From contig JAJPIL010000001.1 of the NCBI GenBank assembly GCA_021324755.1, positions 152 to 64,151 of the forward strand: a stretch of DNA of 64,000 nucleotides, read 5' to 3'. Shown here piece after piece: positions 1 through 64,000 of the stretch (position 1 is its first letter; each line of letters starts with the position of its first letter). Made by a program: the position numbers and the translations under genes. The stretch comes from Pseudomonadota bacterium. Its GTDB lineage: Bacteria > Desulfobacterota > Binatia > Binatales > Binataceae. The notes beneath the pieces were generated by a model. That model worked only from the letters and a program-made list of their open reading frames with translations. It had not been told where the DNA came from and did not search any database.

Positions 1-174
1 TGTGCCTTACCCTCTGCCGGCCGTTCTGCGCGTCCAAGCCTCGACCCCTGGACAGTTGCGGACAAAAAGCGAGGAAAATCAAGGCTTTTTCGCCGTTCCC
101 ACGAAGGCGCACCTGAGCCGCGAAACCGGCCGTGTAGACGCTAGGGGCTTTGAACTAAGGAGGCGAAAGGCGTC

Positions 175-609
175 ATGGCAACCGAGCGAAAGTTGGCCGA
201 TTTTGTACGGAGAACGCGTCGATTTATTTGGCGTAGTTTCTGCTGGTACATGGGTTTCAACGGACTTGCGGAACTGGGCATAATCGCTTGCTCCTACGCT
301 GGATTCCCCAATACGGATTTTCAAAACTGCCTGCCCGTGTACGTTTTGAGCCTAGTGCTGACCGCGATTGCGAATGTGCCGACCGCGCTCGTACTCGCCT
401 TCGCCCAGATCGCCGCAGGGTTTTATCTCGGCTGGTGTTCGATGAATGACCTGTTCTGGAAAGAAATCGGTTGGTACGCGAGGGCTGGTGTCGTAATTAA
501 GCTGGCCTTTATGGCCCTAGCCATTCTTGTCAATAACGCTGATTTCCCCGCTTGGACGGCATATAAGCTTGCCATGCATGCATGTTCCAATTTCGGCGAC
601 AACCCTTAA
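175..609 (+). CDS. hypothetical small integral membrane protein (144 aa, several hydrophobic segments)
   Basis: ORF has an AAGGAGG Shine-Dalgarno 11 nt upstream of the ATG at 175. The translation is dominated by hydrophobic stretches (LAELGIIACSYAGF, LSLVLTAIANVPTALVLAF, LAFMALAILV). Lower GC than the bulk of the window. I recognise no family. Confidence 0.4.
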   Translation: MATERKLADFVRRTRRFIWRSFCWYMGFNGLAELGIIACSYAGFPNTDFQNCLPVYVLSLVLTAIANVPTALVLAFAQIAAGFYLGWCSMNDLFWKEIGWYARAGVVIKLAFMALAILVNNADFPAWTAYKLAMHACSNFGDNP

Positions 610-836
610 TTTGGTAAGATTCGCCTGGATAAAGGGTTCGTAGGAGGACCCGTTATCGTCACTGCCACCCGCACGGGGGGCGGCGCCTCCATTTACCGTG
701 TAAAACCTCGCGCTCGGCCACCGGCTCAAGTCGCACGTTGCATATCGCACAGGTGATTAGGCTACGTTCGCCGTCAGGGACGGCCCACCGATGACTACGC
801 CATTGCGGTGTATTCGGCACTCGAGACTTTTCCTCG

Positions 837-1865
837 TTAGGGCACCAGCCCTTGTTTGGCTAGGTCCTCCACCGTCTTTGCTACAGCGATCCACAGCAGC
901 ATGCATGCAATGCCGAATACCATGCAGTCCACTGGGTTCCTCGGAAGCTCGCCTAATTCCTCGAACCATTCCCTAGCCCAAGTCAACGCGGGCCACTTGC
1001 TCCGGCTGCGCAGGTCTTCCCCACCCAAACGCGCGATATCCTGCATGGCTGTGCGGAGAGCTTCCAGCTTCGCCAGGGCTTCAGGCGTCGGCTTGTCGCT
1101 CGGGTAAATCAGTCGCTCATATTCTTTCACCAGTTCAGCGTATCGCGCGTCCTCCTGTTCCTTTTTGAGCAAGACCATGAGAACCGTCGCCTCCCGATAC
1201 AGGCGCCACTTGCGTTGATACTTTGGCCAGAACGACGCAGACAGGGCGTTCTCAGGCAAGGGCGAAAAATCATCCCTTGCGACCCAGCGCTCCACGAGGG
1301 ACCGCGCTATTTGACTCGGCGCACTCCGCTGAGTACGGACCCCGAGGATTTCCCTCGAGCTCACTAGCTGTTCTCCAGCCGCTCTCACCAGCGCCTCGAA
1401 GTTCAACGTCTTGAGCTTCGTTCTGACGGCGTGGACGACTTGCTGCACCACAACGGGGTTTGAAGGACTGCCCATCAGCTCTGCCACCTTGCGCGCAAGC
1501 GCGTCAATCATACCGTTTCCCGTGTACAATTCGTTTTTGTCTTCGTCACTTAGGCTTGGGCATTTTTGGTACTCCGCCTCGGTATTGTTCAGGTTTTCAA
1601 GAAACTCTTGCTCAATTTTAGATTTGAGGTCCTCGGGCCAATGGTCAAAGAGTCCGGCTACGAAGCACTTCGCAACGAGCGGGCGTAATTTACTCTGGAG
1701 TTCGCGTTCGCCTACGTCCCCGAAGATTGAAAACGCGAACCTGCTAATGAGGTCCATAAAAAAGTAAACAAACTCGGCACAAACGTGTACCCAAACCTCT
1801 GGACGTTGCTCTGGCTTAATTTCGTCTTTCAGAATTTCGGCGCAGTCGAAGGTGGCCATGCCCAC
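837..1865 (-). CDS. hypothetical protein, 342 aa, predicted mostly alpha-helical with a C-terminal hydrophobic anchor (CMVFGIACMLLWIAVAKTV)
   Basis: Long ORF in the roughly 50% GC islet, 95 nt downstream of the 93-aa gene and co-directional with it. The first codon is GTG at 1865 and there is an in-frame ATG at 1859, so the start is uncertain. I recognise no catalytic motif. Confidence 0.5.
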   Translation of the reverse strand: MGMATFDCAEILKDEIKPEQRPEVWVHVCAEFVYFFMDLISRFAFSIFGDVGERELQSKLRPLVAKCFVAGLFDHWPEDLKSKIEQEFLENLNNTEAEYQKCPSLSDEDKNELYTGNGMIDALARKVAELMGSPSNPVVVQQVVHAVRTKLKTLNFEALVRAAGEQLVSSREILGVRTQRSAPSQIARSLVERWVARDDFSPLPENALSASFWPKYQRKWRLYREATVLMVLLKKEQEDARYAELVKEYERLIYPSDKPTPEALAKLEALRTAMQDIARLGGEDLRSRSKWPALTWAREWFEELGELPRNPVDCMVFGIACMLLWIAVAKTVEDLAKQGLVP

Positions 1866-1960
1866 GGCCGCGCAAAGCTCGAACAGTGGTCTTGTCTGCT
1901 TTTCGATCGAGCGAGCAATCGGCTTGGCCTGCCATTGACGCCAAATCTTTTTAAATCAGG

Positions 1961-2242
1961 TCATCGGCAAATCCTCGGGCGCAATTTAAACAGGCCAATC
2001 TCCCTCAGGACGCCTTGAAGGATGTTCTCATCCACCTCTTCTTCGAGATGGAAGTCGAAGAATCCGTCGGCGACAGGCTCATCGAGGTGCGCTCGCAGCC
2101 ACTCGGGCGACCTCTTGCGCAATACGATCCTGCTGAACGCCTTGCGCTGACGCCCGTTGACCAGCAGGTTCCCTGCGTCCTTCGGGATATATCCCTCGGA
2201 CTCGACCGTTTTCAGATTCTCGTCGAGGTAGGACTTCTGCAT
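1961..2242 (-). CDS. hypothetical small protein, 93 aa, acidic C-terminal half
   Basis: Strong SD (AAAGGAGAA) 6 nt upstream of the ATG at 2242 on the minus strand. No recognisable domain. Forms a co-directional pair with the 342-aa gene. Confidence 0.55.
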   Translation of the reverse strand: MQKSYLDENLKTVESEGYIPKDAGNLLVNGRQRKAFSRIVLRKRSPEWLRAHLDEPVADGFFDFHLEEEVDENILQGVLREIGLFKLRPRICR

Positions 2243-2870
2243 GTGACTTCTCCTTTCATTTGAAATTCTGGTTTCGTCTAGGCTTATGTTTCTCCCGACT
2301 CATCCGCAGATGAGAGGGGCCGAAGCAATGGCACTCACCATGAGGAAGGTCGCATTCGTTCTAGATCGGGCATGCAGCAAGAATTCATCGTTGCGCCATG
2401 CTCTTTACGGTCAAAGGAAGTATAGCCCTTGTCTATCCCAAACGCTATGGCTTCATTACTGATTTTGTCCAAGGCACAGCGCGCTTACGTCTGGTGGAAG
2501 TTAGCGAGAACCTTAGCGCCTGGTCTCGGTCTTCCTCGTCGTATCGACCACCACCTATCGATAGGCGGCGCACTGAGCTTAAAGCCTACTTCGCCCGACC
2601 GCCAGCGGGTTTGAGCCGCCCCGATCCCCATCCAAGCCCACCCACCCGCCGGCCACATCCCGCTCCCCTCCCTTCTCCGCCAACGCACTTCGAGTCCGCC
2701 CGGATGGCCCGGGGCTGGGGGATTCGCGCCGAGCGCACTTGCCCGCTTCGTCGCTCAGAACTTTTACTGTGACTTTCGGCTTCTTCGTTCCGGTCCTACG
2801 ACGCTTTATTGCTCAGGTAGGAGCGAAGCGCGGTTTCGGCCTTTTAATCGAGACGCGCGCAGGGATGGAG

Positions 2871-3245
2871 CTATAACCCGAGCAACGGCCGAAGCTTGGC
2901 CGTCACTTCCGCGATCACCTCGGGCGGCGCTTTGGCGGCGAATTGGGCGCGGCGGGCGGCCCAATCGACGCTCTTTACGTGGTCGGCCAGGACCACGCCG
3001 GAAACCGTAAGCCCTTCGGGCACGGCGACCTCGAACGGATAGCCTTTGACCTGGGTCGTTATCGGGCAGACCAGCGCCAATCTAGCCCGCCGATTGTACG
3101 GCGCCGGCGAAAGCACAAGTGCCGGCCGGCGACCCGCCTGCTCGTGGCCGGCCTGCGGATCGAAGCTAAGCCACACAAGGTCGCCCCGCTCGGGCACGTA
3201 GCGGCTCCGGCTCACCAGCTCTCTCTGCCCACCGGCCTGCCCCAA
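2871..3245 (-). CDS. mazF: type II toxin MazF/PemK/Kid-family mRNA interferase
   Basis: The translation carries the PemK/MazF signatures (GDLVWLSFDPQAGHEQAGRRPALVLSP ... LALVCPITTQVKGYPFEV ... VLADHVKSVDW). It overlaps the upstream antitoxin ORF by about 34 nt, the classic TA arrangement. Confidence 0.8.
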   Translation of the reverse strand: MGQAGGQRELVSRSRYVPERGDLVWLSFDPQAGHEQAGRRPALVLSPAPYNRRARLALVCPITTQVKGYPFEVAVPEGLTVSGVVLADHVKSVDWAARRAQFAAKAPPEVIAEVTAKLRPLLGL

Positions 3246-3451
3246 TCGGTCTCCCCGTGGCGATTTTTAGGCGTGATCCCAGCGACGAGCTCTTCGAGCG
3301 TGTATTGCGGGCGCACCGGCTCCAGCACCAGCTTGCGGCCCGACACCTTCACCTCGACGGTCGCGCCTTCGCACAGGCCCAGCTCTTCGGCATAGGCCTT
3401 CGGAATGCGGACTCCGAGGCTGTTGCCCCACTTCGACACTTGCGTTCTCAT
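3212..3451 (-). CDS. mazE: type II antitoxin MazE/AbrB (SpoVT-AbrB fold)
   Basis: VSKWGNSLGVRIPKAYAEELGL motif of the MazE/AbrB swapped-hairpin family. SD GAAGGAAGG immediately upstream of the ATG at 3451. The longer ORF reaching 3478 is probably an upstream extension. Confidence 0.8.
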   Translation of the reverse strand: MRTQVSKWGNSLGVRIPKAYAEELGLCEGATVEVKVSGRKLVLEPVRPQYTLEELVAGITPKNRHGETDWGRPVGRESW

Positions 3452-4283
3452 ACCTTCCTTCGCGCCTCGGATATACAAAAGCTATACTCGCTTTGACCGC
3501 AGAGGGCAAGCCGTAACGATCGATTCTCACCGCACGCCCGATCTGCAAGGAATGCGACCTTCCTGCGATTGCCCGCACCCCGCTCATCTGCGGACTAAAT
3601 CGCAGGCAGGCTTGCACCGGAGTTCTCGGCGCTAGCGCGCTTAAGTATACGCGCTTTGCCGCACAAGCCGCCGCTTCGGCTGTTTCCGCAATTACGTCTT
3701 GCGCTAGCAGACGCGATCGATTATCGAAAATAAGCCCGAAAGACCCGTGACCCAACCTACCGCAACAGAACGGAAGCAATATGAACGTTGAGAACAGTAA
3801 CAGCGATTTTTTCCGACACGCTAACGCCGATTAAAACAAAAACCCGTAGAGGCCGAGCTTCAACTGCACAGCAAGGCCAGTGACACGCAGCGCCGATTGT
3901 GTTCGCCCGCCTTGGAGATAGCCGTGTCCTGGCCATTTCGATTGCTATATGTGCAGTTTACTAGGTATGCTACCCACACATCGGTAGCGAGCGTCAGCGC
4001 CGTATCGGCCTCCAGCAGAAACGCGAGCCCATCCAGGCCTGCGGCGAACGGTTCCGCCGACGCCTCCGGTCAGTTCACTGTCCTCTCCGCGACCTGCAGG
4101 GAGCGTTCAGCGGTCACTTATCGGAAGCGTCGTCGACATGTAAGAGGGGGATGACGAAACTTACAGGGCGGGGCTGGGACGGGTCCACTGTGGGTCGCCA
4201 CATGACCTACGCCGTCTCGGACCACGCGAATGCCGCCACTGTCCGATTCGCGATCTTCTGGTGGCCCATCTGGAGGTGAGGAC

Positions 4284-5189
4284 ATGACTATTCCAGACTA
4301 TCAGACCTTTATGCGCCCGTTGCTCGAGCTACTCAGCGACGGCCAAGAACGTTCAAGGCGCGAATGCATCGATGCGCTTGCAGACCGTTTTGGTCTTTCC
4401 AGAGAAGAGCGAGCAAAGCTGCTCCCTAGTGGGCAGCACCGGGTTCTCGATAACCGCGTTGACTGGGCTAAATACCACTTGAAAGAAGCCCATCTTATCG
4501 GGGCGCCCACCCGTGGCCGCTGGCACATAACCCCTTTAGGCCAGCAAGCGCTAAAAGAGCATCCCGGCGAAATCGACGGCGAGTTCCTCAAGCGCTACTC
4601 GGAATTCAGGCAACAAAGCGCGACAAAGTCGAGCGACCGGGAGGCGTCTGCATCGGAACACGCGCACGCTGACCCCGTGGAGCAAATCGAACGCGCATTT
4701 TCAAGTTACCAGGAATCGCTAGTCGATGACCTGCTGGAAAAGATCCGCATGGCAACTCCGGTCTTTTTCGGGCGCTTGGTGATCCGGCTGCTTGTTGCGA
4801 TGGGTTACGGAGGCGGACTTAGGGAGGCCGCGGAAGCCGTGAACGAGAGCGGCGACGAAGGAATCGACGGCATCATCAACCAGGACAAGCTAGGCTTGGA
4901 CACCATCTATATTCAAGCCAAGCAATGGACCAAACCGGTGGGGCGTCCTGAGATTCAGAAGTTCGTCGGTGCGTTGGAGGGGAAAAAATGCAAGAAGGGG
5001 ATTTTCATAACAAGTTCGGAGTTCACCAGAGATGCACAAGATTTCGTCACTCACCTGCAATCGCGGGTGGTCCTGATCGATGGGAGAAAGATGGCACGCC
5101 ATATGATTGGACACAACGTAGGTGTAACGACCAAGTTTGTTTACGAACTGAAGTCAATAGATGAGGATTTTTTCGAAGATGAAACCTGA
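4284..5189 (+). CDS. mrr: Mrr-family type IV (modification-dependent) restriction endonuclease, Mrr_N winged helix plus Mrr catalytic domain
   Basis: N-terminus MTIPDYQTFMRPLLELLSDG is typical of Mrr_N. The C-terminal region DGIINQDKLGLDTIYIQAKQW ... GIFITSSEFT matches the Mrr_cat PD-(D/E)xK core. GGAGGTGA SD 5 nt before the ATG at 4284. The ORF track starts at 4230, which is probably an extension. Confidence 0.8.
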   Translation: MTIPDYQTFMRPLLELLSDGQERSRRECIDALADRFGLSREERAKLLPSGQHRVLDNRVDWAKYHLKEAHLIGAPTRGRWHITPLGQQALKEHPGEIDGEFLKRYSEFRQQSATKSSDREASASEHAHADPVEQIERAFSSYQESLVDDLLEKIRMATPVFFGRLVIRLLVAMGYGGGLREAAEAVNESGDEGIDGIINQDKLGLDTIYIQAKQWTKPVGRPEIQKFVGALEGKKCKKGIFITSSEFTRDAQDFVTHLQSRVVLIDGRKMARHMIGHNVGVTTKFVYELKSIDEDFFEDET

Positions 5190-5449
5190 ACGCGTCGTTA
5201 TGCAGGGTGAAAGAACGTGATAAATGAAACCGCCACCGGTCAAGTCCTGAATCTCCTGGAGTGCCCCCTGTAGGTTTGGCGTTGCTCCCCGTTCAGCGTT
5301 CGACGCTCACCACCTTCTCTTCCTTTGCCGGGGCAGTATTTTTAAGCGTCGTGCTGCCGACGGTGATTCGACGCAGGAGGGGATTGAAGCGGGCGCTGGA
5401 CTTAACTTAGCCGATCGAAGAAAATTCCCCTCCCAGGAGGTCGCCCGCG

Positions 5450-6601
5450 ATGGCTTCGGAACTCGACCAGCTGTGGCTCGACGGCTCATCTCGTATCCTT
5501 AAGCGATGCGAGATGAGCGCAAGCGAACTCGATTCGGGCTTTCCCCATTTCGCCGACCCCGAGACCGGCGCCTGGACGCTCTCGCCCCAGGGCGACTGGA
5601 CCGGCGGCTATTTCTGCGCGATCCTCTGGCTCGACGCCCATCTCACGGGCTCGGACAACGTGCGCGCGCTCGCCCGCCGTTTTTGCGCCGCGCTCGGCCC
5701 GCGAATCGACTCGCGCACCGTCTTTCGCGCCTTCCTCTTCTACTACGGCGCCGCGCTAGGGGCGATCGTATGCGGCGATGCGCTTGCGCGCGAGCTTGCC
5801 CTCGACGGAGCACGCGCGCTCGCCACGACCTACAACGCGCGCGCCCGATGCTTCGGGCTCGGCGAGCAGGCCGAAGAGGCGAGCGACGTCGGCAATTGCG
5901 AAACCAGTATCGACGCCGTGGGCCCGCTCTGCGCCCTTCTCGCCTGGGCCGGCGCGCAGAGCGGTGACGAGCGGATGGGCGCGATCGCCCGCGAGCACGC
6001 GCTTACCCATATCGAGTTCTGCCTGCGCCCCGACGGCTCGGTATGCCAATCGGCGACCTTCGACGAAAACACCGGCCGCTTGATCCGCCGCTACACCCAT
6101 AAAGGCTTCGCCGAGAACAGCACGTGGGCGCGCGCCCAGGCGTGGGGAATGCTCGGCTACACGTTCGCCGCGCGATGCTTTCCGCAAGAGCCGCGCCTGC
6201 TCGAGGCCGCCTACCAGACCGCCGATTGGTGGCTTGCGCACGCGCCGTCAGATCTGGTCGCCTTCTGGGACTTCGACCATCCCGCGATCCCCGATACCTA
6301 CCGCGACACCTCGGCCACGGCGATCGCCGCCGCCGCGCTCCTAAAGCTCTCGGCGCTTACGCCCGAAGCCGAGCGCGCCCGCCGCTACCGCGCCTTTGCC
6401 GAGCGCGTCGCGGCCACCCTTGTGCGCAACTACCTGACGCCCGTCTCGCCCACCGACCGCCGCCCGCCCGGAATCCTGACCGAAGGATGCTACAACGCGC
6501 GCATCGGCCTTGCCGTCAAAAACGAACTCATCTGGGGAACGTACTACCTGCTCGAGTCGACGCTCGCCCTCTCTGGAAGAATCGATCCGCTGGCGCTGTA
6601 A
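5450..6601 (+). CDS. six-hairpin glycoside hydrolase, GH88/GH105-like (unsaturated glucuronyl/rhamnogalacturonyl hydrolase family)
   Basis: Motifs DWTGGYFCAILWLD and WARAQAWGMLGY resemble the FWxxGFFxGxLW and WSRGQAW signatures of GH88/GH105. CAGGAGG SD 8 nt before the ATG. Very high GC. Confidence 0.55.
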   Translation: MASELDQLWLDGSSRILKRCEMSASELDSGFPHFADPETGAWTLSPQGDWTGGYFCAILWLDAHLTGSDNVRALARRFCAALGPRIDSRTVFRAFLFYYGAALGAIVCGDALARELALDGARALATTYNARARCFGLGEQAEEASDVGNCETSIDAVGPLCALLAWAGAQSGDERMGAIAREHALTHIEFCLRPDGSVCQSATFDENTGRLIRRYTHKGFAENSTWARAQAWGMLGYTFAARCFPQEPRLLEAAYQTADWWLAHAPSDLVAFWDFDHPAIPDTYRDTSATAIAAAALLKLSALTPEAERARRYRAFAERVAATLVRNYLTPVSPTDRRPPGILTEGCYNARIGLAVKNELIWGTYYLLESTLALSGRIDPLAL

Positions 6602-6730
6602 AAGCGCCGGCGACGCTTCTTCGCTTCGCCGTCTAGAAGCCCGATCCAGCCGCCCCAGGGCGCGCAAATCCCACGCGCCAAAGCGTTTGCGAAGCGACCG
6701 CGCGGCCGTAAATCAAACACGCCTTTATCG

Positions 6731-7005
6731 CCGCTTGCTTTCTTGAGCAACTCGAGCGAAAAGTTTAAAAGTCGGCCGCTTTTTCGAACAAAAAGTTCGC
6801 AGGCACAGTTGCTTTTCTCGAGCCATAGGTTCGACAGTTCCTAGTCTTCTTCGAGCGAGAAATTTTATCCGTCGCTTCCCTTCTGCGAGCAAAAGCTTTA
6901 CTTGCGGCTTGTTTTTTCTCGGGCGAAACGCTTGTCATCTTCTTTTGCCTTTTCGAGCGGCGACCTTACCTGCCGCTTGCTTTTTTCGAGCGAGAACTTT
7001 AAGAG
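6731..7005. repeat. array of about 8 degenerate direct repeats, period about 34-36 bp, core CTTGCTTTTYTCGAGCGARAA containing the near-palindrome TTCTCG-AG-CGAGAA
   Basis: Read directly from the sequence. Units start near 6731, 6771, 6807, 6838, 6871, 6907, 6939 and 6975. The array lies in the 415-bp intergenic region between the GH88-like gene and the MerR gene. Confidence 0.7.
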
Positions 7006-7015
7006 TTGTTACTCA

Positions 7016-7769
7016 TATGGAATACACGATCGACGAGCTTTCGCGCAAAAGCGGCCTTTCGGTCGACACGATTCGCTACTACCAGGCGATCGGGCTTTTG
7101 CCGCGCCCGCGCCGCATCGGACGGCGCGCGCTGTACGCCGACTCCCATCTGGAGCGCCTCAAGGAGATTCGTGCCGGCGCACGCGCCGGACTTCCGCTCA
7201 AGGTGATGGCGGCGATGCTCAAGGCGCGCGGCTCGCTCGGGCCCGAGCTCGAGCTTTACGCCGCGCTTAGCAAGCCGCGGGCAAATCCGCGCTTTACCGC
7301 GCGCCAGATCGCGCGCGAGCTCGGCGTGCGCCCCGAGCTAGTGGAGCTCGCCGAGCGGCTCGGGCTCACCTACGGCGAACCGACGTCGGGCGGCCGGATG
7401 CGCTACTCGCGGGCCGATCTGCGCGCCGCGCGCAGCGCCAAAAAAATCTTCTCCTACGGCTTTCCGGTAAGTAAGCTCTTTGCGCTTGCCGTACGCCACG
7501 ACCGCGCCGTAAGGGCCACGGTCGACCAGGCGATCGAGCTTTTCGACCGCTACGTGCGCCGACCCAAAACCACAAACGGCCGCGAAGACCTAGCAGCCGT
7601 GGCGCGCGCCTTCAGCGAGCTCTTCCCAGCCGTAAGCAGCCTTGTCGCCTACCATTTCCAGCGCGTGCTCGTCCAGCGCGCGCTCTCGCGCCTAAAACAA
7701 TCCGCGCCGCAGGCGACCTACCGGCTCGCTCGCAGGACGGCGTACCAGGTCTACGCCTACCAGATTTGA
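7016..7769 (+). CDS. MerR-family transcriptional regulator
   Basis: N-terminal HTH MEYTIDELSRKSGLSVDTIRYYQAIGLLPRPRRIGRRALYADSHLERLKEI is a canonical MerR DNA-binding domain. The C-terminal effector domain is not recognised. ATG at 7016; the ORF track extends upstream to 6909. Confidence 0.8.
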
Positions 7770-7802
7770 ACCCGTAGCCGCCCGATTCCCGAGGTGCCAG
7801 CG

Positions 7803-9245
7803 ATGGGCTCGACGATCGATCGTTCGCAGGAAAGCGAAGCTCCCATGTCGGCGCAAAAAGCCTCCCCACGCAAGCTTGCGCGCGAGCTCGTGCGGCTCGA
7901 CACTGCGCCCGACCTGCTTGCGCTTGCGCGCGCTTGCCCGGCAAGCCGTCTTTTTTACTTCGAACATCCGGCACGGAACTTCGCGCTTCTAGGCGTCGAT
8001 TCCGCCCTGCAAATCGCCACGCGCGGCCGCGGACGCCTGCCCGCGCTCTCGCGCACAATTCGTACCGCGCTCGCCGAGCTTGCCGCCGACCGCGCCGAAC
8101 CTCCGCCCGTCGCGGTCGGAGGCTTCGGCTTTTTCGACTTCGAGAGCGAGTCTCCCAGGTGGCGCGATTTTCCGCCGGCCTTGCTTTTCGTGCCCAAGCT
8201 CCTGTGGACGATCGACGGCGGCACGAAAACTTTATCGCTCGTTTTCGACTCGCCCGCCGAGCGTGCCGAGATCTGGGCGATGGCGCAACGCCTGATCGCG
8301 GCGGCAAGCGCTGGCACGATGCCCAAAGCCTTCGCTTCGCCGTCCCCGGAGCGCATCGATTCGGCGGCGCGCCCCGAGCGCGATGCGCTCGCACAGGGTT
8401 TACCGCCCGCTTCCGCGCCCGACTTCATGGGGCACGACCAACAGGAGCAGGAGCGCCTTCGATGGCGGGAGCGTGTCGAACGGGCGCTGGCGAGGCTTTC
8501 TTCGGGCGAGCTTCAAAAGATCGTGCTCTCGCGCGCCAAGACCGCGCGCCTGCCGGCGGGGCTCGACCCTGGGACGATCGTTGCGCGGCTGCGCTCGAAG
8601 CGGCCGCGATGCGCAAGCTTCTGGATGAAGCAGGGCGAAAAAAGCTTTATCGGCTCGACGCCAGAGCTCCTGGTGCGGCTTTGCGCCGGGCGGCTCGAGT
8701 CGGCCGCGATGGCTGGTTCGGCGCCGCGCGCACAGACGCCGGAGCGCGACGCCGAGGCCGCGCGCCGGCTCCTGGTCTCGCCCAAGGAGCTTTTCGAGCA
8801 CAAGCTCGTGGTCGAGGCCGTGCGCGAGGCGCTTGCGCCCGTGGCGCGCACGCTCGAGATTCCCGCTGCGCCCGAGGTCGCCGCGTTTCCCGAGTCGTTC
8901 CATCTGCTGACCCCGATAAGAGGCGAGCTTGCCCGCGCGTGCGACGTGCTCGAGCTCGCCGCGCGCCTCCATCCCACGCCCGCCGTCTGCGGCGTGCCCT
9001 CGCTCGGCGCGCTCGAGATCCTGGCGCGCGAGGAGCCGGAGCGTGGATGGTACGCTGGAGGAATCGGATGGCTTCGAAGCGACGGCGACGGCGAATTCAT
9101 GGTCGCGCTGCGCTCGGCTCTGATCGAACGAGACCTCGTCACGATTTTCGCCGGCGCGGGAATCGTCGCCGGCTCCGACCCGGATGGGGAATTCAGCGAG
9201 ATCGAAAACAAGATGGGGGCGCTTTTGTCGGAGTTGATCCCATGA
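7803..9245 (+). CDS. menF: isochorismate synthase (chorismate-binding enzyme), menaquinone-specific
   Basis: C-terminal chorismate-binding motifs (GVPSLGALEILAREEPERGWYAGGIGWL ... GDGEFMVALRSALI ... AGAGIVAGSDPDGEFSEIENK). Immediately followed by, and overlapping, menD. GAGGTG SD before the ATG at 7803; an alternative GTG lies at 7794. Confidence 0.85.
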   Translation: MGSTIDRSQESEAPMSAQKASPRKLARELVRLDTAPDLLALARACPASRLFYFEHPARNFALLGVDSALQIATRGRGRLPALSRTIRTALAELAADRAEPPPVAVGGFGFFDFESESPRWRDFPPALLFVPKLLWTIDGGTKTLSLVFDSPAERAEIWAMAQRLIAAASAGTMPKAFASPSPERIDSAARPERDALAQGLPPASAPDFMGHDQQEQERLRWRERVERALARLSSGELQKIVLSRAKTARLPAGLDPGTIVARLRSKRPRCASFWMKQGEKSFIGSTPELLVRLCAGRLESAAMAGSAPRAQTPERDAEAARRLLVSPKELFEHKLVVEAVREALAPVARTLEIPAAPEVAAFPESFHLLTPIRGELARACDVLELAARLHPTPAVCGVPSLGALEILAREEPERGWYAGGIGWLRSDGDGEFMVALRSALIERDLVTIFAGAGIVAGSDPDGEFSEIENKMGALLSELIP

Positions 9246-11068
9246 CGGTTCGAAATCCCAACGCCAAAGCCGCGCTCGCCCTGCTCGAGGAACTCTGCCG
9301 CTTGGGCGTGCGCGAGGTATGTATCAGCCCGGGCTCGCGCTCGACGGCGCTCGTGACCGCCGCGCTCAAGACGGCCGCGATGCGCTCGCGGGTAATCCTG
9401 GACGAGCGTTCGAGCGCTTTCTTCGCGCTCGGGCTTGCGCGCGCCTCGGGCCGACCGGCGCTCGCGATCTGCACCTCGGGCACCGCCGCCGCCAACTTCA
9501 TGCCCGCCGTGGTCGAAGCCAACCTCTCCCATACGCCGCTAATCGTGCTTACCGCCGACCGCCCGCCCGAGCTTCAGGATTGTCACGCGCCCCAGACGAT
9601 CGACCAGACGCGGCTTTACGGTGTTCACGTGCGCCTCAGTATCGAGCTTCCGGCGCCCGAGGACCGGCCCGACCTGGAAGAGAATTTCCGCGCCGCCGCC
9701 TTCCGCGCCTTCGCGGCGGCGATTGGAATCCCGCCCGGCCCGGTACATATAAACTTCCCCATGCGCGAGCCCCTGATCGACGTCGCGGAGGAAAAAGCTG
9801 CGCTCGACCGCCTAAGCGAGTCTCGATCCACGCCGACGCCTGCGTCCTCGGAGCCGCCGCCCACGGTCGCGATACTCCCAAGCCTGCTCGGCCCCGACCA
9901 GGCTGCCGTGGAGCAGCTCAAATCCACGCTCGATCGCAGCCTGCGCGGGCTTATTATCTGCGGCCCTGGGACGCTTGCCGGCCCCGACCCCGAAAAGGCG
10001 AAAAGAAGTATCCTTGCGCTCGCCGAGCGCCTCGACTGGCCCGTGCTCGCCGACCCGCTCTCCGGGATGCGTTTTGGTCGGCACGACGCAAGCCGTATCG
10101 TCGACGCCTACGACGTGTTGACCCGCGAGCGCAGGCTCGATCCCGCGCTCGCGCCCCAAGCCGCGATCCAGTTCGGACATCCGCTGACTTCCAAGGCGAC
10201 GCTCGAATTTCTGGCGCGCAACAAGCCGCTTGCCTTCTACCTGGTCGTCGCGCCGTGCGGAACCTGGCCCGACCCGTACCGCCTGGCCACGGCCGCGCTG
10301 CGCGCCGATCCGGTCGCGCTTTGCACCGCGCTGCTCGAGCAACACGGGCTTGCGCCCGCGCCCGCCGATTGGCGCGCACGATGGGAGATCGCGTCGCGCG
10401 CCGCGCGGGAGCGCCTAAACGCTCTGCTTGCCGACTATCAGGCACCTTTCGAAGGAAAAGTGTTCACGGAGCTTTTGGCCCGAATGCCCGAGCATAGCCT
10501 CCTCTACGTCGGCAACAGCATGCCCGTGCGCGACCTCGACACCTTCGGCCCTGCGCTCGGCCGCGAAATCCGCGTGCTCGCCAACCGCGGCGCAAACGGA
10601 ATCGACGGCGTCCTTTCCAGCGCGGCCGGCGCAAGCGCCGGCGCCTCGTGCCCCACCGTTTTGGTGCTGGGCGACCTAAGCTTCCTCCACGACTTGAGCG
10701 GCCTGCTCACCGCCGCGCGCTGGGCGCCGAACCTCACCGCCGTCGTGCTCAACAACGACGGCGGCGCGATCTTCTCGTTTCTGCCCCATGCCGCGCTCGG
10801 CGCGCCGTTCGTAACATACTTCGTCGCGCCCCACGGTCTCAAAGACCTCGCGCCCGCCGCCGAGCTCGTCGCCACGAACTTAAGCCGCCCGCAAAACTGG
10901 CCAGAGTTCGGCCAGACGCTTAAGCGCGCGCTCTGCGCGCCGGGCTTCAAGCTCGTCGAAGTCCGAACCGACCGCGACCAAAACCTAAAGCTCCATCGCC
11001 ACTTTATCGCCGAGGCGCTGGCGGCAAGCTGCCAGGCTCTCGCGCAGCGCGGGCTTCTACGAGAGTGA
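9242..11068 (+). CDS. menD: 2-succinyl-5-enolpyruvyl-6-hydroxy-3-cyclohexene-1-carboxylate synthase (TPP-dependent)
   Basis: N-terminus AKAALALLEELCRLGVREVCISPGSRSTALV ... GRPALAICTSGTAAANFMPAVVEANLSHTPLIVLTADRPPEL is the MenD TPP-enzyme signature. ATG at 9242 overlaps the menF stop. The 1044-aa ORF in the track is an upstream read-through artefact. Confidence 0.9.
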   Translation: MTVRNPNAKAALALLEELCRLGVREVCISPGSRSTALVTAALKTAAMRSRVILDERSSAFFALGLARASGRPALAICTSGTAAANFMPAVVEANLSHTPLIVLTADRPPELQDCHAPQTIDQTRLYGVHVRLSIELPAPEDRPDLEENFRAAAFRAFAAAIGIPPGPVHINFPMREPLIDVAEEKAALDRLSESRSTPTPASSEPPPTVAILPSLLGPDQAAVEQLKSTLDRSLRGLIICGPGTLAGPDPEKAKRSILALAERLDWPVLADPLSGMRFGRHDASRIVDAYDVLTRERRLDPALAPQAAIQFGHPLTSKATLEFLARNKPLAFYLVVAPCGTWPDPYRLATAALRADPVALCTALLEQHGLAPAPADWRARWEIASRAARERLNALLADYQAPFEGKVFTELLARMPEHSLLYVGNSMPVRDLDTFGPALGREIRVLANRGANGIDGVLSSAAGASAGASCPTVLVLGDLSFLHDLSGLLTAARWAPNLTAVVLNNDGGAIFSFLPHAALGAPFVTYFVAPHGLKDLAPAAELVATNLSRPQNWPEFGQTLKRALCAPGFKLVEVRTDRDQNLKLHRHFIAEALAASCQALAQRGLLRE

Positions 11069-11077
11069 GTTCGTGCC

Positions 11078-11986
11078 ATGGTCCGCAAAGTCGCAACCTC
11101 GCTTGCAACCTTCGAGCTTGCCGACGAGACGGCGCCGCGCCGATCATGCTCGAGCGCCGCACGCGACCACGAGCGATTGCCCGTGGCGCTCCTGCACGGC
11201 TTTACCGGCAACAAGCAAAGCTTCGCCACGCTGCGCTCGGGCCTGCGCGCCAGGGGCTTTCGCGTGCTCGCCTTCGACCTTCCATTCCATGGCGGCACGG
11301 TCGTGACCGCTCCAGTTGCGGCGCTGTCGGTCGAAGGATGCGCCCGGGCGCTCGTCGAGGCGCTCGACGCGCTCGGAGTCCAGCGCTTTTGCTTGATGGG
11401 CTACTCGATGGGCGGGCGAATCGCGCTTGCGCTCGCCCTGAACCATCCAGACCGCGTCGCGCGCCTGGTACTCGAGAGCGCCTCGGCCGGAATCGCCGAC
11501 GAGCGCGAGCGCGACGAGCGCCGGCGCGCCGACGAGGAGCTCGCCAGGTTCGCCGAAGAGAACGGAATCGAGCCGTTCGTGGCACGATGGGAGGCGATGG
11601 CGCTGTTCGCTTCGCTCGGCGCGATGCCCGAGCGCAGAAAACAGGCGCTCAGACGAATCCGCCTTTCGTGCCGCGCGCCGGAGCTCGCCCGATGCCTGCG
11701 CACGCTCGGCACCGGCTCCCAGCCTTACCTGGGAGACAGGCTACACACGCTTAGCGCCGAAACGCTGCTCATCGCCGGGCGACTCGACGCGAAGTATTGC
11801 GCCGCCGCGCGTGCGATGAACCGGGCGATCGCCCGTTCGCGCCTTGCGATAATCGACGGCGCCGGCCACGTCCCCCATCTGGAACGCCCCCGCGTCGTCC
11901 TGCGCCTGGTCGCGGCGTTCCTGGCGGGCAAGGAGCCTTTGCAAGAAATCAAATCCACACAGGGAGAAGAGATGCGATGTCGGTAA
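11078..11986 (+). CDS. menH: 2-succinyl-6-hydroxy-2,4-cyclohexadiene-1-carboxylate synthase (alpha/beta hydrolase)
   Basis: Alpha/beta-hydrolase with nucleophile elbow ([16 protein letters not shown]) and a C-terminal [11 protein letters not shown] motif. Sits between menD and menB, as in classical men operons. Confidence 0.75.
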
Positions 11987-12801
11987 AGTGGGTCAAACTT
12001 CGCGACTACCAAGATATCAAGTACGAAAAAGTGGAAGGCGAAGCGATCGCCAAGATAACGATCAATCGCCCCCACGTGCGAAACGCCTTCCGCCCGCTTA
12101 CGGTAAGCGAGATGATCGACGCGTTTTCGCGCGCCCGCGACGACGCCGATATCGGCGTGATTATCCTTACCGGCGAAGGGACGCTCGCCTTTTGCAGCGG
12201 CGGCGACCAGCGCGTGCGCGGCGACCAGGGCTACGTCGGCGAGGACAAAATACCGCGCCTCAACGTGCTCGACCTGCAAAAGCTGATCCGCAGTATCCCC
12301 AAGCCGGTGGTGGCGATGGTCGCCGGCTACGCGATCGGCGGAGGCCACGTGCTTCACGTGGTGTGCGACCTTACGATCGCCGCCGACAACGCCGTCTTCG
12401 GCCAGACCGGCCCCAGAGTGGGAAGCTTCGACGGCGGCTTCGGCGCCTCCCAGCTCGCCCGCCTCGTCGGCCAAAAGAAGGCGCGCGAAATATGGTATCT
12501 GTGCCGCCAGTACAGCGCCAAGGAAGCGCTCGAGATGGGATTGGTCAACACGGTCGTGCCGCTGGCCGAACTGGAGCAAACGACGCTCCAATGGTGCCGC
12601 GAGATGCTGGCGATGAGCCCGTTGGCGCTGCGATGCCTTAAGTCGGCGTTCAACGCCGAAATGGACGGGATGGCGGGAATTCAGGAGCTCGCCGGCAACG
12701 CAACGCTGCTCTACTACATGACCGAAGAGGCCCAGGAAGGGCGAAACGCGTACCTCGAGAAGCGTAAGCCCGACTTCTCGCGCTTCAGACGGCTGCCATG
12801 A
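11977..12801 (+). CDS. menB: 1,4-dihydroxy-2-naphthoyl-CoA synthase (crotonase fold)
   Basis: [40 protein letters not shown] ... [16 protein letters not shown] is diagnostic for MenB. AGGGAGAAGA SD before the ATG at 11977. Overlaps the menH stop by 10 nt. Confidence 0.9.
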
Positions 12802-13739
12802 GCGGCGAGAAAGAAAACCGCTTGCCTGGCGCTCACGGACGTTCTGACGCCGAGGGTGCCATGCGCGATCTCGGCGGGCTTTCGAAATGGGTGATGGCGG
12901 CGCGGCCGCGCACCTTGCCGGCGGCGGTCGTGCCCGTAATCGTGGGGCTTTCGCTCGCGCGCCGCTTCCGACCGCTCGACCCGCTGGTAGCGGCCGCCAC
13001 GCTCGCCGCCGCGCTCCTGATCCAGATCGGCACCAACTACGCCAACGACTACTACGACTTCGTCTCGGGAGCCGACGTTCCGGGCCGCCTGGGTCCGACG
13101 AGAATCACCCAGGCGGGGCTCGCCACGCCCAGCGCGGTAAAGCGCGCCGCCTTCGCCTCGCTCGGCCTTGCGGCGGCGATCGGCCTCTACCTGGTCGCCA
13201 AGGGCGGATGGCCGATTCTTTTAGTTGGCGTGGCCTCGCTCGCAAGCGCGCTCGCCTACAGCGCCGGCCCCTATCCGCTCGCCTCGCTCGGCCTGGGAGA
13301 CCTTTTCGTTTTTATCTTCTTCGGCCTGGTCGCGGTAAACGGCGCCGTCTATCTTCAGGGCGCACCGCTCGGCGCGCTGTCGCTGCTCGCCTCGCTGCCC
13401 GTAGCCTGCCTGGTGACGGCGATCCTTGTGGTGAACAACGTGCGCGACATCCCCACCGACGCCCAGGCAGGCAAGCGCACGCTTGCCGTGCGCTTGGGCG
13501 AGCGGGCGGGCCGGCTCGAGTACTACGTGCTGGTCGCGGGCGCCTACCTGGCGCTGGTCCCGCTCTGGAAGGCGGCGGGAGCGGGCGTGATGCTCGCGCT
13601 GCTAAGCGCGCCCGTGGCGCTTGCCGAAGCGCGCGCCTTCAGCGTGCGACGAGGTGCCGCGCTCAACCAAAGCCTTGCCGGCACGGCGCGCCTCCATCTG
13701 ATCTTCGGCCTTCTGCTCGCGCTGGGACTTCTGCTCTGA
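12798..13739 (+). CDS. menA: 1,4-dihydroxy-2-naphthoate polyprenyltransferase (UbiA family)
   Basis: Polytopic membrane protein with the UbiA-family motif [20 protein letters not shown] and [24 protein letters not shown] overlap with the menB stop. Confidence 0.85.
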
Positions 13740-14002
13740 GCACGCCCCGAGCAGGCGGCGCCGTATCGCTCCTTCCACTTTCGCCTTCGCGCGCAAAGGC
13801 CGCCTGCTCAAGGTTAATGCCGTAATTTTTACCTGCACGGGGCGCTTTCCACTCGCGCCCGGCCGCACCTCGAAGCTCAGCCTTGACGCCTTTGAAAAGG
13901 CGCGCTCGAATCGTGCTTGTCAGGCGCGGGCAGCAGCGCTATGGGAGAACAAGACATCTTTTGGGTGCTCGATCGAGGATAGCGACTTTTACGGGATTGG
14001 CG

Positions 14003-15196
14003 ATGAGGATCGTTCGCGCCGAAATCGAACATCGAAGGCTTAAGCTTCGTGCTCCGCTTACGACCTCGCGAGCGACGATCGCCGAACGCGAAAGCTTCGT
14101 GCTGCGCCTTTACGACGAACAAGGTGTTTGGGGCGCGGGCGAGGCCGCCCCGCCCTACTGGCTGGGAGGCGAAACGCTAAAACAAACCTACGCCTCGCTG
14201 AGCGCCGTCGCCGAGCTCGTCGCCCGCCGCTCCCATCCGGGCACCCATCCCGCGCTTCTGCTACCGGAGCGAAAAGGCCGTCTGTCAGGCGCTTGCGCCG
14301 CAAGGCGAACTCGCCTTCGAGAGGCTCCTGGAGGAGAAAGATTGTGCGGTCGGCGCAGGCTTGCTGAGCTCGCCGTAGCGCTTTCGCCGGCTGCGCGATG
14401 CGCGCTCGAGGCAGCGATGCTCGACCTCGAGGCGAGGCTCAAGGGCGCAAGCGTGGCCTCGCTTCTCTCGCGAGCTTTGCCAAAAACGTCTCCCAACCAG
14501 CCGCTTTACGTCTCGGCGCTGCTCAAGGCGCGCACCGCGCCCGGCGTCTACGCCGAGGCGCGCGCGCTGGCCGACAAGGGCTTTTGCGCCTTCAAGCTCA
14601 AAGTGGGAGCGCGCGAGATCGAGGACGACCTTGCGCTGCTGCGCGCGCTAAGACGGGCGCTTGCCTCGAGCGGCGCAAAGACGGCCTCGATTCGGCTCGA
14701 CGCAAATCGTGCCTTCTCCTTTGGCACAGCGCTCGAATTTCTCAAAGCCGCGCTCGCCGAAGGGCCGCTCGAGTTCGTCGAGGAGCCGCTCAAAAGGCCT
14801 GCGCCGGCGGCGCTTGCGCGCCTTCGCCACGAGCTCGCCGTTGCGATCGCGCTCGATGAGTCCGTGACCAGCGAGTCGCAACTGCGCACCTACCTTCGCG
14901 CCGGCGCGCTCGACGTCGTGGTGGTAAAGACTGCACGCCTGGGAGGACTAAGCTCCGCGCTCGAGCTCGCCCGCACAGCGCTCGGCGCGGGGGCACGCGT
15001 ATGTGTCACCGACGCGATCGAAGGGCCGCTCGGGATGGCCGCCGCGGTCCATCTGGGAGCGGCGCTCTCTCCGTTCGCGCTCGCTCTGGGTCTGGGAGGC
15101 GCACGCTACCTTGCCGAGCGCGTGCTCGGCGACTTCCCAGCTCGTGCGCCAATCCTTTTCGCATGCGCGCCCGGCTTCTCGGTGCAAGCCGCCTAG
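14003..15196 (+). CDS. menC: enolase-superfamily enzyme, most likely o-succinylbenzoate synthase
   Basis: KLKVG ... IRLDANRAFS ... FVEEPL ... AIALDESV pattern of metal ligands typical of the MR/MLE subgroup. Position downstream of menA. ATG at 14003 lies inside a longer ORF that starts at 13883. Confidence 0.7.
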   Translation: MRIVRAEIEHRRLKLRAPLTTSRATIAERESFVLRLYDEQGVWGAGEAAPPYWLGGETLKQTYASLSAVAELVARRSHPGTHPALLLPERKGRLSGACAARRTRLREAPGGERLCGRRRLAELAVALSPAARCALEAAMLDLEARLKGASVASLLSRALPKTSPNQPLYVSALLKARTAPGVYAEARALADKGFCAFKLKVGAREIEDDLALLRALRRALASSGAKTASIRLDANRAFSFGTALEFLKAALAEGPLEFVEEPLKRPAPAALARLRHELAVAIALDESVTSESQLRTYLRAGALDVVVVKTARLGGLSSALELARTALGAGARVCVTDAIEGPLGMAAAVHLGAALSPFALALGLGGARYLAERVLGDFPARAPILFACAPGFSVQAA

Positions 15197-15690
15197 CGCC
15201 CCATCCCCGCCCAAGGCAAAAACCTGCCCGCCGCGCGCACCTGGCGCGCCAAGGGCTTGACCGGCACTCGCTTGCACTCTAGCCTTGAAAAGCTTCCAGG
15301 CGCTGGCTTGCAAGAAGAGCCGCCCGCTCGGACTTCTCGCTCAAAGTCCACGAGGATGGTTTTTTCGATCTCTTCGCCGTCGGCGCTGAATTTTTTAAGG
15401 GCAGGCGAAAAAATTCACAAACTCGACACGCCAAGCGATTGCATCAAGGGCGCCTGTTTTACTAGCCTGTTTCAAGCCCACCAAATTGGGTATGCTTGGC
15501 AAGCCGGTGCGCCGACGATCGTGGGTGGCGAACCGGCGTTGTGGATGGAGCGCGGGAGGAGCGAAGGCAAACCGATGCTTGCCGGCGCCCGACCTTGGCG
15601 GGCGAGCTTCGGCCCGAAGCCCGCGACCGCGTAAGGCGCGCCTGACCCGGTCAGGCGCGAAAAAATCGCGAGCAGGAGGAGAAAAGTTGC

Positions 15691-16407
15691 ATGGCTGGTT
15701 CGAAACCAAAAGGACGCGTGTCCGCTTTGCTCGGACTTTCCCTGGGGACCGTCCTAGCGCTAAACGGCTGCAGCCTCAACGGCGTGACCGAAAGACGTGA
15801 ACGGATCAAGCGATGTATGATCAACGGCGCGATCTTGGGCGCGATGACCGGTGGCCTTGCAGGCGGCCTTACGGCGGCGCGCTCGGATTGGTCCGACAAC
15901 GCCAAGATCGGACTTCCCGCCGGAATCGTGGGCGGCGCTTTAGTCGGCAGCGCCTTGGGTTACCTGATGTGCCCCGAGCAGCAGGCGCAAGCCGCGCCAC
16001 CGCCGCCGCCACCGCCGCCGCCACCGCCACCTCCCCCACCTCCACCTCCGCCTGCTGCGCCCCCAGCTAAGAAGATTATTCTGCGCGGCGTGCACTTCGA
16101 CTTCGACAAAGCGGTGATCCGGCCGGTCGACGAGCCGGTGCTGGATGAGGCCGTGGAGACGCTCAAGGAGAACCCCAATTTGCGGGTCGAGGTCAACGGC
16201 TACACCGACGCTATCGGCAGCGAGGCCTACAATTTAAGGCTTTCCGAGCGGCGTGCCCAAGCGGTGGCGCGCTACCTTGAAGCGCACGGAATCGCGCGCG
16301 ATCGGCTGATTATCCACGGCTACGGCAAGACCCATTTCGTGGCCACCAACCGAACCGCCGAAGGCCGCGCGCAAAACCGCCGAGTCGAACTGATCCCGAT
16401 TCAGTAG
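15691..16407 (+). CDS. OmpA-family (OmpA/MotB/Pal-like C-terminal domain) lipoprotein with 21-residue polyproline linker
   Basis: Signal/lipobox LALNGCS. The C-terminal domain NGYTDAIGSEAYNLRLSERRAQAVARYL ... GYGKTHFVATNRTAEGRAQNRRVEL is a canonical OmpA_C peptidoglycan-binding domain. AGGAGGAG SD upstream. Confidence 0.85.
   Translation: MAGSKPKGRVSALLGLSLGTVLALNGCSLNGVTERRERIKRCMINGAILGAMTGGLAGGLTAARSDWSDNAKIGLPAGIVGGALVGSALGYLMCPEQQAQAAPPPPPPPPPPPPPPPPPPPAAPPAKKIILRGVHFDFDKAVIRPVDEPVLDEAVETLKENPNLRVEVNGYTDAIGSEAYNLRLSERRAQAVARYLEAHGIARDRLIIHGYGKTHFVATNRTAEGRAQNRRVELIPIQ
15997..16059 (+). repeat. 63-nt (CCN)21 tract encoding P21
   Basis: Direct reading: an uninterrupted run of CCG/CCA/CCT/CCC codons inside the OmpA-family gene. 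Confidence 0.9.
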
Positions 16408-16444
16408 CGCAAGCCACACCCGTTGGCCGACACGCGCTAAGGCT

Positions 16445-16480
16445 CCGGCCGCGCCCTGTTGACTTCAAGGGCGCGGCCGG
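16445..16480 (+). terminator. GC-rich hairpin (12-bp perfect stem CCGGCCGCGCCC / GGGCGCGGCCGG, 12-nt loop) 38 bp downstream of the OmpA-family gene
   Basis: Perfect inverted repeat read from the sequence. There is no clear U-tract, so it is an intrinsic-terminator candidate only. Confidence 0.4.
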
Positions 16481-16538
16481 ATTAAGGCTTGTAGCTTGAA
16501 AAACCGAAAGCCCGGCAGGGGGAGAAGAGTCGAGAGCT

Positions 16539-17042
16539 ATGGGGAAGTTCGGATCGACTGCCGCCGTGATCCGCTCGTCCGCGGCGGCGCTACTTTTGTG
16601 CGTGATCGCTCTTGCCCAAGCAAAATCGGCCGCCGCCCAAGGACTCGACGCACAGCGCCCGGGCGCAAGCCTGACCGCCAGAGCCGCGCGCGCCGACGAC
16701 AGCTCGAGCCTTTACCGCGAGGCCGAACGCGCCTTTCCGGCCTTCTGCCGCGAGTGGGAACGAAAACTGCGCCAACGCGAGCAGGACAACCTTGCCAACC
16801 TTAGATGGAGCGAGCGCAACGGCTACCAGACCGCGACCTACGTCGGCTACGGCCCGATCGAAAGCTGCGTCTGCAAGCGCTCAGCAAAAGGCCAGCCCGT
16901 CGGCAAAATCGTATACCGCGAGATGGTCTACTACTTGGTCGGGCGCACCGTGGAAGAGGCCAAGCGTAGCCAACCCAAACTTATCGGCAGCACCGATACG
17001 GTCGAGCTTTTCAACTGGAGCGGCCATCGATGGGAATACTGA
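16539..17042 (+). CDS. hypothetical secreted protein (167 aa) with N-terminal signal peptide
   Basis: GGGGGAG SD before the ATG. N-terminus AALLLCVIALAQAKSAAAQ is signal-peptide-like. No recognised domain. Confidence 0.5.
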   Translation: MGKFGSTAAVIRSSAAALLLCVIALAQAKSAAAQGLDAQRPGASLTARAARADDSSSLYREAERAFPAFCREWERKLRQREQDNLANLRWSERNGYQTATYVGYGPIESCVCKRSAKGQPVGKIVYREMVYYLVGRTVEEAKRSQPKLIGSTDTVELFNWSGHRWEY

Positions 17043-17690
17043 GCGGCGCAACTTTGCGCGCCGTCCGACCGAAGGCGCCCAGCGCTCAAGCTCCGAACAA
17101 GCCGCCCCGGGCTAAAGCCGCGCACGTCTCGAACCATTCAGCACACCCCTAGCGCTAAGCGCTCTTGCGCGCTTGCGGCCTGGGCGCAAAGGCCCGAGGA
17201 GCGCGCAAGCCCACGGACGCGCCGAACCATCTTGGCGCTTTCGCGCCGCGGCTGCGCACGACGGCTCGAAGGTGCGCTCTTTCGCCGAGGCCTCCTCCCA
17301 GAGGCACCTGCGCACCGGCGAAAGGCGGTCCCGGCGTTGCAAGATAAGTTTGCGGCGCGCGCAAGCCAATTTGGAAGGCGCGCACCTTCCAGGCTAAAAC
17401 GTCACCGCCAAACAAGGGGCCTTGGCCGGGTCTATCTCGTGGCGGCCCGCGCCCTGGATGGAGCGGCGCGAAAAGACGCCCCCGAGCGGAACAAGCGAGC
17501 GCAAAGCGCCAGCCCCCGCGCAAACCCGCCCGAACGGAGCCTCTTTCGCGCCCTCTCTACCACGGGCGCCGAGCTTGTGTGAACCGAACCCCCCGTTTGT
17601 ATCGTTTCCGCAACCGAGCGTCGTCTTCCCCCCAAAATGTGCGCGCCGGCGTCGTCTACCGCGCCGACGCTGACACCGCACGCTTGCCGC

Positions 17691-17924
17691 TCAGCTGCTC
17701 CTGCGCTTGAACGTAAGCGCAAGTTCGCTTCCGCGAAGCGTGCAGGTCACATTGTCGCCGGCCTTGAGCCTTAGCGCCTTGCGCACCGGGGCGGGAATAA
17801 CGATTCGCCCCTGCAAATCGAGCTTGACGGTGTAGGAGTCCGCTTTCTTAGGCGGCTTGGAAACTTTTTGCGCCTTCACCATCGGTTTCGATTTCGCCTT
17901 CATAGCCGTAACCCTCTGTACCAT
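17691..17924 (-). CDS. AbrB/MazE/SpoVT-type DNA-binding protein (orphan antitoxin-like regulator)
   Basis: LQGRIVIPAPVRKALRLKAGDNV matches the swapped-hairpin AbrB domain. No partner toxin ORF is evident downstream. Preceded by an AT-richer promoter-like spacer at 17925..18178. Confidence 0.6.
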   Translation of the reverse strand: MVQRVTAMKAKSKPMVKAQKVSKPPKKADSYTVKLDLQGRIVIPAPVRKALRLKAGDNVTCTLRGSELALTFKRRSS

Positions 17925-18178
17925 AGTCTAATTATATATCCATCCACGCGTGACTTGCATAATTCCCCATCAACCTCCTTCGCAGCCACGAGCTTAGCTT
18001 GTAACCATAAATACGCGATAAAGCAACTCCCCAGACGCAAAATTGTGGGGATTTGCACCCTGCGAGGGGCAAAACCAGACCAAAGCGGGGGTCTAGATGC
18101 CCCGACCGGGCAGGATCCAGGTCCGGCGCCGTGATATGCAAGTTTGCTCTGATTGAGGCTCTCGAAATTTTTGACGCG

Positions 18179-18736
18179 CTAAGCTTCGTCAGCGTCGTCT
18201 TGCTTGGCGTCGTCAGCGGCGGCGTCGTCGCCTTGCTTGGCGTCGTCGGCCTGCGACTCGTCGCCCAGGTAGACAGAACTATTCGGCGCCGCCAGATATT
18301 CGCGCAACGCCACGATCGACAGTTTGTCGAACGAGGCAAGCGTGGCCTCGGTCTGTTGGCGCGCCGGCGCGTCGAGCCCCAGAAGGGCCGCTTCGCGCTC
18401 CTCGATCTTAAGCGCCCGGTCGATCGCTTTTAGCGGCTCGCGCTCAAAATGTTGCCACAAAAGCCTGCGCATCGCACCAAGCCGCCGGAGCATCGCTTGT
18501 CGCGCCTGCTCCAGGTCGCTCGTCGGCTCCTGTCGAGCCTCGCGCAAAAGCGCCGCAAGTTCGCCGACGCCTCTTCCAGGGGCCTTCCGCTCGCTCCTGG
18601 TCTCGCCGCTCGCCGCAACCTGTGGCAGCAGGGGTTTTGCCGAACCGCGTTTGGTTGCGGCTTTAATCCCATTTTTTCGTTTCGGTCCTCGAGTGGAAGT
18701 CCTTTGGTTGGTCGGCCGCTTATCCCTCGTTCGCAT
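18179..18736 (-). CDS. hypothetical protein, basic N-terminus (K/R-rich) and acidic D/A/K-repeat C-terminal tail
   Basis: ORF co-directional with the upstream replicon-like genes. The C-terminal DDAKQGDDAAADDAKQDDADEA is encoded by short GAC-GAC-GCC repeats. No family recognised. Confidence 0.45.
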   Translation of the reverse strand: MRTRDKRPTNQRTSTRGPKRKNGIKAATKRGSAKPLLPQVAASGETRSERKAPGRGVGELAALLREARQEPTSDLEQARQAMLRRLGAMRRLLWQHFEREPLKAIDRALKIEEREAALLGLDAPARQQTEATLASFDKLSIVALREYLAAPNSSVYLGDESQADDAKQGDDAAADDAKQDDADEA

Positions 18737-18741
18737 CGATC

Positions 18742-18916
18742 GCCTCGCTCGATTTTTTGGATCTGTTTCTTTGGTACGCTCAATCGTGCTCCCCGTCGCG
18801 CCTTTTTGGTCCGCCTAGTCGCGGTCCCCATCGCGCCTTTTTGGTCGGCTTAATCGTGACCTCTAACGCACCTTTTGATAGGCCTAATCGCGGCTTTCGT
18901 CGCGCCTTTTTTCGCC
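18742..18916. repeat. about 5 tandem 35-bp direct repeats (consensus about GCYTAATCGYGSTCCCCRTCGCGCCTTTTTGGTCS), iteron-like
   Basis: Read directly. Four clean units lie at 18777-18811, 18812-18846, 18847-18881 and 18882-18916, with a degenerate fifth upstream. They occupy the intergenic space between the zinc-ribbon gene and the 185-aa gene. Confidence 0.75.
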
Positions 18917-19357
18917 TTCCAGCGCGATAAGAGCGGCGCTCAGGCGCAAAAGGGCGCCAGGCGCGGGCGGCACGAGCGCGTCGAAGCCGCGGGCGAAGAA
19001 GTCGGGATGCCAGTGCGCGGGGTAGTCGGCGATCGTCTGTCCGGGCAGGAGGCCGCGCGCAAGCAGCGCCGCCTTGTTGGCAAGTACGTTGCAGTCGCGG
19101 CAGATAAGCTCCTCGAGCGGCCCGGCGCATCGCGCACACCCCATCGGCGCGCCGCATCGCCAGCACGGCGGATGGGGCGGTGCGGGCGAATGATGGGGCA
19201 GATGCGGGTTGGTCATTTGCGCGAACAGCGCGCGCCCGCCTTCGCAATGGAAAACCGGCGTCTGTGGCTTCCATCCAAGCGCCCCAAGGTCAGCGCCGCA
19301 TTCGGGGCAAAACGCGCGTTCGCCTGCCGAGTTCGAAAATCGCCGCTTAATCGCCAT
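18884..19357 (-). CDS. hypothetical zinc-ribbon protein (four CxxC pairs: CPEC, CWRC, CARC, CRDC)
   Basis: AGGAGG SD 7 nt before the ATG at 19357, directly after the stop of the Rep-like gene. The ORF track gives a longer overlapping reading that starts at 19546. Confidence 0.5.
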   Translation of the reverse strand: MAIKRRFSNSAGERAFCPECGADLGALGWKPQTPVFHCEGGRALFAQMTNPHLPHHSPAPPHPPCWRCGAPMGCARCAGPLEELICRDCNVLANKAALLARGLLPGQTIADYPAHWHPDFFARGFDALVPPAPGALLRLSAALIALEGEKRRDESRD

Positions 19358-19358
19358 C

Positions 19359-20810
19359 CTATCGCCTCCTGGTCTGCCCTTCGACGGCGCGCTCGAGCCA
19401 GCGCGCGACGAACCGCTTGACCGTTTGCGCCGAGGGCGCCCGGCTCGGGTTTCCATCCAACCAGAGCGCCATCTTGGCGAACTCCGCCTCGAGCATCTCA
19501 AGGCTAAGCCCGCCGACGGCCTCGCTAAGCCGACACCAAAAGTCATAATCCGAAAGCAGAACGTCTAGCGTCGGCCCGCTGAAAGTCCTTTGGCGCTTGC
19601 GCAAAAAGCGCTCGAGCCATCGGTCCTGCTCCTCCCATCGCAATTCGCCGCCTCCAGCCGTGCCGTCCGCGCCGCCGGCACTTGCACTGGAGGGCTTGAA
19701 GGGCGCGCCCTGGGTGGGTTCGCGCTCGGGAAAATAAGCGCCAGCGCCGGCGCGGTCACCGTCCGGGCCGCAACTGCGCGCCAGGCAAGGCGTATCCGAG
19801 CCCGAAGCAGCGCAGCTGGAGGAAATCGTTTTGGGCAACAGGAGGCTGCCTAAACCGCTCGCTTGGCGGCACAAGCGGCCTAAAGAATTCTCCTCGGACC
19901 AGTCGCCGCCGACGCTTGCCGATAGCGCCGCAGAAAAGCTGCTGTTTGCCTCGGCGTCGGCGCACGAAAAGCCGACTTCGACCCGACGGCGCGCCGAAAA
20001 AGTGCTGGGGTCGGCCGAAGCACGTGCATGGAAGGCGACGGCCTGGTCCGCAGTGCAGCTGCCGGCGGTATCAACGGAATTAGGAGAGAACAACGATTGG
20101 ACATTGGACGATAGCGAATTGATCGATCTGGAGGCTGGATCGCCATTTAGCGCCTTGCCGTTACATTTAACGGCTTGGCCAGCGGAATGGATCGGCGAGC
20201 TAGCGGTTGAGTGCGACGAGCGAGGCGAAAAGGAAGGAAAATCGCTGTCGCTAGCGAGGCGTGGACGGGCGTTAGGAGGTGCTGGAGTATGGGCCGCGGG
20301 CGGTAACTCGTAGTTGCTGCTTTTCTCAGGGTCAGGGGCGTGCAGGGCGCAGGGATCTGAACTGATTTGGCTCGGGCTCGAGGCCTGCGTGGATGGCGAA
20401 TCTGGGTCGAGTTCGTGGGCGCGCGAGGTCGAGGGTGGGGGCGGCGAAAAGCTCACGTTTTTGGAAGCGCAAGATTCGGGCGGCGGAGGGGGAATCTCGC
20501 TTTGCGCTTCGTGCGGATGAGGCCGTTGATGGCGTCGCCAGGTGGGAATCGCGATATACGCTTCGCCTGCGACGCGGTAGCGTACGATCAAGTTTTGGCG
20601 CGCAAGCTCTTCGAGCCAGCGGTCGACCTGCGCGGGCTTGAGCCGGTCGTAAGGGAAGAGCTTTATCGCGATATGTTCGGGACGGTCCTTGAGCCGCCCT
20701 TCGCGGTCGGCCATATTCCACAGGCCGATAAAAGTGAGCCGGGCATGGTGACTTAGGCGGCCGATTTGGGGGCTTTCCCAGAACTCGGGTCGAATCGTTC
20801 TGATGCGCAT
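19359..20810 (-). CDS. phage/plasmid-associated replication-initiator-like protein of the 'MRxIxPEFW' family. N-terminal winged-helix-like domain, long S/P/A-rich low-complexity linker, then a distinct C-terminal domain of about 100 aa.
   Basis: N-terminus MRIRTIRPEFWESPQIGRLSHHARLTFIGLWNMADREGRL ... IAIKLFPYDRL ... VDRWLEELARQNLIVRY resembles a family I recall from prophage and plasmid replication or replisome-organiser modules. I cannot name the Pfam family with certainty. The flanking iteron-like repeats support a replication role. Confidence 0.5.
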   Translation of the reverse strand: MRIRTIRPEFWESPQIGRLSHHARLTFIGLWNMADREGRLKDRPEHIAIKLFPYDRLKPAQVDRWLEELARQNLIVRYRVAGEAYIAIPTWRRHQRPHPHEAQSEIPPPPPESCASKNVSFSPPPPSTSRAHELDPDSPSTQASSPSQISSDPCALHAPDPEKSSNYELPPAAHTPAPPNARPRLASDSDFPSFSPRSSHSTASSPIHSAGQAVKCNGKALNGDPASRSINSLSSNVQSLFSPNSVDTAGSCTADQAVAFHARASADPSTFSARRRVEVGFSCADAEANSSFSAALSASVGGDWSEENSLGRLCRQASGLGSLLLPKTISSSCAASGSDTPCLARSCGPDGDRAGAGAYFPEREPTQGAPFKPSSASAGGADGTAGGGELRWEEQDRWLERFLRKRQRTFSGPTLDVLLSDYDFWCRLSEAVGGLSLEMLEAEFAKMALWLDGNPSRAPSAQTVKRFVARWLERAVEGQTRRR

Positions 20811-21281
20811 AGGTTTTAGCCTCCGACTAATGGCGCGGATTTTTTGGTGCGCGACTTTTTGCGCGCTCGAGCCAGCGCGGCCTTGAGGTTGCGTACGCGG
20901 CGTTTAAAGGGGTCGAGAAGGCGCTTTGAGTTCGCCACTTTAACCGACGCTGCGCCCCAGGCGCTTGGGCCGCGTATCGCGAGAGGAAAAGATCGTTCGT
21001 TTGCACGCGGGCGCCTTGGGCCGGCTTTAACGCGACGAGGTTGATTCGGCGACAAGCGAAGGTGTCGTCCGAGGGCTTTCGGACTGGGAGGTCCGAGCGG
21101 GCGCCCAACGCGCGGTAGATTTTTTGTGTGCGGTAGGATTGGAGGATTTTTGCTTTGCGATTAGGGTTCGACTTTGCCGAAGGTCGAATTGGTTTAGCAT
21201 TGGGGATGGGGTTTAGGTGAGCGTGGCGAGACGGTCGATTGGGGTTTTGGGTTTTGGAGATGCGGGTGCGGGTTGGGACAA

Positions 21282-22100
21282 GGACGGTACGGATATCGTT
21301 TCGGACGAAGTTCTGGATTTGTCCAGGGCGAATGCCAATTTTCATCAAATCGGGGATCAGCAGGGCACGAGTCCCGGTTGGAACACAATTTGGGATTTGT
21401 GGGGCGCGAATGCTGATTCGCACGAAGCTTGGAGCGTGAAGGGCGCTGATACCGATTCGAACAAAACTGGTGATTTGACGGGCAGAAGTGCCGATTCGAA
21501 AAAAGTTCGGCGTCGGTACGACACGACTCCTGATTAGGACGCAGTTCGGAACTTCGAGGGCTTGGGTGTTAATTTGAACAAAGCGCGGAATTTGACCGGC
21601 GCAAGTCCCGATTTGTGCGAAGTTCGGGATTTTAAGGGCGCGAATCCCGGTCCGCACGAGGTTCAGGATTTGGAGCGCGCGAATGCTGATTCGCAGGAAG
21701 TGCGCAACCTGTAGGGCTAGGGTGCCAAGTCGAGCAAAGTTCTGGATTTGACGTGCGCAAATGCCGATTCGAACGAAGCTCGTGTTTTGACCGGCGCGGG
21801 TGCCAGTTTGAACGGAGCTCTTAATTTGACCGGCGCCGGTGCCGATTTGGACAAAGTTCTGGATTTTACGGGCACGAGTGCCGGTTAGAATGAAGTTGGT
21901 GACCTGACGGGTGCGGACGGCAATTCGAACGGGATTGTGGATTTGACCGGCAGGAGTGCAGGTTCGAACGAAGTTTGTGGTTTCACGGGCGCCGGTGCCA
22001 ATTCGAACAGAGCCCGGCCTTTGCCCCGCACAAACACCAATTCGAACAAGGTTTGTGGTTTGTAAGTCGCAGGCGTGAATTCGGACAAAATTCGGACAGA
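21282..22100. repeat. 21 tandem copies of a 39-bp unit (consensus about GGCGCGAGTGCCGATTCGAACGAAGTTCTGGATTTGACC), degenerate, head-to-tail
   Basis: Read directly; period exactly 39 bp (13 codons). Reading frames are broken on both strands. The ORFs 20827..21657(-), 21885..22115(-) and 21217..21537(+) each show 13-aa pseudo-repeats in different frames. Confidence 0.85.
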
Positions 22101-22546
22101 TCGTTTCAAACGCAATTCTATTTCCCGAATTCCCGCATATTTTCTGTTCTTCTCTTTTCCCGTACCCCTCTTTTGGCGTGATGTTTAATCACGGCAAAAA
22201 CAGAGAGTCGGTGTGCTGGCTGTTTGGCAAGTGAAATGCGGAGAACATGGCGCGGCAAGGCCGGCGCTCGGACAGTTTAAACGCCCGAATTAGCGAGATA
22301 CGCATGAGTGGCAGCCGATTCGAAGGAAGGCAATCAATTGCCTTAAAAGAGACAGAGCCGATATCTCGTAAGACGCGAGACTATCGCTTTTGCTAGGCGT
22401 CGAAGATATCCCATTTGAAAAATGGCACGCCCAAAAGCTACAGCAATCCGGAGGTCAAACCGATGGAAAAAGCTAGCGGGCACAGCTATCGCGCAGCTGC
22501 CTGGTTTGTACGGAGCGCTTCACCAGCCGTTATCAGAGAAATGAAG

Positions 22547-24385
22547 TCAGGTGGCAGACGCTTGTTGCTGCGGATTCGGTGATATTTTCGACGGTATTGT
22601 GGACGATGCGCGGGGCAGCTTTAGGAAACTACCCGTGAAAACCACGGAATTTGGAAACACAATTGTGCGCCCGGTCGGAACCCAGTTGTCCGGGCCACCC
22701 GTAAGCTCGCGTAGACTTATTCGCAGCAGGCCTAATTCCTGTACCTCGCCATAAACGTACCCGTATGGCCCCTGCAAACCCACTCGGTCCCCTACCCGTG
22801 CACCGTTACGGCCAATGATCGAGAAATACCCGACAAGCGATAGAATTACGTTCTGTAAAGCAAAAGCAATGCCTGCGGCGGCAAAGCCAGTAAACGTCGC
22901 CAAAGCCGCCATGTCTGTCGCAAACTTGAATACAAGCACCATCAGGCTAACCGTGATAACTGTAATCGTTCGGAACACCATAACTTGGTGAAGCCGTCGG
23001 TGGTCGGCTATATACTTAAGCGCCAACTGCCGCCACAGCACAGCACCACCGAAAATAAAGCCGAAAACCACGGACAATAAGAGTCCTTGCTCGATCAAAT
23101 CCCGGATTGCACGGTAGGAGGATTGTCTCAGTCCCTCAATATATTGGTTCAAGCCCGCCTGGTAGCGTTTGAGTAGAGAATGCCCTGCTACGATCGGCGC
23201 AGCGGCGTCCCCTAAAAGGCGAAGCTCAGCTAGTGCGGCCTCGAACTGTCGGTTACGCTGTTGCATGGCCCCTGGATCCGCCACTGCTGATTCAGAGTTT
23301 TCAACCTCTTCGAGCGCTTTGAGTAGTTCTCTTGCCCGAGTGCGCAAGTCCTCCCTGGTCTTATCAAAGTCGCGCTGCAATTGAATCGTTCTAGCTAACA
23401 GATGCTGGACCCTACTCCTTTCCTTTTGCAGCGCGAACAGCTGGTTGATACGCCCCCAGATGCCCCCGCTTGACGCCGCAGAATCGAGAGCGGATTGTTG
23501 AGTACTTACCGCGCTGACGGCGGCTTTCCCGAGACCGAGTTCGGGAACTGAATCGGCAAGATCGTTGATTTGTTCAAGAAGCCCGTCAACCGTTCCGAGA
23601 GGATTAGCGGTGCCTTTCTGAAATTTCTCGACCTTGTTGTAGAAGTCGAGCCGGGCCTTATCAACCGCAAGTTTGTTTTCCGTGTCTGTTATCTGAGCTA
23701 AAATTGCAGGCTTTGCCACCGGCGAAGCATTAGCGGCTTGTGCTTTGAGCTCGTTTAACCTGCTCGATAAGGCTTGAATTTCAGCCTCGACTTGTGTCTT
23801 GCGTTGGCTAAGATCGGTGTCCGATCCGGACGGTGGATTAGCGGGGACTTTCGTAATCAAAGCGTCGGCCGCCGGCATCTTAGGCAGCATTGCTGCACAC
23901 GCCCTGGCATATTCAAACGAGACTCGCACAACCTCGAGAGCAGTTTTGTACTGGGCCTCTGAGATTATCGCCAGCGCAGGCTCCACAGGCGCCTGGGGCG
24001 GAGTTTTTGCCATTCGATACCAGTCCAGAACCTCATCTAGAAACGACAATACCGAGCGCTCGACCTTTGCCTCAGCGTTGACCTCGCTCTTCTCTTTCTT
24101 AGCGGGATTCCCGGGAAAATCGGCCGAACTAACAGAGACAAATCCAAATGCGCAAACGATAAGCGCTATAGCTATCGCGCCGAGTCGACCGCCTAAACTC
24201 TTTCCAGAGCTTGGCCGACGAACGTTTAGACTGGCACAACCTGCAAGACCCGAAAGCCTAAGCTGCACAGATCTACATTGTTGCGCCACGAGCGAGCGAC
24301 GTAGTAAAACTCCAGCGCGCAGATACATAGACCTCCTGAGAGCCACGCAAGACTTCTTCGATAGCAGACGCCTTTGCCGAGGCAC
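22547..24385 (-). CDS. mechanosensitive ion channel, MscS family with long N-terminal periplasmic coiled-coil region (MscK/KefA-like architecture)
   Basis: C-terminal region FKFATDMAALATFTGFAAAGIAFALQNVILSLVGYFSIIGRNGARVGDRVGLQGPYGYVYGEVQELGLLRISLRELTGG ... GRTIVFPNSVV is the MscS TM3/beta-domain signature. Signal-like segment AIAIALIVCAFGFVSVSSA. The start could be at 24385 or 24328. Confidence 0.8.
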   Translation of the reverse strand: MPRQRRLLSKKSCVALRRSMYLRAGVLLRRSLVAQQCRSVQLRLSGLAGCASLNVRRPSSGKSLGGRLGAIAIALIVCAFGFVSVSSADFPGNPAKKEKSEVNAEAKVERSVLSFLDEVLDWYRMAKTPPQAPVEPALAIISEAQYKTALEVVRVSFEYARACAAMLPKMPAADALITKVPANPPSGSDTDLSQRKTQVEAEIQALSSRLNELKAQAANASPVAKPAILAQITDTENKLAVDKARLDFYNKVEKFQKGTANPLGTVDGLLEQINDLADSVPELGLGKAAVSAVSTQQSALDSAASSGGIWGRINQLFALQKERSRVQHLLARTIQLQRDFDKTREDLRTRARELLKALEEVENSESAVADPGAMQQRNRQFEAALAELRLLGDAAAPIVAGHSLLKRYQAGLNQYIEGLRQSSYRAIRDLIEQGLLLSVVFGFIFGGAVLWRQLALKYIADHRRLHQVMVFRTITVITVSLMVLVFKFATDMAALATFTGFAAAGIAFALQNVILSLVGYFSIIGRNGARVGDRVGLQGPYGYVYGEVQELGLLRISLRELTGGPDNWVPTGRTIVFPNSVVFTGSFLKLPRASSTIPSKISPNPQQQASAT

Positions 24386-24731
24386 AACGTACCTCAGGAC
24401 GAAAACAGGTCGAAAAACTTTGCCAAAAGCAACATTGGCCTTTTATATAGAAGTCGTCGACACAAGATTGAACCGCAGCGAGCGCTGCAAAGTCTAGCCT
24501 ACTTGAAGGCCAAAAATCGCGAACCAGGAGTTAGCCAACTCGGGCGGATGTGTTCGTTTTACAGGTGCGGGCAGGCGTAGTCGGCCGCTCTGTTGTCGCT
24601 TGAATCGCACGCCGGTTTCACATACTGACAAACCTTGAACCATGGAGAGAAGCCGTTTCCTTGGACGCTCGTGAACAAATTTGGCGGTTTCGCGCTAAAA
24701 GAAACGCTAACGCTGCGATCGAAGACTAAAA

Positions 24732-25355
24732 ATGCTAGAACTCGTGATTTTTGATGCTGACGGTGTGCTTTTCCAGTCCGACGAGTCAAACATCGCCTAC
24801 TATAATACGATCTTCCAAGCTGTGGGCGAGCCACCACTTACACCTGAGGAGGAGAAAGCTTGCGTTTTTCTGTCAGCTGCTCAGGTGTTTGAACTGCGCT
24901 CGCAGGGCAATGAAGAGCGGCTTAAGCGAATGCGGGAAATAAGCGCACAGCTCGACTTCGAACAATTCTTCAAGTTACTGCGGCCGCCCGTGGCTCTTCG
25001 ACCCTTTCTGCTCGACTTGCGCAAAAGCTACCGCTTAGGCCTAGCCACTAACAGGTCGGCAACCGTGCAGAGCTTGCTACGACACTTTCAATTAACCGAC
25101 GTGTTCGATGCGGTCGCCAGTTGCGCTGACAACGTCAGACCGAAGCCGGCTCCTGACATGCTGACCTTGTGTCTCGAGCGGACCGGGCTTAAGCAACCCA
25201 GTAAGGCAGTGTACGTCGGCGACAGCGAGATCGATGAAGCGGCGGCAAAGGCCGCGGGAGTTAACTTTCTCGGTGTAGGTGAGCGCGTCAGCAGCGCGCG
25301 GCGCGTCGGGAGTTTGACCGAGGTACCGCTCGCATTACGCCGCTGGTTCAAGTGA
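24732..25355 (+). CDS. HAD-superfamily hydrolase, subfamily IA (phosphoglycolate-phosphatase-like)
   Basis: Motif I VIFDADGVL, motif III KPAPDML, motif IV YVGDSEIDEAAAKAAG. Confidence 0.8.
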   Translation: MLELVIFDADGVLFQSDESNIAYYNTIFQAVGEPPLTPEEEKACVFLSAAQVFELRSQGNEERLKRMREISAQLDFEQFFKLLRPPVALRPFLLDLRKSYRLGLATNRSATVQSLLRHFQLTDVFDAVASCADNVRPKPAPDMLTLCLERTGLKQPSKAVYVGDSEIDEAAAKAAGVNFLGVGERVSSARRVGSLTEVPLALRRWFK

Positions 25356-25506
25356 ACGTGGCGTGAAACTTTCTCATGTTTCCCCATAAGCGAAACCACT
25401 GCAGGGCTCCCGCGCCGACCATGGATTACTACCGGCGCGGCTTGTTTCGTTAGTTCTGCAGCTGGACATCGAAAAGTAAACTAGCGTAACAAGGTAACCA
25501 TCACTT

Positions 25507-26436
25507 TCAAGCGAAAGCCGGAATTACCTCATGCGCGAACAACTTTAACGTTTCTGGCGAAGCTAAATCGCTAAAGAAAATCGTAAACAAGCTCACACCT
25601 CTGCCAACTCTCTCGCGAATCGACTCGATTACTTGCGGCGGCGTGCCTTTAATAGCGGTAAACGAGAATGGCTTTAGGTTTTTGACCCGCTCCCATTCCT
25701 GGTCGACCTCAGCTTGTGTCGCGCGCACGCACACCAGCACTTGTTCTGACAGCTCCAGTGTTCGTATATCACGCCCCACAGCTTCGCAATGAGCTCTTAA
25801 GGCGTTAAGTTTTTGCTCGAACCTCCGGTAACCGGCCGGACAGTTCCATCGGTCAGCGTAACGAGCCACCAAGCGCAGCATCACTTTCTCTCCGCTACCT
25901 CCGATCGTGAGCGGCGGATGGGGTTTTTGCAAAGGCTTTGGATTATTTGGGGCGTCGGTCACCTTGTAGAACTTACCATGAAAAGTGGTGCGCGACTCGG
26001 TGAACATCGACTTAAGAATTCGGAGGCTTTCCTCCAGCTGTTTGAGCCTCGTACCGATCGGCGCAAACTCATAGCCATATCCCTCAAACTCCTCGGCCAT
26101 CCATCCTGCACCCAGGCCGACTTCTAAGCGCCCAGCACTTATGTGGTCGAGCGTGCTGAGCATCTTAGCCAGTAATGCAGGATTACGAAACGAGTTGCAC
26201 AACACCAACGTGCCCAGTCTCAAGCGTTGCGTCCGGGATGCAAGCCCGCACAACGACATCAAGCATTCCAGATGATCGATGTCCTTGGCTCGGGGGCTCC
26301 ACATGTGATCGACCAACCATAGCGAGTGATACCCAAGTTGTTCGATGAGCGATGCCCGCTCGGCAAGCGCTTCGAATTGGAAGCCTGCCTGCGGCAAAAA
26401 AACCCCAAATTTCACTTTGTGTCCGTTGACTTCCAT
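25507..26436 (-). CDS. LLM-class (luciferase-like) flavin/F420-dependent oxidoreductase
   Basis: FGVFLPQ ... LGYHSLWLVDH ... RLRLGTLVLCNSFRNPALLAKMLSTLDHISAGRLEVGLGAGW are hallmark TIM-barrel LLM motifs. The profile is closest to F420-dependent members, but cofactor specificity cannot be determined by eye. Confidence 0.8.
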   Translation of the reverse strand: MEVNGHKVKFGVFLPQAGFQFEALAERASLIEQLGYHSLWLVDHMWSPRAKDIDHLECLMSLCGLASRTQRLRLGTLVLCNSFRNPALLAKMLSTLDHISAGRLEVGLGAGWMAEEFEGYGYEFAPIGTRLKQLEESLRILKSMFTESRTTFHGKFYKVTDAPNNPKPLQKPHPPLTIGGSGEKVMLRLVARYADRWNCPAGYRRFEQKLNALRAHCEAVGRDIRTLELSEQVLVCVRATQAEVDQEWERVKNLKPFSFTAIKGTPPQVIESIRERVGRGVSLFTIFFSDLASPETLKLFAHEVIPAFA

Positions 26437-27353
26437 CGCCCCAATCTCCGCGCAATTGAATTAGCAAGTTTTAAAACCACGCTCCGAGCTTCAGCCGAGC
26501 ACAGACTTATCAGCCCACGAGATTCACCTAGGTTACATATTCTTGTCGGCTGCAAGCCCGGCAACGCGCGACCAAACGTTGCTAGATCACCTGTCGCTAT
26601 AGGCTAGCACCCATGCAATACATTCGAAAACTGTCGAAGAGCATTTTGTTGGAGCGCACTTCTTGAACACCGTGGCCAGCCAAGTCCCCATCGGCAACGG
26701 CGCTCAGTTGTAAAGACACTACACAATCGGCGCGCTACACCCTAGGCTCGCAGATTTTAAGCCTAATACAATAACTTCGGCCGATACGGTAACTCCTGCT
26801 CCGAGTCGTGACCAAAGCCGCAGCAATTGTAGAACCTACCTTACCCGATGCGCTTAAAGGGCTTGGGCAGAGCGGCATAGACTTTCGCAAGCCCATAAAA
26901 AGGCGGGCTTTCGCATCAGAGGCAACGGCGAACCTAAGCGAAATGACGCGGCCGTAAATAATAAAAGTAGGCCAACCGCTTCAGGACTCTGCCAGACGTT
27001 TCTGAGCTTTCGCCAAGGACGCCGGAGTTGCCCGGACCAAGCATTTGATCTGTCGACTAAACAATAGTTAGAATTTCAAGACGTGCGAAGTAACAGACCT
27101 ATGGCTGTTGCCGTGACCCGAAGGTCGCGCAAAGGTGCCGGTATTATCCCCACAGGACGGCAGAACGCCAAGCACGCCGCGTCGTAGTCAGTCTCTTAGG
27201 CAAACGCAGAGATGGCGATTTAGTGATTTTCCGCGCAAGTACGATGGCGCCTGGGTGAGGCATACCCATCTTCGGCCGTTAATGGATAGCCGCGCATGTA
27301 GTGATCACGTACCTAGATATTTTCAAGTTCGGGCAGAAGGGAAACGAATTAAA

Positions 27354-29294
27354 ATGTACGAGCATATAGTGATAGAGAATATCACGCCATGTTTGGACTG
27401 TGGCCGCTGGCCGATCAAGCGGATTGTCGGCGACACGGTGACGGTCGAGGCTGACGTCTTTCGAGACGGCCATCAGATCGTGCGCGCGGCGCTTCTATGG
27501 GGACGCAAAGGAGATAGGAACCTTGACGAAACGCCTATGGATGCGCTGGGCAACGACCGCTACAGGGGTCAGTTCGTCGTGGAGGAAAACGCGCGCTACG
27601 TATATACCGTTGTTGGATGGACCGATTATTTCGCCTCGTGGCAAAGTGATTTCAAAAAGAAGGTCGAAGCTGGACGTGACGTAGGCTCAGACTTGCTCGA
27701 GGGAATCGCTCTGCTCGAAAAAATCTGCGGGCGCGCCGTCAAGAACTCGGCGGCCGTTGAGGAGCTTAAGGCACTGGTGGAAAGACTTAAACGGTCCAGC
27801 CATCAAGACGCCGTGCGGCTTGCGCTGGACGACGCAGTTAGGCGCCTGGCAGCCGTGCTCGACCCGCGCGAGGATGCGATGGTTCACAAACCGTACCTTG
27901 AGATTATCGTTGACCGGCCGAAGGCGCGCTTCAGCTCCTGGTACGAAATGTTCCCCCGCTCTCAAGGCACGGAACCGGGCAAGCCGAGCACGTTTCTAGA
28001 AGCAGAACGGAGGCTCGACGACATTCAAAGGATGGGATTTGACGTCTTGTACCTTACACCCATCCATCCGATCGGTATCACCAACCGCAAGGGCCCCAAT
28101 AACTCGCTCGTTCCGCTCCCTGATAGCCCGGGGAGCCCATGGGCCATCGGCTCTTCCGCCGGCGGGCACACCGCAGTCGATCCCTCGCTCGGGACCCTCG
28201 AAGACTTCGACCATTTCGTAAAAACGGCCCAGGAAAAGGGACTCGAAGTGGCCCTCGACTTTGCGATTCAGTGCTCGCCCGATCATCCTTGGGTCCGAGA
28301 GCACCCCGAGTGGTTCCGCCATCGCCCCGACGGCTCAATAAAGTATGCGGAAAACCCTCCTAAGGAGTACCAAGATATATACCCGATCGACTTCGACACG
28401 CCAGACCAAGAAGGGCTTAAAGCCGAACTTCTTTGGGTCCTACTGTTCTGGATACGCCGAGGGATCCGCATTTTTCGGGTCGATAATCCACATACCAAAC
28501 CGATCATGTTTTGGCACTGGCTAATCGAAGAGATCCACAAAGACTATCCTGACGTCATCTTCCTTTCCGAAGCATTTACGCGACCGAAGTTGATGAAAGT
28601 TTTGGCTAAAGTCGGCTTTACTCAGTCATACACTTATTTTACTTGGCGCAATACCAAGCAAGAACTCACTGAATATTTAACAGAACTTACACAGAGTGAA
28701 ATGGCGGAATACTTCCGGCCAAACTTTTTCACCAACACGCCTGATATCCTGTCGCCTATTTTGCAGACCGGCGGTCGGCCGGCTTTTCAGATGCGGCTGA
28801 TTCTCGCGGCCACGCTTTCGCCGTCATTCGGAATTTATAGCGGTTATGAATTGTGCGAAAACGAGGCGATACCTGGGACTGAGGAATACATGAACTCCGA
28901 GAAGTACGAAATCAAGGTCCGCGACTGGAACAAACCGGGCAACATAAAGGACTACATCGCGCTGGTCAACGCGATAAGGCGTGAGAACCCAGCGCTTCAG
29001 TATCTAACCAACCTGCGTTTTTTGCCTGCCGACAACGACGCGATTCTTTTTTACGTAAAGTCGACCGCTGATATGAGCAACGTAATTTTGGTTGCGGTCA
29101 ACCTGGATCCCTTCAACACAAGAGAAGCCACCGTAACCGTCCCGTGCGATTCGGTCGGCGTGGCCCCAGGCCAGGCTTATGTAGTTAAGGATTTGTTGAG
29201 CGGCGCAACCTACACCTGGTCCGAACGCAATTACGTGCGTCTGGATCCCCAGGTAAATCCAGCTCATATTCTTCGCGTGGAGCAAAGACTGTGA
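27354..29294 (+). CDS. glgE: alpha-1,4-glucan:maltose-1-phosphate maltosyltransferase
   Basis: N-terminus [41 protein letters not shown] is diagnostic for GlgE. GH13 catalytic core follows ([22 protein letters not shown]). The ATG at 27354 lies inside a longer ORF. Confidence 0.9.
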
Positions 29295-32200
29295 GGCGCA
29301 AACAGCGAGAGTTCGAAGGTCCTAGCGACCCGTTGTGGTACAAAGACGCGATTTTTTACGAGCTCCGCGTGCGCTCGTTTTACGACAGCAACGCTGACGG
29401 GATTGGCGACTTTCCGGGGCTCATACAAAAGCTCGACTACCTCCGAGACCTGGGAGTGACGACGATCTGGTTGCTACCGTTTTACCCCTCGCCGCTGCGC
29501 GACGACGGGTACGACATATCCGACTATTTTAACGTTCATCCGGACTGCGGCACGCTTCAGGATTTCAAAACTTTGCTCTACGAAGCGCATCGACGAGGAC
29601 TACGTATCGTGACCGAGCTTGTGCTCAACCACACCTCCTCCGATCATCCCTGGTTTCAGCGTGCGCGGCGCGCTCCGGCGGGTAGCGTGTATCGCAACTT
29701 TTATGTATGGAGCGACACCCCCCAGCGATACCAGGAGGCTCGGATAATTTTCCAAGACTTCGAGCAGTCGAACTGGGCGTGGGATCCGGTCGCCAAGGCT
29801 TACTACTGGCATCGTTTCTACTCCCATCAACCCGACCTCAACTTCGACAACCCTGCGACTCGTCAAGCGATTTTGCGCGTCGTCGACTTCTGGCTTGGAA
29901 TGGGAGTAGATGGCCTCCGCTTGGACGCGGTGCCTTACCTCTTCGAACGGGAAGGAACCAACTGCGAGAATCTGCCAGAGACTCACGCATTTCTAAAAGA
30001 GTTGAGAGCTCGCGTGGATGCCAAATTTCCCAACCGGATGCTGCTTGCGGAGGCGAACCAGTGGCCCGAGGATGCGGTAGCGTACTTCGCCCAGGGGGAC
30101 GAATGCCATATGGCATTTCACTTTCCGCTGATGCCGCGCCTGTTCATGGCCATCCGGATGGAGGACCGCTTTCCGATCGTCGACATTTGGGCGCAAACGC
30201 CTCCGATCCCGGACAATTGTCAATGGGCATTGTTCTTGCGCAACCACGACGAGCTCACCCTCGAGATGGTAACCGAAGAAGAGCGCGAATTCATGTATCG
30301 AGCATACGCGCAGGAGTCGCGGATGCGCTTGAACCTCGGCATACGTCGCCGCCTAGCGCCACTTTTGGGCAACAACCGGCGCACGATCGAGTTGCTCAAC
30401 GGGCTATTGCTCTCGCTACCCGGAACACCCGTGATTTACTACGGCGACGAAATCGGCATGGGGGACAACGTTTATCTCGGCGATCGTGATGGCGTGCGGA
30501 CGCCGATGCAATGGAGCGGGGATTTGAACGCCGGCTTTTCCCGCGCAAATCCCCAGCGCCTGATCCTACCTGTGATAATCGACTACGAGTATCACTATCA
30601 GACGGTCAACGTTGAAGCGCAACTACGAAATCCGCACTCGTTATTATGGTGGATGAAGCGTCTTATCGCGCTTCGCAAGCAGTTCAAAGCTTTCGGCCGC
30701 GGCACAATCGAGTTTTTAAATCCTGAAAATTCCCGGATCCTCGCCTTTCTTCGCTCGTATCAGGAAGAGTTGATCTTGGTTGTCGCCAACCTGTCTCGAT
30801 TCGTCCAATACGTACAGCTGGACTTGGCACGCTTCAAGGGTTTTACCCCGGTCGAATTGTTCAGTCGCGCTCCGTTCCCATCCATCGGCGAGCAGCCTTA
30901 TCCGCTGACCTTGGGGCCGCACGGCTTCATCTGGTTTTCGCTAGAAAGACCGCGCGCCGCGACGGTGAAGCTCGAGCGCGCCAGAACGGAGATTCCGCGC
31001 ATCACGATAGAAGGTCCATTAGAGACGGCTTTGCGTGGTGAGGCGCGCGAAGTTCTCGAACGCGCGCTTCTCGACTATGTCCCACAACAACGATGGTTTC
31101 GCCACAAGACCCGTGTGGTGCGCCGAGCGCAAATCGTCGATATCATCCCGATGGCTAACGAGGGCAGGCGAATTGACCTGACCTTTGTTCGCCTGGAGTA
31201 CGTTTCGGGCGATCCGGACACGTACTTGCTAGCGTTGGGTATGGCTTCCGGCCCCGTCGCATCCGAAGTGCGGTCGCGCTTTCCCGAGCGCGAATTGGTG
31301 CAAGTGACGCTTCTGAAGCGTCGCGGCGAAAGCCAAGAACTACTGATTTACGACGCACTGAGCGACGAGGGCTTCGCTCAAGCGCTGCTCGACGTAATCG
31401 ACCGACGGCGCAAGCTCCATGGCCTGGAAGGGCAGCTGGTAGGCTCGCAGCTTGTTGCGTATCGAAAATTGAGAGGCGAGACCAACGGGGCTCTGCTCAA
31501 GCCGCGCATATCCCGAGCAGAGCAGACCAACTCGTCGATCGTATACGGCGACCGTTTCATTCTTAAGCTGTTTCGGCAAGTAGAAGCCGGTGTAAGCCCG
31601 GAACTTGAGCTAGGCAGGATGCTGACGGAACAGGCCGCGTTCCGCTACGTGCCGCCTCTGGTCGGTTATCTGGAGTATCAGGTCGGCCGTAACGAGCCCC
31701 ACACCGTAGCGGTAGTACATGGTTACGTGGCAAATCAAGGCGACGCATGGGAATTTACCGCCAAAGAAACAGCTCTTTTCTTTGAGCGCGTAGCGACTGC
31801 CAAGGCTGGGTTGCCACGCTTGCCGACCAAGCCGCTCGCCTACCTGATCAGCGAGGACAAGCCCGAGGCGGAGGTCGCCGAGATGATCGGCGCCTATCTA
31901 GAAGTTGCCCAGCTCTTGGGTCAGCGCACCGCCGAACTTCATCTCGCCTTGGCGTCGCTCTCCGAGGACCCTGCTTTCGCTCCCCAGCCTTTTACCAAAC
32001 TTTATCAGCGCTCGACATACCAGTCGATGCGCAACCTTGCGAACAGCACGTTCAGAGCGTTGCGCGCCGGTCTGGGATCGTTGGACGAAGAGACGCGCAA
32101 GCGAGCGCAAGCTATACTTGCGCGGCAGGACGACATAAATGCAAGGTTCGAACAGTTTCTTAAAGCGAAAATAACAGCAAAGTTAATTCGCTGTCACGGC

Positions 32201-32671
32201 GATCTTCACCTGGGGCAGATTCTCAACACCGGGAAAGACTTCGTATTTATCGATTTCGAGGGCGAGCCGGCTCGCTCGCTCAGCGAGCGTCGGCGCCAGC
32301 GCCCTGCGTTCCGTGACGTCGCTGGAATGCTTCGGTCATTCCATTATGCCTCGTTCAGTGGGTTGCTCAATCTGAGCAAGACCGGCGCGCTAAGTGGTGA
32401 CGCCCTGGCGCAAGTGATTCCCTGGGCACGCGCATGGCAAACTTGGTGCTCCTGGGCGTTTCTCAGGGCTTACTTGCGCACGGCACAAGGAGCGGCTTTT
32501 TTGCCCGCCGACATCGAAGAGCTGCACGTGCTTCTGGAAACGCTGGTACTGGAAAAAGCGATTTACGAAGCGGGCTACGAGCTGAATAATCGCCCGGACT
32601 GGCTTGCGATCGCGCTGGACGGGATCTCCCAGATTCTCGACTCGGGCAGTGCGGACAAAGTAAAGGCGTGA
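29291..32671 (+). CDS. treS-mak: trehalose synthase (maltose alpha-D-glucosyltransferase) fused to maltokinase
   Basis: N-terminal GH13 TreS signature ([26 protein letters not shown] ... [19 protein letters not shown]). C-terminal about 450 aa is a Pep2/Mak maltokinase ([25 protein letters not shown]). GTG start at 29291 overlaps the glgE TGA (GTGA). Confidence 0.9.
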
Positions 32672-32791
32672 CCAGTCGAAGGCTCAGAGTAAAGACAAGA
32701 CTGCCGATTCGAAAGCGTGTAAGTTTTGAAAATGGCTTTTTGCCAGCGGTCGTTGCTCTAAGATCGGATTGCCGGCCTGAACGGATGTAGC

Positions 32792-33754
32792 TTATTGCCT
32801 ATGCAACGTTGCAAAAATTTGAACCAAAGCCGGACCCACCACTACAAGCATCATCGCCGGCAACACGAACAGGATGAGCGGAAATAGCATCTTGATCGTA
32901 GCCTTCTGCGCCGCTTCCTCTGCTCGCAGTTTTCGCTTCAAGCGCAAAGAGTCGGACACCGCTCGCAAGGCGGCGCCCATCCGCGCTCCTAGCCTCTCGC
33001 TTTGCACCAACACGGCCGCTAGGCTTCGGATATCGTCAAGACCGGTTCGCTCAGCCATCGAATGTAGCCCCTCGGCGAGCGAGGCTCCCGCGGCAAGTTC
33101 ACCCGACAGCATGGCTAGCTCTACTCCGAACGCTTGACGCTGGCGAGCGCAGACGTTTCCCACGGTTTTGACTGCTTCATAAAGCCCCTGTCCTGCTTCG
33201 ACGCAAACGATGAGAAGATCGATCACGTCGGCGAGCTCCCGACTGAGCTGCGCTTGCCTCATTCGTATCCGCCTGGCCAGATAGTAGTCAGGCAAGATCC
33301 CTCCCATCACGACTCCACAAGCCGCGCTAAAAACCGCGTCTTTCCAGGAACGCGTAATAGGGGCGACTAAAATTGTCGCGCCCGCGGACAGCAAAATCAT
33401 CAAAATAAGCCGCGCAGCTTCGAATACCTTGGTATTGGACCGTCCTACGAACCCCGCTCTAGCTAACTTGAGCAAAAGCTTTCGGCGCCTCGACTCGTGC
33501 AGGCTGGGTTCAGGAAATTTGCGCAGAATCCATCCTAACCATCGATCGTTGGAGACGCCGTTGCTCTCTAGCTCTGGCAACTCAGTTACGCCGTCAAGCG
33601 CTCTGAGTCTAGCGGTCATCGAGCGAAGCCTACTTTCGACGGCCGCTTGTGGATGGAAAATCCAGAAGTAAATAATCGAAGCGCAAGCAGCGAGCAACGT
33701 GAAAACGCCTGCGGCAATAATTATCGAATCGTCGAGCATCGTCAGGAGGTTCAA
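32792..33754 (-). CDS. tadC: Flp pilus assembly inner-membrane protein TadC (T2SS-F domain)
   Basis: Polytopic protein with a T2SSF-type cytoplasmic domain. Located at the distal end of the tad operon and overlaps tadB by 4 nt. Confidence 0.75.
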   Translation of the reverse strand: MNLLTMLDDSIIIAAGVFTLLAACASIIYFWIFHPQAAVESRLRSMTARLRALDGVTELPELESNGVSNDRWLGWILRKFPEPSLHESRRRKLLLKLARAGFVGRSNTKVFEAARLILMILLSAGATILVAPITRSWKDAVFSAACGVVMGGILPDYYLARRIRMRQAQLSRELADVIDLLIVCVEAGQGLYEAVKTVGNVCARQRQAFGVELAMLSGELAAGASLAEGLHSMAERTGLDDIRSLAAVLVQSERLGARMGAALRAVSDSLRLKRKLRAEEAAQKATIKMLFPLILFVLPAMMLVVVGPALVQIFATLHRQ

Positions 33755-34710
33755 AAGTCGAGACGAAGAGTACGTCTAATCGCCAACAAAGCGAGCAAAT
33801 CGAGCGCCAAAGCTGCCTTTAACAACTTCTTCCCCACTGGGTCATAAAACAGCATATGGACGTAGTGGGGATCAAAAATGGCGTAGGCTGCCAACACCAC
33901 TACCGGCATCAATCCAACCACCCATCCGCTTAGCCGAGGTTGAGCAGTTAGGCTGCGCAGTTGCATCTGAATTCGCTGCCGAGTGCGCACCGTATCGGCT
34001 AGTCGCCCGAGAAGTTCAGCCATCCTGCCGCCGGCCTCGCTTTGCAATATCACCCCCACTACCAGAAACCACACCTCGCTGTCCGCCACCCGCTTGGCCA
34101 TCTCTTCAAGGGCGTTTTGGATCGGTTCGCCTAGGCGGTTTCGTTCCAGCACCAAGCGTACCTCGCCTGCCAGCGGGTCGGAAAACTCGCTGGCAACGAC
34201 CTGCAACGCACGCGGGAACGTATGTCCGGCTTCGAGCGACGACTTCATCAAATCCAGAGCCTGGGGAAGCTGGCGCACTAAGGTTTTCACTCGTCGGTTA
34301 CCGCGCCATTTGAAGTACGCGACGCCCAGGCACGCGGCGGCGAACCCGCACCCAACAGAGGCGACCGGGTCGTCGAAAAAAACCAGCCCTAACGCAGCTC
34401 CGGCGGCCGAAAGAAGTCCCAGAACGACAAAGGCCTGGTAGACGCCGATGCGGAGCCCAGCGCGCAAGACCGTGCTCTCCAATCCGATCGCTGCATCTAG
34501 ACGCCTAAGAATCGACCCGAGAGGTTTTTGCCTAGCTCTCCAGTTGACCTGTATGGCCTGGGCTAAGGTGGGCTCCAGTTCGCGAGCGCGCTCCAGCTGC
34601 GACACAATCTCTTTGAGTCGGCGTGCTCGCCGTACGACGGTGACATCCAGTAACAACACGACCGCCATTGCCAACGCGAAAACGGCGACGGCAACGAGCA
34701 AGTCATTCAT
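33751..34710 (-). CDS. tadB: Flp pilus assembly inner-membrane protein TadB (T2SS-F domain)
   Basis: Membrane protein paired with tadC downstream of the cpaF ATPase gene. Start taken at MNDLLVAV (34710) because the longer ORF would overlap cpaF by 65 nt. Confidence 0.75.
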
Positions 34711-36079
34711 CTGCGTTGGCTCCGCTTGCGAAAACGTTCGGGTCAAGCTCCAAACCCGCAACTGCAAGGCGTCTACTGTAGGCGGACCGAATACCGGTGG
34801 CTCTGAACGAGCCCATCACCCTGCCATTCGCGTCGACACCTGTTCGGACAAACTCGAACAGGTCTTGCATCATCACGGTCTCGCCCTCCATCCCCGTTAT
34901 CTCGGCGATTTTAAGGACTTTACGGCTGCCGTCCGATAAACGGCTTACGTGCACGATAATGTTGATAGCGGCCGCTATCTGCTGTCGCATCGCGCGCTCA
35001 GGCAAATTCACACCGGCAAACAACATCATCATTTCAAGCCGCGCCAAGCTGTCACGCGGGTTGTTGGCGTGAATTGTGGCGATCGAGCCGTCGTGCCCGG
35101 TCGACATCGCCTGCAACATGTCAAGCACTTCGGCGCCTCGCACCTCGCCGACGATAATCCGGTCGGGTCTCATTCGCAGCGTATTGCGCAGCAAGTCTCG
35201 CTGAGTAACCTCGCCCTTTCCCTCCAGATTGGGTGGACGGCATTCCAGCCGAACCACATGAGGCTGCTGAAGGCAAAGCTCAGCGGCATCCTCGATCGTG
35301 ATTATGCGCTCGTCAGCAGGAATAAATCCCGACAGGCAATTCAGCATCGTCGTTTTGCCCGAGCCCGTGCCGCCACAGATGAGAACGTTTAAGCGGGCAC
35401 GCACCACAGCCGCCAAAAAGTCGGCCATCTGCTTTGTGAGCGCACCGAAATTTAGCAAGTCCTCGATCGTCAAGGGATCCTTGCCGAACCGACGAATCGA
35501 AACCGCGGGACCGTCCAAAGCTAGAGGCGGAATTATGGCGTTGAAGCGCGAACCGTCCCAAAGTCGCGCGTCCACCATCGGCGAAGCCTCATCCACGCGA
35601 CGCCCCACCTGGGAAACGATCCGGTCGATCGTTTGCATCAGATGCTCATTATCTCGAAACGTAACGTCGGTCTTGTACAGGCGACCTCGTCGCTCGACGT
35701 AGACCTGGTTGTAGCCGTTGACCAGAATGTCCGAGATTTCGTCGTCACTCAGCAGCGCTTCGAGGGGACCCAACCCGAGCAACTCGTTTTTAATCTCCTC
35801 AGTCAAACGTTGACGGTCAGCATCGGTCAGCAATCGGCCTTCTTCTTCGAACGTTTCGTTGACCGCTGCAACCAACTGCGCCGAGAGCAGTTCCTGATCC
35901 ATCGTGTCGATCTTTGAGATTTCAATCGTTTCGACCAGTTTCTTGTGAACCTTGGCCTTGAGTTCACCGATACTGGCAGAAATACTCTCGGCTCGCTCCC
36001 TGCCGTTGCCACGCGAAGCTCGTGGTACAACCTTCGGTGTTCTATTCTCGTTAAGTAGTACTCTGTCGAGCAGACCCAT
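34703..36079 (-). CDS. cpaF: Flp pilus assembly secretion ATPase CpaF/TadA (VirB11-like)
   Basis: Walker [15 protein letters not shown]. Asp/His boxes and the ITIEDAAEL ... [16 protein letters not shown] motifs are typical of T2SS-E/CpaF ATPases. Confidence 0.9.
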
Positions 36080-36080
36080 A

Positions 36081-37343
36081 TTAATCTTTCACGTCAAAAC
36101 CATTGAGTCGTAACGATTTCGCGATGAATTTCCCCAACCATCCAGATGACCCATCCATCGACCATCCGGACAGCTTGGCCGCCAAAGAAGCATAGCTCTT
36201 CACCAGCGTAGAGTGAGGAGCGTTCTCGAACAAAGGTCGTCCCTGGAGAAAGGCCCTGCGCAGTGATTTAGTGCCGTTCGGTATTTTGGCGAAAACCGCG
36301 TATCCAAGCGACTGCGAGATTTGAGCTTCACCGATAAGCTCTCGCTTGGAGTAGCGGTTGACGACGAACTTAGGCTCGACCGCTGACAGATTGAGGCGCT
36401 TGATCAGGCCAAGGAAGCGCCAGGCCCCGCGCAGGGCCGCAATCGATTGATCGATGACGTAAAGCAGGCGGTCGGAGCATTCCCAAGCGGTTACGACGCA
36501 CTCGTCGACGTGACGACCGCAATCGATCAGTACTACATCGAAGAGCTCACGCATAAGCTCGACCACCGACGTTATCAGCTGGGCGTGTACCAGCTCGGAA
36601 TCTTCGATACGCTTGGGAGCCGCGAGCAGATAGATTCCAGCGGGAGCCTTGGTCAGCGCGCCTTCGAGGCGGATGGAGTCGAGTCTTTGCCCGTCACTGG
36701 CAACGTCGATAATCGTATTTTCTGGCTCAACGTTGAGAGCCGCGCATAAATCAGACGCCTGGAGGTCGAGATCGATAATCGCCACCCTTTTATCAGCCTT
36801 AAGCTTGAACGCGAAGGCCAAATTGGCGGTAATCGTCGTCACGCCGACGCCTCCTGAGACGCTGACCAACGAGCATACGAGCCCTCTGTTCGGTCGGCAG
36901 GCGGCTCGACGCATCTCATCGATTTTGAGCAGCGCACGCGTCAGATCGGCCTTACTCGGTGGCGCGGCGACCACCTCATCAGCTCCAGCTCTGAGCGCGC
37001 GCCGAATCGCTCCTTGCGAGTCGTCGCTTACCACAGCCACGATCGCAGGCTTGTTCTTCACGTGCGCAAACCGCTGGACCAGACGAACGATGGCCGAGTC
37101 TTCGTCGCCGCCGGCCACCACGATGACGTCCGTCTCTGCCGCCGCTGGCGTAAAAAGCCCCTCGAACGTTCCTTCTTGTCTTACATCGAGATGCGGGTCT
37201 TGGATTTCGTTTAAGCTTTTGCGCACCGCCGCGCTAGCTTCCGGCGAAGGGGCGACGATCCAAACCTTGAGCGCATCAGGTCGTATACTCTTTTTGCCCG
37301 AAAGCATCGCAGGCAGTTGGATCGGACTGGTTTTGTTTACCAA
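36081..37343 (-). CDS. cpaE: Flp pilus assembly protein CpaE/TadZ (receiver-like N-domain plus MinD/ParA-type ATPase)
   Basis: Deviant Walker [20 protein letters not shown], and a CheY-like N-terminal domain ([11 protein letters not shown]). Sits between cpaC and cpaF. Confidence 0.8.
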
Positions 37344-39217
37344 AGTCTCGGTCGGCTGGGATCGGGCTGGGGCAACGAGCGCGTACGAATTTCCTGGTAT
37401 GTCATCGACGCGCTGTCAGTGGGTCTGGCTACTTGCGCGCCTTGAGGAATCGCGCGCACGAGTTGGGGCGTGACCGTGATAACCAGTTCCGTCTTGACCC
37501 GATTGTAGGACGTGTTTCGGAACAACGCGCCAGCGAATGGGATATCTCCCATATAGGGGACTTTCGTCACCGTCCGTTGAACGTTCTCCTGAATCAGCCC
37601 AGCGATTATCAAGGTTTCGTTGTTTTTCATCCGTACCTGCGTTTCGGCGCGCTGCGTGATAAATGCTGGCACGTTAAAGCCGAACATCTGTACGCCTTGC
37701 GAGTAATCTGGCTGTGAAACCTCCGGTTTCACTACGAGCTCAATCTCGTCGTCCCCGACTACGGTCGGTATAAAAACGACCGAGGTTCCGAACTGCTTGA
37801 ACACAATAGAAGTGTTAAGCGCCTGGGCGATGACAATCGGAATTTCTCCACCCGACAAAAACTTTGCTTCTTCGCCAGAGTTCGCGAGAATTCGCGGTTG
37901 CGCTAGGATTTTCGCTAACTGATGGCTTTCCAAAAATTGGAAGAACGAATTGCTCTGAAAGCCGCCGTTACTGGTAGCAAGGGCGTACGTGATCTTGTTC
38001 GACAACAAAAGCGGCATGAGCGTGCCACCGGGAGTCATCGTTCCTTGCAAGCCCAGCGGAGTCGGCGGTGCGGCTACACCGGTCAGGGGCGACGGGCCGA
38101 AGGTCGGAAAGATGTTAAGGGGAATAATGGGAGAATAAGGAGTGGCTACATTGCCAGGAAGCCCGACGAGGCTAGTCCCGGCACCCGCGACCGACAAATC
38201 CACGCCTTCGTTTTCGAGTTTTGTGCGGTTAACCTCCGCAACTAGAACGTTGAGCAGCACCTGCTCATGACTTTCCTTTTCGACACGCACTTTTCGTTCC
38301 TGAAGCTGACCCAACGCGTTCCAAACCGCCAACGTGGTGACCCCCGGCTGCCCTCCGATAAGCATCAACTGATTGGGACTGACCAGTTGAATATCGGATA
38401 CCTGCGGATTAGCGATCGACACCCTGGTGATCGGCACGCCGAAGCTGAACACGCGCGAGGTGCCCGTAATCAGAGAAATCAGGCCGCATGGCAGACCGTC
38501 GCTGCGCGCTGTGCAGGTTTCAGCTGACCTGCTTGGAGGCAAAGCAGGAGGATTTGCGATGTACTTGCCGTTTGAAACAACGCTAGGCGACAAGCCTTGC
38601 TGCCCGATGAGCAAAGGCTGGTTCGGTCCGTTAACCGCACCTTTGTTTTTGTCTTCTCTAGCAACGTTAGTCGGCTTGCTCTCAGGATGCGTTGCGGGAA
38701 TTTCCACCGTCGATGTCGCCGTCGAAAAGTCGCCTGGCCGCGCGTAATGGGTCACTGGTCCCGCGCCGGCATCCAACGATCTGGCACTACTAGCGGTTGC
38801 CTCGCCTGCTCCATAAGGCGCAACGGCAGTCACGCTGAGGGGCGGCGAACTCGTGCCTGGAGCCAAGACGTTGGTGGGATCAGCCACGCCTTGCACTATA
38901 AACTCATAGTCGATGACCTTCCCGGTTTGGTCTGTGACACGCACCGAGCCAGCGCCTCGGGATGTCGCCACAACCTGCAGCATGCCGCCGTCCAACGTAT
39001 CCACCAAAAAAGCCGGCGGGTTGCTGCGGAACCTAACTTCAGGCGTCGTTCCAGGCGCGACGTTTCTTATTACGTAGACTTCACCGGCATTCAAATAAAT
39101 TTCTTTGACTTCCGGCCTGCTTTGCGCTAACGCCGACGCTGCCACTCCACACAACGCCGCCGGAAACAGAAGGCTAATCGCGAAAGCCCGAGACCAGCTC
39201 GCCATCATTACGAACAA
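37337..39217 (-). CDS. cpaC: Flp pilus secretin CpaC/RcpA
   Basis: Signal peptide. C-terminal secretin domain LSGGEIPIVIAQALNTSIVFKQFGTSVVFIPTVV. N-terminal BON/pilus-formation domain. Confidence 0.85.
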   Translation of the reverse strand: MFVMMASWSRAFAISLLFPAALCGVAASALAQSRPEVKEIYLNAGEVYVIRNVAPGTTPEVRFRSNPPAFLVDTLDGGMLQVVATSRGAGSVRVTDQTGKVIDYEFIVQGVADPTNVLAPGTSSPPLSVTAVAPYGAGEATASSARSLDAGAGPVTHYARPGDFSTATSTVEIPATHPESKPTNVAREDKNKGAVNGPNQPLLIGQQGLSPSVVSNGKYIANPPALPPSRSAETCTARSDGLPCGLISLITGTSRVFSFGVPITRVSIANPQVSDIQLVSPNQLMLIGGQPGVTTLAVWNALGQLQERKVRVEKESHEQVLLNVLVAEVNRTKLENEGVDLSVAGAGTSLVGLPGNVATPYSPIIPLNIFPTFGPSPLTGVAAPPTPLGLQGTMTPGGTLMPLLLSNKITYALATSNGGFQSNSFFQFLESHQLAKILAQPRILANSGEEAKFLSGGEIPIVIAQALNTSIVFKQFGTSVVFIPTVVGDDEIELVVKPEVSQPDYSQGVQMFGFNVPAFITQRAETQVRMKNNETLIIAGLIQENVQRTVTKVPYMGDIPFAGALFRNTSYNRVKTELVITVTPQLVRAIPQGAQVARPTDSASMTYQEIRTRSLPQPDPSRPRLW

Positions 39218-39451
39218 TCAGTGCAATCCTGTGCTCCCGGCCGCGTTGCCCGCGCTCGTCGTTCCCGCAGCGGCAACTCCGCCGGGCGAAGCGACCTTTG
39301 AAACAACAGGTGATTCTGTGACGCTCAGCGAAGCATTAATTACTGAGGATTGGCCTAGCGATACCCCGCCACCCGAAGCGCATCCCCAGATACACAGAGC
39401 GAAACCAATCATCCACCCCACACGAATTATTCGGACCATAGGCCTCACCAT
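39218..39451 (-). CDS. possible small lipoprotein (77 aa) inside the tad operon
   Basis: Tightly packed between cpaB and cpaC. Hydrophobic N-terminus ending in a Cys (IWGC), then a G/S/A/V-rich segment. No good SD, and the lipobox is atypical. Confidence 0.3.
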   Translation of the reverse strand: MVRPMVRIIRVGWMIGFALCIWGCASGGGVSLGQSSVINASLSVTESPVVSKVASPGGVAAAGTTSAGNAAGSTGLH

Positions 39452-39462
39452 TCAATTGTTGT

Positions 39463-40500
39463 TTACCTAGGCTCAGCATAGGGAGCGGTAGCAGGCATAT
39501 AAACCGGCGCACCGACCTCTATCGTTTTTGCGCCAGGACCGAACACTTCCGAGTTCATAAAGCTCGACGATTCCTCGTCTTTTGACGGGCTCTGCGCTTG
39601 CGAAACACGCATCCCGTTCTGATCCGAAGCAAGTTTCGGACGCCTTTGCAAAGAGGCAGTACCGGCAATAAAGCTTACAAGCTCGCGAGCCTTAGCACCC
39701 CGCATCACCTCTACCCGCACAGCCTGCGCGGACGCTTCCGCGCTAGAGGATCGACGCACTTGCGCTCTGGCAAACACCGGATTGCTGTAGGCTCGAAGCA
39801 ATCCTTCTAGATCGGTCCCGCTAGTGTTTACCAGCTTTTGATCGTCGTAGCGGCGGATAGCAAGCCGCAGCGTGCCTTCGCGACTTGCCAGCGCTAACCG
39901 TTCGGCTTCGTCAGGAGTTACGAGCAACGTTACGACGCGCACGACCTGGGGCTGGCGGTCGCTGCCCTCCAGCTCTTGAGCGATCGCTAGGACCTCGACG
40001 TTCTCGAGCACAATCTTGGCCTTGGGACTCTCCGTTCCTTTGGGGGAATGTATCGCAACCAGCACGTCGACTCGCGCGTGTGGCATCACGAAACCAGCCA
40101 CGCCGCTCACTTCGTCCACCGGCACCGACATCGCCCGCATCCCCGGCGGGATCATCAGCGGCAAAAGACCGCTTGTGGGCGCGCCGTCGTACAACGCGGA
40201 CTTCACAATAGGCTGATCGGCGGCGATGGATACCTTTACGATACGGTCACGTAGGGCCGCAGGATCGGTAATCGCTCCAGCTGGTAGATGGTCGCGAGGC
40301 CACGGTACCATCGCGATCGCCGTGGAGTCGAGTTTGCTACCTAATGGAAGGTTGCGGGTAGCAACGGCGATCGCCACAAGTTGCGGTTGCTGCTTTTTCA
40401 GCAGCTCGTCGCGCGTCTTCAACACCGAGTACACCATGTAAGAGGCGATAGTCGCGATAAGACCCGCGACTAACACAAATACGTTCGGCCGTACCATCAC
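39463..40500 (-). CDS. cpaB: Flp pilus assembly protein CpaB/RcpC (SAF domain)
   Basis: N-terminal TM anchor MMVRPNVFVLVAGLIATIASYMVY, followed by a SAF-like domain. First gene of the machinery operon. Confidence 0.8.
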   Translation of the reverse strand: MMVRPNVFVLVAGLIATIASYMVYSVLKTRDELLKKQQPQLVAIAVATRNLPLGSKLDSTAIAMVPWPRDHLPAGAITDPAALRDRIVKVSIAADQPIVKSALYDGAPTSGLLPLMIPPGMRAMSVPVDEVSGVAGFVMPHARVDVLVAIHSPKGTESPKAKIVLENVEVLAIAQELEGSDRQPQVVRVVTLLVTPDEAERLALASREGTLRLAIRRYDDQKLVNTSGTDLEGLLRAYSNPVFARAQVRRSSSAEASAQAVRVEVMRGAKARELVSFIAGTASLQRRPKLASDQNGMRVSQAQSPSKDEESSSFMNSEVFGPGAKTIEVGAPVYMPATAPYAEPR

Positions 40501-40996
40501 AAGGTTACAGTCTCGGTCTTCGCCCGCCCTCCTACGTCAGCGCAAAACCAAACCCACTTGACACATTAGATGTCGCAGAATCGAACTAAGCCCCTCAGAT
40601 GCCAAGCGTCAGGCTGCGCTGTTCTAAACTTTAAGGGAAAATTTCGCTCGCCTAGCTCCAGACCGCAGGATCGCTAAACCGCTCACGTCCTACGCCCGAG
40701 CACCCGGTATTTGGCTGCTCCGCGGCGCAACCTGAGGTAACGACCGTTTAGGCAGACCTGGAGCACAGCGAGATCAGCTTGTCGTAAGGCTTAAAATCCT
40801 TATAGAACTTTGTTCATTCTACTCATTCATTCAATCGCCTCTCCGTCAAGTTTCTTTAAGCTGCCAGCGCGCGCGGCTTCGTCAGTCAATGACGTCCATC
40901 AGAAAGCTCGGCAACAGCTTGTTTGCGGCTACACATATGGGAGTTTTACAGGCCTACAAGTAAACCCTTTTGCGCAACTCCGAGACAACTCCCAGA

Positions 40997-41233
40997 TCAC
41001 GTGCTCGAGCCGCCTGGGCTTAGATAGTTCGTAACGTCCTGCAGTAGCGCGAGAATCTTTTGACCCAAAGCCGCCCACGCGGTAACCGCAGCTACGGCAA
41101 CCAGCGCGACGATGAGCGCGTATTCCGTCATCGTCTGGCCCTGCTCGCGATCGCCGCGGCGCAACAGGCGGGCAATCTTTCTAAAAGCGAACTCTCGAAG
41201 ATAAAACAGTTGAGCTCGAACTTGCTCGTTCAT
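40997..41233 (-). CDS. flp: Flp/Fap-family type IVb prepilin
   Basis: Prepilin processing motif GQTMTEYALIVALVAVAAVTAWAALGQKI (G/XXXXEY plus hydrophobic core). GGAGGAGG SD 9 nt upstream of the ATG at 41233. Long (about 33-aa) basic leader peptide. Confidence 0.75.
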   Translation of the reverse strand: MNEQVRAQLFYLREFAFRKIARLLRRGDREQGQTMTEYALIVALVAVAAVTAWAALGQKILALLQDVTNYLSPGGSST

Positions 41234-42534
41234 AATTAACCTCCTCCGCTTTTCGAGGCTCTCCCTTCGACACAGCATCTTTTATGCCCAGCCGTTGAGT
41301 CCGACTAAGCGCAACTAATGTCATCAAGGCTTCGACGATGCTTGCGATTGAGACACAGATGTCCCATGCGAAGCGACATCTCGTGCGACGCTAGAGAAAC
41401 GAGCTTTTGCACCGCGCTTGCGCTGGGTCGACTCAATACGAGCGGTTTTGACTACTCGAGAGCGTCAAGACGTACATGAACGTTTTCCACAATCGGCGCT
41501 CAAACATAAAAACTGGCGATTCGTGGAACGTTTAAGCCGACAGCCGCTCACGGTGACCTCACTTGGATTGCTGAAGCCTAAAGCAAGAATTAGCGGCAGG
41601 AGATTCTTAATGTTTGCTAGTGGATCGTGACCGTGACCTAGTCTTGCGCAGCGGCTAATTTTTTCCTGCGCGATTATCGGTCGCGCAGAAAAAACGTTGA
41701 GCTTTTTTGTTCGTATCTTAGGTAGGATCGGCTATCCGGGGATATTCCTGCGACCAGGGCCGCTCTCTCTATTGACAAAACCGACGTGTCAAACGTCCGG
41801 CCCGCAGATTGCTTCTCGCCTAGCCTTACAAGCTTCATTTTACGATGGAAGAGAAGCGATGGAACCGCAACGCCACAATCAAGACGCGCAGTCGGTATTT
41901 CGCCCCACGGTCCAAGGGATTAAGCAGGGATTTTCAGTGTTTCGCTTGTTTACAAGGCTTCGCCGCCCTCTGTCGTCGCCGATAAGCTTTGAGCGCCCCA
42001 GACGCTCGGTCGACCGTCGTGCTCAGGAATGGTGGAGCTCGTACGATTAAGGGAACGCACCGCGTGGAAGTTCGACAGCGTCGTTAGCCCTGCTTGCTTG
42101 CTCTCAAGGGCAAGAGCGCCGTTTTTGCCTCTATGCAAACCCACTTTCTGCGGGAGCAAACGCCTACTGTTTTCCTGCGTTTTCTATCCGAGATGAGTTT
42201 CTCACAACTGCTATAAAAAATTTCCCCACCTAAAGTTGCCCAAAGCTACGCAATCTGGGATAGGCGAACACCCAATTGGTCCGCTTTGCGCGCCAATAGG
42301 CCCGCTTGGAATCCCGTCGTGCTCGGCAAGGTTTGATAGCGCGGGCTTGTAATTAGGCCTTTAAACCGTTCGGGGCAAATCGCCCAAGGATGGTTCCCTT
42401 ACCCCATAGCTTAGACGAGGAAACCTGACTTGCCGGCGTATGGGATGAACTTGAGGGGATCGATAGCTCCCAGGAGCAGCACAAACACTTCTTCGCTGTG
42501 TCGGCTGCCTACTTCTCTTCGACCAGCTCAGGGA

Positions 42535-43266
42535 TTATCTCGTGGTCAAAGCACCATTTAACTGTTGATGAAGTCGCTCCTCGGCCGCTTCCGCCTCAGC
42601 CCGGGAGGCGAAATGACCTACGCGCACCTTATACCAGGTCTGGCCGCCTATTTGTTTTTCCACCGAATATGCAGGATAACCCATGCTTCGCAGCTTCTGC
42701 ACCAGTTGCAAGGCGGCCTGGCCATCCATCGCTGCCTGAATCTCGACGCTATATGGTCCAACGTGGGCAGCGGTTGGCGCCGCCACAGGGGTTTGTAACG
42801 GCCCTGAACGCGCTGTCGATGCCGTGACCGGCCCGGCTGGCGAAGCCTTCGACAACGTAGTGACTGCGCCCGGTGTCGATCCAGTCACTGCTGCCGGCCC
42901 CGCAGTGGGTGGAGCAACCTCACTACCCACAACCGACGGTGCGGAGGTGGTCGAACGGTTTGCGATTACAGGTGGTAAGGGACGTGACACGGAGGGAGCC
43001 ACTGAGGGTACGGCTGGCTGTGGGGAAGAAGCGATCGACGGCGTCGCCGTACTTTCTGCACCCGCCGTCTGTGCAACCGATGCCGAAAAAGACGGCACCG
43101 GACTGGCCGGTATCGGAAGGACCATCGCAACGTTGGTGTTCTGTTGATCTTGGCGGGCCACTTCGTAACCAGCAAACATCCCGAGCAAAAAGATAGAACC
43201 TGACAAACCGGCCAACCCGACGAGCAGCAGAAATATTCCCCACGCACCGATCTCGAACCGCATCAC
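42535..43266 (-). CDS. SPOR-domain membrane protein (N-terminal TM, P/S/A/T-rich linker, C-terminal SPOR peptidoglycan-binding domain)
   Basis: C-terminus YSVEIQAAMDGQAALQLVQKLRSMGYPAYSVEKQIGGQTWYKVRVGHFASRAEAEAAEERL is a SPOR domain. Lies directly downstream of argS. Confidence 0.7.
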   Translation of the reverse strand: MMRFEIGAWGIFLLLVGLAGLSGSIFLLGMFAGYEVARQDQQNTNVAMVLPIPASPVPSFSASVAQTAGAESTATPSIASSPQPAVPSVAPSVSRPLPPVIANRSTTSAPSVVGSEVAPPTAGPAAVTGSTPGAVTTLSKASPAGPVTASTARSGPLQTPVAAPTAAHVGPYSVEIQAAMDGQAALQLVQKLRSMGYPAYSVEKQIGGQTWYKVRVGHFASRAEAEAAEERLHQQLNGALTTR

Positions 43267-43270
43267 ACCC

Positions 43271-44959
43271 TCACATACGCTCCGGCGCGCTTACTCCGAG
43301 CAAGCCTAGCCCGTAAGCCAACGTTTGCTTGACGAGACTTGCAAGAAATAGCCGTGCCAGGCTGAGCTCGACATTATCGCTCATAATTATACGATTCGTG
43401 GGCTTGTTATAATAGCGGTGAAAATCGCCGGCGAGCTCAACCAGAAAGAAAGGCAAGCGATGGGGCTCGAGTTCTTCGATGCAGGTGAGCACCAGCTCAG
43501 GGAAACGCACGACTTTCTTGGCCAGTTGGAGCTCCTCCTCCGAGAGCAACGCCAAGTCGACCTTGTCGGGATCGTCCGGAAGCTTTAGACCCGCTTTTTG
43601 AGCCTCGCGAAAGACACTGGCCAGCCTTGCGTGAGCATACTGCACGTAATAAACGGGATTTTCGGGAGCCTGACGGGTTGCAAGCTCCAGGTCGAAGTCG
43701 AGATGGCTGTCGCTTTTGCGGAACAAAAAGAAAAACCGTGCGACGTCGGCACCGACTTCGTCAATAAGCTCGTCGAGCGTCACATAGGTAGCGCGGCGCG
43801 TCGACATCTTAATTTTCTCGCCGCCCCGGGTAAGAGTAACGAACTGGTATATAATCGTTCTAAAGCGACTTATGTCGTAACCCAACGCGTTGAGCACCGT
43901 CAGCACTGTCTTGTGTTCCGCGATATGGTCGGCGCCAAAGACGCCGATTATCACGTCGAAACCCCGCGCAAGCTTATCGATATGGTAGGCGATGTCCGGC
44001 GTGCGGTAGGTCGGCTCGCGCTCTGGGCCCGAGCGAATCAACACCTCGTCTTTGGGAAGCCCTAGAGGCTCGCCGCGCAGCCATACCGCTCCGTCACGCT
44101 CGACCAAAAGTCCCCGCCGGTCAAGTTCCGCAAGGACGCGCTCGACCCTGCCGTCGCGAATCAAGTCTAGCTCATTGGTATAAACGTCAAACCGAATCCC
44201 AAGTCGCGCGCAAGTTCGATGAATATCAGCAAAGATCGCTTTTTCGGCCGCCTCTCGAAACGGTTCAAGGCTCGTTTCGTCCACCAGGCTCGAGCCGTAG
44301 CGCTTTACAAGCTCGGCCGCTATTTCGCGAATGTACTCGCCTCGATACCCTTCTTCGGGAAAACTAACCTCATGACCGAGCAACTCCAAGTAGCGAGCGC
44401 GAACCGACTCTCCTAGCAGCTTCATTTGGCGGCCGCCATTGTTGAAGTAATACTCTCGGGTTACAGAAAACCCGGCTGCTTCGTACATCCGAGCAACCGT
44501 ATCCCCGAGCACGGCGTTGCGACCGTGTCCTACGGTCAAAGGCCCGGTCGGGTTTGCTGAAAGGAACTCAACTTGAGCCTTTTTACCCAAACCAACTTTT
44601 GGCACAAAAAAGGCCTCGCCTTGCGCTGCAGCGCGCCGAAGCAGTTCATGCCAAAACGCCGGAGCGAGCCTGAAATTGACGAAACCCGGCCCGGCTACGG
44701 TTACCGACGCAAACTCATCCGAGTCGGCAAGCTCCGCGCGAATAGCCTCAGCTACCTCTTTTGCGGGCTTGCCCTCGTAGCGCGCCAACACCAAAGCAAC
44801 GTTACTGGCGTAATCCCCATGCGAAGGATCTTTTGGCAATTCAACGACGAAGCTGACCGGCTGCTCGTGCCGCAGTCGACCGGAGCGGCGCAATCGCTCG
44901 AGCGCTTCGCCGATCATGCTGGCAAGTCTGTCTTTTAGTGTTGCGCTTCCCACGATCAC
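43271..44959 (-). CDS. argS: arginine--tRNA ligase
   Basis: Class I aaRS with HIGH-like SANPTGPLTVGHGRNAVLGD, an anticodon-binding DALR domain and an N-terminal Arg_tRNA_synt_N domain. Confidence 0.95.
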   Translation of the reverse strand: MIVGSATLKDRLASMIGEALERLRRSGRLRHEQPVSFVVELPKDPSHGDYASNVALVLARYEGKPAKEVAEAIRAELADSDEFASVTVAGPGFVNFRLAPAFWHELLRRAAAQGEAFFVPKVGLGKKAQVEFLSANPTGPLTVGHGRNAVLGDTVARMYEAAGFSVTREYYFNNGGRQMKLLGESVRARYLELLGHEVSFPEEGYRGEYIREIAAELVKRYGSSLVDETSLEPFREAAEKAIFADIHRTCARLGIRFDVYTNELDLIRDGRVERVLAELDRRGLLVERDGAVWLRGEPLGLPKDEVLIRSGPEREPTYRTPDIAYHIDKLARGFDVIIGVFGADHIAEHKTVLTVLNALGYDISRFRTIIYQFVTLTRGGEKIKMSTRRATYVTLDELIDEVGADVARFFFLFRKSDSHLDFDLELATRQAPENPVYYVQYAHARLASVFREAQKAGLKLPDDPDKVDLALLSEEELQLAKKVVRFPELVLTCIEELEPHRLPFFLVELAGDFHRYYNKPTNRIIMSDNVELSLARLFLASLVKQTLAYGLGLLGVSAPERM

Positions 44960-45210
44960 AACTGGCTAATCTGACAAAGCTCTTGCTTGCAAAAGCGCAG
45001 TGAAAAACGCGACAAGCCCGCAGGGATGGCCAAAGGTCGGCACGATCTCGCCAAGTTCCACCGGACTGTGTTAGACCCGACCTTTATGCCCGCGCTAGCT
45101 AAAAGCCTCGTCCGGCAGTTGGCCACTGCGAGTTGCTCAATCACGTCAGTACGCAATAAGCCACTGCGCAGCAAACGCAAAAAGGTTTCGCATACCCAAT
45201 CGGTTCGCGC

Positions 45211-45672
45211 CTATGACACCGGATCTTTTGCTTGTTGGGTCCACTCCGGCACGTTGTCCAGCGTCGGATAGCCTGAGCCTAGCTGAATCAAAACGCCGTG
45301 AGCGCTCTTAGGCGAAATGTAGGCCTCATAAGAAGTCGGCGACCATTCTTTTTCCTGTACCACCCGCACGCCATTCGCCTTGAGCCTTTCGACCTGTCGC
45401 TTCGTGTCGGGCGTGTTGAAGGTCAGATGGTGGACGCCTTCGCCGCGTTTTTGGAGAAACTGGGCAAGTTGCGAGTTCTCGCTCGCGGGTTCGAGCAACT
45501 CGATCGTAAGCCCGTTCAAGTCGAGAACGCAAAAAGAGAGCCCGTGTTCGGCGCTTTGTGCCTCGAACATGAAGCGCGCGCCCAACTGGTCCTCGAAAAA
45601 CTTCCGTGCCTGCTGGATACTGTGCACGGCAATCCCTATGTGATCCAACTTTCCGATTGGCTCGGTCGCCAT
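45211..45672 (-). CDS. VOC-family (glyoxalase/bleomycin-resistance/methylmalonyl-CoA-epimerase-like) protein
   Basis: LDHIGIAVHSIQQARKFFEDQLG ... HHLTF paired beta-alpha-beta-beta-beta modules with metal ligands. Confidence 0.75.
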   Translation of the reverse strand: MATEPIGKLDHIGIAVHSIQQARKFFEDQLGARFMFEAQSAEHGLSFCVLDLNGLTIELLEPASENSQLAQFLQKRGEGVHHLTFNTPDTKRQVERLKANGVRVVQEKEWSPTSYEAYISPKSAHGVLIQLGSGYPTLDNVPEWTQQAKDPVS

Positions 45673-45749
45673 CGCTTACTTACTCCCGTGAAGCTCTACG
45701 TCGTTCTAATCCGGTGTATGTGTGCTTCCACATATTACCACATGATAGT

Positions 45750-46283
45750 ATGAAGGCGATGGCTAAACGGGCGCAACGGACATACTCCAGAACGGGCGAC
45801 GACGACAGGGCGAAATCTGATACCAAGGCGTGGGGGATGCCGCCGTTAATCAAGATTTACGAGGCTTTTGGCGCGCTCGCCGACCAACGCTGCACGCTTC
45901 TCGATTCTGGGCTTGCGTTTGTACAGTCTTCCGACGGTTCCAAAACATACCGCGTAGAGAGCAGCGAAGACGGACGCGAGATAAGCGCAAACGATAACGC
46001 CTCCTATTGGCAGGGCTATATCGGTTATCCGGCAATCGCGGTTCTGATTCACCGCGGAATACTCAAAGCCGACCCAAAGGCGATCGAGGCGCTTAAGTCG
46101 ATACCATGGCACGCACTCAACCAGCGCTTTAGGCACAATTACGAGAAAACTTTGCGCGAAGTTGAAGAACGCCTTACCGCACAAGGATACGACCCGGACT
46201 TAATTCGACGGGCAGCGCAGGATACTTTGGAACAACTTCGCGCGCTTGCCCCCCGCCGCGGCCGCCGTCTGCGCCCGGCTTGA
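45750..46283 (+). CDS. hypothetical protein (177 aa)
   Basis: The ORF only. Start set at the ATG at 45750 to avoid overlap with the VOC gene. No family recognised. Confidence 0.4.
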   Translation: MKAMAKRAQRTYSRTGDDDRAKSDTKAWGMPPLIKIYEAFGALADQRCTLLDSGLAFVQSSDGSKTYRVESSEDGREISANDNASYWQGYIGYPAIAVLIHRGILKADPKAIEALKSIPWHALNQRFRHNYEKTLREVEERLTAQGYDPDLIRRAAQDTLEQLRALAPRRGRRLRPA

Positions 46284-46306
46284 GGAACGACGGCGTTCCT
46301 TGCTGC

Positions 46307-48526
46307 TCAACTGGAAAGTGCAGGCTTGTCGGCGCCGGCCAGACTGCGCAGCCGCTCGGTCAGGCGCGTGAACCGACGGCTCTCTGCGGCGTTGCGAACA
46401 GCGTGAAGTAAGGCCGCGCGCGAACCGACGATAACACACACCCGTTCGGCCCGCGACACCGCCGTATAAAGGAGGTTTCGCCGAAGCATTAGATAATGAC
46501 TGTGATGCAGCACCAAGACTACGGCCGGATACTGGCTGCCTTGGCTTTTATGCACCGTAACTGCGTAGCCGAGCGCCAAATCTTCGGTCAGCGAGGTCAA
46601 GTCGTAGAGCACGCGATGGTCGTCGAAGGCAACCTCCACACGGCCGAGCTCGTCGTCGAACCGAACGATTCGGCCTAAGTCGCCGTTGAATACCTGCTTT
46701 TCGTAATTGTTGCGCAACTGAATAACGCGGTCGCCTTCTCGAAAATGGCGCTGCCCAGCCTTGATTTCCCGGCCACGCGGGTTAAGCAATGCTTGAAGCT
46801 CGGTGTTGAGCGCTTGCACGCCAAGCGCTCCCCGGTTCATCGGCGAAAGAACTTGAATCTCGCTTGGGTCACGTAACCCGAAGTTGCCGATAAGGCGGGT
46901 GTGCACAAGCTGCTTGACCGTGGCAAGCACTTCTTCAGGAGCGTTGCGCTCCAGGAAGAAGAAGTCGCTCGAGGCGTCGCCGCCGAATTCAGGCATCAGG
47001 CCTGAGTTTATCCGATGGGCCGCCGCGACGATTTGACTGCGCTGCTCCTGTCGATATATCTGACGCAACTGAACCACGGGAAAAAGGCCTGAGGCGATAA
47101 GGTCAGCAAGCACTTGTCCGGGGCCAACAGAGGGCAGTTGGTCACGGTCGCCGACGATCACGAGCGACGTTTTGGCCTCTAAGGCGGCAAGGAGGTCTGC
47201 GAACAGTTCGACATCGATCATCGACGCTTCGTCCAGCACCAAAAAGTCCACGGATAGCGGGAAATTCGGTCCACGGACAAAAGAACCTGTCTCAGGCGAG
47301 TATTCGAGCAAGCGATGGATCGTTTTCGCCTCTCGCCCTGTAGTCTCTGCCAAGCGGCGTGCCGCCCGCCCCGTAGGCGCAGCAAGGGCATATTTCAGGC
47401 GCAATTCGTCCAAGGCGTCCAAAAGCGCACGCAGCAACGTGGTCTTGCCAGTACCGGGCCCGCCGGTGATGATCGCGGTTTTATGGGTGAGAGCCACGCG
47501 CAATGCCTTTTTTTGCTCGGGCGAAAGGGCAAGCCCCAGACGCTCCTCAGCCGACACTACAGCATCAGCCACCGCATCCGGACGCAAAGGTGACCGCTCG
47601 CCGCGGTGTCGCCACATAAGCTGGGCCAAGTCGCGCTCGGCCTGAAAGAGATGCCGAAGATAAATCCAGGTTTCGCCGTGGCTGGGTTCGACCACGATCG
47701 CACCACGCCTTTCAAGCTCTGAAAGCGCCGACCAACAAAGAGCGCTTCCTATTCCGAGATGCGTCTCGAGCTGCGTCCTTAAATGCTCCTCTGGTACGCA
47801 GACGTGCCCCTCTTCGGCCATCCGCTGCAGCATGTAGAGCAAGCCTGCACGGGCTCGCTCGGGCGAGTCACGGGCGATGCCGATCTTCTCGGCTATTAGG
47901 TCCGCGGTTTTGAAACCAACTCCGCTCACAGTGGCTACGAGCACATAAGGGTCGCGCTTTATTATGTCCAGCGCACCATGGCCGAGGATCTTGTATAGTC
48001 GCTGTGCTAGAAAACCTGGGACGCCATGAGTGCGTAAAAACACGGTAAGTTCCCGTAGCCCGACGCGCTCGCGCCACAGCGCGCTGATTCGCTGAGCCAC
48101 GGTGGCGCTAAGCCCGCGCACCTCACGAAGCCGTTCCGGAGCGTACGTCAGCACGTTTTCCGTCTCGTCGCCGAAGCGCTCGATAATACGGCGCGCAAGC
48201 GTGGGGCCAACGCCTTTTACTTCATCGATCAAATATCGCTCGAGCGCCCCAAGCTCAGCTCCAGCCAAAGTCTCGAAACGCTCGACGCGAAATTGCACGC
48301 CGAAGCTTGGATGGGTCTCGTAGCGCCCAGATACCCGTACCAGCATCCCAGGCGCAAGCTCAGCGAGCTGCCCCACTAAGGTCACCTCCTTTTGGCGCGC
48401 AGCCGGTCGCCCAGGGCCGTCCTCCTCGACCTTCAGACGCGCGACCGCATAACCCGTCTGTGGGTTGACGAACAGAAGCTGAGTGACCTTGCCTTGAAAA
48501 CTTTCACCCTCTAGCTGCTCGCTCAT
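46307..48526 (-). CDS. recD2: RecD2-type SF1B ATP-dependent DNA helicase
   Basis: N-terminal OB/HhH region. Walker A ITGGPGTGKTT, motif II LVLDEASMID, and the DRDQLPSVGPGQVLADL, VHKSQGSQYP motifs. Confidence 0.85.
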   Translation of the reverse strand: MSEQLEGESFQGKVTQLLFVNPQTGYAVARLKVEEDGPGRPAARQKEVTLVGQLAELAPGMLVRVSGRYETHPSFGVQFRVERFETLAGAELGALERYLIDEVKGVGPTLARRIIERFGDETENVLTYAPERLREVRGLSATVAQRISALWRERVGLRELTVFLRTHGVPGFLAQRLYKILGHGALDIIKRDPYVLVATVSGVGFKTADLIAEKIGIARDSPERARAGLLYMLQRMAEEGHVCVPEEHLRTQLETHLGIGSALCWSALSELERRGAIVVEPSHGETWIYLRHLFQAERDLAQLMWRHRGERSPLRPDAVADAVVSAEERLGLALSPEQKKALRVALTHKTAIITGGPGTGKTTLLRALLDALDELRLKYALAAPTGRAARRLAETTGREAKTIHRLLEYSPETGSFVRGPNFPLSVDFLVLDEASMIDVELFADLLAALEAKTSLVIVGDRDQLPSVGPGQVLADLIASGLFPVVQLRQIYRQEQRSQIVAAAHRINSGLMPEFGGDASSDFFFLERNAPEEVLATVKQLVHTRLIGNFGLRDPSEIQVLSPMNRGALGVQALNTELQALLNPRGREIKAGQRHFREGDRVIQLRNNYEKQVFNGDLGRIVRFDDELGRVEVAFDDHRVLYDLTSLTEDLALGYAVTVHKSQGSQYPAVVLVLHHSHYLMLRRNLLYTAVSRAERVCVIVGSRAALLHAVRNAAESRRFTRLTERLRSLAGADKPALSS

Positions 48527-49049
48527 CGCCCACCATCCATAAGGAAAAGCGCCGAAAGCTCCGCGGCGATAACTTATATCGACGCGAGTCGACCCCCCGT
48601 GAGTTCATCCATATTTGCGCCAGCTCGAACACACAACCAATGTACGGCGAGAACACCACGTACTACAAAATATTTCACAAAGCGCGCCGCATCGAGCATC
48701 GACAACCCCGTATTGCCGCGAACCGAGCGAAGGCTAGCAAAGCTGAGCAGTAAAAGTAACAATCGTTGGTGGCTTAAAGCCCGTTTTCTCAACGCCCGTG
48801 GGACCCTCTCTGATGAGGCCTCGTCCTTTTCAGTACAAAAGCAAATCCTTGCCACTTTGGCAGACAAATCACTATTGTTCGCCTTACTCTTTGTCTCAAT
48901 CACGTTGCAAGCGCAGTGTGTCCCTGCGCGTTTAAACAAAAGCCAACTTATGGCGCATCGATGCCAGCCGTTGACAGTTGTCGGCAAAGACCCGATCTTA
49001 CTGGGATAAAGCTAGACCGGCGCTCGCGATAGAAAAGTCAAAGCTGCGG

Positions 49050-49430
49050 ATGGACCCAAATCGCCAGCTCAAAGTGTTCAACAAAACTCGCGGTAGAATT
49101 ATTTGCACACGACTTAGCGTGGCAGACCATCTCGTTGATCGCGTTCGGGGACTTCTGGCGCACGCGCAACTTCACGATGGCGAAGGGATGCTGTTTGTCG
49201 GCAGTACGGCGCTCCCGCTTATGTGGATGCACACCTTTTTTATGCGATTTCCGATCGACGTTATCTTTCTAGACCGCCAGGGTAGAATCCTCAAGATAGA
49301 TCACGAGCTTAAGCCATGGCGGCTATCCTCGCTGGCGTTTGGGGCTACTGAGGCGATTGAATTGCCCGCGGGAACGGCCAAGCGGACAAATACCCAGGTG
49401 GGCGACGTCTTGACGATCCAAGACGATTGA
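49050..49430 (+). CDS. DUF192-family protein
   Basis: RGLLAHAQLHDGEGMLFV ... MWMHTFFMRFPIDVIFLDRQGRILKI pattern of DUF192. The ORF track starts at 48978; the ATG at 49050 (MDPNRQ) is the more conventional start. Confidence 0.55.
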   Translation: MDPNRQLKVFNKTRGRIICTRLSVADHLVDRVRGLLAHAQLHDGEGMLFVGSTALPLMWMHTFFMRFPIDVIFLDRQGRILKIDHELKPWRLSSLAFGATEAIELPAGTAKRTNTQVGDVLTIQDD

Positions 49431-49628
49431 AACGTGTGCTGGCTTGTGCCGAGGAGCCGGCTGCTTTGACGAGCAAAAAGCGCTTCGTGGTTGCGAAAAC
49501 AGTTGCAAGCAGGCCTAAGCCGCTCGAGCGTCCGAATTGTATGGCCAAGGGGCGAAGCCAACTTAGCAAGCAAGTCGCTTAGGCTTGAAAACCGAACGTA
49601 GCACCTAACGCCTCCGCGGCGAAGTGCG

Positions 49629-50531
49629 TCATACTGAGTAGGAGGCACGTTCCAGACCGAGCATGTAGCGGGCAGCGTCGATTAAATTTTGCATCAGCGC
49701 TAACACTGTCATCGGTCCCGTGCCACCCGGATTGAGCGTGATCCATCCGGCCACTTCTTTGACGTTTTCGAAATCGACGTCTCCGACGAAACGTCCCTTG
49801 CCCACCCGGCGAAATCCGACGTCGATAACGCAGGCACCCGGCTTGACCATATCCGCGGTGATCAAATACGGGCGCCCCGGATCGGCACCGGCGCACGATA
49901 CGAGCAGATCAGCCTCCCGACAAACCTGCGCAAGGTCGCGCGTGTGCGTATGACACCATGTGACAGTCGCGTTGCGCAGGCGCCCGCCCAAAATCAGCGC
50001 CAAAGGCTTGCCAGCGATATCGCTGCGACCTATCACGACCGCGCGCGCACCCTCGACCGGAACCTTGTAATAGTCTAGCAAGGTCAGCACGCCGCGAGGC
50101 GTGCAAGGGATAAAAAGCCCCCACTGGCCGCGATAGAATCCGCCGACCACGGTGGAAGATACTGCGTCGACGTCCTTGAGCGGGTCGATCGCGTCGAAGA
50201 GCCGGAAGCGGTCGACGTGCTCTGGAAGGGGCAGTTGGAGCAAGATACCTGCTATTCGCGGGTCTCGGTTTAAGCGTTGGATAAGCTTAAGAAGGCTCTC
50301 GGTGCTCGCCTCTTCACTCGACATGGTTATAAGCTCGCTGCCGAGCCCAAGTTCCGCCGCGTAGCGCTGTTTGTTGCGCACGTACTGGCGTGAAGCAGGG
50401 TCGTCACCCACCAGGATTGCCGCTAGATGCGGCGTCCAGTTGTACTTTTCCTTGATCTCCTTTACGTGGCGCTTAAGCTCAGGCATTAGTTGCTCGCTTA
50501 CCGCGCGCCCATCCATGATAATCGCCGACAT
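49629..50531 (-). CDS. folD: bifunctional methylenetetrahydrofolate dehydrogenase/methenyl-THF cyclohydrolase
   Basis: AAILVGDDPASRQYVRNKQR ... LLQLPLPEHVD ... VVIGRSDIAGKPLALIL are canonical FolD motifs. Confidence 0.9.
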   Translation of the reverse strand: MSAIIMDGRAVSEQLMPELKRHVKEIKEKYNWTPHLAAILVGDDPASRQYVRNKQRYAAELGLGSELITMSSEEASTESLLKLIQRLNRDPRIAGILLQLPLPEHVDRFRLFDAIDPLKDVDAVSSTVVGGFYRGQWGLFIPCTPRGVLTLLDYYKVPVEGARAVVIGRSDIAGKPLALILGGRLRNATVTWCHTHTRDLAQVCREADLLVSCAGADPGRPYLITADMVKPGACVIDVGFRRVGKGRFVGDVDFENVKEVAGWITLNPGGTGPMTVLALMQNLIDAARYMLGLERASYSV

Positions 50532-50644
50532 ATGACCTCGCTTTGTCGTGTTCTTAGCCGGAAACGTTTAGACAACCGTTTAGCTAGGCTGTTACCAACG
50601 CGGGTAGAATAAAGACGGGATTTGCAGCCTCGTCGCATCCAGCA

Positions 50645-51805
50645 TCATACACGTACATGAGGATCGAAAAGCTTTCGATGCTCCTCCAGCGCGAAGCGAT
50701 CCGTCATCCCAGCGATATAGTCCGCTATTACCCGTGCTTTGGGTTCGCCGTCTTGCTCGATTCGCGCCAGTATGTGCGGAGGCATCTGCGCTGGCTCGGC
50801 CATGTAAGCCTCGAACAGCTGTGTAATCACGCGAGCGGCCTTCTCGGTCATACGACGCACGCGAAAATGGAGATAAAGACGCTCCATCATTAACTGCTTG
50901 TGGCGCTGCACCATCTCGGCCATCGCGGGGCTGAAATGGGCAAGCGGCCGACCCGCCTTTCTGACATCTTCGACGCTCTCGATCGCGCCAGCGGTGATTT
51001 CTTCGTTTATCGTATTCACGAGGTCGGTAACCATCGCATCGATCATCCGCGTAACCGTCCGGTAGCGGCGGACCCCAGGGTCCTTGCTCGAACCGTCGCG
51101 CTCGGCCGCCCGCGCCGCCATCGCATACAGCGGCGAGTCCCACAAATCATCGCTTGCCAGCAACTGGGACTTAATCCCGTCGTCCACGTCGTGAGCAGAG
51201 TAGGCGATCTCGTCGGCAAGGTCGACGATCTGCGCCTCCAGACATGGATAGGAATCGGGATCGAACTCGGCGACTTCGGGTCGTCCGCGAAAGTCCGAAT
51301 GCTTGATTATTCCTTCCCTTACCTCGTAGCTTAGATTCAATCCTCGGAAATTCGGGTATCGGACTTCGATCCAGTCGACCGTGCGCAGACTCTGTGCGTT
51401 ATGGTCGAAACCGCCATATTCTTTCATCAGCTGGTTAAGCACGCGCTCGCCGGCGTGCCCAAACGGAGGATGACCCAGGTCGTGAGCAAGCGCGATCGCT
51501 TCGGCCAAGTCCTCGTTGAGGCCCAGCATGCGAGCGATACTGCGGGAGATTTGCGCCGTCTCCAGCGTGTGAGTCAGACGCGTGCGATAGTAGTCGCCCT
51601 CATGATTTACGAAAACCTGCGTCTTGTATTCGAGTCTCCGAAACGCAGCGGAATGGATAATCCGGTCGCGATCGCGCTGAAAAAAGGTTCGCAACGGATG
51701 CTCGGGTTCGGCGTATCGCCGGCCCCGGCTAAGTCGCGACCGCATCGCATAAGGAGCAAGAACGCGCTCTTCCAGCTCTTCGAGCTGTTGTCTGTTGCGT
51801 ATCAT
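50645..51805 (-). CDS. dgt: dGTP triphosphohydrolase-like HD-domain protein
   Basis: HD motif RLTHTLETAQISRSIARMLGLNEDLAEAIALAHDLGHPPFGHAGE is typical of dGTPase-type 2. Confidence 0.85.
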   Translation of the reverse strand: MIRNRQQLEELEERVLAPYAMRSRLSRGRRYAEPEHPLRTFFQRDRDRIIHSAAFRRLEYKTQVFVNHEGDYYRTRLTHTLETAQISRSIARMLGLNEDLAEAIALAHDLGHPPFGHAGERVLNQLMKEYGGFDHNAQSLRTVDWIEVRYPNFRGLNLSYEVREGIIKHSDFRGRPEVAEFDPDSYPCLEAQIVDLADEIAYSAHDVDDGIKSQLLASDDLWDSPLYAMAARAAERDGSSKDPGVRRYRTVTRMIDAMVTDLVNTINEEITAGAIESVEDVRKAGRPLAHFSPAMAEMVQRHKQLMMERLYLHFRVRRMTEKAARVITQLFEAYMAEPAQMPPHILARIEQDGEPKARVIADYIAGMTDRFALEEHRKLFDPHVRV

Positions 51806-52007
51806 CGGTCATTTGACGCCTGAGGAGGTGATAACTTTTAAGCGTTAACGTAGTTCGCGTTAAAAGTGGCAAAAATCGTTTTCGTAATCATCCTACCACG
51901 ATTCTCCGCAATCGACGAGCCTCGTAAGGCCGCGTATTTGCCCGAGAAGGGCCCAAAACAGTATCCTTAGGTGAAAAGCACGACCTTTACTTCCGGTTTG
52001 TGCACAA

Positions 52008-52682
52008 GTGGATGTCGCGGGGATGAGGAGGGTCGCTCGATCAGCGTCGATCGCACTAGCCGCTTGGCTTTGCGCGTGCACGACCCACAAGCCGGTGTCG
52101 CCAAGTGTAAGCACCTTTTCGACTAGCACTCCGCAGACCTCCTTCGGCATGGCCTCATGGTACGGACCCGGGTTCAACGGCCGACGCACCGCGAACGGCG
52201 AGATTTATAACCAGGAAGACCTGACCGCGGCGTCACCCACTTTGCCACTAGGAACGCTAGTCGCGGTTACCAATTTGAACAACGGCCGCTCGGTGCTCGT
52301 CAGGATCAACGACCGAGGCCCCTTTCTAAAAGGGCGCGCAATCGACCTCTCGCATGGAGCCGCACGCGCTCTCGGTATGGTTGGCCAGGGCACGGCACCT
52401 GTCAAAATAGAGGTTGTACGAGGCCCCGTCGAGGAGGCGAGTGTCGCAAACCGCTACGGCTACTATATTCAGGTGGGCTCGTTTACCAATCTCGCCAACG
52501 CATTGCGGCTGCGAGACCGACTAGCCAGCGTCTATCCGAACGTAAAAATTGAAGAATTGCGCGCGGGCACAAGCCACTACTATCGGGTTCGCATTGGCGG
52601 CTTCGCCAGCCGAGCTCAGGCGCTTGCGCGCGCAAAGGAGACGCTTTCGCTCAAAATGCCGCTCATTATCGGCCGCGAATGA
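52008..52682 (+). CDS. rlpA: septal ring lytic transglycosylase RlpA (DPBB domain plus C-terminal SPOR domain), lipoprotein
   Basis: GMASWYGPGFNGRRTANGEIYN ... LPLGTLVAVTNLNNGRSVLVRINDRGPF is the RlpA double-psi beta-barrel. C-terminal YYIQVGSFTNLANALRLRDRL ... YRVRIGGFASRAQA is a SPOR domain. Confidence 0.8.
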   Translation: MDVAGMRRVARSASIALAAWLCACTTHKPVSPSVSTFSTSTPQTSFGMASWYGPGFNGRRTANGEIYNQEDLTAASPTLPLGTLVAVTNLNNGRSVLVRINDRGPFLKGRAIDLSHGAARALGMVGQGTAPVKIEVVRGPVEEASVANRYGYYIQVGSFTNLANALRLRDRLASVYPNVKIEELRAGTSHYYRVRIGGFASRAQALARAKETLSLKMPLIIGRE

Positions 52683-54031
52683 AGCCCGCTTTCAATTGTC
52701 TTGCGCCCCGACGCCTGCTGCTCAGGTTAGTAGCGATTCTTTTCTCGACGCTGGCGGGATGCTCTTATCAGCTCGTGCATGGGGGCAAAATCAACCAGTC
52801 GGAGGTGGCCACGGTCGAAGCAGGCATTCAACGGTTGCGCCAGCTCTCGTTTAAAACCAACGTGCCCATCCTTCTCGAAACCCCAAAAGAGGCAAGCAAA
52901 ATCCTCAGCGAAGAGTTAACTCACAAGGTCTCGGACCAGGAGTTCAAAGACGAAGGGGAGGCAGGCGCTTTGCTCGGCCTTTATCCGCCCGGCATCGACC
53001 TTAAAGCGGAGAACTTAAGGCTCCTAGAAAGTCAGGTCTCCGCATTTTACGACGGCGACGAAAAAGTAATGGTGCTGCTCAGCGGAGGCACTAGCGCAGG
53101 ACTCTGGTACGGTCTGACCCAGTTTATAGCTCAACGCGACGTAATTGGAGAGATGGTGCTAGCCCATGAATTGACCCATGCGCTGCAAGACCAGCATTTC
53201 GACCTCCAACGAAAGCTGGACGAGCTCAAGGACGATGACCGCTCGCTCGCCCTGACGGCTGTAGCCGAAGGCGACGCAACACTGGCCGGCTTCGCTTACG
53301 TGCTCGGCAGCTCCGACCCGGCGATCATCGATAAGCTTGTTCTGGAACTTAATGGACTGCCGGGCGAGTTCGTCAAAGATACTAGCGGCATCGCACCCGG
53401 CGTTAGCGAACCCGTGGCGTTCGAATACGCAGCCGGCGCGAATTTTGTCGCGCGCGCTTTACGGCGCGGTGGATGGGACGCGGTCGACGAGCTTTATAAA
53501 AAACCGCCTCAGTCCACGCGCCAGATAATCCATCCCGAACTTTACTTCGATCGCTTCACGCCACCTGTAGAGGTAGCCTTTGGATGCTACGAGCGACCGG
53601 TCGACGGATGGCGCAAAAGCGAAGACAACACGATGGGGCAGTATCTCCTTGAAGTCTTGCTGGAAAACAACCTCACCTCCCACGAAGACGCTCGGGTACT
53701 GGCCGACTACTGGCGGGGCGACCATATGAAAATTCTTCGTAACGGCCCCAATCTCGCCGTCGCATGGGTCTTGGTACTGGAAAGCTCTTACGCAGCTGAG
53801 CGCTTCGCGTCAACCTACGCAAGCATAATCCCACGCTTGCCAGGTGGAAGCTCGCTGCACCGCGTCGAACAACGCGCTGAAAAGGTAGTGGTGATCGCCG
53901 GCCAGAAGCCGGAACAGAGCGAAAAAGCCGCCACGTGCGTGTGGAATAGCTTGTCGCTTAAAGCGTCACCAGAAGGCATCGCGACGTCCGCTCGAGCTGA
54001 CGCCCGCTTTAAACCTCGAGCTCAGCATTGA
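52679..54031 (+). CDS. lipoprotein with HExxH zincin-like motif (HELTHALQDQH), putative metallopeptidase-like
   Basis: Lipobox LAGC. ATGA overlap with the rlpA stop. HExxH with a downstream acidic residue; the family is not identified. Confidence 0.5.
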   Translation: MKPAFNCLAPRRLLLRLVAILFSTLAGCSYQLVHGGKINQSEVATVEAGIQRLRQLSFKTNVPILLETPKEASKILSEELTHKVSDQEFKDEGEAGALLGLYPPGIDLKAENLRLLESQVSAFYDGDEKVMVLLSGGTSAGLWYGLTQFIAQRDVIGEMVLAHELTHALQDQHFDLQRKLDELKDDDRSLALTAVAEGDATLAGFAYVLGSSDPAIIDKLVLELNGLPGEFVKDTSGIAPGVSEPVAFEYAAGANFVARALRRGGWDAVDELYKKPPQSTRQIIHPELYFDRFTPPVEVAFGCYERPVDGWRKSEDNTMGQYLLEVLLENNLTSHEDARVLADYWRGDHMKILRNGPNLAVAWVLVLESSYAAERFASTYASIIPRLPGGSSLHRVEQRAEKVVVIAGQKPEQSEKAATCVWNSLSLKASPEGIATSARADARFKPRAQH

Positions 54032-54151
54032 ACCGACATGCGTGGCTTCGATAGGCGCACTACGTAGCTGCTTTGCTTTGCGCCGCGAAACGCGCCTTAC
54101 GCCTCCCAACGCATCGGCGTGGGCAAAAAACTCGCGCAATACCTCTCCTGG

Positions 54152-56323
54152 CTACCCAACATCGGCAAGACTGAAACCGTAAGCGAGCAGCCGCTTGACC
54201 GCTCGGCGAGCACCCGACGTCTCCGGCCCGGCAAGCTCGGGGTCGCGCAAAAGGGTCTGATGCGCCATCGCGCGCGCCTGACTTATTAATTCAGCGTCGT
54301 GCACAAATCGGGCAAACCTAAGTGGTAGTGCTCCACTTTGCCTGCTCCCCAACAAGTCGCCCGGTCCGCGCAGCTCCATGTCGGCCTTGGCGATTTCAAT
54401 CCCGCTGGTGCTTCTAAGTATTGCGGAAAGCCTCCGAAAAGCTTGCTCGCAAGCGTCGTCCTTGACCAGCAATATACAGTCCGAGTCAGCGTTGCCGCGA
54501 CCGACGCGCCCCCGCAACTGATGAAGCTGTGCAAGACCGTAACGTTCGGCGTTTACGATGACGATAGCATTTGCCTCGGGTACATCGACTCCTACCTCCA
54601 CAAGCGTGGTAGCCACCAAGATATCGAGGGCTCCCTCGCGAAACGCGCGCATCGTAGCCTCTCTTGCGCGCTGGGCCATCCTGCCGTGCAAGATTCCAGC
54701 TCGAAACCGACTGAGTTTGCCCGCGCGAAGTCGCTCGGCTATCGCCTTGACGCTCGCAACGCCCTCGTCATCCAGCTCGTCGTCGCTCGCTATGTCCTCG
54801 CCGATTACGGGCAGCACGAAGTATGCGCGTCCACCTTCCTCTACTCGGCGCAGTACGATACTTTCGACTTCCTCGAATCGGCTTTCAGGAACGATCCGCG
54901 TCTGCACTCTGGCTCTGCCAGCAGGCACTTCGTCCAAAAACGAAACGTTCAGGTTTGCGAACAGGACGAGCGCAAGACTGCGCGGGATCGGCGTGGCTGT
55001 CATCAGCAACATATGCGAGTTAGGAGCCACGCTTTTCAAGCGAGCGCGATCGAATACGCCGAAACGATGCTGCTCGTCGATGACAGCTAGCCCCAGTTTC
55101 GTGAATCTAACCGAATCCTTAAGAAGCGCTTGCGTCCCAAACACGATCTGAGCGCGGCCGCATGCTATGTCACGCAAACGTTGAGCGCGCTCTTTCCCAG
55201 TCACAGCGCTTGTGAGCAGGGCACATCTGACTCCGAGCCCCTCGACATATCTTGCCGCCGTCTGGTAGTGCTGTTCGGCCAAAAGACCGATAGGCGCCAT
55301 CACCGCCGCTTGCCACCCACATTCGACAGCGCGCAACGCTGACCAGAGCGCGACGACTGTCTTGCCACTGCCGACTTCGCCGATTAACAAGCGGTTCATC
55401 GGCGTTCCAGAAACCAAATCTACATCGATTTCGGCAAGCACCCGCTTTTGCGCGTTCGTAAGCTCGAACGGTAGGCTCTTCAAAAACGCTTGCGACAAGC
55501 CGTCGCTAGCCGGTAGCACGTGACCGCGCCTTTGCGCGGCGCGTCGAGACTCCAGATGCAAAGCGAGCTGGAAGGCGAAAAGTTCTTCCAGCGCCAAAAC
55601 CTGATGAGCAGCCGTGCGCCCAAACATCAAGTCTTCAAGATTGGCCGAGGACGGAGGACGGTGTACGAAGCGCAGCGCAGCGATCGGTTCAAGTAGCCCG
55701 GAGGAGCGGCGAAGACTTTCCGGAATCGCACCCTCGAATCGTCCGTCAAGCTGATCGAGAATTACGCTTACCAGGCGCGCAAACGTGCGTTGACCCACCG
55801 TAGATGGCACCCGGTAGACCGGACGCAGCGAAAGCGCCTCCTCGCCCGAAAACTGCTCCACGACGGGGTTGACGATCTGGAGCAACGCTCCCATACCTAT
55901 CGCCACTTTTCCATGAATCAGCACTTCGCAATCGAACGGGATCTGGGCGGCCAAATGGGGAGAAAAGTTGAACCATACGACAGGTACCGAAGTTCCATCA
56001 CACTCGAATCTCGCCCGCATCAGACAAAGTTTCCGATTGCTTGCCATGGCGCGCTGCGCGACCTTGCGAAGCGTGCCGCGCATCGTGACCGTCGCGCCAG
56101 GACGCAATTCTCGCGGGTTCGACAAAACACGCCAATCTTCGTACCGGCGCGGCAGATTCAAAAGGCAGTCCAAAGCAGTGCATATACCTTGCGCCCGCAA
56201 AACTCGGGCGCGCCGCTCCCCGATCCCAGGGAGCTGTTCGACCGGAGTGTCGGGACTTAATGGGACGTCGAGCTTGTTTACATTCGATCTGCTCACGATC
56301 CCGGAGCGTGACGGCTGCCCCAC
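54152..56323 (-). CDS. recG: ATP-dependent DNA helicase RecG
   Basis: Wedge/OB N-domain. SF2 motifs GEVGSGKTVVAL, VIDEQHRFGV, and a C-terminal helicase domain. Confidence 0.9.
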   Translation of the reverse strand: MGQPSRSGIVSRSNVNKLDVPLSPDTPVEQLPGIGERRARVLRAQGICTALDCLLNLPRRYEDWRVLSNPRELRPGATVTMRGTLRKVAQRAMASNRKLCLMRARFECDGTSVPVVWFNFSPHLAAQIPFDCEVLIHGKVAIGMGALLQIVNPVVEQFSGEEALSLRPVYRVPSTVGQRTFARLVSVILDQLDGRFEGAIPESLRRSSGLLEPIAALRFVHRPPSSANLEDLMFGRTAAHQVLALEELFAFQLALHLESRRAAQRRGHVLPASDGLSQAFLKSLPFELTNAQKRVLAEIDVDLVSGTPMNRLLIGEVGSGKTVVALWSALRAVECGWQAAVMAPIGLLAEQHYQTAARYVEGLGVRCALLTSAVTGKERAQRLRDIACGRAQIVFGTQALLKDSVRFTKLGLAVIDEQHRFGVFDRARLKSVAPNSHMLLMTATPIPRSLALVLFANLNVSFLDEVPAGRARVQTRIVPESRFEEVESIVLRRVEEGGRAYFVLPVIGEDIASDDELDDEGVASVKAIAERLRAGKLSRFRAGILHGRMAQRAREATMRAFREGALDILVATTLVEVGVDVPEANAIVIVNAERYGLAQLHQLRGRVGRGNADSDCILLVKDDACEQAFRRLSAILRSTSGIEIAKADMELRGPGDLLGSRQSGALPLRFARFVHDAELISQARAMAHQTLLRDPELAGPETSGARRAVKRLLAYGFSLADVG

Positions 56324-56387
56324 CCGCCCACCAATCTGTTTTGCAACCGCTTTCGGCTTAAAGGTTGGCCGAACGAAACCTCAGCCG

Positions 56388-59300
56388 TCAGTCGCGGTAG
56401 TAGTCCTGAAGCGCTTGCACTTTGGACGGTCGCCTTTGTAGTGCCTCGATAGCCGTTACAGCTGCTTGCGCTCCAGCCATCGTCGTAAAATACGGTATGC
56501 GACACTCAAGCGCGGTGCGTCGTATCGAAGCCGAGTCGGCAGCGCCGACCACCTCTGGTGTGTTGATCACGAGGGATATTTTCCCATCGCGTATAAAGTC
56601 CACCACGTGGGGGCTTCCCTGAGCTACCTTCCGGACGGTGTCGCACGGGATACCTAAGGCGCGGATAAAACGGGCCGTGCCGTCCGTTGCAAGCAACTTG
56701 AAACCCATTCGATAAAGCCTGTGGACCACGCCGTCCAGTTCGCGTTTATCGCTATCTTTCACGCTCAAGAAAGCCGTGCCCGCGGTAGGCAACGATGCCA
56801 TCGCCGCTTTCTGCGCTTTGGCGAACGCAGCGGCAAACGACTCGTCGATTCCCATTACTTCTCCAGTCGATCGCATCTCGGGGCCCAGCAGTGGGTCAAC
56901 ACCGGCAAAACGCGTAAAGGGAAATACAGCCTCCTTGACCGAGACATGGCGCGGCACCTTCTCCGTAACAAAACCCAACTCAGTCAGCTTGCGTCCCACC
57001 ATTACTTGCGCGGCAAGTTTGGCAAGAGGCACGCCGATCGCCTTGCTGACGAACGGTACGGTACGAGAGGCACGCGGATTGACCTCCAGAACGTAAACTT
57101 GTCCCTGGAAAATGGCGTACTGGACGTTTATGAGGCCGACAACCGAAAGTTCGCGCGCAAGCAGCTTGGTTTGCCGCATAAGTTCGGCGACGATATCGCT
57201 TCCCAGCGATTGCGGCGGCAGAACGCACGCGCTGTCGCCTGAGTGGATCCCTGCGCGCTCAACGTGCTCCATGATACCGCCGATTACGACCGTCTGGCCG
57301 TCGGAGATCGCGTCGACGTCGACCTCGATGGCGCCTTCGAGGTACTGGTCGATAAGTAACGGGCGTTTTTCCGAGGCTGAAAGCGCTCCTTCCACGTAGG
57401 AACGCAAAGCGCGTTCGTCCCAGACGACCTCCATCGCGCGTCCTCCCAGAACGTACGAGGGCCGAATAAGCACCGGGTAGCCGATCCGGGCCGCGCCTTC
57501 TATCGCTTCGCGCTCGTTGCGCGCAATTGCGCCGCGCGGCTGCCTTAGATTGAGCTTGGCCACGAGCGCATTGAAGCGCTCACGGTCTTCGGCGCGATCG
57601 ATCGCGTCGGGAGGCGTGCCCAATATCGGCACTCCGGCCCGTTCCAGTGCGGTGGCAAGCTTGAGAGGCGTTTGCCCGCCAAACTGCACGATCACGCCAA
57701 GCGGTCGCTCCAGCCTCACGATCTCCAACACGTCTTCTAAAGTGAGCGGCTCGAAGTACAGGCGGTCGGAGATGTCGTAGTCGGTCGAGACGGTTTCAGG
57801 ATTGCAGTTGACCATGATCGTCTCGAACCCTTCGCGGCGAAGAGCCATACTCGCGTGGACACAGCAATAATCGAACTCGATCCCTTGGCCTATACGGTTT
57901 GGACCACCGCCCAAAATCACCACTTTGGAGCGAGAGGTCGGCTGAGCCTCGTTTTCTCCGTCGTAGGTGGAGTAAAAATATGGCGTGAAGGCCTCGAACT
58001 CAGCGGCACAGGTATCGACGGTCTTATAGGCTGGGAAGATCCCGAGCGCGTGGCGGCACCGCCTCACCTCCGATTCGTCGACGCCGATAAGGTCCGCGAT
58101 ACGCCGGTCGGAGAAACCCTTTTGCTTGAGGCTTCGCAGCTCATAAGCGTCAAGCGTTTTTGAAGCTTGCAGTCGTCGTTCGTCTTCGACGATTTCGGCA
58201 ATCGAACGGATAAACCAAGGATCGATTTTAGTGGCAGCGGCTATATCCTCGACCGTCATGCCGGCGCGCAACGCCTCGGCAACGTAGTAAAGTCGGCGGC
58301 TATTGGGCTTGCAAAGTCTCTCCCACAGAGCCTTGCGGGTCAAGCTTTTGCGCTCGCGCTCCGATACCCCATCGAAGCCAAAAGAGCCTATCTCCAAAGA
58401 TCGCAAAGCCTTTTGCAGCGATTCTTTAAACGTACGCCCGATCGCCATCACCTCGCCAACCGACTTCATCTGGGGACCAAGTTCGTCGGCGGCGTCGCGA
58501 AACTTCTCGAACGTAAAGCGCGGTATTTTGGTGACGACGTAGTCGATCGTCGGCTCAAAGCAAGCGGGGGTTTTCCGCGTTATATCGTTTGGCAACTCGT
58601 CAAGGCGATAACCGATTGCCAGCCGAGCGGCGATCTTAGCGATCGGGAAGCCGGTGGCCTTCGACGCTAGAGCAGAGCTGCGCGACACGCGAGGGTTCAT
58701 CTCGATTACGACCATCCGTCCGGTCTTCGGATCGACAGCGAACTGAATGTTCGAGCCTCCCGTGTCGACGCCGATCTCGCGGATGATGCGCTGAGCGGCG
58801 TCCCTCATCAACTGGTATTCCTTATCGGTCAGCGTTTGCGCGGGCGCCACCGTGATCGAATCGCCGGTATGTACCCCCATCGGATCGACGTTCTCGATCG
58901 AGCAGATGATCACGACATTATCGGCGCAATCGCGCATCACCTCGAGCTCGAACTCCTTCCATCCGGCGATCGACTCTTCGATAAGGACTTCGTGACTCGG
59001 CGAGTTTGCCAATCCCCATTCGACTTTCGCAAGAAAATCGTTGTACTCGCTGGAAAGCGCGCCTCCGGTTCCGCCTAGGGTGCGCGATGGACGAATAATC
59101 ACCGGCAGACCCAGCTTTTCTACGGCCCGCTTGGCCTCGTCGAGAGAGCGCGCGATTTGAGAGGCAGGCACGTCAAGCCCAATTTTCACCATCGCTTGCC
59201 GAAAACGATCGCGGTCCTCGGCTTTCTTGATCGCTTCGAGACTTGCTCCGATTAGTTTGACGCCGAAGCGTTCCAGCACGCCGCTTTCGGCCAGCTCGAT

Positions 59301-59597
59301 CGCCAAATTTAGGGCGGTCTGCCCGCCCAAGGTGGGCAGCAGCGCGTCCGGGCGTTCGCGCTCGATCACTTGAGCCGCAACTTCCGCCGTCAGCGGCTCG
59401 ATATAAGTGCGGTCGGCAAATTCCGGGTCGGTCATTATGGTGGCCGGATTCGAGTTCAGAAGAATGACGCGCAGGCCTTCTTCTTTCAGCGCCTTGAGCG
59501 CCTGCGTGCCCGAATAGTCGAACTCACACGCCTGACCAATCGTAATTGGCCCAGAGCCGACAACGAAAACTGAATGTAGATCTTTGCGTCGCCCCAA
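56388..59597 (-). CDS. carB: carbamoyl-phosphate synthase large subunit
   Basis: Two ATP-grasp repeats and an MGS-like C-terminal domain. N-terminus [29 protein letters not shown]. Confidence 0.95.
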
Positions 59598-59601
59598 GGT
59601 T

Positions 59602-60792
59602 CTAAACTTCGCTTTCCAAGTAATCCATCGCGCTCTTGCCGTAACGGGCGAAGAGCTCAGTCAAACGCCGAAACCGGTTGAAAAGATAGTTTGCGTCGTG
59701 CGGACCTGGAGAAGCTTCGGGATGGTATTGCACCGAAAAGAAAGGGGTGCCTAAACCCCGAAGACCCTCGACCGTATGGTCATTGAGATTTAGATGGGAG
59801 AGCTCGGCCTTGCCGCTAATCGACTCGACGTCAACAGCAAAGCCATGATTCTGCGAGGTAATCTCGACTCGCCGCGTCCTCAAATCCAAAACGGGATGAT
59901 TGGCCCCGTGATGGCCGAAGACGAGTTTGTAGGTCCGGCCACCAAGGGCCAGACCCAATATCTGATGGCCCAGGCAGATGCCAAAGATCGGGCGCTTGCC
60001 GAGCAACTCAGCCACCGTTGCGCGGGCGTAGGGCAGCGCGGCAGGGTCGCCCGGTCCGTTGGAAAGAAAAATTGCATCGGGATTTTGCGCGAGGATCTCT
60101 TGGGCCGTGCTGACGGCAGGCATTACGCGCACGCGGAAACCTGTCGTGACTAGTTTGCGCAATATGTTGCGTTTGACGCCGTAGTCGATCGCCACCACGA
60201 GCGGCCAGTCGCGAATCTCGGCTTCGCTCGGACGCAGAAATCCGCCGCCAGGCTGCCATTCTCCCAGCTCCCAGTCGTAAGGTTCGCGACAAGTAACCTG
60301 GCGCACCAAGTCGCGTCCTTCCATGGAGGGAGCCGACCTTGCCTTCTGGACAAGACTTTCCGGGTCGAGGTCGACCGACGAAATAACCCCCTGTTGCGCG
60401 CCGTGTGTGCGAATATGACGCACAAGAGCGCGAGTATCGAGCCCTTGGATTCCGACCACCTGATGGCGACGCAGGTATTCGTCGAGCGACATGCGCGAGC
60501 GCCAGTTCGACGGCGTCGGCCAGCACTCTTTTACGATCAGCCCCTCCGCGTAAATCCGGTCCGATTCGCTATCTTCGTCGTTCACCCCCACGTTGCCAAT
60601 CTCCGGGTAGGTCATACAGACGAGCTGGCCGCAATACGAAGGGTCGGTCAGTACCTCCTGATAGCCGGTCATAGCGGTATTGAAGACGACCTCTCCTACC
60701 GCCTCGCCAATTGCTCCGCAGGCGTAGCCTTCGAATACTGTACCGTCAGCCAAAGCCAATATCGCTCGTCGCGTTCGTTCAGGCACGATCAA
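59602..60792 (-). CDS. carA: carbamoyl-phosphate synthase small subunit (glutaminase)
   Basis: CPSase_sm N-domain and class I GATase with catalytic GICLGHQ. Confidence 0.95.
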
Positions 60793-62162
60793 GCTCCTTT
60801 TTCTCCGACAGTCAGCTCGTCGTACACGATCTGGCCCTCGACAATCGTCAGCACGGCTTTACCCTTGAACACGCAACCGGAAAACGGCGTGTTGCGGCTT
60901 CGCGAGCGAAAGCGCCACGGCTGCGCCTGCCAGGTGCGCTCGGGGTCAATCACCGTAACGTCCGCAGGTGCGCCGGGACGCAACGTGCCAGACTCAAGAC
61001 CCAGAAGTCGTGCCGGGTTGAGCGCCATCAATTCGACCATCCGCATCGGGCTTATAACGCCACGATGGACGAGCTCGAGCGCAAGGCCGAGCGCCGTTTC
61101 AAGACCGACGACGCCATTGGCGGCGCGCTCGAACGCCTGCGCTTGATGCTCCAGAAGGGGCTGCGGCAAGGGCGCGACGCCAGGAGGATGCGGAAAGTGG
61201 TGCACCTCTTTAGACATGTCGTCATGCGGCGCGTGGTCTGTGGCTATCATGTCAATCGTGCCGTCGGCCAAACCTTCCAAAATTTTTGCCACATCCTCGC
61301 GCGAGCGCAGCGGCGGGCTCATCTTAGCATACGTTCCCCACTGGATTACCGCCGACTCGTCCAGCGTAAAATGATGGGGCGAAACTTCGCACGTAACCTC
61401 CAAGCCGCACTCGCGCGCCCCTCGGATTATGTCGAGCGACTCTTTTGCGGAGATGTGCGCGATGTGAACCGGCGCGTTCCATCTAAGCGCGATCTCCAAA
61501 TCCCGCGCAAGCCTCGCACTCTCGGCAACCGTGGGGTAGCCCTCAAGACCGAGCCGCGCAGCGATCTGGCCAGCGTTAATTCCACGCCCTTGCGACAAAG
61601 CTCGGTCTTCCTCGTGAAGCGCGACGCGAAAGCCCAGCAAGTGCGCCTTACGTAGCGCGCGCCCCAGAAGTTCGGGATCGTCGACCGGCGCTCCGTCGTC
61701 GGAAAACATTCGCGCTCCGGCGCGGGCCATAGCTTCGAAGTCGACCAGCTCCAAGCCCCTAAGTCCCTTAGTTACAGCCGATACGGGCACAAGTTTGGCG
61801 CCACCCGCTTCCCTTGCGCGCTTGAGCATGTAGGACGTGACGGCCGGATGGTCGTTGACTGGTGCAGTGTTGGCCATCGCGGCAACTGCCACAAAGCCGC
61901 CGCTTGCCGCTGCCATAAGACCATCGGGTATCGTTTCCTTTTCTGGAAAACCGGGATCTCTTAAGTGAACATGCGGGTCGCAAAGACCGGGCGTAACCCA
62001 GCAGCCGTCCAACGCAAGCTCGATTGCCTGTGGTTGCGCGGGAATTGTGTGCGGCGGTGCAATTGCACGGATGCGCCCGTCGGCGATCCACAAGTCCGCG
62101 ATGGCGTCGTGCCGAGTGGCGGGGTCAATCACTCGTCCGTTCCTTAAAATTATCTCCTTCAA
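60789..62162 (-). CDS. pyrC: dihydroorotase (class I, amidohydrolase)
   Basis: [10 protein letters not shown] metal-binding motif. Sits between pyrB/pyrR and carA. Confidence 0.9.
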
Positions 62163-64000
62163 ACGTGCTTACCTTTCGAAGCTCCTGACTCGAGCATCGA
62201 GTAAAGCACTACGCGCTCAGTCGCTTTACGTTTGCCGACAGGCTCTTGGCTGTCCAGATAGACGCGCACGCGCTCTGTGGGTGCGGTGGGAAGGTTTTTG
62301 CCGGCATAATTGGGACGAATAGGCAACGCACGATGGCCTCTGTCGATAAGCACCGCCAACCTAACCGAAGCCGGCCGACCAGCGTTCCACAAGGCGTTCA
62401 TCGCGCGCTGGACGGTCCATCCGCTATTAATCACGTCATCGACCAGCACGATCGTTCTTCCGTCGAAGGCTAGGCCATCCTTACCCTCAAGGGGAACGAT
62501 CCTTGCTTCGTCGCCGACAACACTCACTGCCGCGCATGGCAGAACAATCCCGGTCTTGTCGGCGATGAGGTCGCGCAGGCGCAGCGCCAAGATAGCGCCA
62601 CGAGTAAGGATGCCCACCACGGTCACACCGGTAAGATCGCTCAGATCGGCGATTATTTGCTCAGCCAGACTCTCGAGCGCGCGCCTCATCTCCTGCGCGT
62701 TCATCACTTCGCGCTGCGGTCCACGCCGGTACGGCTCATAGCCGCTTTCCTCGGCCTGTTTCGGGTCGCGGAACACCATAAGCGACCCCTCCTCGACCCA
62801 TCGCCGCACATAGCCGTACAAAGTTTCGTCAAAACGATAGTACCGGCGCGAACGGCTGTTACCCACGTAATCGAAGCGCGCCTCATGCTCGCAGTAATCG
62901 CACTGGAGCGTCAGCGCGGACCGATCTCCCCATGGCGCGAATCTAAAACGCGGACTGAGGTAGGCGCTTTCGCTTCGCGTGATACAGGTGGGATTGGCGC
63001 ACATGGGATGAACGCGCGAGCTGAAGGCGATCGCCTTTGGCGAACGGCGCGGCTTTGCCTCTCCCTGCGCGGCTAGCTGGATAAGCCATGCTATCAAAGC
63101 CATTCGTACGGGCACCCCGACGGCGGCCTGCTCGAAGTAGATGGCCCGCGGATCGCTATCCAATTCATAAGCCAACTCATCAGTACGAGGCAGCGGATGC
63201 ATGATTACGGCCGACTGGGTTCGACTGCCACGAATCGCGCGCGAATCGACGTGAAAATATTCGGAGCCCACCTCGTGCCCATCCTTGAGCCGTTCGCGCT
63301 GAAGCCGCGTTACATAAAGCGCGTCGACCACAGGCGGATCTGACTTTACAGCGCGAGCAGCCCCGGCAGCCATCTCGCCGGTGAAAAGCGCCATCTGATG
63401 GGGTTCACGCGGCGTGAGATAAAGCGCATCGAGATCGGAAGCCAGGGACTTCAACTCGGCTATGCTCACCGTGGCGAATTTATAGTTGCGCTGCACTGCT
63501 AGGCGCGCCAAAACATGCTCCGGAACCTCCATGCCTTTGTTGGGCACTGCCAAAATATTGGCTCCAAAACGGGCAAGCGCGTACATCAGCGAATGAACCG
63601 TTCGCCCGTAGCGAAGGTCGCCACAGATCGCCACGGTGAGGCCCTTAAGGTCTCCTTTCTTGGAGCGAAGAATGTAGAGATCGCACAGTGTCTGGGTCGG
63701 ATGCTCTCGGCTGCCATCGCCGGCGTTGATTACGGGCGACGAGGCGTACTCGGCTGCCACTTTCGCTGCGCCCTCGTGCGGATGGCGTAACACGATCAGG
63801 TCAGCATACGCTGACACCACGCGCACGGTGTCGGCCAAACTCTCGCCCTTGGCAACTGAGCTCGTCTTCATATCGGCTGAGCTTATGACCGAGCCTCCCA
63901 GCCGATGCATCGCGGCTTCGAAACTCAAACGGGTACGCGTCGAGGGTTCGTAGAACAAAGTCGCCATAATAAGGCCTTGAGCAAGGCGCGGAGTGTCGCC
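62159..64000 (-). CDS. pyrB-pyrR: aspartate carbamoyltransferase catalytic chain (5' end beyond the window) fused in frame to a PyrI-like zinc domain and a C-terminal PyrR (pyrimidine operon regulator / UPRTase) domain
   Basis: The ORF (62159..63967) begins mid-PyrB at YEPSTRTRLSFE, and the reading frame runs on to the window edge at 64000. After the PyrB C-terminus (HPLPRTDEL ... RMALIAWLIQL) comes CANPTCITRSE ... LQCDYCEHEARFD, which resembles the PyrI Zn domain. A PyrR/PRTase domain follows (VGILTRGAILA ... IVLVDDVINSGWTVQRA). No stop codon separates them. Confidence 0.75.
   Translation of the reverse strand, partial: GDTPRLAQGLIMATLFYEPSTRTRLSFEAAMHRLGGSVISSADMKTSSVAKGESLADTVRVVSAYADLIVLRHPHEGAAKVAAEYASSPVINAGDGSREHPTQTLCDLYILRSKKGDLKGLTVAICGDLRYGRTVHSLMYALARFGANILAVPNKGMEVPEHVLARLAVQRNYKFATVSIAELKSLASDLDALYLTPREPHQMALFTGEMAAGAARAVKSDPPVVDALYVTRLQRERLKDGHEVGSEYFHVDSRAIRGSRTQSAVIMHPLPRTDELAYELDSDPRAIYFEQAAVGVPVRMALIAWLIQLAAQGEAKPRRSPKAIAFSSRVHPMCANPTCITRSESAYLSPRFRFAPWGDRSALTLQCDYCEHEARFDYVGNSRSRRYYRFDETLYGYVRRWVEEGSLMVFRDPKQAEESGYEPYRRGPQREVMNAQEMRRALESLAEQIIADLSDLTGVTVVGILTRGAILALRLRDLIADKTGIVLPCAAVSVVGDEARIVPLEGKDGLAFDGRTIVLVDDVINSGWTVQRAMNALWNAGRPASVRLAVLIDRGHRALPIRPNYAGKNLPTAPTERVRVYLDSQEPVGKRKATERVVLYSMLESGASKGKHV

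Follow-up and report, generated by a model that had tools for sequence, protein, structure and literature searches.

HspR is a MerR-family repressor whose HAIR operator, CTTGAGT-N7-ACTCAAG, places inverted GAGT/ACTC half-sites over the promoter of its own operon. Classical MerR promoters have an over-long spacer of 19-20 bp between the -35 and -10 hexamers, which is required for activation by DNA distortion (PMC9909328). FtsR binds a 25-bp inverted repeat, AACCCTAAAGTAAAGGTTGAGGGTA, in ftsZ promoters, and the site at the M. tuberculosis ftsZ P1 promoter (AACtCTAAg...) is located between -35 and -10 (PMC6683498). The ligand and targets of the regulator family considered here are poorly known. 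Tandem repeats of short units, on the other side of the comparison, have been described from several settings. MIRUs (mycobacterial VNTRs) are intergenic tandem units of tens of bp that lie in or next to operons and arise from slippage or unequal recombination, and they are both dispersed over many loci and polymorphic in copy number. Iterons are near-identical repeats of 17-22 bp. TR34/TR46 of Aspergillus fumigatus cyp51A consist of a ~34-bp promoter segment with transcription-factor sites, present in two to three near-identical recent copies with a proven effect on expression.

Here we analysed a 64-kb window (that is, the whole stretch of 64,000 nucleotides), in which an array of degenerate direct repeats lies immediately upstream of a gene for a MerR-family regulator, and compared this locus with orthologous loci and with the systems mentioned above.

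The regulator gene and the menaquinone operon

The array lies in an intergenic region of 415 bp, which extends from the stop codon of a GH88-like gene (6601) to the ATG of the regulator gene (7017-7019). The genes on both sides are as follows.

5450 to 6601, plus strand: upstream gene with a weak GH88-like match; the array lies between its stop codon and the regulator start
7017 to 7769, plus strand: FtsR/Rv1828-like MerR-family regulator gene, 250 aa, with the MerR_1 HTH at residues 3-69
7794 to 9245, plus strand: menF-like isochorismate synthase gene (Chorismate_bind domain), 25 nt after the regulator gene
9242 to 11068, plus strand: menD-like SEPHCHC synthase gene (TPP enzyme domains), overlapping the menF stop

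An N-terminal MerR winged helix-turn-helix was identified in the regulator by the Pfam model MerR_1 (E 1e-20, residues 3-69), and HspR models also match the N-terminus. Searches against PDB profiles returned the DNA-binding domains of CadR, MerR, and CueR, which are generic MerR DNA-binding-domain matches only, and gave no match to the Rv1828 C-domain; in the precomputed Pfam annotation the Rv1828_C domain (PF28507) is only faint. The single model that matches the protein over nearly its full length is NCBIfam TF_FtsR_Actino, with 38 bits over residues 14-209. Because this score is far below the cut-off of 150 bits, the regulator should be considered FtsR/Rv1828-like and not an FtsR equivalog. 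In the HTH recognition region (SVDTIRYYQ..G) the window protein and its orthologues differ hardly or not at all, and therefore the same half-sites and an unchanged specificity would be expected.

The nearest relatives of the regulator are 46-52% identical and come from MAGs labelled Binatia, Myxococcota, 'Deltaproteobacteria', and Actinomycetota; our search for relatives detected none above 52% protein identity. Gene order in the orthologous loci is conserved as MerR-(UbiE/MenG methyltransferase)-MenF-MenD-hydrolase, with stops and starts that often overlap, and a MenF homologue is found downstream of the regulator in 70 of 88 loci, most of the exceptions being loci truncated near the regulator gene. 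The conserved order and the presence of MenF downstream indicate that the regulator gene is conserved at the head of a menaquinone operon, and in the window the regulator gene and the menF-like gene probably belong to one operon. A literature search gave no publication that connects the men operon with a regulator of the MerR family.

A degenerate tandem array upstream of the regulator gene

A preliminary description of the locus had claimed about eight direct repeats with a 35-bp period that fill the 415-bp region almost entirely and end at the MerR start codon. The length of the region, the number of repeats, and their extension to the start codon all hold, whereas the array itself covers only ~287 of the 415 intergenic bases (about two-thirds) and the first 128 bp of the spacer (6602-6729) are non-repetitive, with a GC content of 64%. 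GC content is 47% in the array compared with 64-68% in its flanks. The units are arranged as follows.

6730 to 7016, plus strand: whole array of eight degenerate head-to-tail units
6732, 6775, 6808, 6844, 6874, 6907, and 6939, plus strand: starts of units U1, U2, U3, U4, U5, U6, and U7, respectively
6732 to 6973, plus strand: U1-U7, decayed copies of the promoter -35-to-(-10) segment, 60-73% identical to U8
6974 to 7006 with a tail to 7016, plus strand: U8, the proximal unit, homologue of the conserved family promoter/operator

Cores similar to TCGAGCGA start at 6752, 6784, 6818, 6851, 6885, 6918/9, 6952/3, and 6986. Their spacing is 32-34 bp, so that the period is ~33.4 bp and not 35 bp, and the lengths of single units range from 30 to 43 bp owing to indels. 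Each unit contains a conserved core of ~12-20 bp plus ~13 variable bases, and the unit consensus is nnnTTGnCTTTTTCGAGCGAAAAGTTTAAnAG, with a mean column identity of 47%. The sequence TTTTCGAGCGAAAA is used to denote the array cores and consensus. A palindromic core had also been ascribed to each unit. We found this palindrome in the consensus (TTTTCG-AG-CGAAAA, 6+6), whereas single units have only 2-5 of the six complementary pairs, or 29/48 in total.

Tandem Repeats Finder, which had been proposed as the check that would formalize the units, listed 41 rows for the window at a minimum score of 30, none of which falls within 6600-7020; it misses the array because the mean column identity is so low and because of the indels. 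Considering that this program remained silent even at a low threshold, we used autocorrelation and alignment statistics, and these do support the units. None of 300 dinucleotide shuffles reached the harmonic autocorrelation at period 33, and one of them equalled the maximum single-lag value. The strongest single lag was 101, because three units sum to ~101 bp and thereby restore the phase; a higher-order repeat of 101 bp was considered and rejected, as units three positions apart are no more alike in gapped identity. The gapped identity of U8 to U1-U7 was 0.658 (range 0.60-0.73 for the individual units), compared with 0.493 +/- 0.021 in shuffles (z 7.9), and the all-against-all unit identity gave a z of 8.6 against shuffles. 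The array is a real tandem repeat, beyond chance.

The array sequence is the same in the window and in two other independent public assemblies (6.5 kb compared, 0 SNPs). The identity of two independent assemblies means that the array is not an assembly artefact, and the lack of SNPs over 6.5 kb that the assemblies represent the same strain. We also looked for strain variants: besides the two identical assemblies, a metagenome scan gave only distant relatives and no other contig of the same species.

The proximal unit is homologous to a conserved promoter/operator

The 120 nt before the regulator start codon were compared across all loci. Approximately 80 orthologous loci share one strongly conserved element directly at the start, TTGAC-N4-CGAGyrAttACTC-TAAGAGT-N6-8-ATG, which aligns without gaps in 62 of them, most of the others carrying close variants. 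TTGACn is predicted to be the -35 hexamer and (T/A)AGAGT the -10 hexamer, with critical A2 and T6. The spacer between them is 17 bp in 38 of the 49 scored loci, 18 bp in seven, and 19 bp in two, and the distance from the -10 hexamer to the start codon is 6 nt in 26 loci, 7 nt in two, and 8 nt in 34. At such a short distance a Shine-Dalgarno sequence would not fit, and the mRNA may accordingly be leaderless or near-leaderless. The family spacer holds a 12-bp dyad, GAGyrAttACTC, whose ACTC box is near-invariant (~1.8 bits per position), and in many loci a second dyad, GAGTnnnn(A)CTC, extends across the -10 hexamer and the start. Because of these two dyads the family element is palindromic and scores on both strands.

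In each orthologous locus the element is present once, directly before the start codon, in line with the earlier remark that a MerR promoter normally has one operator between -35 and -10. An extra upstream match was found only in the locus of the window, and it corresponds to U1. When we searched for the same array upstream of the orthologues (~80 loci), none was found and a single element was present in each. Since no orthologous locus has extra copies, the expansion is lineage-specific.

A PWM and an HMM of the family were built from the orthologue promoters only, with the window left out. By the PWM, U8 is the top site in the 64-kb window on both strands, with 19.0 bits on the plus strand and 23.2 bits on the minus strand. 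With the HMM, nhmmer recognized U8 with E-values of 1.7e-3 and 6e-5 and did not recognize any of U1-U7 at any threshold. Neither model gave a further family site over the window; a PWM match at 27348 (9.6 bits), considered as a second operator, falls within the part of a long ORF that encodes its N-terminus and was rejected as a chance match. As the best site of both models, U8 is the homologue of the ancestral promoter/operator. The significant similarity of U1-U7 to its -35-to-(-10) segment makes the array a tandem series of copies of this part of the promoter. Alignment to the orthologues predicts the following parts of U8.

6977 to 6982, plus strand: predicted -35 hexamer TTGCTT (family TTGACn)
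7001 to 7006, plus strand: predicted -10 hexamer AAGAGT (family (T/A)AGAGT)
6988 to 7014, no strand assigned (palindromic, scoring on both strands): predicted operator, two adjacent 12-bp dyads separated by TAA

The spacer of U8 is 18 bp, and the ATG follows the -10 hexamer at a distance of 10 nt, again without room for a Shine-Dalgarno leader. The left dyad, GAGC-GAGA-ACTT (6988-6999), is degenerate, and the right dyad, GAGT-TGTT-ACTC (7003-7014), is perfect. A dyad operator between -35 and -10 was found in U8 only, the unit that aligns to the element of the 62 orthologues. The core TTCTCG-NN-CGAGAA, which had been taken for a dimer-binding site, is not the conserved dyad of the family: this dyad is GAGy-N4-rCTC, and its axis differs from that of the palindrome in the unit consensus, lying 4-5 bp further downstream.

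Origin of the array and state of the upstream units

We have moderate confidence in the interpretation that the array is a decayed minisatellite produced by repeated tandem duplication of the core promoter of the operon, in which only U8 is active, the FtsR-like protein autorepresses through the dyads at 6988-7014, and U1-U7 are relics. A decayed minisatellite had been among the three options offered in the preliminary description and comes closest of these, but the origin of the unit from the core promoter/operator of the gene itself had been missed. In this interpretation, slippage or unequal recombination led, in one lineage, to repeated tandem duplication of a ~33-bp core promoter/operator segment, which would have comprised the -35 hexamer, the spacer with the left operator dyad, and the -10 hexamer of the merR-menF-menD operon. 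U8 (6974-7016) would be the only working promoter, keeping the architecture TTGnnn-N17/18-(A/T)AGAGT, and transcription from it may begin a few nucleotides ahead of the ATG, so that the mRNA would have no leader or almost none. The two GAGy-N4-rCTC dyads of U8 would span the spacer, the -10 hexamer, and the start site, and the FtsR-like MerR protein most likely binds them and represses its own operon; the 17-18-bp spacer and an operator located over the -10 hexamer and the start appear to favour simple repression over activation by distortion. U1-U7, at 60-73% identity and with indels, are most likely non-functional or weakly functional relics, and a stable hairpin followed by a T-run, located where U7 meets U8, probably shields the live promoter from transcription that comes from upstream.

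The state of the upstream units is largely consistent with such decay. The ACTC box has been lost from U1-U7, where its counterparts are AGTT, AGTT, GGTT, AATT, GCTT, CGCT, and ACCT, and the -10 hexamers have mostly been lost as well. Complementarity at the family dyad (GAGy-N4-rCTC) amounts to 12/32 pairs in the units, which is near chance. The conservation of U8 positions in U1-U7 is not correlated with the information content of the family (Spearman -0.07, p 0.71), and family positions of high information are kept in 4.6/7 units compared with 5.1/7 for positions elsewhere. Taken together with the unchanged HTH of the regulator, the loss of ACTC, the chance level of dyad pairing, and the lack of correlation with information content point to decay and not to upkeep as operators. 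Frequent indels and the 47% GC content of the array also fit unconstrained decay. However, several observations run against U1-U7 being relics. The units are old, judging from their identity to U8, yet ~240 bp have remained undeleted although bacteria tend to lose useless DNA, which hints at some use; conservation is uneven, a central TTTTTCGAGCGA block being retained in 6-7 of the seven upstream copies while the 3' half is poorly kept; the palindrome of the consensus could be a binding site; and U1 and U3 are still promoter-like.

On account of the first three of these observations, a functional multi-site array should be regarded as possible, though well short of probable. The TTTTCG-AG-CGAAAA cores might then bind the FtsR-like regulator with low affinity, or bind a different dimeric transcription factor, and act through cooperative repression or activation, titration, or DNA wrapping. 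In addition to the persistence of the old array, the retained TTTTTCGAGCGA core with its decayed flanks, and the 6+6 palindrome, the CGAG part of the core coincides with the left half-site of the family dyad. However, the right half-site, ACTC, is absent from all seven upstream units, pairing at the family dyad is at the level of chance, and only the proximal copy fits the family model, so that the multi-operator array once proposed for the MerR protein is not borne out by the upstream copies. No orthologue has more than one element, and a spacing of 33-34 bp corresponds to ~3.2 helical turns, which would place successive sites on different faces of the DNA. Uneven conservation counts for little among units of shared ancestry. 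Nor is there enrichment of the core motif in other parts of the window: no other cluster of core matches was found in the 64 kb, and further matches with two mismatches are isolated. It is rather unlikely that the array evolved into an operator or decoy array whose eight TTTTCG-AG-CGAAAA palindromes recruit several dimers, either of the FtsR-like protein or of another factor. If true, menaquinone biosynthesis might be under cooperative or buffered control, and the locus would illustrate, in a natural bacterial setting, the formation of a new cis-regulatory array through promoter amplification.

The promoter-like appearance of U1 and U3 raises a different alternative, namely that U1, U3, and U8 all fire as tandem weak promoters and raise or diversify transcription of the men operon, the long leaders from U1 and U3 being attenuated at the U7/U8 junction. 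U1 reads TTGAGC-N18-AAAAGT and ranks third on the plus strand of the window by the family PWM (6.7 bits), and a direct reading of U3, TTGCTT-N18-GACAGT, shows the same promoter-like geometry. Both have a -35 TTG and a -10 A2/T6 at 18-bp spacing and thus fit the two consensus hexamers as well as U8 does. Moreover, a terminator-like structure is located between these two units and U8.

6954 to 6986, plus strand: terminator-like hairpin across the U7/U8 junction (stem at 6954-6979), followed by CTTTTTT

The hairpin has a 9-bp stem and a folding energy of -14.2 kcal/mol (z -3.3; 1 of 200 shuffles was as stable), and its T-tail overlaps the -35 hexamer and the spacer of U8. Transcripts that arrive from the upstream gene, or from pseudo-promoters on that side, could be terminated by this hairpin. 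Against tandem promoters, five of the seven upstream units lack the essential -10 A2/T6 or the -35 TTG, a sigma-70 consensus scan of 6500-7100 finds no promoter, and the 5' region has neither an RNA structure signal nor an Rfam match; we therefore consider this alternative quite unlikely. A structured RNA, riboswitch, or sRNA was considered separately and rejected: the fold of the array (301 nt) is no better than that of shuffles (z -0.47), and an Rfam scan of 6000-8000 with E up to 1 found nothing in the intergenic region, its only two matches both lying inside the regulator CDS with scores well under the respective gathering thresholds. Across the window no Rfam gathering score is reached, and no tRNA or integration signal is present.

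It is very unlikely that the array is an unrelated minisatellite or dispersed intergenic repeat that merely adjoins the promoter and resembles it by chance. The window does hold two other degenerate arrays, with periods of 35 and 39 bp, and the genome may be prone to forming arrays. However, U8 is at once a member of the array, by its significant identity to the other units, and a homologue of the conserved promoter, and the two other arrays have no significant similarity to the array at the MerR gene. Kinship with them, including a shared TTCGAACAAA...GTTC, was rejected because 17-18 of 200 shuffles do as well, and the 39-bp unit as another copy of the family promoter is unsupported by PWM and HMM. 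Outside the array, the window lacks the unit core, as do 88 of the 90 fetched loci, the two matching loci being the window's own locus; the wide dispersal that had been named as a refutation was thus seen neither in the 64-kb window nor in the fetched loci. Iterons (also among the earlier suggestions), a centromere-like site, a decayed CRISPR array, or a repeat-containing RNA element are extremely unlikely, sharing with the locus a general appearance only (regularly spaced direct repeats in AT-rich intergenic DNA), since the neighbouring genes, which encode an Mrr nuclease, the GH88-like enzyme, and Men proteins, include no initiator, partition, or cas gene, the contig is a chromosomal one of 288 kb without a switch in GC skew, the units are not near-identical, the whole period of 33 bp is too short for a CRISPR repeat of 23-50 bp plus a unique spacer of about the same size, and neither folding nor Rfam gives any signal.

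Significance and comparison with known systems

If the promoter/operator was amplified about eight-fold in tandem and then decayed or was re-used, the array would be a bacterial case that bears on the origin of cis-regulatory DNA in prokaryotes. The stakes of the array are modest, and more use may come from a by-product, the association between regulator and operon. In MAGs labelled Binatia, Myxococcota, Actinomycetota, and others, the menaquinone operon (menG/ubiE-menF-menD-menH) has a gene for an FtsR/Rv1828-like MerR regulator in conserved first position, and the highly conserved, essentially leaderless palindromic promoter/operator cGAGyrAttACTCTAAGAGT provides a testable binding motif and a regulon hypothesis.

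Among repeat systems, plasmid iterons resemble the array as direct repeats of constant spacing beside a gene for a DNA-binding protein that potentially autoregulates; they differ in that the locus has no Rep initiator and no plasmid context, its units are 47% alike compared with nearly 100%, and the MerR-family orthologues use a single site. MIRU-type VNTRs are likewise intergenic tandem units of tens of bp beside an operon, whereas the unit here is derived from the local promoter, occurs at one locus only in the sequence available, and is much more decayed. TR34/TR46 share with the array the tandem duplication of a promoter segment of ~34 bp, but they are eukaryotic and recent, in contrast to the eight old and diverged copies of this bacterium.

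Among regulators, HspR has the same GAGT/ACTC half-sites, and its models match the N-terminus of the window regulator; however, the half-sites are separated by N4 here and by N7 in HspR, the C-terminal domain differs, and the operon is men instead of dnaK/clpB. Classical MerR promoters (merT, copA, zntA, soxS, and bmr; PMC9909328) also have a palindromic operator in the -35/-10 spacer for a MerR-family wHTH protein, whose binding is predicted in the present case. They differ in having a 19-20-bp spacer, as against 17 bp in 38/49 loci of this family and 18 bp in the window, and one operator as against eight copies, and the operator here extends over the -10 hexamer and the start site, which points to plain repression.

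The closest protein family is that of FtsR (Cg1631) and Rv1828 of Actinobacteria, from which the locus differs in several respects. The window protein reaches 38 bits compared with the 150-bit cut-off, its gene heads a menaquinone operon and is not in a garA/odhI-ftsR neighbourhood, two adjacent GAGy-N4-rCTC dyads take the place of one 25-bp inverted repeat, and the predicted target is the regulator's own promoter, whereas that of FtsR is the ftsZ promoters; tandem amplification of the site is not described for FtsR. On the other hand, both share an architecture of an N-terminal MerR wHTH with, by a faint match in the window protein, a C-terminus of the Rv1828_C type, the predicted operator lies between -35 and -10, as at M. 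tuberculosis ftsZ P1, and the half-site ACTCTAAG is identical to the M. tuberculosis sequence AACtCTAAg (PMC6683498).

Conserved predicted promoter/operator and menaquinone operon of the regulator

The regulator downstream of the 33-bp array, an FtsR-like MerR protein, is preceded in its orthologues (loci L003-L090) by a palindromic, highly conserved element of the form TTGAC-N4-CGAGyrAttACTC-TAAGAGT-N6-8-ATG, and the MAGs hosting it are labelled as Binatia, Myxococcota, Actinomycetota, and others. Judged from its sequence, this element is apparently a leaderless promoter/operator, which supplies a ready binding-motif prediction for the FtsR-like MerR family. In the window, the sequence where array unit U7 meets the proximal unit U8 folds into a hairpin of high stability (-14.2 kcal/mol, z -3.3), and the T-tail of this hairpin coincides in part with the -35 and the spacer of the predicted live promoter.

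Some 40 nt ahead of the start codon of the regulator gene, L003-L090 (e.g., L012:2962-3000): conserved element
Window 6954-6986: terminator-like hairpin and T-run at the U7/U8 junction

A menaquinone operon (window 7017-11068; L086-L090) with the order MerR-UbiE/MenG-MenF-MenD-hydrolase has the FtsR-like MerR gene in a conserved first position, and MenF lies downstream of the regulator in 70 of the 88 loci. The window operon has no UbiE/MenG methyltransferase gene, whereas the orthologues examined carry one between the regulator and menF.

Neighboring genes and other repeat arrays

An Mrr-type restriction endonuclease gene is located two genes upstream of the regulator, in a region where GC falls locally (48% at 5001-5300). 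Three separate arrays with units of 33-39 bp are present in the 64-kb window. The 35-bp array, with units that bear no sequence relation to the 33-bp array, lies upstream of a minus-strand ORF starting at 18736, at a distance of 35-165 nt.

Window 4230-5189: Mrr-type restriction endonuclease gene (Mrr_N and Mrr_cat domains)
Window 18770-18900: 35-bp repeat array, four degenerate units (about CGCGCCTTTTTGGTCSGCCTAATCGCGRYCCCCAT)
Window 21277-22095: 39-bp repeat array (its signal extends from roughly 21200 to 22110)

The 39-bp array contains about 21 units, each of exactly 39 bp with zero indels, at a unit identity of only about 61-68%, and this strict register suggests that it is under coding or register constraint. 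Its plus frame gives a 13-residue DLTGASADSNKVL-like repeat with six in-frame stops, of which five are TAG. In antisense, the frame stays open over 454 codons (from about 22190 to 20827) but lacks an ATG, GTG, or TTG start before 21657. Neither reading matched Pfam. The array may be a repeat-protein gene that is unusual or has decayed.

A possible second HTH in the regulator

Residues of about 90-150 in the middle of the regulator contain a second, weaker MerR-like HTH segment (FTARQIARELGV...RMRYSRADL), and a second MerR_1 match is found among the precomputed domain matches of the orthologue L086. A chain with two HTH domains would match the pairing of dyads in the predicted operator. In NCBIfam, the regulator weakly matches the HspR model of "fused homodimer type".

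Follow-up and report, generated by a model that had tools for sequence, protein, structure and literature searches.

The minimal replicon of phage lambda (lambda dv) comprises the genes of the initiator and of its loader, and in lambda the origin iterons, together with an AT-rich region, lie inside the initiator gene O. On the packaging side, the HTH of the small terminase (TerS) normally recognises pac, and its C-terminal tail is the end that usually binds the large terminase (TerL). Domesticated defective prophages are known as vertically inherited phage genes that, after loss of the prophage, evolve with dN/dS well below 1; what they usually keep are tail, lysis, immunity or regulatory genes, and we know of no pattern in which a trio of an initiator, a protein in the loader slot and a TerS is retained.

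Initiators of the RepA_N type (pTZ2162/pSK41 RepA, PDB 4pt7/4pql; PLE RepA) bind DNA through their N-terminal domain, possess a host-specific C-terminal domain and are associated with iterons carrying a poly-A tract (PMC7145576). Phage satellites provide a further comparison, as the origins of SaPI and PLE lie in repeats near rep (PMC7145576), and as Rep and TerS form the hallmark pair of PICI-type satellites (PMC6092414). Here we analyse a window of 64,000 nucleotides (i.e. the whole stretch of bacterial DNA under study), which harbors a three-gene operon of phage derivation (encoding a Rep-like, a zinc-ribbon and a TerS-like protein) that, as far as sequence comparison can tell, is probably a domesticated prophage remnant retained under selection. 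The original prediction had offered a choice between a remnant and an unusual maintenance system captured in the chromosome; the former is upheld below, and an intact iteron replicon is not supported.

Gene content and conservation of the locus

The ORF scan of the window recovered the previously described set of four co-directional ORFs, all on the minus strand, encoding proteins of 483 aa (Rep-like, 20810..19359), 157 aa (zinc-ribbon, 19357..18884), 185 aa (TerS-like, 18736..18179) and 77 aa (AbrB/MazE-type, 17924..17691). In agreement with the proposed lack of integrase, tRNA and att-like flank, no integrase, recombinase or phage structural gene was present among the ORFs scanned in the 64-kb window, tRNA genes numbered zero, and no match to an excisionase, a primase or a capsid-redirecting gene was obtained there; a search for TerL, whole or as a remnant, was negative both for the window and for the syntenic loci. 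Core functions account for the rest of the window (men operon, Tad pilus, ArgS, RecG, CarAB and Pyr genes), from which the remainder of the prophage has been lost.

The Rep, zinc-ribbon and TerS-like genes were found together at one locus in four lineages (the window, L001, L005 and L009), with a left flank of identical gene content in all four (TreS/Mak, GlgE, luciferase-like, HAD and a 612-aa membrane protein). Cassette and flanks have diverged in parallel, with the window as outgroup; judged by this congruence, the trio is shown to be vertically inherited at a single chromosomal position. The integrase, att sites and excision that characterise satellites have no counterpart here, as the 64 kb contain no recombinase or tRNA and the flanks consist of syntenic core genes. 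A fifth contig (L019) carries the Rep and zinc-ribbon genes followed by TerL; since the 612-aa gene has no match in its upstream flank, the pair is possibly situated at another locus and may represent a second acquisition. A dispersed REP-like repeat surrounds the pair in this contig.

The 77-aa protein (17691..17924, minus strand) passes TIGR01439 (37.3 bits, cutoff 28.3; E 1.6e-9), and its identity as an AbrB-type regulator stands. Its claimed membership in the module does not, since the orthologue in L001 is found 3 kb from the cassette, beyond opposite-strand genes (and followed by MscL on the other strand), and no AbrB gene occurs within 10 kb of the cassette in L005 or L009. No toxin-like partner is visible next to it (the following ORFs being only Arg/Gly-rich overlaps), and the combination of an AbrB antitoxin with an adjacent toxin gene that typifies type II toxin-antitoxin systems is not seen. 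From the comparison of loci, we regard the gene as a co-directional neighbour outside the conserved cassette.

A phage-type initiator and its zinc-ribbon partner

The Rep-like protein (19359..20810, minus strand), which starts with MRIRTIRPEFW, consists of a winged-helix domain (residues 1-110) of the type seen in phage replication initiators/replisome organisers, a disordered, neutrally evolving and very long linker of ~280 residues (118-389), and a helical, clade-specific C-terminal domain (391-482) that is otherwise restricted to one other protein (P0043). The winged-helix-like N-terminus anticipated in the original prediction is corroborated by matches to PHROG 16167, 2149 and 1408 (E 1e-37 to 1e-28; for residues 1-150, PHROG matches at E 1e-37 to 1e-23), by an AlphaFold model with helices and a beta-hairpin wing (pLDDT >90 for residues 1-110), and by BFVD fold matches to ‘replisome organizer’ proteins and Mx8 p19 (best E 8e-10). 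This domain is ~40% identical to proteins of Mx8, Bordetella and Hafnia phages, and the homologous phage genes stand where lambda has O, ahead of DnaB or DnaC-like genes. The plasmid ancestry that had also been considered for the module gives way to a phage one, as 463 phage records match Rep vs 29 plasmid records, and on these matches we read the origin of Rep as phage, not plasmid. The top PDB matches of the N-terminal domain are the 4pql/4pt7 initiator N-domains, which makes RepA_N its best match among solved structures; an assignment to RepA_N was rejected, given the weakness of this match (E 0.016, TM 0.49, 15% identity) and the lack of any sequence match to Pfam RepA_N.

With the phage initiators (the class of lambda O and SPP1 G38P; Mx8 p19), Rep shares the homologous N-terminal winged-helix DNA-binding domain, the succession of DNA-binding domain, flexible linker and variable C-terminal domain, and a coupled partner; it departs from them by its clade-only C-terminal domain, the length of its linker, the lack of in-gene iterons and its status as a lone chromosomal gene. 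The partner departs as well, since Rep is followed by the gene of a zinc-ribbon protein and not by one of DnaB, DnaC or a P-like loader type. In the same manner, the locus resembles lambda O-P-ori in its coupled initiator and loader-position gene and in the central disordered linker of the initiator, but this linker holds nothing comparable to the lambda origin, the repeats that lie outside the gene lack conservation, and the partner is unrelated to P.

The 157-aa ORF (18884..19357, minus strand) begins 1 nt past the Rep TAG and has, as originally described, its own AGGAGG (7 nt upstream of the ATG, within the final Rep codons); this translational coupling is kept in the relatives. Its product contains CxxC pairs with weak zinc-ribbon Pfam matches, no Pfam family being above threshold, and no PDB analogue was found. 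By exhaustive profile search (family size defined at E<=1e-3) it belongs to an unnamed Cys/His family of 102 representatives, with the invariant residues C17, C20, H37, C38, H55, H56, C65, C68, C74, C77 and C86. In three phage-like contigs (L027, L028 and L030), genes of homologues follow initiator/primosomal genes either immediately or at a distance of one gene, the order in phage L028 being primosomal gene, zinc-ribbon gene, a 520-aa gene of unknown function, portal and capsid gene. A repeat cluster is located ~0.6-0.8 kb after the zinc-ribbon gene of L028. Gene context indicates that the zinc-ribbon gene belongs together with Rep, and gene position by itself would suggest a helicase-loader role.

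A TerS-like protein without its usual neighbour

The third gene (18179..18736, minus strand) had been described as encoding a basic/acidic protein of the replication module. The charge pattern is real (basic N-terminus, acidic C-terminus), but its membership in a replication module is not supported, the protein being instead a homologue of phrog_645 and of TerS (E 9.5e-9 for the window protein, 1e-6 to 1e-8 for its orthologues). The conserved part is an oligomerisation-type core at about residues 71-150 (LKAIDRALKIEEREAALLGLDAP), homologous to that of TerS. Included in phrog_645 is Thermobifida phage P1312 gp2, encoded just before TerL, and the profile of the TerS-like protein also recovers the phage TerS proteins P0054-P0060, among which P0056 overlaps a Terminase_6 TerL that is followed by portal and capsid genes. 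Given phrog_645 and the TerS homologues found just before TerL, a role as replication protein is not supported.

What is shared with phrog_645 TerS is the core (‘AIDRALKI(E/Q)ER.A.LLGLDAP’) and, as in phages, the position of the gene after early genes; what differs are both ends of the protein and its surroundings. By eye, the N-terminal segment of the distant homologues P0054-P0058 is HTH-like, and P1312 gp2 gives a sub-threshold Pfam HTH_23 match (E 3e-4), whereas the window protein and its orthologues match no HTH family and carry a variable, basic tail in its place, together with a variable, acidic and non-conserved C-terminal tail. The neighbouring large terminase that typifies TerS is likewise missing: among the loci compared, TerL is present only in L019, which is without the TerS-like gene.

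Repeats and the question of an origin

The spacer between the zinc-ribbon and TerS-like genes is filled by direct repeats. Instead of the previously proposed ~5 x 35-bp repeats at 18742..18916, we identified a genuine tandem array of four 35-bp units at 18772..18911 (minus-strand unit AAAAGGCGCGAYGGGGAsCrCGAyTAGGCnnACC; 72-79% identity to the reference copy), while 18737-18771 agrees with the unit at only ~1/3 of positions (by eye). The array is beyond chance (TRF scores 122 and 101; 2 matches to its 29-nt consensus vs 0.00 expected), its first unit overlaps the last codons and stop of the zinc-ribbon ORF, and it gave no RNA structure signal (z 0.14, 1.08) and no Rfam match. Membership in a dispersed repeat family, set beforehand as a test of the original prediction, was not observed, as neither the window nor 390 kb of related sequence yielded a further copy.

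The interpretation of these repeats as the classic signature of an iteron origin is not applicable, because the array is lineage-private, is without AT-rich segment or DnaA box, and has a period that is out of step with the helix. Rather than being co-conserved with the initiator's DNA-binding domain, it is absent from L001, L005, L009 and L019 despite 82-94% identity in this domain, the relatives having only ~6-8 nt between the zinc-ribbon stop and the ATG of the third gene. No DnaA-box-like 9-mer (<=1 mismatch) occurs in 17-23 kb, no AT-rich unwinding segment was found beside the array (lowest 40-bp GC 0.40, the locus minimum of 0.35 being reached upstream of AbrB and at the operator), and 35 bp correspond to 3.3 helical turns, not 1 or 2. 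An intact iteron-type replicon, in which Rep would bind the 35-bp repeats, melt the adjacent DNA and, with the zinc-ribbon protein, load the host helicase (leading to autonomous replication or in-situ over-replication), would nonetheless draw on the phage initiator family of Rep, on the partner in the loader slot (a lambda-dv-like gene content), on a real four-unit array directly after the pair, comparable to the SaPI and PLE origins near rep (PMC7145576), and on the repeat cluster of L028 at the same relative place. Against it stand, besides the above properties of the array (one unit of which is zinc-ribbon coding sequence), the lack of iterons in the Rep linker, which is where a phage-like element with a Rep of the same family has them, and the consideration that an unregulated extra origin would be unlikely to become fixed across several diverged lineages. 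We consider such a replicon quite improbable: the locus bears no sign of a working plasmid-type origin, and the array appears, by comparison with the orthologous loci, to be a recent, lineage-private expansion and not a required part of the cassette. The Rep/zinc-ribbon pair may still have residual origin activity, since a minimal replicon of the lambda type has these very genes, an initiator with a loader-slot partner.

Conserved and lineage-private elements upstream of Rep

The first block of the upstream regulatory region is a conserved palindrome (GTGATTAAACATCAC, GTGAT-N5-ATCAC; 22178..22192, minus strand), which aligns with G(A/T)TTAGACATC(A/C)C in L001, L005 and L009 and may act as operator or promoter element. 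Also conserved is a direct repeat (TGTCCGAATTTTGTCCGAAT; 22079..22097, minus strand) made of two TGTCCGAA boxes 11 bp apart. A pattern scan of the loci recovered TGTCCGAANNNTGTCCGA exactly once per syntenic locus in 4/4 lineages (in the relatives, ~110-250 nt upstream of the Rep ATG), and the conserved non-coding element reads TGTCCGAA-N3-TGTCCGA; synonymous divergence among the lineages amounts to ~0.6-2.5. These boxes are the foremost candidate either for an operator of the cassette or for the site that the Rep winged helix recognises, binding by Rep being suggested by co-conservation.

Between this operator and Rep, in the present lineage only, lie ~19-21 degenerate 39-bp units (21301..22042, minus strand; at least 14 units at 60-78% identity) that the relatives do not have. 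At the head of each unit stands a variant of the operator box (GT(T/C)CGAAT-like), and one reading frame is open through the whole array, which may be coding or a series of binding sites. The putative 276-aa ORF annotated in the public record (20827..21657, minus strand) corresponds to the 3' portion of an open frame of 454 codons (22188..20827) that is composed of 13-residue repeats and a basic tail; it had no Pfam, PHROG or PADLOC match and no relative in the metagenome scan, and is absent from the orthologous loci. We interpret the 39-bp array (~20 units), on the basis of the repeat scan and the relatives, as another recent and lineage-private expansion that the cassette does not require.

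Selection on the retained genes

Across the conserved domains of the cassette dN/dS ranges between 0.04 and 0.37 (Rep N-terminal domain 0.04-0.15; Rep C-terminal domain 0.08-0.32; zinc-ribbon protein 0.16-0.37; TerS core 0.19-0.37), the Rep linker reaching 0.33-1.07, and conservation of the Rep N-terminal domain exceeds that of the HAD and luciferase-like genes in the flank. By the measure of these ratios, purifying selection is shown for the Rep DNA-binding domain, the Rep C-terminal domain, the zinc-ribbon protein and the TerS core. Such values, and the vertical inheritance, are what the locus has in common with domesticated defective prophages, and they bear on the view that it is a functionless, decaying prophage scar, whose repeats would be slippage products or roleless REP-like intergenic elements. 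Isolated phage genes without structural genes or integrase, a neutrally evolving linker, lineage-specific repeat expansions and the REP-like repeat of L019 would all fit a scar. Yet four to five lineages retain all three ORFs intact at the synonymous divergence given above, the low dN/dS and the conservation of the Rep N-terminal domain above its neighbours argue against decay, the upstream operator is exactly conserved and translational coupling kept, and the 35-bp unit is not dispersed in the related sequence; we hold mere decay to be very unlikely.

Possible functions of the cassette

Downstream of the TerS-like gene, gene content varies between lineages, and in 4/4 of them GC steps at the cassette, with 62-70% downstream vs 55-60% on the conserved upstream side; as an alternative fit, this step could be the boundary of recurrent horizontal gain. 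The locus resembles the SaPI/PICI and PLE satellites as a small chromosomal unit that has an initiator, a TerS homologue and direct repeats close to rep (PMC6092414; PMC7145576), and is unlike them in having no integrase, att, repressor, excision genes or primase-helicase and in occupying a fixed locus that co-diverges with the host. Homologues of both the initiator and the TerS that satellites encode are present, but the TerS-like protein is without HTH and conserved C-terminal tail. In an immobilised satellite or lateral-transduction platform, infection by a helper phage would fire in-situ replication by Rep and the zinc-ribbon protein, and the TerS-like protein would recruit the helper TerL and package the downstream chromosome, making it a hotspot of gene exchange. 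The PICI-type pairing of Rep with TerS (PMC6092414), the variable and GC-richer downstream side and the purifying selection on the genes are in line with this scenario; the missing pac-recognising HTH, the non-conserved TerL-binding tail, the failure to find a conserved pac-like sequence and the lack of integrase, excisionase, primase or capsid-redirecting gene are not, and late-gene loss with secondary insertions would be equally expected to produce the variable region, which leaves the scenario an unlikely one. Doubtful too, in our estimation, is that the integrase-less cassette is a host-kept, phage-triggered device for local replication and/or for handing the adjacent chromosome to the invader's terminase, with the 39-bp x ~20 arrays (possibly also the 35-bp x 4) as amplified Rep-binding sites; a device of this sort would account for the variable, higher-GC side downstream of the TerS-like gene in every lineage.

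On the reading that we favour, a domesticated prophage remnant, a small clade of uncultured ‘Deltaproteobacteria’ would descend from a bacterium in which a temperate phage had integrated, and the trio would be the leftover junction of the replication and packaging modules of this phage. The operon would be driven or controlled from the conserved upstream region (i.e. the palindrome and the two TGTCCGAA boxes 11 bp apart), to which boxes the strongly conserved Rep winged helix may bind; the zinc-ribbon protein, in the helicase-loader slot of phages, could work with the Rep C-terminal domain, and the TerS-like protein would have lost its sequence-specific HTH, with the oligomeric core and basic tails remaining. 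No match to known defence families was obtained with PADLOC. We argue that the likeliest use of the cassette would be not that of an autonomous replicon but that of a host-retained module, which may act on incoming related phages through competition for origin/replisome and terminase.

Results

On the minus strand of the window we found a Rep-like protein (20810..19359, 483 aa, starting MRIRTIRPEFW), a CxxC-rich protein of zinc-ribbon type (Zn; 19357..18884, 157 aa), a basic/acidic protein, here called TerS-like (18736..18179, 185 aa), and an AbrB-type protein (17924..17691, 77 aa), the first three constituting what we refer to as the cassette. The Zn ORF starts 1 nt past the Rep TAG and has its own AGGAGG 7 nt 5' of the ATG. 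As regards the four ORFs, their shared strand and this coupling, the original prediction was borne out, while the count and limits of its roughly five tandem repeats had to be revised (four 35-bp units, 18911..18772, once the minus strand is read in register). It had also noted the lack of recombinases and tRNAs, and indeed no tRNA was found in the 64-kb window, and neither a recombinase nor a phage structural gene among the rest of its coding content, which is made up of ordinary chromosomal functions (a menaquinone operon, an OmpA-like protein, an Mrr restriction enzyme, TreS/Mak, GlgE, Tad pilus genes, ArgS, RecD2, RecG, CarAB and PyrB/C). The Mrr-type type IV methyl-directed restriction enzyme (4230-5189; Pfam Mrr_N and Mrr_cat; PADLOC mREase_IV, E 1e-84) adjoins unannotated ORFs at 837-1865 and 5450-6601.

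Rep gave no Pfam or NCBIfam match and has no relative in the PDB by sequence search; its residues 1-150 match PHROG replication initiation families (E 1e-37 to 1e-23), in agreement with the replicative N-domain initially proposed, and a match to a non-replicative family did not materialise. By tblastn, its N-terminal 110-130 residues retrieved 463 phage records versus only 29 plasmid records, the former including p19 of Myxococcus phage Mx8. In phages the homologues take the place of lambda O, and the next gene is of helicase or helicase-loader type: in Hafnia phage yong1 the homologue comes after cI/cro/cII (one gene separating it from cII) and the gene after it is annotated as 'DNA replication protein', in Bordetella and Gordonia phages it precedes a DnaB-type helicase, and in Mx8 a DnaC-like gene. 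The AlphaFold model (built from 42 sequences) consists of a winged-helix domain (residues 1-110, pLDDT >90), a disordered linker (residues 118-389) and a helical C-domain (residues 391-482, pLDDT 60-80). Among viral structures it best matches 'replisome organizer' proteins and Mx8 p19; its top solved-structure matches, weak ones (E 0.016), are 4pql and 4pt7, the N-domains of staphylococcal plasmid RepA (the identity of 4PT7 as a staphylococcal RepA structure is confirmed in PMC7145576), succeeded by generic winged-helix regulators. We count Rep among the phage replisome organisers, as a newcomer to that family. Lambda possesses short tandem repeats within its rep gene, and so does the phage-like contig L027, whose Rep gene (same PHROG family) contains 10-bp x3 and 18-bp x2 tandem repeats (9546-9630) in the linker-coding region, i.e. 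at a lambda-O-like origin position. The cassette Rep genes, in contrast, are devoid of them, and the lambda-like iterons sought inside the Rep linker (window and relatives) amounted to two-copy chance matches.

The relatives of the Zn protein that were recovered by word-indexed search formed five clusters only (all from the same clade); an exhaustive profile search covering 1.84 billion representatives recovered 102 proteins at E<=1e-3 (18 at E<=1e-10), the family comprising ~100 clusters at 50% identity. In 26 relatives (~30% identical to the window protein) the residues C17, C20, H37, C38, H55, H56, C65, C68, G73, C74, C77 and C86 are invariant. No Pfam family scored above threshold and no PDB analogue was found, with a model (pLDDT 59) too poor for a meaningful fold search. 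The three family members located on long contigs reside in phage-like DNA, beside initiator-type genes: in L027 the Zn homologue directly follows a 257-aa Rep (same PHROG family, E 8e-43); in L028/L029 the end of a 'primosomal protein' gene overlaps with it, and the next genes encode a 520-aa protein of unknown function, a portal protein and a capsid protein; and in L030 it lies one gene past a protein matching the C-part of a Rep PHROG. Given this placement of its homologues in phage-like contigs, we regard Rep and Zn as a recurrent phage gene pair. The Zn protein belongs to a hitherto undescribed family associated with phage initiators. It occupies the slot of the helicase loader in other phages, a position that suggests a loader role.

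Residues 68-183 of the TerS-like protein match phrog_645 (E 9.5e-9), a family labelled 'Rnase E'. The members of this family, which was reached through the window gene (18179-18736) and through L013 (987-1475), immediately precede large terminase genes, as gp2 of Thermobifida phage P1312 (E 1e-31) does, and one member shows a weak Pfam HTH match; the label is very likely wrong, and TerS fits better. A profile of four TerS-like orthologues retrieves phage proteins of 136-172 aa with an N-terminal segment that appears HTH-like by eye and the motif AIDRALKIQERRARLLGLDAP; one of these phage proteins, P0056, is encoded in overlap with a Terminase_6 TerL, with portal and capsid genes coming next. 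The core is all that the window protein and its orthologues have kept: their N-terminal parts are variable and basic, without any HTH, and their C-tails are not conserved. It belongs to a TerS family, in truncated form. In the window its acidic C-tail (DDAKQGDDAAADDAKQDDADEA) stems from a tandem repeat of 33 bp (18193-18265, 2.2 copies), one more lineage-specific expansion at this locus.

The close Rep homologues (P0002-P0005) originate from metagenome-assembled genomes labelled 'Deltaproteobacteria bacterium'. The window and the syntenic loci of three related lineages (L001, L005 and L009) share the order TreS/Mak, GlgE, luciferase-like protein, HAD, ~610-aa membrane protein, Rep, Zn and TerS-like, past which the gene content varies by lineage. 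An AbrB gene, a 167-aa protein and OmpA are common to the window and L001 only; as AbrB lies 3 kb from the cassette in L001 and is absent within 10 kb of it in L005 and L009, the conserved unit comprises three genes, with AbrB a neighbour. Amino-acid identities between the window and the other three, as compared to those among the three, are 82-84% and 87-94% for the Rep N-domain, 63-67% and 76-80% for Zn, 57-61% and 80-82% for the TerS core, and 66-76% and 70-85% for the HAD and luciferase-like flank; by these identities, cassette and flanks follow the same divergence pattern, with the window as outgroup. The dN/dS values are lowest for the Rep N-domain (0.04-0.15), followed by the Rep C-domain (0.08-0.32), Zn (0.16-0.37) and the TerS core (0.19-0.37), and highest for the Rep linker (0.33-1.07). 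The history of the cassette is thus one of vertical inheritance and purifying selection and not of recent mobility.

A GC step coincides with the cassette in every lineage (TreS-GlgE side 55-60% versus 62-70% for the cassette and the variable side), as seen in the window (~7000-21000, high, versus 22000-64000) and over the whole loci of L001, L005 and L009. The high-GC block of the window holds MerR, the men operon (MenD-like, MenH, MenB, MenA and MenC), OmpA, the 167-aa protein and AbrB; its 7-15 kb part was considered as a mobile island and dismissed on its content (the menaquinone pathway, no mobility genes). The variable region of higher GC on the TerS side in all four lineages lends some appeal to an immobilised satellite or lateral-transduction platform; with HTH, TerL and a conserved pac all wanting, this reading is unlikely. 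PICI-type satellites, moreover, possess an integrase, att sites and a primase-helicase, and the cassette, having none of the three, is not one of them. In L001, a suspected RAYT-like transposase (13095-13625) received no confirmation from Pfam.

A fifth contig with the Rep-Zn pair (L019) continues into an intact-looking 563-aa large terminase (2659-4350; phrog_2, E 1e-26) in place of the TerS-like gene, and thereafter into genes of non-phage type on the opposite strand; the same ancestral phage type is thus preserved here in another remnant state. Together with L028, it fits an ancestor in which replication genes, the Zn gene, terminase and head genes were ordered in succession. By tblastn, no TerL remnant was detected in the window or the syntenic loci, nor any other late-gene remnant beside the cassette. 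L019 also has 6 copies of a 17-nt motif (GCGCAGGCATGACGGCG) within 11 kb, where 0.3 would be expected; these copies (454-536, 2248-2292 and 9879-9965) flank the Rep-Zn pair on both sides and recur 7 kb off, and represent a dispersed REP-like family of that genome.

Upstream of Rep, all four syntenic lineages have in common a palindrome (GTGAT-N5-ATCAC), a purine-rich spacer and two TGTCCGAA boxes, the latter being a pair 11 bp apart that is exactly conserved. The pair, which reads TGTCCGAA-N3-TGTCCGA, lies ~110-250 nt ahead of the Rep ATG in the relatives (L001 9874-9891, L005 9731-9748 and L009 9879-9896) and ~1.27 kb from it in the window (22079-22097), where the palindrome, nearly conserved across the lineages, is found at 22178-22192. 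Both elements have been kept despite a synonymous divergence of ~0.6-2.5 and probably constitute an operator or promoter; the conserved-box sequence TGTCCGAATTTTGTCCGAAT is a candidate target of the Rep N-domain. The exact conservation of this putative operator, along with the dN/dS values, speaks against the cassette being a functionless scar, a reading that we hold to be very unlikely. The larger distance in the window is due to an insertion of about 20-21 degenerate 39-bp units (21301-22042), each opening with a GT(T/C)CGAAT-like copy of the TGTCCGAA box, and a further 0.5 kb. A stop-free frame of 454 codons (20827-22188, minus strand) runs from the palindrome through boxes and array to 17 nt before the Rep ATG and translates into repeats of 13 residues (xIGTxAxQIxNFVR); within the array the remaining two frames contain 4 and 7 stops, and the first canonical start is not encountered before codon 178. 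The searches run found no homologues of this ORF, which could be either a repeat-protein gene of recent origin or an array of operator-like boxes left open by chance.

The period of the 35-bp array was agreed upon by Tandem Repeats Finder and a repeat finder (minus-strand consensus AAAAGGCGCGAYGGGGAsCrCGAyTAGGCnnACC; 3.3 helical turns), and its first unit contributes the last codons and stop of the Zn ORF. The array is absent from every orthologous locus examined, where merely ~6-8 nt separate the Zn stop from the start of gene 3; in L028 the corresponding position holds a repeat cluster. The original reading of the 35-bp repeats as an iteron-type origin was not supported: they are not conserved, and neither a DnaA box nor a strongly AT-rich segment lies beside them. 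Because the DNA-binding domain is 82-94% conserved and the array is not, the units are unlikely to be Rep sites. That the locus is an intact iteron replicon, as its initiator-type gene and adjoining repeats would have it, is therefore improbable, with the array unconserved and origin features missing. Several other identities were considered and rejected. An RNA element found no favour, folding energies being no better than those of shuffles on both strands (z 0.14 and 1.08), and Rfam gave no match in 16.5-23 kb; hairpins resembling terminators, present in two units, do not exceed chance (9 found versus 10 expected); a dispersed REP-like family was dismissed, as nhmmer with a 4-unit profile returned local copies only (390 kb, window and all loci) and a 29-nt consensus had no match elsewhere in the window; and a derivation from the ancestral Zn-stop/SD/gene-3-start junction did no better than shuffles (local alignment with the L001, L005 and L009 junctions, p 0.04-0.98). 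In this one lineage the array might function as iterons or a pac-like site, but the cassette is not defined by it.

Discussion

The best supported explanation of these observations is that the cassette derives from a temperate phage, as a domesticated remnant of the junction between its replication and packaging genes, and is what would survive of an ancestor with the order replication, Zn, terminase and head genes. Its genes would be expressed as a coupled three-gene operon, probably controlled by the conserved upstream region, with the winged helix of Rep as the likely reader of the TGTCCGAA boxes. The most likely use of such an operon would be interference with incoming related phages; none of the cassette proteins matched a known defence family in PADLOC.

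Beyond the locus itself, the relabelling of phrog_645 would correct a misleading annotation, and the Zn family, a Cys/His zinc-binding one that recurs beside phage replication initiators, might provide a helicase-loading or primosome adaptor of a new type. As it stands, the cassette is one more domesticated prophage remnant. The retention under purifying selection of an initiator and a DNA-binding-deficient small terminase is nonetheless an unusual combination in a host lineage and may indicate that the host puts phage replication and packaging proteins to use (for example in interference with related phages or local mobilisation); if replication or packaging were triggered in situ by the cassette, the latter would represent an immobile relative of phage satellites.

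Follow-up and report, generated by a model that had tools for sequence, protein, structure and literature searches.

A 21-unit array of 39-bp direct repeats beside a chromosomal phage-type replication-initiator gene, and its apparent derivation from a conserved upstream element

Introduction

Why does the chromosome of a soil bacterium carry a long array of diverged direct repeats next to a gene for a phage-type replication initiator? The question was raised by a stretch of 64,000 nucleotides (the window), in which a sequence-only reading had noticed the array and suggested for it a cis-acting maintenance role in a replicon-like module, a parS-like centromere or a decayed repeat-protein gene. 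To answer it, we analyzed the architecture of the array, its neighboring genes, its relatives and its coding potential. We favor the explanation that the array arose when a site for initiator binding or an operator was amplified in one lineage, and that it would now be a multi-site titration or autoregulatory array with constrained spacing, and we give this explanation a probability of about 0.5. The array is probably non-coding DNA.

Results

The array is contiguous and sharply bounded

When its 819 bp were arranged in 39-bp register, the array was found to consist of 21 contiguous, head-to-tail direct repeats of 39 bp with no indels (Table 1), which agreed with the count of the sequence-only reading. 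The identity at lag 39 was 0.572 (z=20), compared with 0.19-0.29 at lags 30-49 and 0.257±0.016 in shuffles. In a position-weight scan, all 21 units scored positive (+21 to +47) and both flanks scored negative (-17 to -58), so the boundaries of the array are sharp. Tandem Repeats Finder (TRF) at default settings saw the array at 21572-22009 and missed the rest of its extent, because the copies are so diverged. The unit consensus is GACGGGCGCGAGTGCCGATTCGAACGAAGTTCGGGATTT on the plus strand, and in the sense of rep (minus strand) a unit reads ...CCGAACTTCGTTCGAAT and then runs on into about 20 bp of GC-rich spacer. An internal sub-repeat of 18+21 bp in each unit, with RATTYGA half-sites, was weakly supported (lag-18 and lag-21 identity 0.328).

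The same array sequence recurred in at least five independent assemblies or samples (ENA, JGI and Logan), which excludes an assembly artefact, and it was identical in all assemblies compared (five sample accessions). The units are contiguous and diverged and have no spacers, in line with the earlier view that the array is not CRISPR-like, and no relevant cas or defense genes were found with defense-system models. No copy of the array core was found elsewhere in the 64 kb, and a dispersed generic repeat was rejected for this reason. Known plasmid or phage DNA was rejected as well, since blastn in distant mode against 72,556 plasmids and 50,697 phage records gave no match. In viral contigs, the search for the lag-39 ATTCGAAC pattern returned only chance matches and one unrelated 39-bp array (L067).

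The distance between the array and the Rep-like gene, previously given as 20 bp, is 471 bp from the array end to the rep ATG (20810). A short gap of 16 bases lies between this ATG and the stop (20827) of an open frame on the minus strand.

Table 1 Features of the array locus in the window.
Feature	Position	Strand	Basis or remarks
21 x 39-bp direct-repeat array	21282..22100	-	Register layout, lag identity, position-weight scan
Putative founder doublet TGTCCGAATTTTGTCCGAAT, two 8-mers 11 bp apart	22079..22098	-	Inside the rightmost array unit
Conserved upstream block	22100..22192	-	Common to relatives; inverted repeat, purine-rich and AT-rich stretch, GCGTTTG
Inverted repeat GTGATTAAACATCAC	22178-22192	-	In the conserved upstream block
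GCGTTTG	22107-22113	-	In the conserved upstream block
453-codon open frame	20827..22188	-	Stop-free through the array and for 150 codons beyond
rep, 483 aa	19359..20810	-	PHROG match, AF2, Foldseek; winged helix at aa 1-110, long disordered linker, conserved C-domain
Zinc-ribbon protein, 157 aa	18884..19357	-	Adjoins rep in all relatives, 60-63% identity
Basic/acidic coiled protein, 185 aa (p185)	18179..18736	-	Third module gene, 45-60% identity
AbrB/MazE-type small DNA-binding protein	17691..17924	-	Downstream, same strand

The neighboring gene encodes a phage-type initiator homologue in a chromosomal setting

The gene rep is preceded by GGAGG about 9 nt 5' of its ATG. Residues 1-150 of its product matched PHROG families annotated as 'replication initiation protein' with E values from 1.8e-37 to 2.5e-9, with PHROG 16167, 2149 and 1408 at the strong end of this range (E=1.8e-37 to 2.5e-28), and homologues of the rep domain were found in 508 phage records. 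The AF2 model of Rep aa 1-115, obtained with a shallow alignment, was a winged helix with a pLDDT of 89.4. Foldseek searches with the N-domain model returned 4PQL and 4PT7 as the best PDB folds, which we take to be the N-domains of staphylococcal plasmid RepA initiators, followed by wHTH repressors. Rep had no Pfam match, and a PDB sequence search with the Rep profile returned none. Judged by these matches and this model, the 483-aa neighbor is a homologue of phage-type replication initiators, and its earlier designation as Rep-like was borne out.

The window comes from the chromosome of an uncultured soil bacterium. The left flank contained a menaquinone (men) gene set, an OmpA-like gene and hypothetical genes, and the right flank contained genes for an MscS-like 593-aa membrane protein, a HAD hydrolase, a luciferase-like oxidoreductase, GlgE, TreS-Mak and Tad/T2SS. 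No integrase, helicase, primase or partition genes were found among the module and flank proteins with Pfam, PHROG and NCBIfam, and there were no DnaA boxes in the region. Besides Rep, the AbrB/MazE-type protein encoded downstream is a possible binder of the array.

The array appears to derive from a doublet conserved upstream of rep

To place the array in its evolutionary context, we compared the locus with those of three related MAG lineages (GCA_021799775.1, GCA_021801125.1 and the metagenome contig Ga0080006_1088842). These were found by alignment-based scans, single-protein scans of genome and metagenome collections having given no match. In all three relatives, the gene order was T2SS, TreS-Mak, GlgE, luciferase, HAD, the 593-like gene, rep, the zinc-ribbon gene and p185. 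The core enzymes were 73-76% identical to those of the window and the Rep N-domain was 78-83% identical, compared with 48-54% for the 593-aa neighbor. On the basis of this synteny and of the higher conservation of the Rep N-domain than of the 593-aa neighbor, the rep module is old, vertically inherited and under purifying selection. The module is thus not the replicon-like one that had been proposed; in four lineages it has been inherited vertically at the same chromosomal position.

The array was absent from the three relatives, all of which keep the rep module, and was found in one lineage of the four. It is therefore not needed for the role of the module. The relatives had no ORF upstream of rep, where the gap measured 474-595 bp, compared with 1736 bp in the window.

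An upstream block was common to the window and all relatives, and included an inverted repeat (GTGATTARACATCAC), a purine/AT-rich stretch, GCGTTTG and a terminal doublet. An AT-rich patch with a GC content of 39-42% is located at 22080-22200. The block is likely to be a promoter/operator or origin-like region of the rep operon; a scan for sigma-70-like promoters found none. The doublet that closes the block has the form TGTCCGAA-N3-TGTCCGAAT, and in the relatives it reads TGTCCGAA-N3-TGTCCGA(A/G)T, with the first 8-mer identical across the three and the second differing by at most one base. It was the only such pair in each relative's locus, where it was located 100-260 bp upstream of rep.

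The array of the window has this doublet as its exact starting point. On the rep-sense strand, the unit consensus CCGAACTTCGTTCGAAT and the doublet CCGAATTTTGTCCGAAT match at 14 of 17 positions. The apparent source of the array is a conserved cis element in the control region upstream of rep, and the most economical history would be one in which this lineage alone multiplied the doublet, together with some 20 bp of the GC-rich sequence beside it, to 21 copies.

The units diverged evenly and kept their spacing

Individual units matched the consensus at 21-33 of the 39 positions (mean 72%), which left 225 differences (28%). The pairwise identity between units was 57-62% at every lag, a star-like pattern without higher-order repeats. 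The divergence of 15-25% given in the sequence-only reading was thus too low, the values being 28% from the consensus and about 40% between units, and its strongly conserved core was overstated, as the 26-nt center of the 29-nt core was found in one copy at up to three mismatches. The best-kept segment was ATTCGAAC, which stood out modestly; columns 18, 19 and 21 (TTxG) were the most conserved, and the top 7-mer was ATTCGAA(C). Perfect TTCG[AG]AC was found in only 8 of the 21 units, most motif copies being degenerate. The 11-bp periodicity of the doublet was undetectable inside the units (lag-11 identity 0.275), and the consensus dyad CGAAC-GAA-GTTCG was intact in none of the 21 units and showed no compensatory changes.

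Despite at least 225 substitutions, no indels were found across the array, where 5-14 were expected (P ~0.01 to 1e-6). This expectation was taken from alignable upstream DNA of the same genomes, which showed about one gap per 16-50 mismatches. Given the absence of indels and the preservation of ATTCGAAC, which corresponds to the conserved doublet, the spacing of the array, and to a lesser degree its motif, appears to be under constraint.

The same patterns bear on a neutral minisatellite, in which a single burst of slippage or unequal crossover at the doublet would have produced 21 identical units that then decayed independently and had no function. Such a history would fit the equidistance of the units at all lags, the degenerate state of most motif copies and the absence of the array from all three relatives with the rep module. 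It would also fit the column variability, which was only mildly over-dispersed (index 1.33) and close to Poisson and to uniform neutral decay. However, it has to contend with the missing indels, with the best conservation falling on the very segment that corresponds to the doublet motif, and with the 0 stops found in one frame, where 6.6-6.8 were expected under random placement (P=0.0008 and 0.024). We regard neutral decay alone as doubtful, although it is the alternative that survives best.

The open frame through the array is probably not translated

The sequence-only reading had described the frames as broken on both strands and had dismissed coding because no frame stayed open. This was a reading error, as one minus-strand frame is stop-free for 453 codons, and coding is ranked low here on other grounds. 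The frame reads QIxNFVRIGTRAx through the repeats, and its 3' part (20827-21657) has been called as a 276-aa ORF by gene callers and is listed in databases as a hypothetical protein.

If translated, the frame would specify an orphan, maybe de novo, very basic protein made of these 13-residue repeats, with a predicted beta-strand meander; its start would be unusual, or it would begin at GTG 21657 and have 276 aa. Several observations are in favor of such a protein. Under uniform mutation, 6.6 stops were expected and none was found (P=0.0008), and the frame stays open past the array to 16 bases short of the rep ATG (P=0.015). The third-position columns varied most, with synonymous pairs at many conserved residues (TTC/TTT 7:6, ATC/ATT 8:6 and ACC/ACT 5:5), and both BLOSUM conservation and amino-acid identity exceeded permutation (P ~0.02). 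AF2 produced a regular beta-meander with a pLDDT of 75-81 over the central ~80 residues (about 71-150).

These observations are outweighed by evidence from the start region, from homology searches and from codon usage. There was no ATG, GTG or TTG before codon 177 of the frame, the first being GTG 21657, and no Shine-Dalgarno (SD) sequence before any candidate start, whereas rep has GGAGG. An exhaustive phmmer search of 1.84 billion representative proteins returned only the protein itself and low-complexity matches; there was no Pfam, PHROG or NCBIfam match, and the relatives had no ORF at this position. The codon-usage log-odds, calculated with stops excluded and with local composition as background, were -0.06 in the array and -0.16 in the tail, compared with 0.0 to +0.2 for real genes of the window.

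The absence of stops can also be explained at the DNA level. When the base composition of each column was fixed, only 0.55 stops were expected, because the motif G is conserved in both half-sites. From the consensus, the only one-step routes to a stop are CAA->TAA and CGA->TGA, and each requires a G->A change at an equivalent position of one of the two RATTYGA half-sites (columns 0 and 21). The third-codon columns 19 and 37 were near-invariant, CGA accounting for 12 of the 13 Arg codons and CAA for 11 of the 13 Gln codons; read from these codons, the invariance is conservation at the DNA level and not at the protein level. A permutation that kept the column heterogeneity gave P=0.024 for stops and P=0.066 for the synonymous fraction before six-frame correction, and P ~0.1 after it. 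The bias of substitutions by codon position is weak (stops P 0.024, BLOSUM P 0.02 and synonymous 0.066, all uncorrected), and the codon usage is not gene-like.

The AF2 model was set aside as evidence, as its mean pLDDT of 60.6, from a single sequence, was too weak and regular repeats are often over-predicted. Neither strand's frame had homologues, which speaks against the decayed gene of a repeat-protein family that had been suggested. Taken together, the frame is probably not translated, and a protein-coding array is unlikely.

A plus-strand frame, LDLTGASADSNEV, read with TAG recoding, was rejected: it contained 4 TAG and 1 TAA, had no homologues and showed fewer synonymous changes than expected. 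An RNA gene was also rejected, as no Rfam family reached its gathering score, no tRNA or tmRNA was found in the window and the hairpin CGAAC/GTTCG was not maintained. The RNA fold of the whole array had z=-2.7 (20 shuffles), without unit-wise structure.

A combination of both kinds of function is conceivable, in which the amplified cis element now also encodes an orphan, extremely basic beta-strand-repeat protein that is read to just before rep. We consider this dual use quite improbable. If true, it would be an observable de novo gene birth from regulatory DNA, and constraint at the DNA level plus the protein level would explain the perfect 39-bp phasing.

Short direct repeats accompany the wider Rep family

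Among 162 Rep N-domain loci, GAATC/GATTC pentamers occurred at 8.4/kb inside rep (+300..+800) and at 2.2/kb upstream, a four-fold difference. TRF further identified 15/21-bp CTGATTC-type arrays inside the rep genes of the family, just past the N-domain. Repeats within the initiator gene are the classical 'origin inside the initiator gene' layout. From these repeats, binding to short direct repeats within or close to its own gene is predicted to be characteristic of the Rep family. In the clade of the window, no in-gene iterons were found in rep, and the upstream doublet is present instead.

A scan of viral contigs with the doublet pattern yielded more than 120 loci, 55 of them with three or more phased copies, and the TGTCCGAA 8-mer with 11-bp phasing was present in 3-8 copies in many of these contigs. 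In L269, 7-8 tandem copies of TGTCCGAATTT were located inside an ORF directly upstream of dnaB. One prophage family carried a triple TGTCCGAA-type copy 45 bp past its tyrosine integrase gene, and other phased copies adjoined primase-helicase genes. These occurrences near dnaB, primase-helicase and integrase genes suggest that phased TGTCCGAA repeats are a recurrent predicted protein-binding device of replication and recombination modules in mobile elements; homology to the site in the window is not established.

Discussion

Amplification of a control site as the favored explanation

In the explanation that we favor, the rep operon, phage-derived and fixed in the chromosome, had a short conserved control element that was amplified in tandem to 21 x 39 bp in this lineage, and the comparison with relatives strongly indicates this step. 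The amplified element would be the doublet TGTCCGAA-N3-TGTCCGAAT with about 20 bp of adjoining GC-rich sequence, and the doublet is probably the binding site (operator or iteron) for the winged-helix N-domain of the adjacent Rep. The array would then offer about 21-42 degenerate candidate sites and may load or titrate, in a fixed register, Rep or a different small DNA-binding protein encoded in the module. In this way it could buffer free initiator and repress the rep operon, as control-iteron clusters such as P1 incA do. The units would later have diverged to about 60% pairwise identity, while selection on spacing would have kept all 21 in 39-bp phase, with the ATTCGAAC core best preserved. 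The initiator-homologue neighbor and the derivation of the array from a conserved upstream cis element make a cis-acting, initiator-related role the best supported; this part of the maintenance role proposed from the sequence alone was retained, and a plasmid or recent replicon was not.

Some findings are against the control-site explanation. The relatives manage with two sites, so the module can do without the array. Nor do units of 39 bp whose copies differ by about 40% resemble the classical, homogeneous iterons of 17-22 bp. The heavy degeneracy of the units, their near-uniform column variability, the undetectable 11-bp periodicity inside them and the lack of a sigma-70-like promoter in the scan also count against this explanation. 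A model with constraint at the DNA level only does not predict the open frame, the slightly higher variability at third positions or the BLOSUM conservation (P ~0.02-0.07), although it does predict that stops are absent.

Comparison with known repeat systems

Classical iterons are 17-22 bp long, occur in 3-9 nearly identical copies and are found on autonomous replicons. Additional iteron clusters, of which P1 incA is an example, lie apart from the minimal origin; they repress the initiator gene and act on the initiator by titration or handcuffing. The array is similar to the control and origin clusters of iteron-type replicons (P1 incC/incA, R6K, pSC101 and RK2; reviewed in PMC6090056 and PMC5397158) in that direct repeats adjoin an initiator gene and are the presumed targets of the initiator's winged-helix domain. 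It differs in its 39-bp unit with an 18+21 sub-structure, in its 21 copies and in its pairwise identity of about 60%. In addition, its module is inherited vertically as part of the chromosome, lacks a helicase and DnaA boxes, and occurs without the array in relatives. With RepA_N-type plasmid initiators, whose origin lies inside the rep gene, Rep shares an N-terminal winged helix, a variable center and a C-domain, and the phage Rep family has repeats in the central coding region. However, there was no sequence-level homology in the Pfam and PDB searches, and the repeats of this clade are located upstream of rep.

These comparisons also bear on whether the array is a functional replication origin, whose iterons Rep would need to start replication of an autonomous or excisable element. 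An initiator gene is adjacent, the direct repeats adjoin the AT-rich patch, and origins in the Rep family usually take the form of repeats within rep or close to it. Nevertheless, the module occupies a syntenic chromosomal place in species with core enzymes ~73-76% identical, no integrase, helicase, primase or DnaA box accompanies it, the relatives lack the array, and there was no GC-skew switch beyond a local G-rich patch. Given the chromosomal context, the lack of a helicase or DnaA box and the relatives without the array, an essential origin is very unlikely.

The F-plasmid sopC centromere consists of 12 x 43-bp direct repeats (PMC3177203), and the array resembles it as a long array of ~40-bp direct repeats and, by prediction, as a platform for multi-site protein loading. 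The sopC units are near-identical, each with a 16-bp inverted repeat, and are located beside sopAB, whereas the array has highly diverged units and neither partition genes nor a maintained dyad. A partition centromere of the sopC or parS-array type is the least probable of the explanations: no ParA/ParB, ParM/ParR or other partition genes were found in the module or the window flanks, the dyad is intact in no unit and shows no compensation, and the context is chromosomal, with the array absent in relatives. The parS-like centromere suggested at first is close to refuted.

The 39-mers of Vibrio cholerae chromosome II are 39-bp negative-control sites that bind the initiator near an iteron-type origin (PMC3401445). 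The likeness is a functional analogy only, in a titrating or inhibitory role, as these sites are few, non-tandem and bound by the unrelated RctB, and the common length of 39 bp is probably a coincidence. The sites of phage winged-helix proteins (recombination-directionality, arm-binding and replication) share with the locus the TGTCCGAA 8-mer and its 11-bp phasing, but they are 11-bp units in few copies in bona fide phages, again without established homology. The array misses several defining features of each known system, namely unit length and homogeneity, replicon autonomy, partner genes and the dyad.

Implications

Repeats near rep genes are expected. What is unusual here is the size and age of the array, its phase-locking, its birth in a single lineage from a two-site operator, the domesticated initiator beside it and its mimicry of a repeat-protein gene. 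The last of these calls for caution, as a 39-bp (13-codon) repeat around a DNA motif can imitate coding when its frame is open, its variability follows codon phase and its beta-repeat model looks confident, and such mimicry placed a 276-aa 'hypothetical protein' in public databases. If the array binds the Rep-like protein, a chromosomally fixed phage Rep would have gained a large phase-locked platform by amplifying its own operator. The locus would then be a natural experiment in how iteron and control clusters arise, and would give a handle on the role of a domesticated initiator in an uncultured soil lineage.

Gene calls over the repeat array

Public gene calls place a 276-aa hypothetical protein (P0001) over part of the array of 39-bp repeats, whereas the caller used for one assembly predicted an opposite-strand ORF of 96 aa at this site instead. 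The P0001 call probably stems from the stop-free repeat and does not reflect a real gene. Between the array and rep, the replication initiator gene, lies a telomere-like run rich in G-tracts, TTGGGGTTTTGGGTTTTGG, near which the GC skew locally reached up to +0.7; an AT-rich patch was also observed.

Coordinates of the features in the window
Feature	Position	Strand
Inverted-repeat arm	2303-2450	
Inverted-repeat arm	3457-3594	
Mrr-type restriction endonuclease gene	4230-5189	
Small tandem array, TTTTGGTCCGCCTAGTCGCGGTCCCCATCGCGCCTTTTT	18769-18911	
rep	19359-20810	-
P0001	20827-21657	-
AT-rich patch	21120-21199	
G-tract run, between array and rep	21200-21280	+
Single-base difference (C in the window)	25822	

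Other sequence features of the window

A second, smaller array of 4 tandem units of ~35 bp covers the 3' end of the zinc-ribbon gene and the gap preceding the 185-aa gene, and the equivalent place in the related locus L072 (14032-14106) carries a repeat of 22 bp x2.5. Upstream of the Mrr-type gene, inverted-repeat arms (108+31 nt, 77% complementary) enclose ~1 kb, and the segment bounded by them could be mobile or invertible. Comparison of assemblies showed a single-base difference within a luciferase-like gene, where the other assemblies compared (L001-L004) have A; one mismatch to the window was also found in L075-L079.

Repeats within rep genes and in viral contigs

The Rep N-domain family (loci L080-L239) represents a widespread initiator N-domain in phages and prophages, for which no match was found to Pfam models. 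Across 162 loci, GAATC/GATTC pentamers occurred at 8.4/kb inside rep, just past the N-domain, vs 2.2/kb upstream, and the in-rep clusters were often 15/21-bp CTGATTC arrays. This placement is an in-gene type of origin layout, similar to that of RepA_N plasmids.

The motif TGTCCGAA at 11-bp phase was common among viral contigs (L241-L360). It was found in triple copy in a 45-locus prophage family, ~45 bp past a tyrosine integrase gene and adjoining an excisionase-like gene, as 7-8 tandem copies within the ORF immediately upstream of dnaB in L269, and adjoining primase-helicase genes in L258 and L338.

Conservation of Rep in related lineages

We compared rep of the window with three loci of related lineages that carry the rep module at the same chromosomal position (L069, L072 and L160). 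The identity of the Rep N-domain (78-83%) equaled or exceeded that of core enzymes (73-76%), and the adjoining 593-aa membrane protein fell far below it (48-54%). The linker was hypervariable in length, with whole proteins of 365-483 aa. These sequence comparisons suggest that the window Rep is an initiator that has been domesticated and serves a function for the host.

Follow-up and report, generated by a model that had tools for sequence, protein, structure and literature searches.

A Single-Chain ATCase with a PyrI-Type Zinc Domain and a Divergent PyrR-Family Domain Is Conserved across Binatia

A single polypeptide of 649 aa, encoded at the edge of the 64,000-nucleotide stretch of DNA analyzed here (the window), joins PyrB, a linker of about 17 aa, a PyrI-type zinc domain, a 50-aa mini-domain, and a divergent PyrR-family PRTase. 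The gene is genuine and conserved: it belongs to the uncultured bacterial phylum Binatota and is kept across the class Binatia. We found no description of this architecture in the literature that we searched. Residue positions in the following list are those of the full-length protein, P0001.

62159..64000, minus strand: fusion ORF, 613 codons plus stop without an internal stop; the frame is open at the window edge
63074..64000, minus strand: PyrB catalytic chain (residues 37-345; Pfam OTCace_N and OTCace, TIGR00670)
63329..63472, minus strand: insert in the PyrB aspartate domain (residues 213-260; the HMMER alignment to solved ATCases splits here)
63023..63073, minus strand: PyrB-zinc linker (residues 346-362; variable)
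62861..63022, minus strand: zinc domain (residues 363-416; Pfam PyrI_C, PDB profile search, AF2 fold)
62999-63001, 62984-62986, 62900-62902, and 62891-62893, minus strand: the four zinc-domain Cys codons
62711..62860, minus strand: predicted beta-beta-alpha-beta-alpha mini-domain (residues 417-466), connecting the zinc and PRTase domains
62162..62710, minus strand: PyrR-like PRTase domain (residues 467-649; PDB, NCBIfam NF003549)
62702-62704, minus strand: internal Met codon, within the PyrR-like domain
62417-62419, minus strand: Trp codon of the PRPP loop (GWT)
62159-62161, minus strand: fusion stop codon
60789..62162, minus strand: pyrC, dihydroorotase (ORF list; Pfam Amidohydro_1 and DHOase on identical contigs)
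59602-60792 and 56388-59597, minus strand: carA and carB, 56388..60792 together (ORF list; Pfam CPSase and GATase families on identical contigs)

Translation of the minus strand of 62159-64000 yields 613 codons in which no stop separates the ATCase part, the zinc segment, and the PyrR-like domain, just as the initial annotation had stated, and the three peptides quoted there (CANPTCITRSE, CDYCEHEARFD, and MNAQEMRRALESLAEQII) are all present. The first 36 codons of the gene lie past the window edge. P0001 is identical to the window translation across all 613 window-encoded residues (100% identity), and gene calls on 7 independent contigs, taken from ENA and Logan assemblies, give the same protein. 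In window-protein numbering, which is used for all Pfam positions, Pfam places OTCace_N at residues 5-112 (E 2e-40), OTCace at 225-306 (E 1e-20), PyrI_C at 334-377 (32.2 bits against a gathering score of 23.4), and Pribosyltran at 431-563 (E 2e-16). Such values exclude a chance ORF in GC-rich DNA.

Perhaps a sequencing or assembly error erased a stop or frameshift that separates distinct pyrB, pyrI-like, and pyrR genes? A lost upstream stop had been proposed for this locus, with resequencing as the check. The ORF is indeed interrupted in 12 of 84 related loci. However, all 12 come from error-prone long-read "contig_N"/MFD assemblies, the breaks fall at differing positions, and neighboring genes are split too in L004-L006, the three interrupted loci with called genes. 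In 68 of the 84 loci, each an independent assembly, the single ORF is unbroken, with a median length of 649 aa. Hence, given also the identical protein on 7 contigs, the missing stop is not a sequencing error; the independent assemblies refute a merging of separate genes, and we leave an artifact next to no chance. The same domain set recurs in at least 120 clusters of 644-662 aa, with all four Pfam families in 118 of 120, and the fusion occurs in at least 103 species-representative genomes, nearly all of them MAGs labeled Binataceae, Binatus, Binatia, or "Deltaproteobacteria." For annotation, the fusion is a clean, synapomorphy-like marker for Binatia. Current pipelines annotate such fusions as "phosphoribosyltransferase family protein" or "aspartate carbamoyltransferase catalytic subunit," and even as "PyrR."

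The PyrB part reaches 278.4 bits against the NCBIfam ATCase model TIGR00670 (cutoff, 236.95), despite truncation of the window copy, and contains the invariant catalytic motifs STRTR, HPTQ, and HPLPR, which places it among ATCase catalytic chains. Its closest solved relatives are the PyrI-associated ATCases of M. jannaschii (2.6e-79), P. abyssi (1.3e-78), and E. coli (1e-65), with weaker matches to the enzymes of B. subtilis (7e-36) and Aquifex (5e-25). Foldseek gives TM(target) values of 0.8 to 0.87 against PyrI-associated ATCases. By these comparisons we assign the fusion PyrB to the PyrI-associated (class B) type. Its aspartate domain carries an insert of 48 residues, compared with 11 in M. 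jannaschii PyrB (HMMER passes from query residue 212 to 261 and from target residue 207 to 219). The insert measures 37 to 48 aa across the fusions, contains the invariant motif PHQMALFT, and is found also in the distant fusions P0125, P0129, and P0138; its AF2 pLDDT is below 50. The linker that follows PyrB is the least conserved region of the protein (mean majority-residue frequency 0.39, none of 17 columns invariant), and its length differs among homologues.

The segment after the linker had been described as resembling the PyrI zinc domain without the allosteric domain, and that description holds. PyrI_C (PF02748) scores 32.2 to 35.6 bits, above the gathering score of 23.4, in 35 of 35 members, and the four Cys residues are invariant in 120 sequences. 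When a profile of the domain was run against the PDB, PyrI chains were the only matches (E. coli residues 105-149, E 1e-4). The motifs CxNxNC and (Y/F)CE(R/K)E are common to this domain and E. coli PyrI, and in structural alignment 43 columns of the AF2 model match E. coli PyrI chains with an rmsd of about 2 A and a probability of 0.97 to 0.99; the Foldseek E value is weak (at least 0.11) for so small a domain. Pfam, the PDB profile search, and the predicted fold thus identify the segment as a genuine PyrI_C domain. A mere conserved C-terminal extension of PyrB, the alternative raised earlier, is rejected by the PyrI_C scores in all 35 members and the agreeing fold. The PyrI allosteric domain (PF01948) had no Pfam match at E<=1 in the window protein, and a tblastn search with E. 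coli PyrI_N found no match in the window or in 86 loci. Hence, the fusion is not a PyrI but carries the PyrI zinc domain only.

The best PDB matches of the C-terminal domain are PyrR proteins: Thermus 1ufr (6e-29), followed by those of B. subtilis, B. caldolyticus, and M. tuberculosis. Nevertheless, it fails the PyrR equivalog model NF003549, scoring 132.7 bits (131.1 within the whole protein) against a cutoff of 138, while the free PyrR encoded upstream passes with 199.1; we therefore rejected the fused domain as a PyrR equivalog. True PyrR proteins have UPRTase activity, and their ligands are UMP/UTP, GMP/GTP, and PRPP. The RNA-binding residues of B. subtilis PyrR are reportedly T18, H22, R141, R146, and probably R27 and K152, from work by Savacool and Switzer in 2002. 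We take the basic RNA-binding face of PyrR to be R15, T/K18, R19, H22, and R27 of helix 1 plus R141, R146, and K152, and the fused domain does not present this face. In B. subtilis PyrR numbering, used throughout this comparison, it keeps D105, D106, G111, T113, DRG, R141, and K152, with VDDV..G.T, DRG, and R141 retained at about 100%; D105, D106, G111, and T113 of the phosphoribosyl-binding loop are invariant in both Binatia lineages. R15, R19, H22, and R27 are lost or turned acidic, and the net charge of helix 1 is -4.0, compared with +1.0 in free PyrRs. Type I PRTases, PyrR included, have a PRPP-binding loop that runs from hydrophobic residues through DD to ..TG.T, and a flexible loop. The YRDD motif, which forms the flexible loop of PyrR and is 100% conserved in free PyrRs, is absent in both lineages; a 7-residue deletion accompanies its loss. 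R115 has become Q or K. R112 is W in 100% of Binataceae fused domains, where the loop reads INSGWT with GWT replacing GRT; the second Binatia lineage keeps GRT. R146 is kept in Binataceae and is K in the second lineage. The fused domains and the free domains each group as a monophyletic clade, and the two clades share about 35% identity, which indicates that the fused domain is a paralogue of long standing with constraints of its own. We conclude from these residues that the domain is degenerate as a PyrR: the basic face of helix 1 and the YRDD loop are gone, and the aspartates of the PRPP loop remain. The initial annotation had spoken of an ATCase chimera that carries a zinc domain in cis and an RNA-binding/UPRTase regulator: the architecture is supported, but the regulator label is probably wrong, in view of the equivalog score, the helix-1 charge, and the missing YRDD loop.

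Between the zinc and PyrR-like domains, the 50 residues that precede the internal Met make up a mini-domain with a mean majority-residue frequency of 0.80 and 13 of 50 columns invariant; the catalytic carbamoyl-phosphate domain has a frequency of 0.81. AF2 models the mini-domain at a pLDDT of 83 to 90. It had no Pfam match at threshold (weak Ada_Zn_binding matches appeared in 4 of 35 members, best E 0.03) and no PDB match by sequence or fold. Could a free PyrR-like protein be made from the internal Met (62702-62704) within the long ORF, as had been suggested? The Met is kept in about 90% of fused forms, and free PyrRs have Leu there. However, a Shine-Dalgarno-like motif precedes it in only 2 of 67 loci, a depletion relative to the 12% background, and the Arg codon ahead of it is nearly always CGC, avoiding GGAG. 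In the distant fusion P0138 the residue is Leu, the 50 residues ahead of the Met are among the most conserved of the protein, and a canonical free pyrR lies directly upstream. An internal start is very unlikely.

The operon order is pyrR (free and canonical), fusion, pyrC, carA, carB, and this synteny is kept in related loci; pyrC is absent from the operon in the second Binatia lineage. The free pyrR, directly upstream of the fusion gene, lies outside the window, and the two are probably cotranscribed. As listed, pyrC starts at a TTG that overlaps the fusion stop by 4 nt (GTTTGA); the gene caller used on identical contigs sets the start 27 nt further downstream. The initial annotation had called for a search for a PyrR-binding RNA motif upstream. 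Rfam RF00515 had no match in the window, where the region upstream of the fusion lies beyond the edge, and none at E<=10 in L002. In L074, a leader hairpin before the free pyrR scores 56.3 with the Rfam PyrR model, above the gathering score of 54, and the same hairpin is found in 22 loci, including that of the window's organism (L002 905-942). In the alignment of these 22 loci, 97.6% of cells are paired, compared with 26 to 48% in slid controls, and 3 of 6 pairs have changed on both sides. The search thus turned up a predicted PyrR-binding-type RNA hairpin that precedes the free pyrR and is backed by covariation.

What, then, might the C-terminal half of the fusion do? We lean, with modest confidence, toward a single-chain regulated ATCase in which the zinc domain would dock on the class B core and a PyrR-derived pseudo-PRTase would replace the PyrI allosteric domain as nucleotide sensor and dimerizing unit. 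RNA-level control of the operon would belong to the free PyrR, and the C-terminal half of the fusion would be a regulatory chain built into the enzyme. As in the E. coli holoenzyme, where PyrI makes this contact, the zinc domain would sit on the carbamoyl-phosphate domain of a catalytic chain. The PyrR-derived domain, which appears to have lost its RNA-binding face and catalytic flexible loop and to have kept its phosphoribosyl-binding loop, would stand in for the PyrI allosteric domain and bind nucleotide or PRPP. Such domains may dimerize as PyrR proteins do and bridge two catalytic trimers, so that the resulting homohexamer would be the equivalent of c6r6, the class B holoenzyme in which three regulatory dimers connect two catalytic trimers. 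The order of zinc domain and then sensor is the reverse of that in PyrI; hence, the geometry of signal transmission cannot be transferred from E. coli. The full-length AF2 monomer model is only moderate (pLDDT 70, pTM 0.63). The R-to-W change in the Binataceae PRPP loop could abolish ligand binding rather than retune it.

Three other readings of the PyrR-like domain must be weighed. Perhaps the protein is a bifunctional enzyme whose UPRTase domain is active, joining de novo synthesis (ATCase) to salvage across a zinc domain and mini-domain that are mere spacers? The UPRTase activity general to the family and the near-complete retention of VDDV..G.T, DRG, and R141 speak for it. However, the YRDD loop is gone with its 7-residue deletion, R112 and R115 are substituted, an equivalog-passing free PyrR is encoded next door, and both the PyrI zinc domain and the core-level conservation of the mini-domain would be left unexplained; we consider the bifunctional enzyme rather improbable. 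The domain might instead still act at the RNA level, by binding the pyr leader or by heterodimerizing with free PyrR, in which case the amount of ATCase would titrate the attenuator. The retained equivalents of R141, K152, and R146 (K in the second lineage), the obligate oligomers seen in PyrR PDB entries, the adjacent and probably cotranscribed free pyrR, and the predicted PyrR-binding hairpin in the leader are all consistent with such a role. Set against these are the reversed charge of helix 1 with the loss of R15, R19, H22, and R27, the score below the equivalog cutoff, and the identity of only about 35% between fused and free domains, and we judge an RNA-level role distinctly improbable.

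The C-terminal module could also be an oligomerization scaffold and nothing else, a pseudo-enzyme dimer that ties two trimers together without sensing a ligand. Class A ATCases use an inactive enzyme paralogue, the inactive DHOase, as a structural partner in this way (PMC4581275), and several canonical PRTase residues of the fused domain are degenerate. However, D105, D106, G111, and T113 are invariant in both lineages and W112 is invariant in Binataceae, and a functionless pocket would not be expected to remain so conserved. A pure scaffold is therefore unlikely, though not fanciful. Returning to the single-chain regulated enzyme, we think that the fused PyrR-type domain is probably a built-in, nonstandard allosteric module of a textbook enzyme.

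ATCase is the textbook model of allosteric regulation, and the fusion looks like a natural allosteric-domain swap: the docking zinc domain is retained, and a different fold, supplied by the RNA regulator of the same pathway, replaces the sensor. Confirmation would make the fusion an example of how evolution can rebuild modular allosteric control, offer a natural template for engineering effector specificity, and provide a case of a regulator paralogue turned pseudo-enzyme sensor.

A 2015 review of the ATCase family sorts the prokaryotic enzymes by quaternary structure into three types, those that associate with DHOase, those that have PyrI, whether separate or fused, and the lone catalytic trimer, and never mentions PyrR (PMC4581275). 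We propose, tentatively and somewhat short of calling it probable, that Binatota have a fourth architectural type of bacterial ATCase, a self-contained homohexamer whose PyrI allosteric dimer has given way to a dimer of PyrR-derived pseudo-PRTase domains, still attached by way of the ancestral PyrI zinc domain. A single operon would then encode two PyrR-family controls on the pathway: free PyrR would act on the RNA and its fused paralogue on the enzyme, and each would respond to uridine/guanine nucleotides or PRPP.

The class B ATCases of E. coli and archaea (PyrB6-PyrI6) share the catalytic subtype, with the PyrBs of M. jannaschii, P. abyssi, and E. coli as the best PDB matches, and a four-Cys zinc domain homologous in sequence and predicted fold to PyrI 105-149. 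They differ in having the N-terminal allosteric domain of PyrI, which the fusion lacks, and in the order allosteric domain and then zinc domain, whereas the fusion runs from a zinc domain covalently attached to the PyrB C terminus to a putative PRTase-fold sensor; the insert of 37 to 48 aa in the catalytic chain is a further difference. The fused PyrB-PyrI of Thermotoga maritima (NF009916/PRK13376) likewise unites catalytic and regulatory parts in one polypeptide and, to judge from the title of Chen et al. 1998 as cited in PMC4581275, stays allosteric, which makes it a precedent for the single-chain regulated enzyme favored here. However, the Thermotoga-type family has a complete PyrI, with allosteric and zinc domains; with NF009916 (cutoff, 800 bits) the window protein reaches 77.8 bits, through its catalytic part only, and was rejected as a member.

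With PyrR, the pyr mRNA-binding attenuator/UPRTase of B. subtilis, Thermus, and M. tuberculosis, the fused domain shares DRGHRxLPIR and the VDDV..G.T loop. PyrR gives its best PDB and NCBIfam matches, and a true PyrR and its predicted RNA target occur in the same operon. Unlike PyrR, the fused domain falls below the equivalog cutoff, lacks YRDD and the basic helix-1 residues, has GWT for GRT (in Binataceae), and is not free-standing. Class A ATCases (PyrB plus active or inactive DHOase; Pseudomonas and Aquifex) differ in that the catalytic chain of the fusion is far from the Aquifex type (5e-25 against 1e-79), its partner is covalent and of the PyrI_C plus PRTase type, and the second Binatia lineage does without pyrC in the operon. 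Yet pyrC comes right after the fusion, with the 4-nt overlap, and in both systems a paralogue of a pathway protein appears to have been recruited as the partner of the catalytic trimer (PMC4581275 for class A).

The minus-strand frame at 62159-64000 has 613 sense codons before its stop and stays open at the window edge. All 613 encoded residues are identical in P0001, the 649-residue full-length protein, which gene callers predict on seven contigs of independent assemblies; P0001 numbering equals window-protein numbering plus 36. Each of the three peptides quoted in the initial annotation is present in the translation, and the features of the protein are as follows.

P0001 1-345: PyrB chain, closest to PyrI-partnered ATCases
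Window-protein 5-112: OTCace_N (Pfam, E 2e-40)
Window-protein 225-306: OTCace (Pfam)
63329-63472, minus: aspartate-domain insert, P0001 213-260, 48 residues versus 11 in M. jannaschii PyrB
P0001 346-362: linker between PyrB and the zinc domain, the least conserved stretch (0.39)
P0001 363-416: zinc domain, PyrI_C, four Cys invariant
Window-protein 334-377: PyrI_C (Pfam, 32.2 bits versus a gathering score of 23.4)
62711-62860, minus: mini-domain, P0001 417-466, beta-beta-alpha-beta-alpha, 50 residues
P0001 467-649: PRTase domain, best matches being solved PyrR proteins (Thermus, 6e-29)
Window-protein 431-563: Pribosyltran (Pfam)

Perhaps a lost stop or a sequencing error had produced the fusion, as the initial annotation allowed? 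A protein search returned at least 120 related clusters at 64-74% identity, 644-662 residues long except for a single one at 635; all four Pfam domains are listed for 118 of 120, and the source names are for the most part Candidatus Binataceae. The zinc-linker segment is encoded in 103 genomes of a scan with one genome per species, nearly all labeled Binataceae, Binatus, Binatia or, under an older name, "Deltaproteobacteria" MAGs. We examined ORF integrity in 84 loci. In 68 of them, a single uninterrupted frame (median, 649 residues) runs from PyrB through the zinc/linker segment to the PRTase domain; a contig end truncates another 4. The other 12 are interrupted at differing positions, all in long-read "contig_N"/MFD assemblies; in the three with called genes (L004-L006), pyrC, carA and carB are fragmented as well. 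Since the fusion is intact in 68 of 84 loci and interruptions are confined to long-read assemblies, we conclude that this single polypeptide is genuine and that the chance of a sequencing or assembly origin is negligible.

Frameshifts splitting operon genes in L004, L005, L006 and MFD long-read MAG loci also yield spurious database proteins ("stand-alone PyrR with zinc domain"), annotated PyrR. What look like stand-alone "Zn-PyrR" proteins are pieces of interrupted long-read copies; hence, neither the 84 loci nor the protein search gave evidence of a separate regulatory chain. Nor did translation of PyrR from an internal start, also proposed initially, find support. The Met at 62702-62704 is conserved, but an SD-like motif precedes it in 2 of 67 loci, versus 12% at random in-frame positions, and the peptide before it (GYEPYRRGPQRE) is nearly invariant. 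We regard a separate PyrR made in this way as highly improbable.

The fusion protein belongs to the ATCase catalytic family, scoring 278 bits against the TIGR00670 (NCBIfam) cut-off of 237. Matches of its PyrB part to PyrI-partnered enzymes (M. jannaschii, 2.6e-79; P. abyssi, 1.3e-78; E. coli, 1e-65) are far stronger than those to the B. subtilis ATCase, a trimer-only enzyme (7e-36), or the DHOase-partnered Aquifex ATCase (5e-25). Every fusion, distant ones included, carries the aspartate-domain insert, with an invariant "TPxxPHQMALFT" (holding PHQMALFT) and what seems to be a duplicated strand (LDALYLTP ... VDALYVTR); none of the solved ATCases carries one. The insert, modeled by AF2 with confidence below 50, may be part of a regulatory interface.

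A PyrI-like zinc segment without the PyrI allosteric domain had been noted from the sequence, and this description holds. PyrI_C was matched by 35 of 35 members tested, and Pfam found no allosteric domain in the window-encoded protein at E<=1. In a profile search of the PDB, the zinc domain matched PyrI chains only, aligned to E. coli residues 105-149; the motifs CxNxNC and YCE(K/R)E are common to both. Over 43 columns, its AF2 model (pLDDT 78) fits E. coli PyrI to ~2 A; the match has a probability of 0.97-0.99 but weak E-values (at least 0.11). The fusion thus carries PyrI_C yet is not a PyrI, because it lacks the allosteric domain. The mini-domain that follows matches the catalytic core in conservation (mean majority-residue frequency 0.80 versus 0.81) and had no significant Pfam or PDB match by family or fold. 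Ada_Zn_binding matched weakly in 4 of 35 members (best E, 0.03); the motif "F.s.k.AEe.GYePY" resembles Ada "F.s...A...GfrPC" with the cysteines missing.

Does the PRTase domain remain a PyrR? Of the chimeric ATCase with an RNA-binding PyrR regulator that was first envisaged, the one-chain architecture stands and the RNA-binding part probably does not: the fused domain fails the NCBIfam PyrR equivalog cut-off of 138 (132.7 bits), whereas free PyrR passes (199.1 bits), and the net charge of its helix-1 region is -4.0 versus +1.0. In the window-encoded protein, the PyrR-like NCBIfam hits likewise lay slightly under their cut-off. Mutagenesis of the B. subtilis protein is reported to place RNA binding on helix-1 residues T18 and H22 plus R141 and R146. 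We compared 68 fused domains with the 68 free PyrRs of the same genomes (B. subtilis numbering). Both fused lineages have lost R15, R19, H22 (to D/E), R/K27 (to D/E), R115 and, along with a 7-residue deletion, Y72-R73-D74-D75, all present in free PyrRs; A147 and D148 are likewise altered. Common to both sets are D105, D106, G111, T113, D137-R138-G139, R141, K152 and R161. Only Binataceae fused domains show R112 to W (100%), Y109 to N and T110 to S; those of the second Binatia lineage (L069-L086) keep GRT, also without YRDD. Fused domains and free PyrRs fall into two distinct monophyletic groups, with only ~35% identity between the two kinds within one genome. Because two rare distant fusions, P0129 and P0138 (29-35% identity), retain GRT and (F/Y)RDD, degeneration of the fused domain looks progressive. 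These two, known as proteins only, have the same four-domain architecture (653-658 residues) and canonical PyrR motifs; their composition suggests a host of lower GC.

Besides the fusion, the operon carries a canonical PyrR gene with its RNA element. On identical contigs, 23S and 5S rRNA genes precede a stand-alone pyrR (motif VLVDDVLYTGRT), which lies 40 nt before the fusion; in L002, the window's organism (1-582), the operon begins ~400 nt downstream of the 23S-5S pair, as in the related species L007. In 80 of 84 loci a free pyrR precedes the fusion; the remaining four copies are truncated by the end of a contig. On the same strand, 3' of the fusion, are pyrC, carA and carB. The order is pyrR-fusion-pyrC-carA-carB in Binataceae; the second Binatia lineage lacks pyrC there, with carA directly after the fusion. 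As listed, the ORFs overlap by 4 nt at 62159-62162 (fusion stop/pyrC start) and 60789-60792 (pyrC stop/carA start), which would suggest translational coupling, but the listed TTG starts are first possible start codons that may not be real, and the gene caller's pyrC start on identical contigs is 27 nt further downstream.

A search for PyrR-binding RNA upstream of pyrB had been suggested, and such a hairpin, CCUUU(U)AA-stem-CYGNGA-stem-AAAGG, lies before free pyrR in 22 aligned loci, among them L002 (905-942); that of L074 (3221-3330) scores 56.3 against the Rfam PyrR gathering score of 54. Its upper stem is 97.6% paired, against 26-48% for slid controls, and 3 of its 6 pairs show changes on both sides. 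Because this hairpin stands in its leader, free PyrR appears to be in charge of RNA-level control. A terminator (GC hairpin and T-run) follows in non-Binataceae Binatia and many Binataceae. None is evident in the L002 or L007 leader, where the read-out may differ, e.g., translational control.

What, then, might the C-terminal half do? We favor, with moderate confidence and from sequence comparison, a cis regulatory chain with a PyrR-derived sensor. The ancestral enzyme would have paired PyrB with PyrI in the class B manner; of PyrI, the zinc docking domain would have been kept and fused to PyrB, and a PyrR paralogue would have taken the place of the PyrI allosteric domain. This paralogue would have shed RNA-binding and probably catalytic features while retaining the phosphoribosyl pocket and, presumably, the ability to dimerize. 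Because the natural ligands of PyrR are UMP/UTP, GMP/GTP and PRPP, the fused domain would be a plausible sensor of pyrimidine sufficiency.

Against the cis-regulatory reading stand a domain order that is the reverse of that in PyrI and W112, which might abolish ligand binding. We think it unlikely that the C-terminal module is an inert oligomerization scaffold. An active UPRTase, in a domain that keeps D105, D106 and T113 and has lost R115, seems slightly less likely again. Residual regulation via RNA or a PyrR partner, with R141 kept, free PyrR in the same operon and helix 1 negatively charged, is more doubtful than either.

In the literature searched, we found no description of a PyrB-zinc-PyrR fusion; hundreds of copies sit in databases with generic or misleading labels. 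A transcarbamylase family review from 2015 (PMC4581275) gives prokaryotic ATCases three architectures and does not mention PyrR anywhere. The fusion scores 77.8 bits against the cut-off of 800 for the fused PyrBI family and falls outside it. The Thermotoga PyrB-PyrI enzyme, as that review cites it (Chen et al. 1998, via PMC4581275), is fused yet still allosteric, and hence a single-chain regulated ATCase is feasible.
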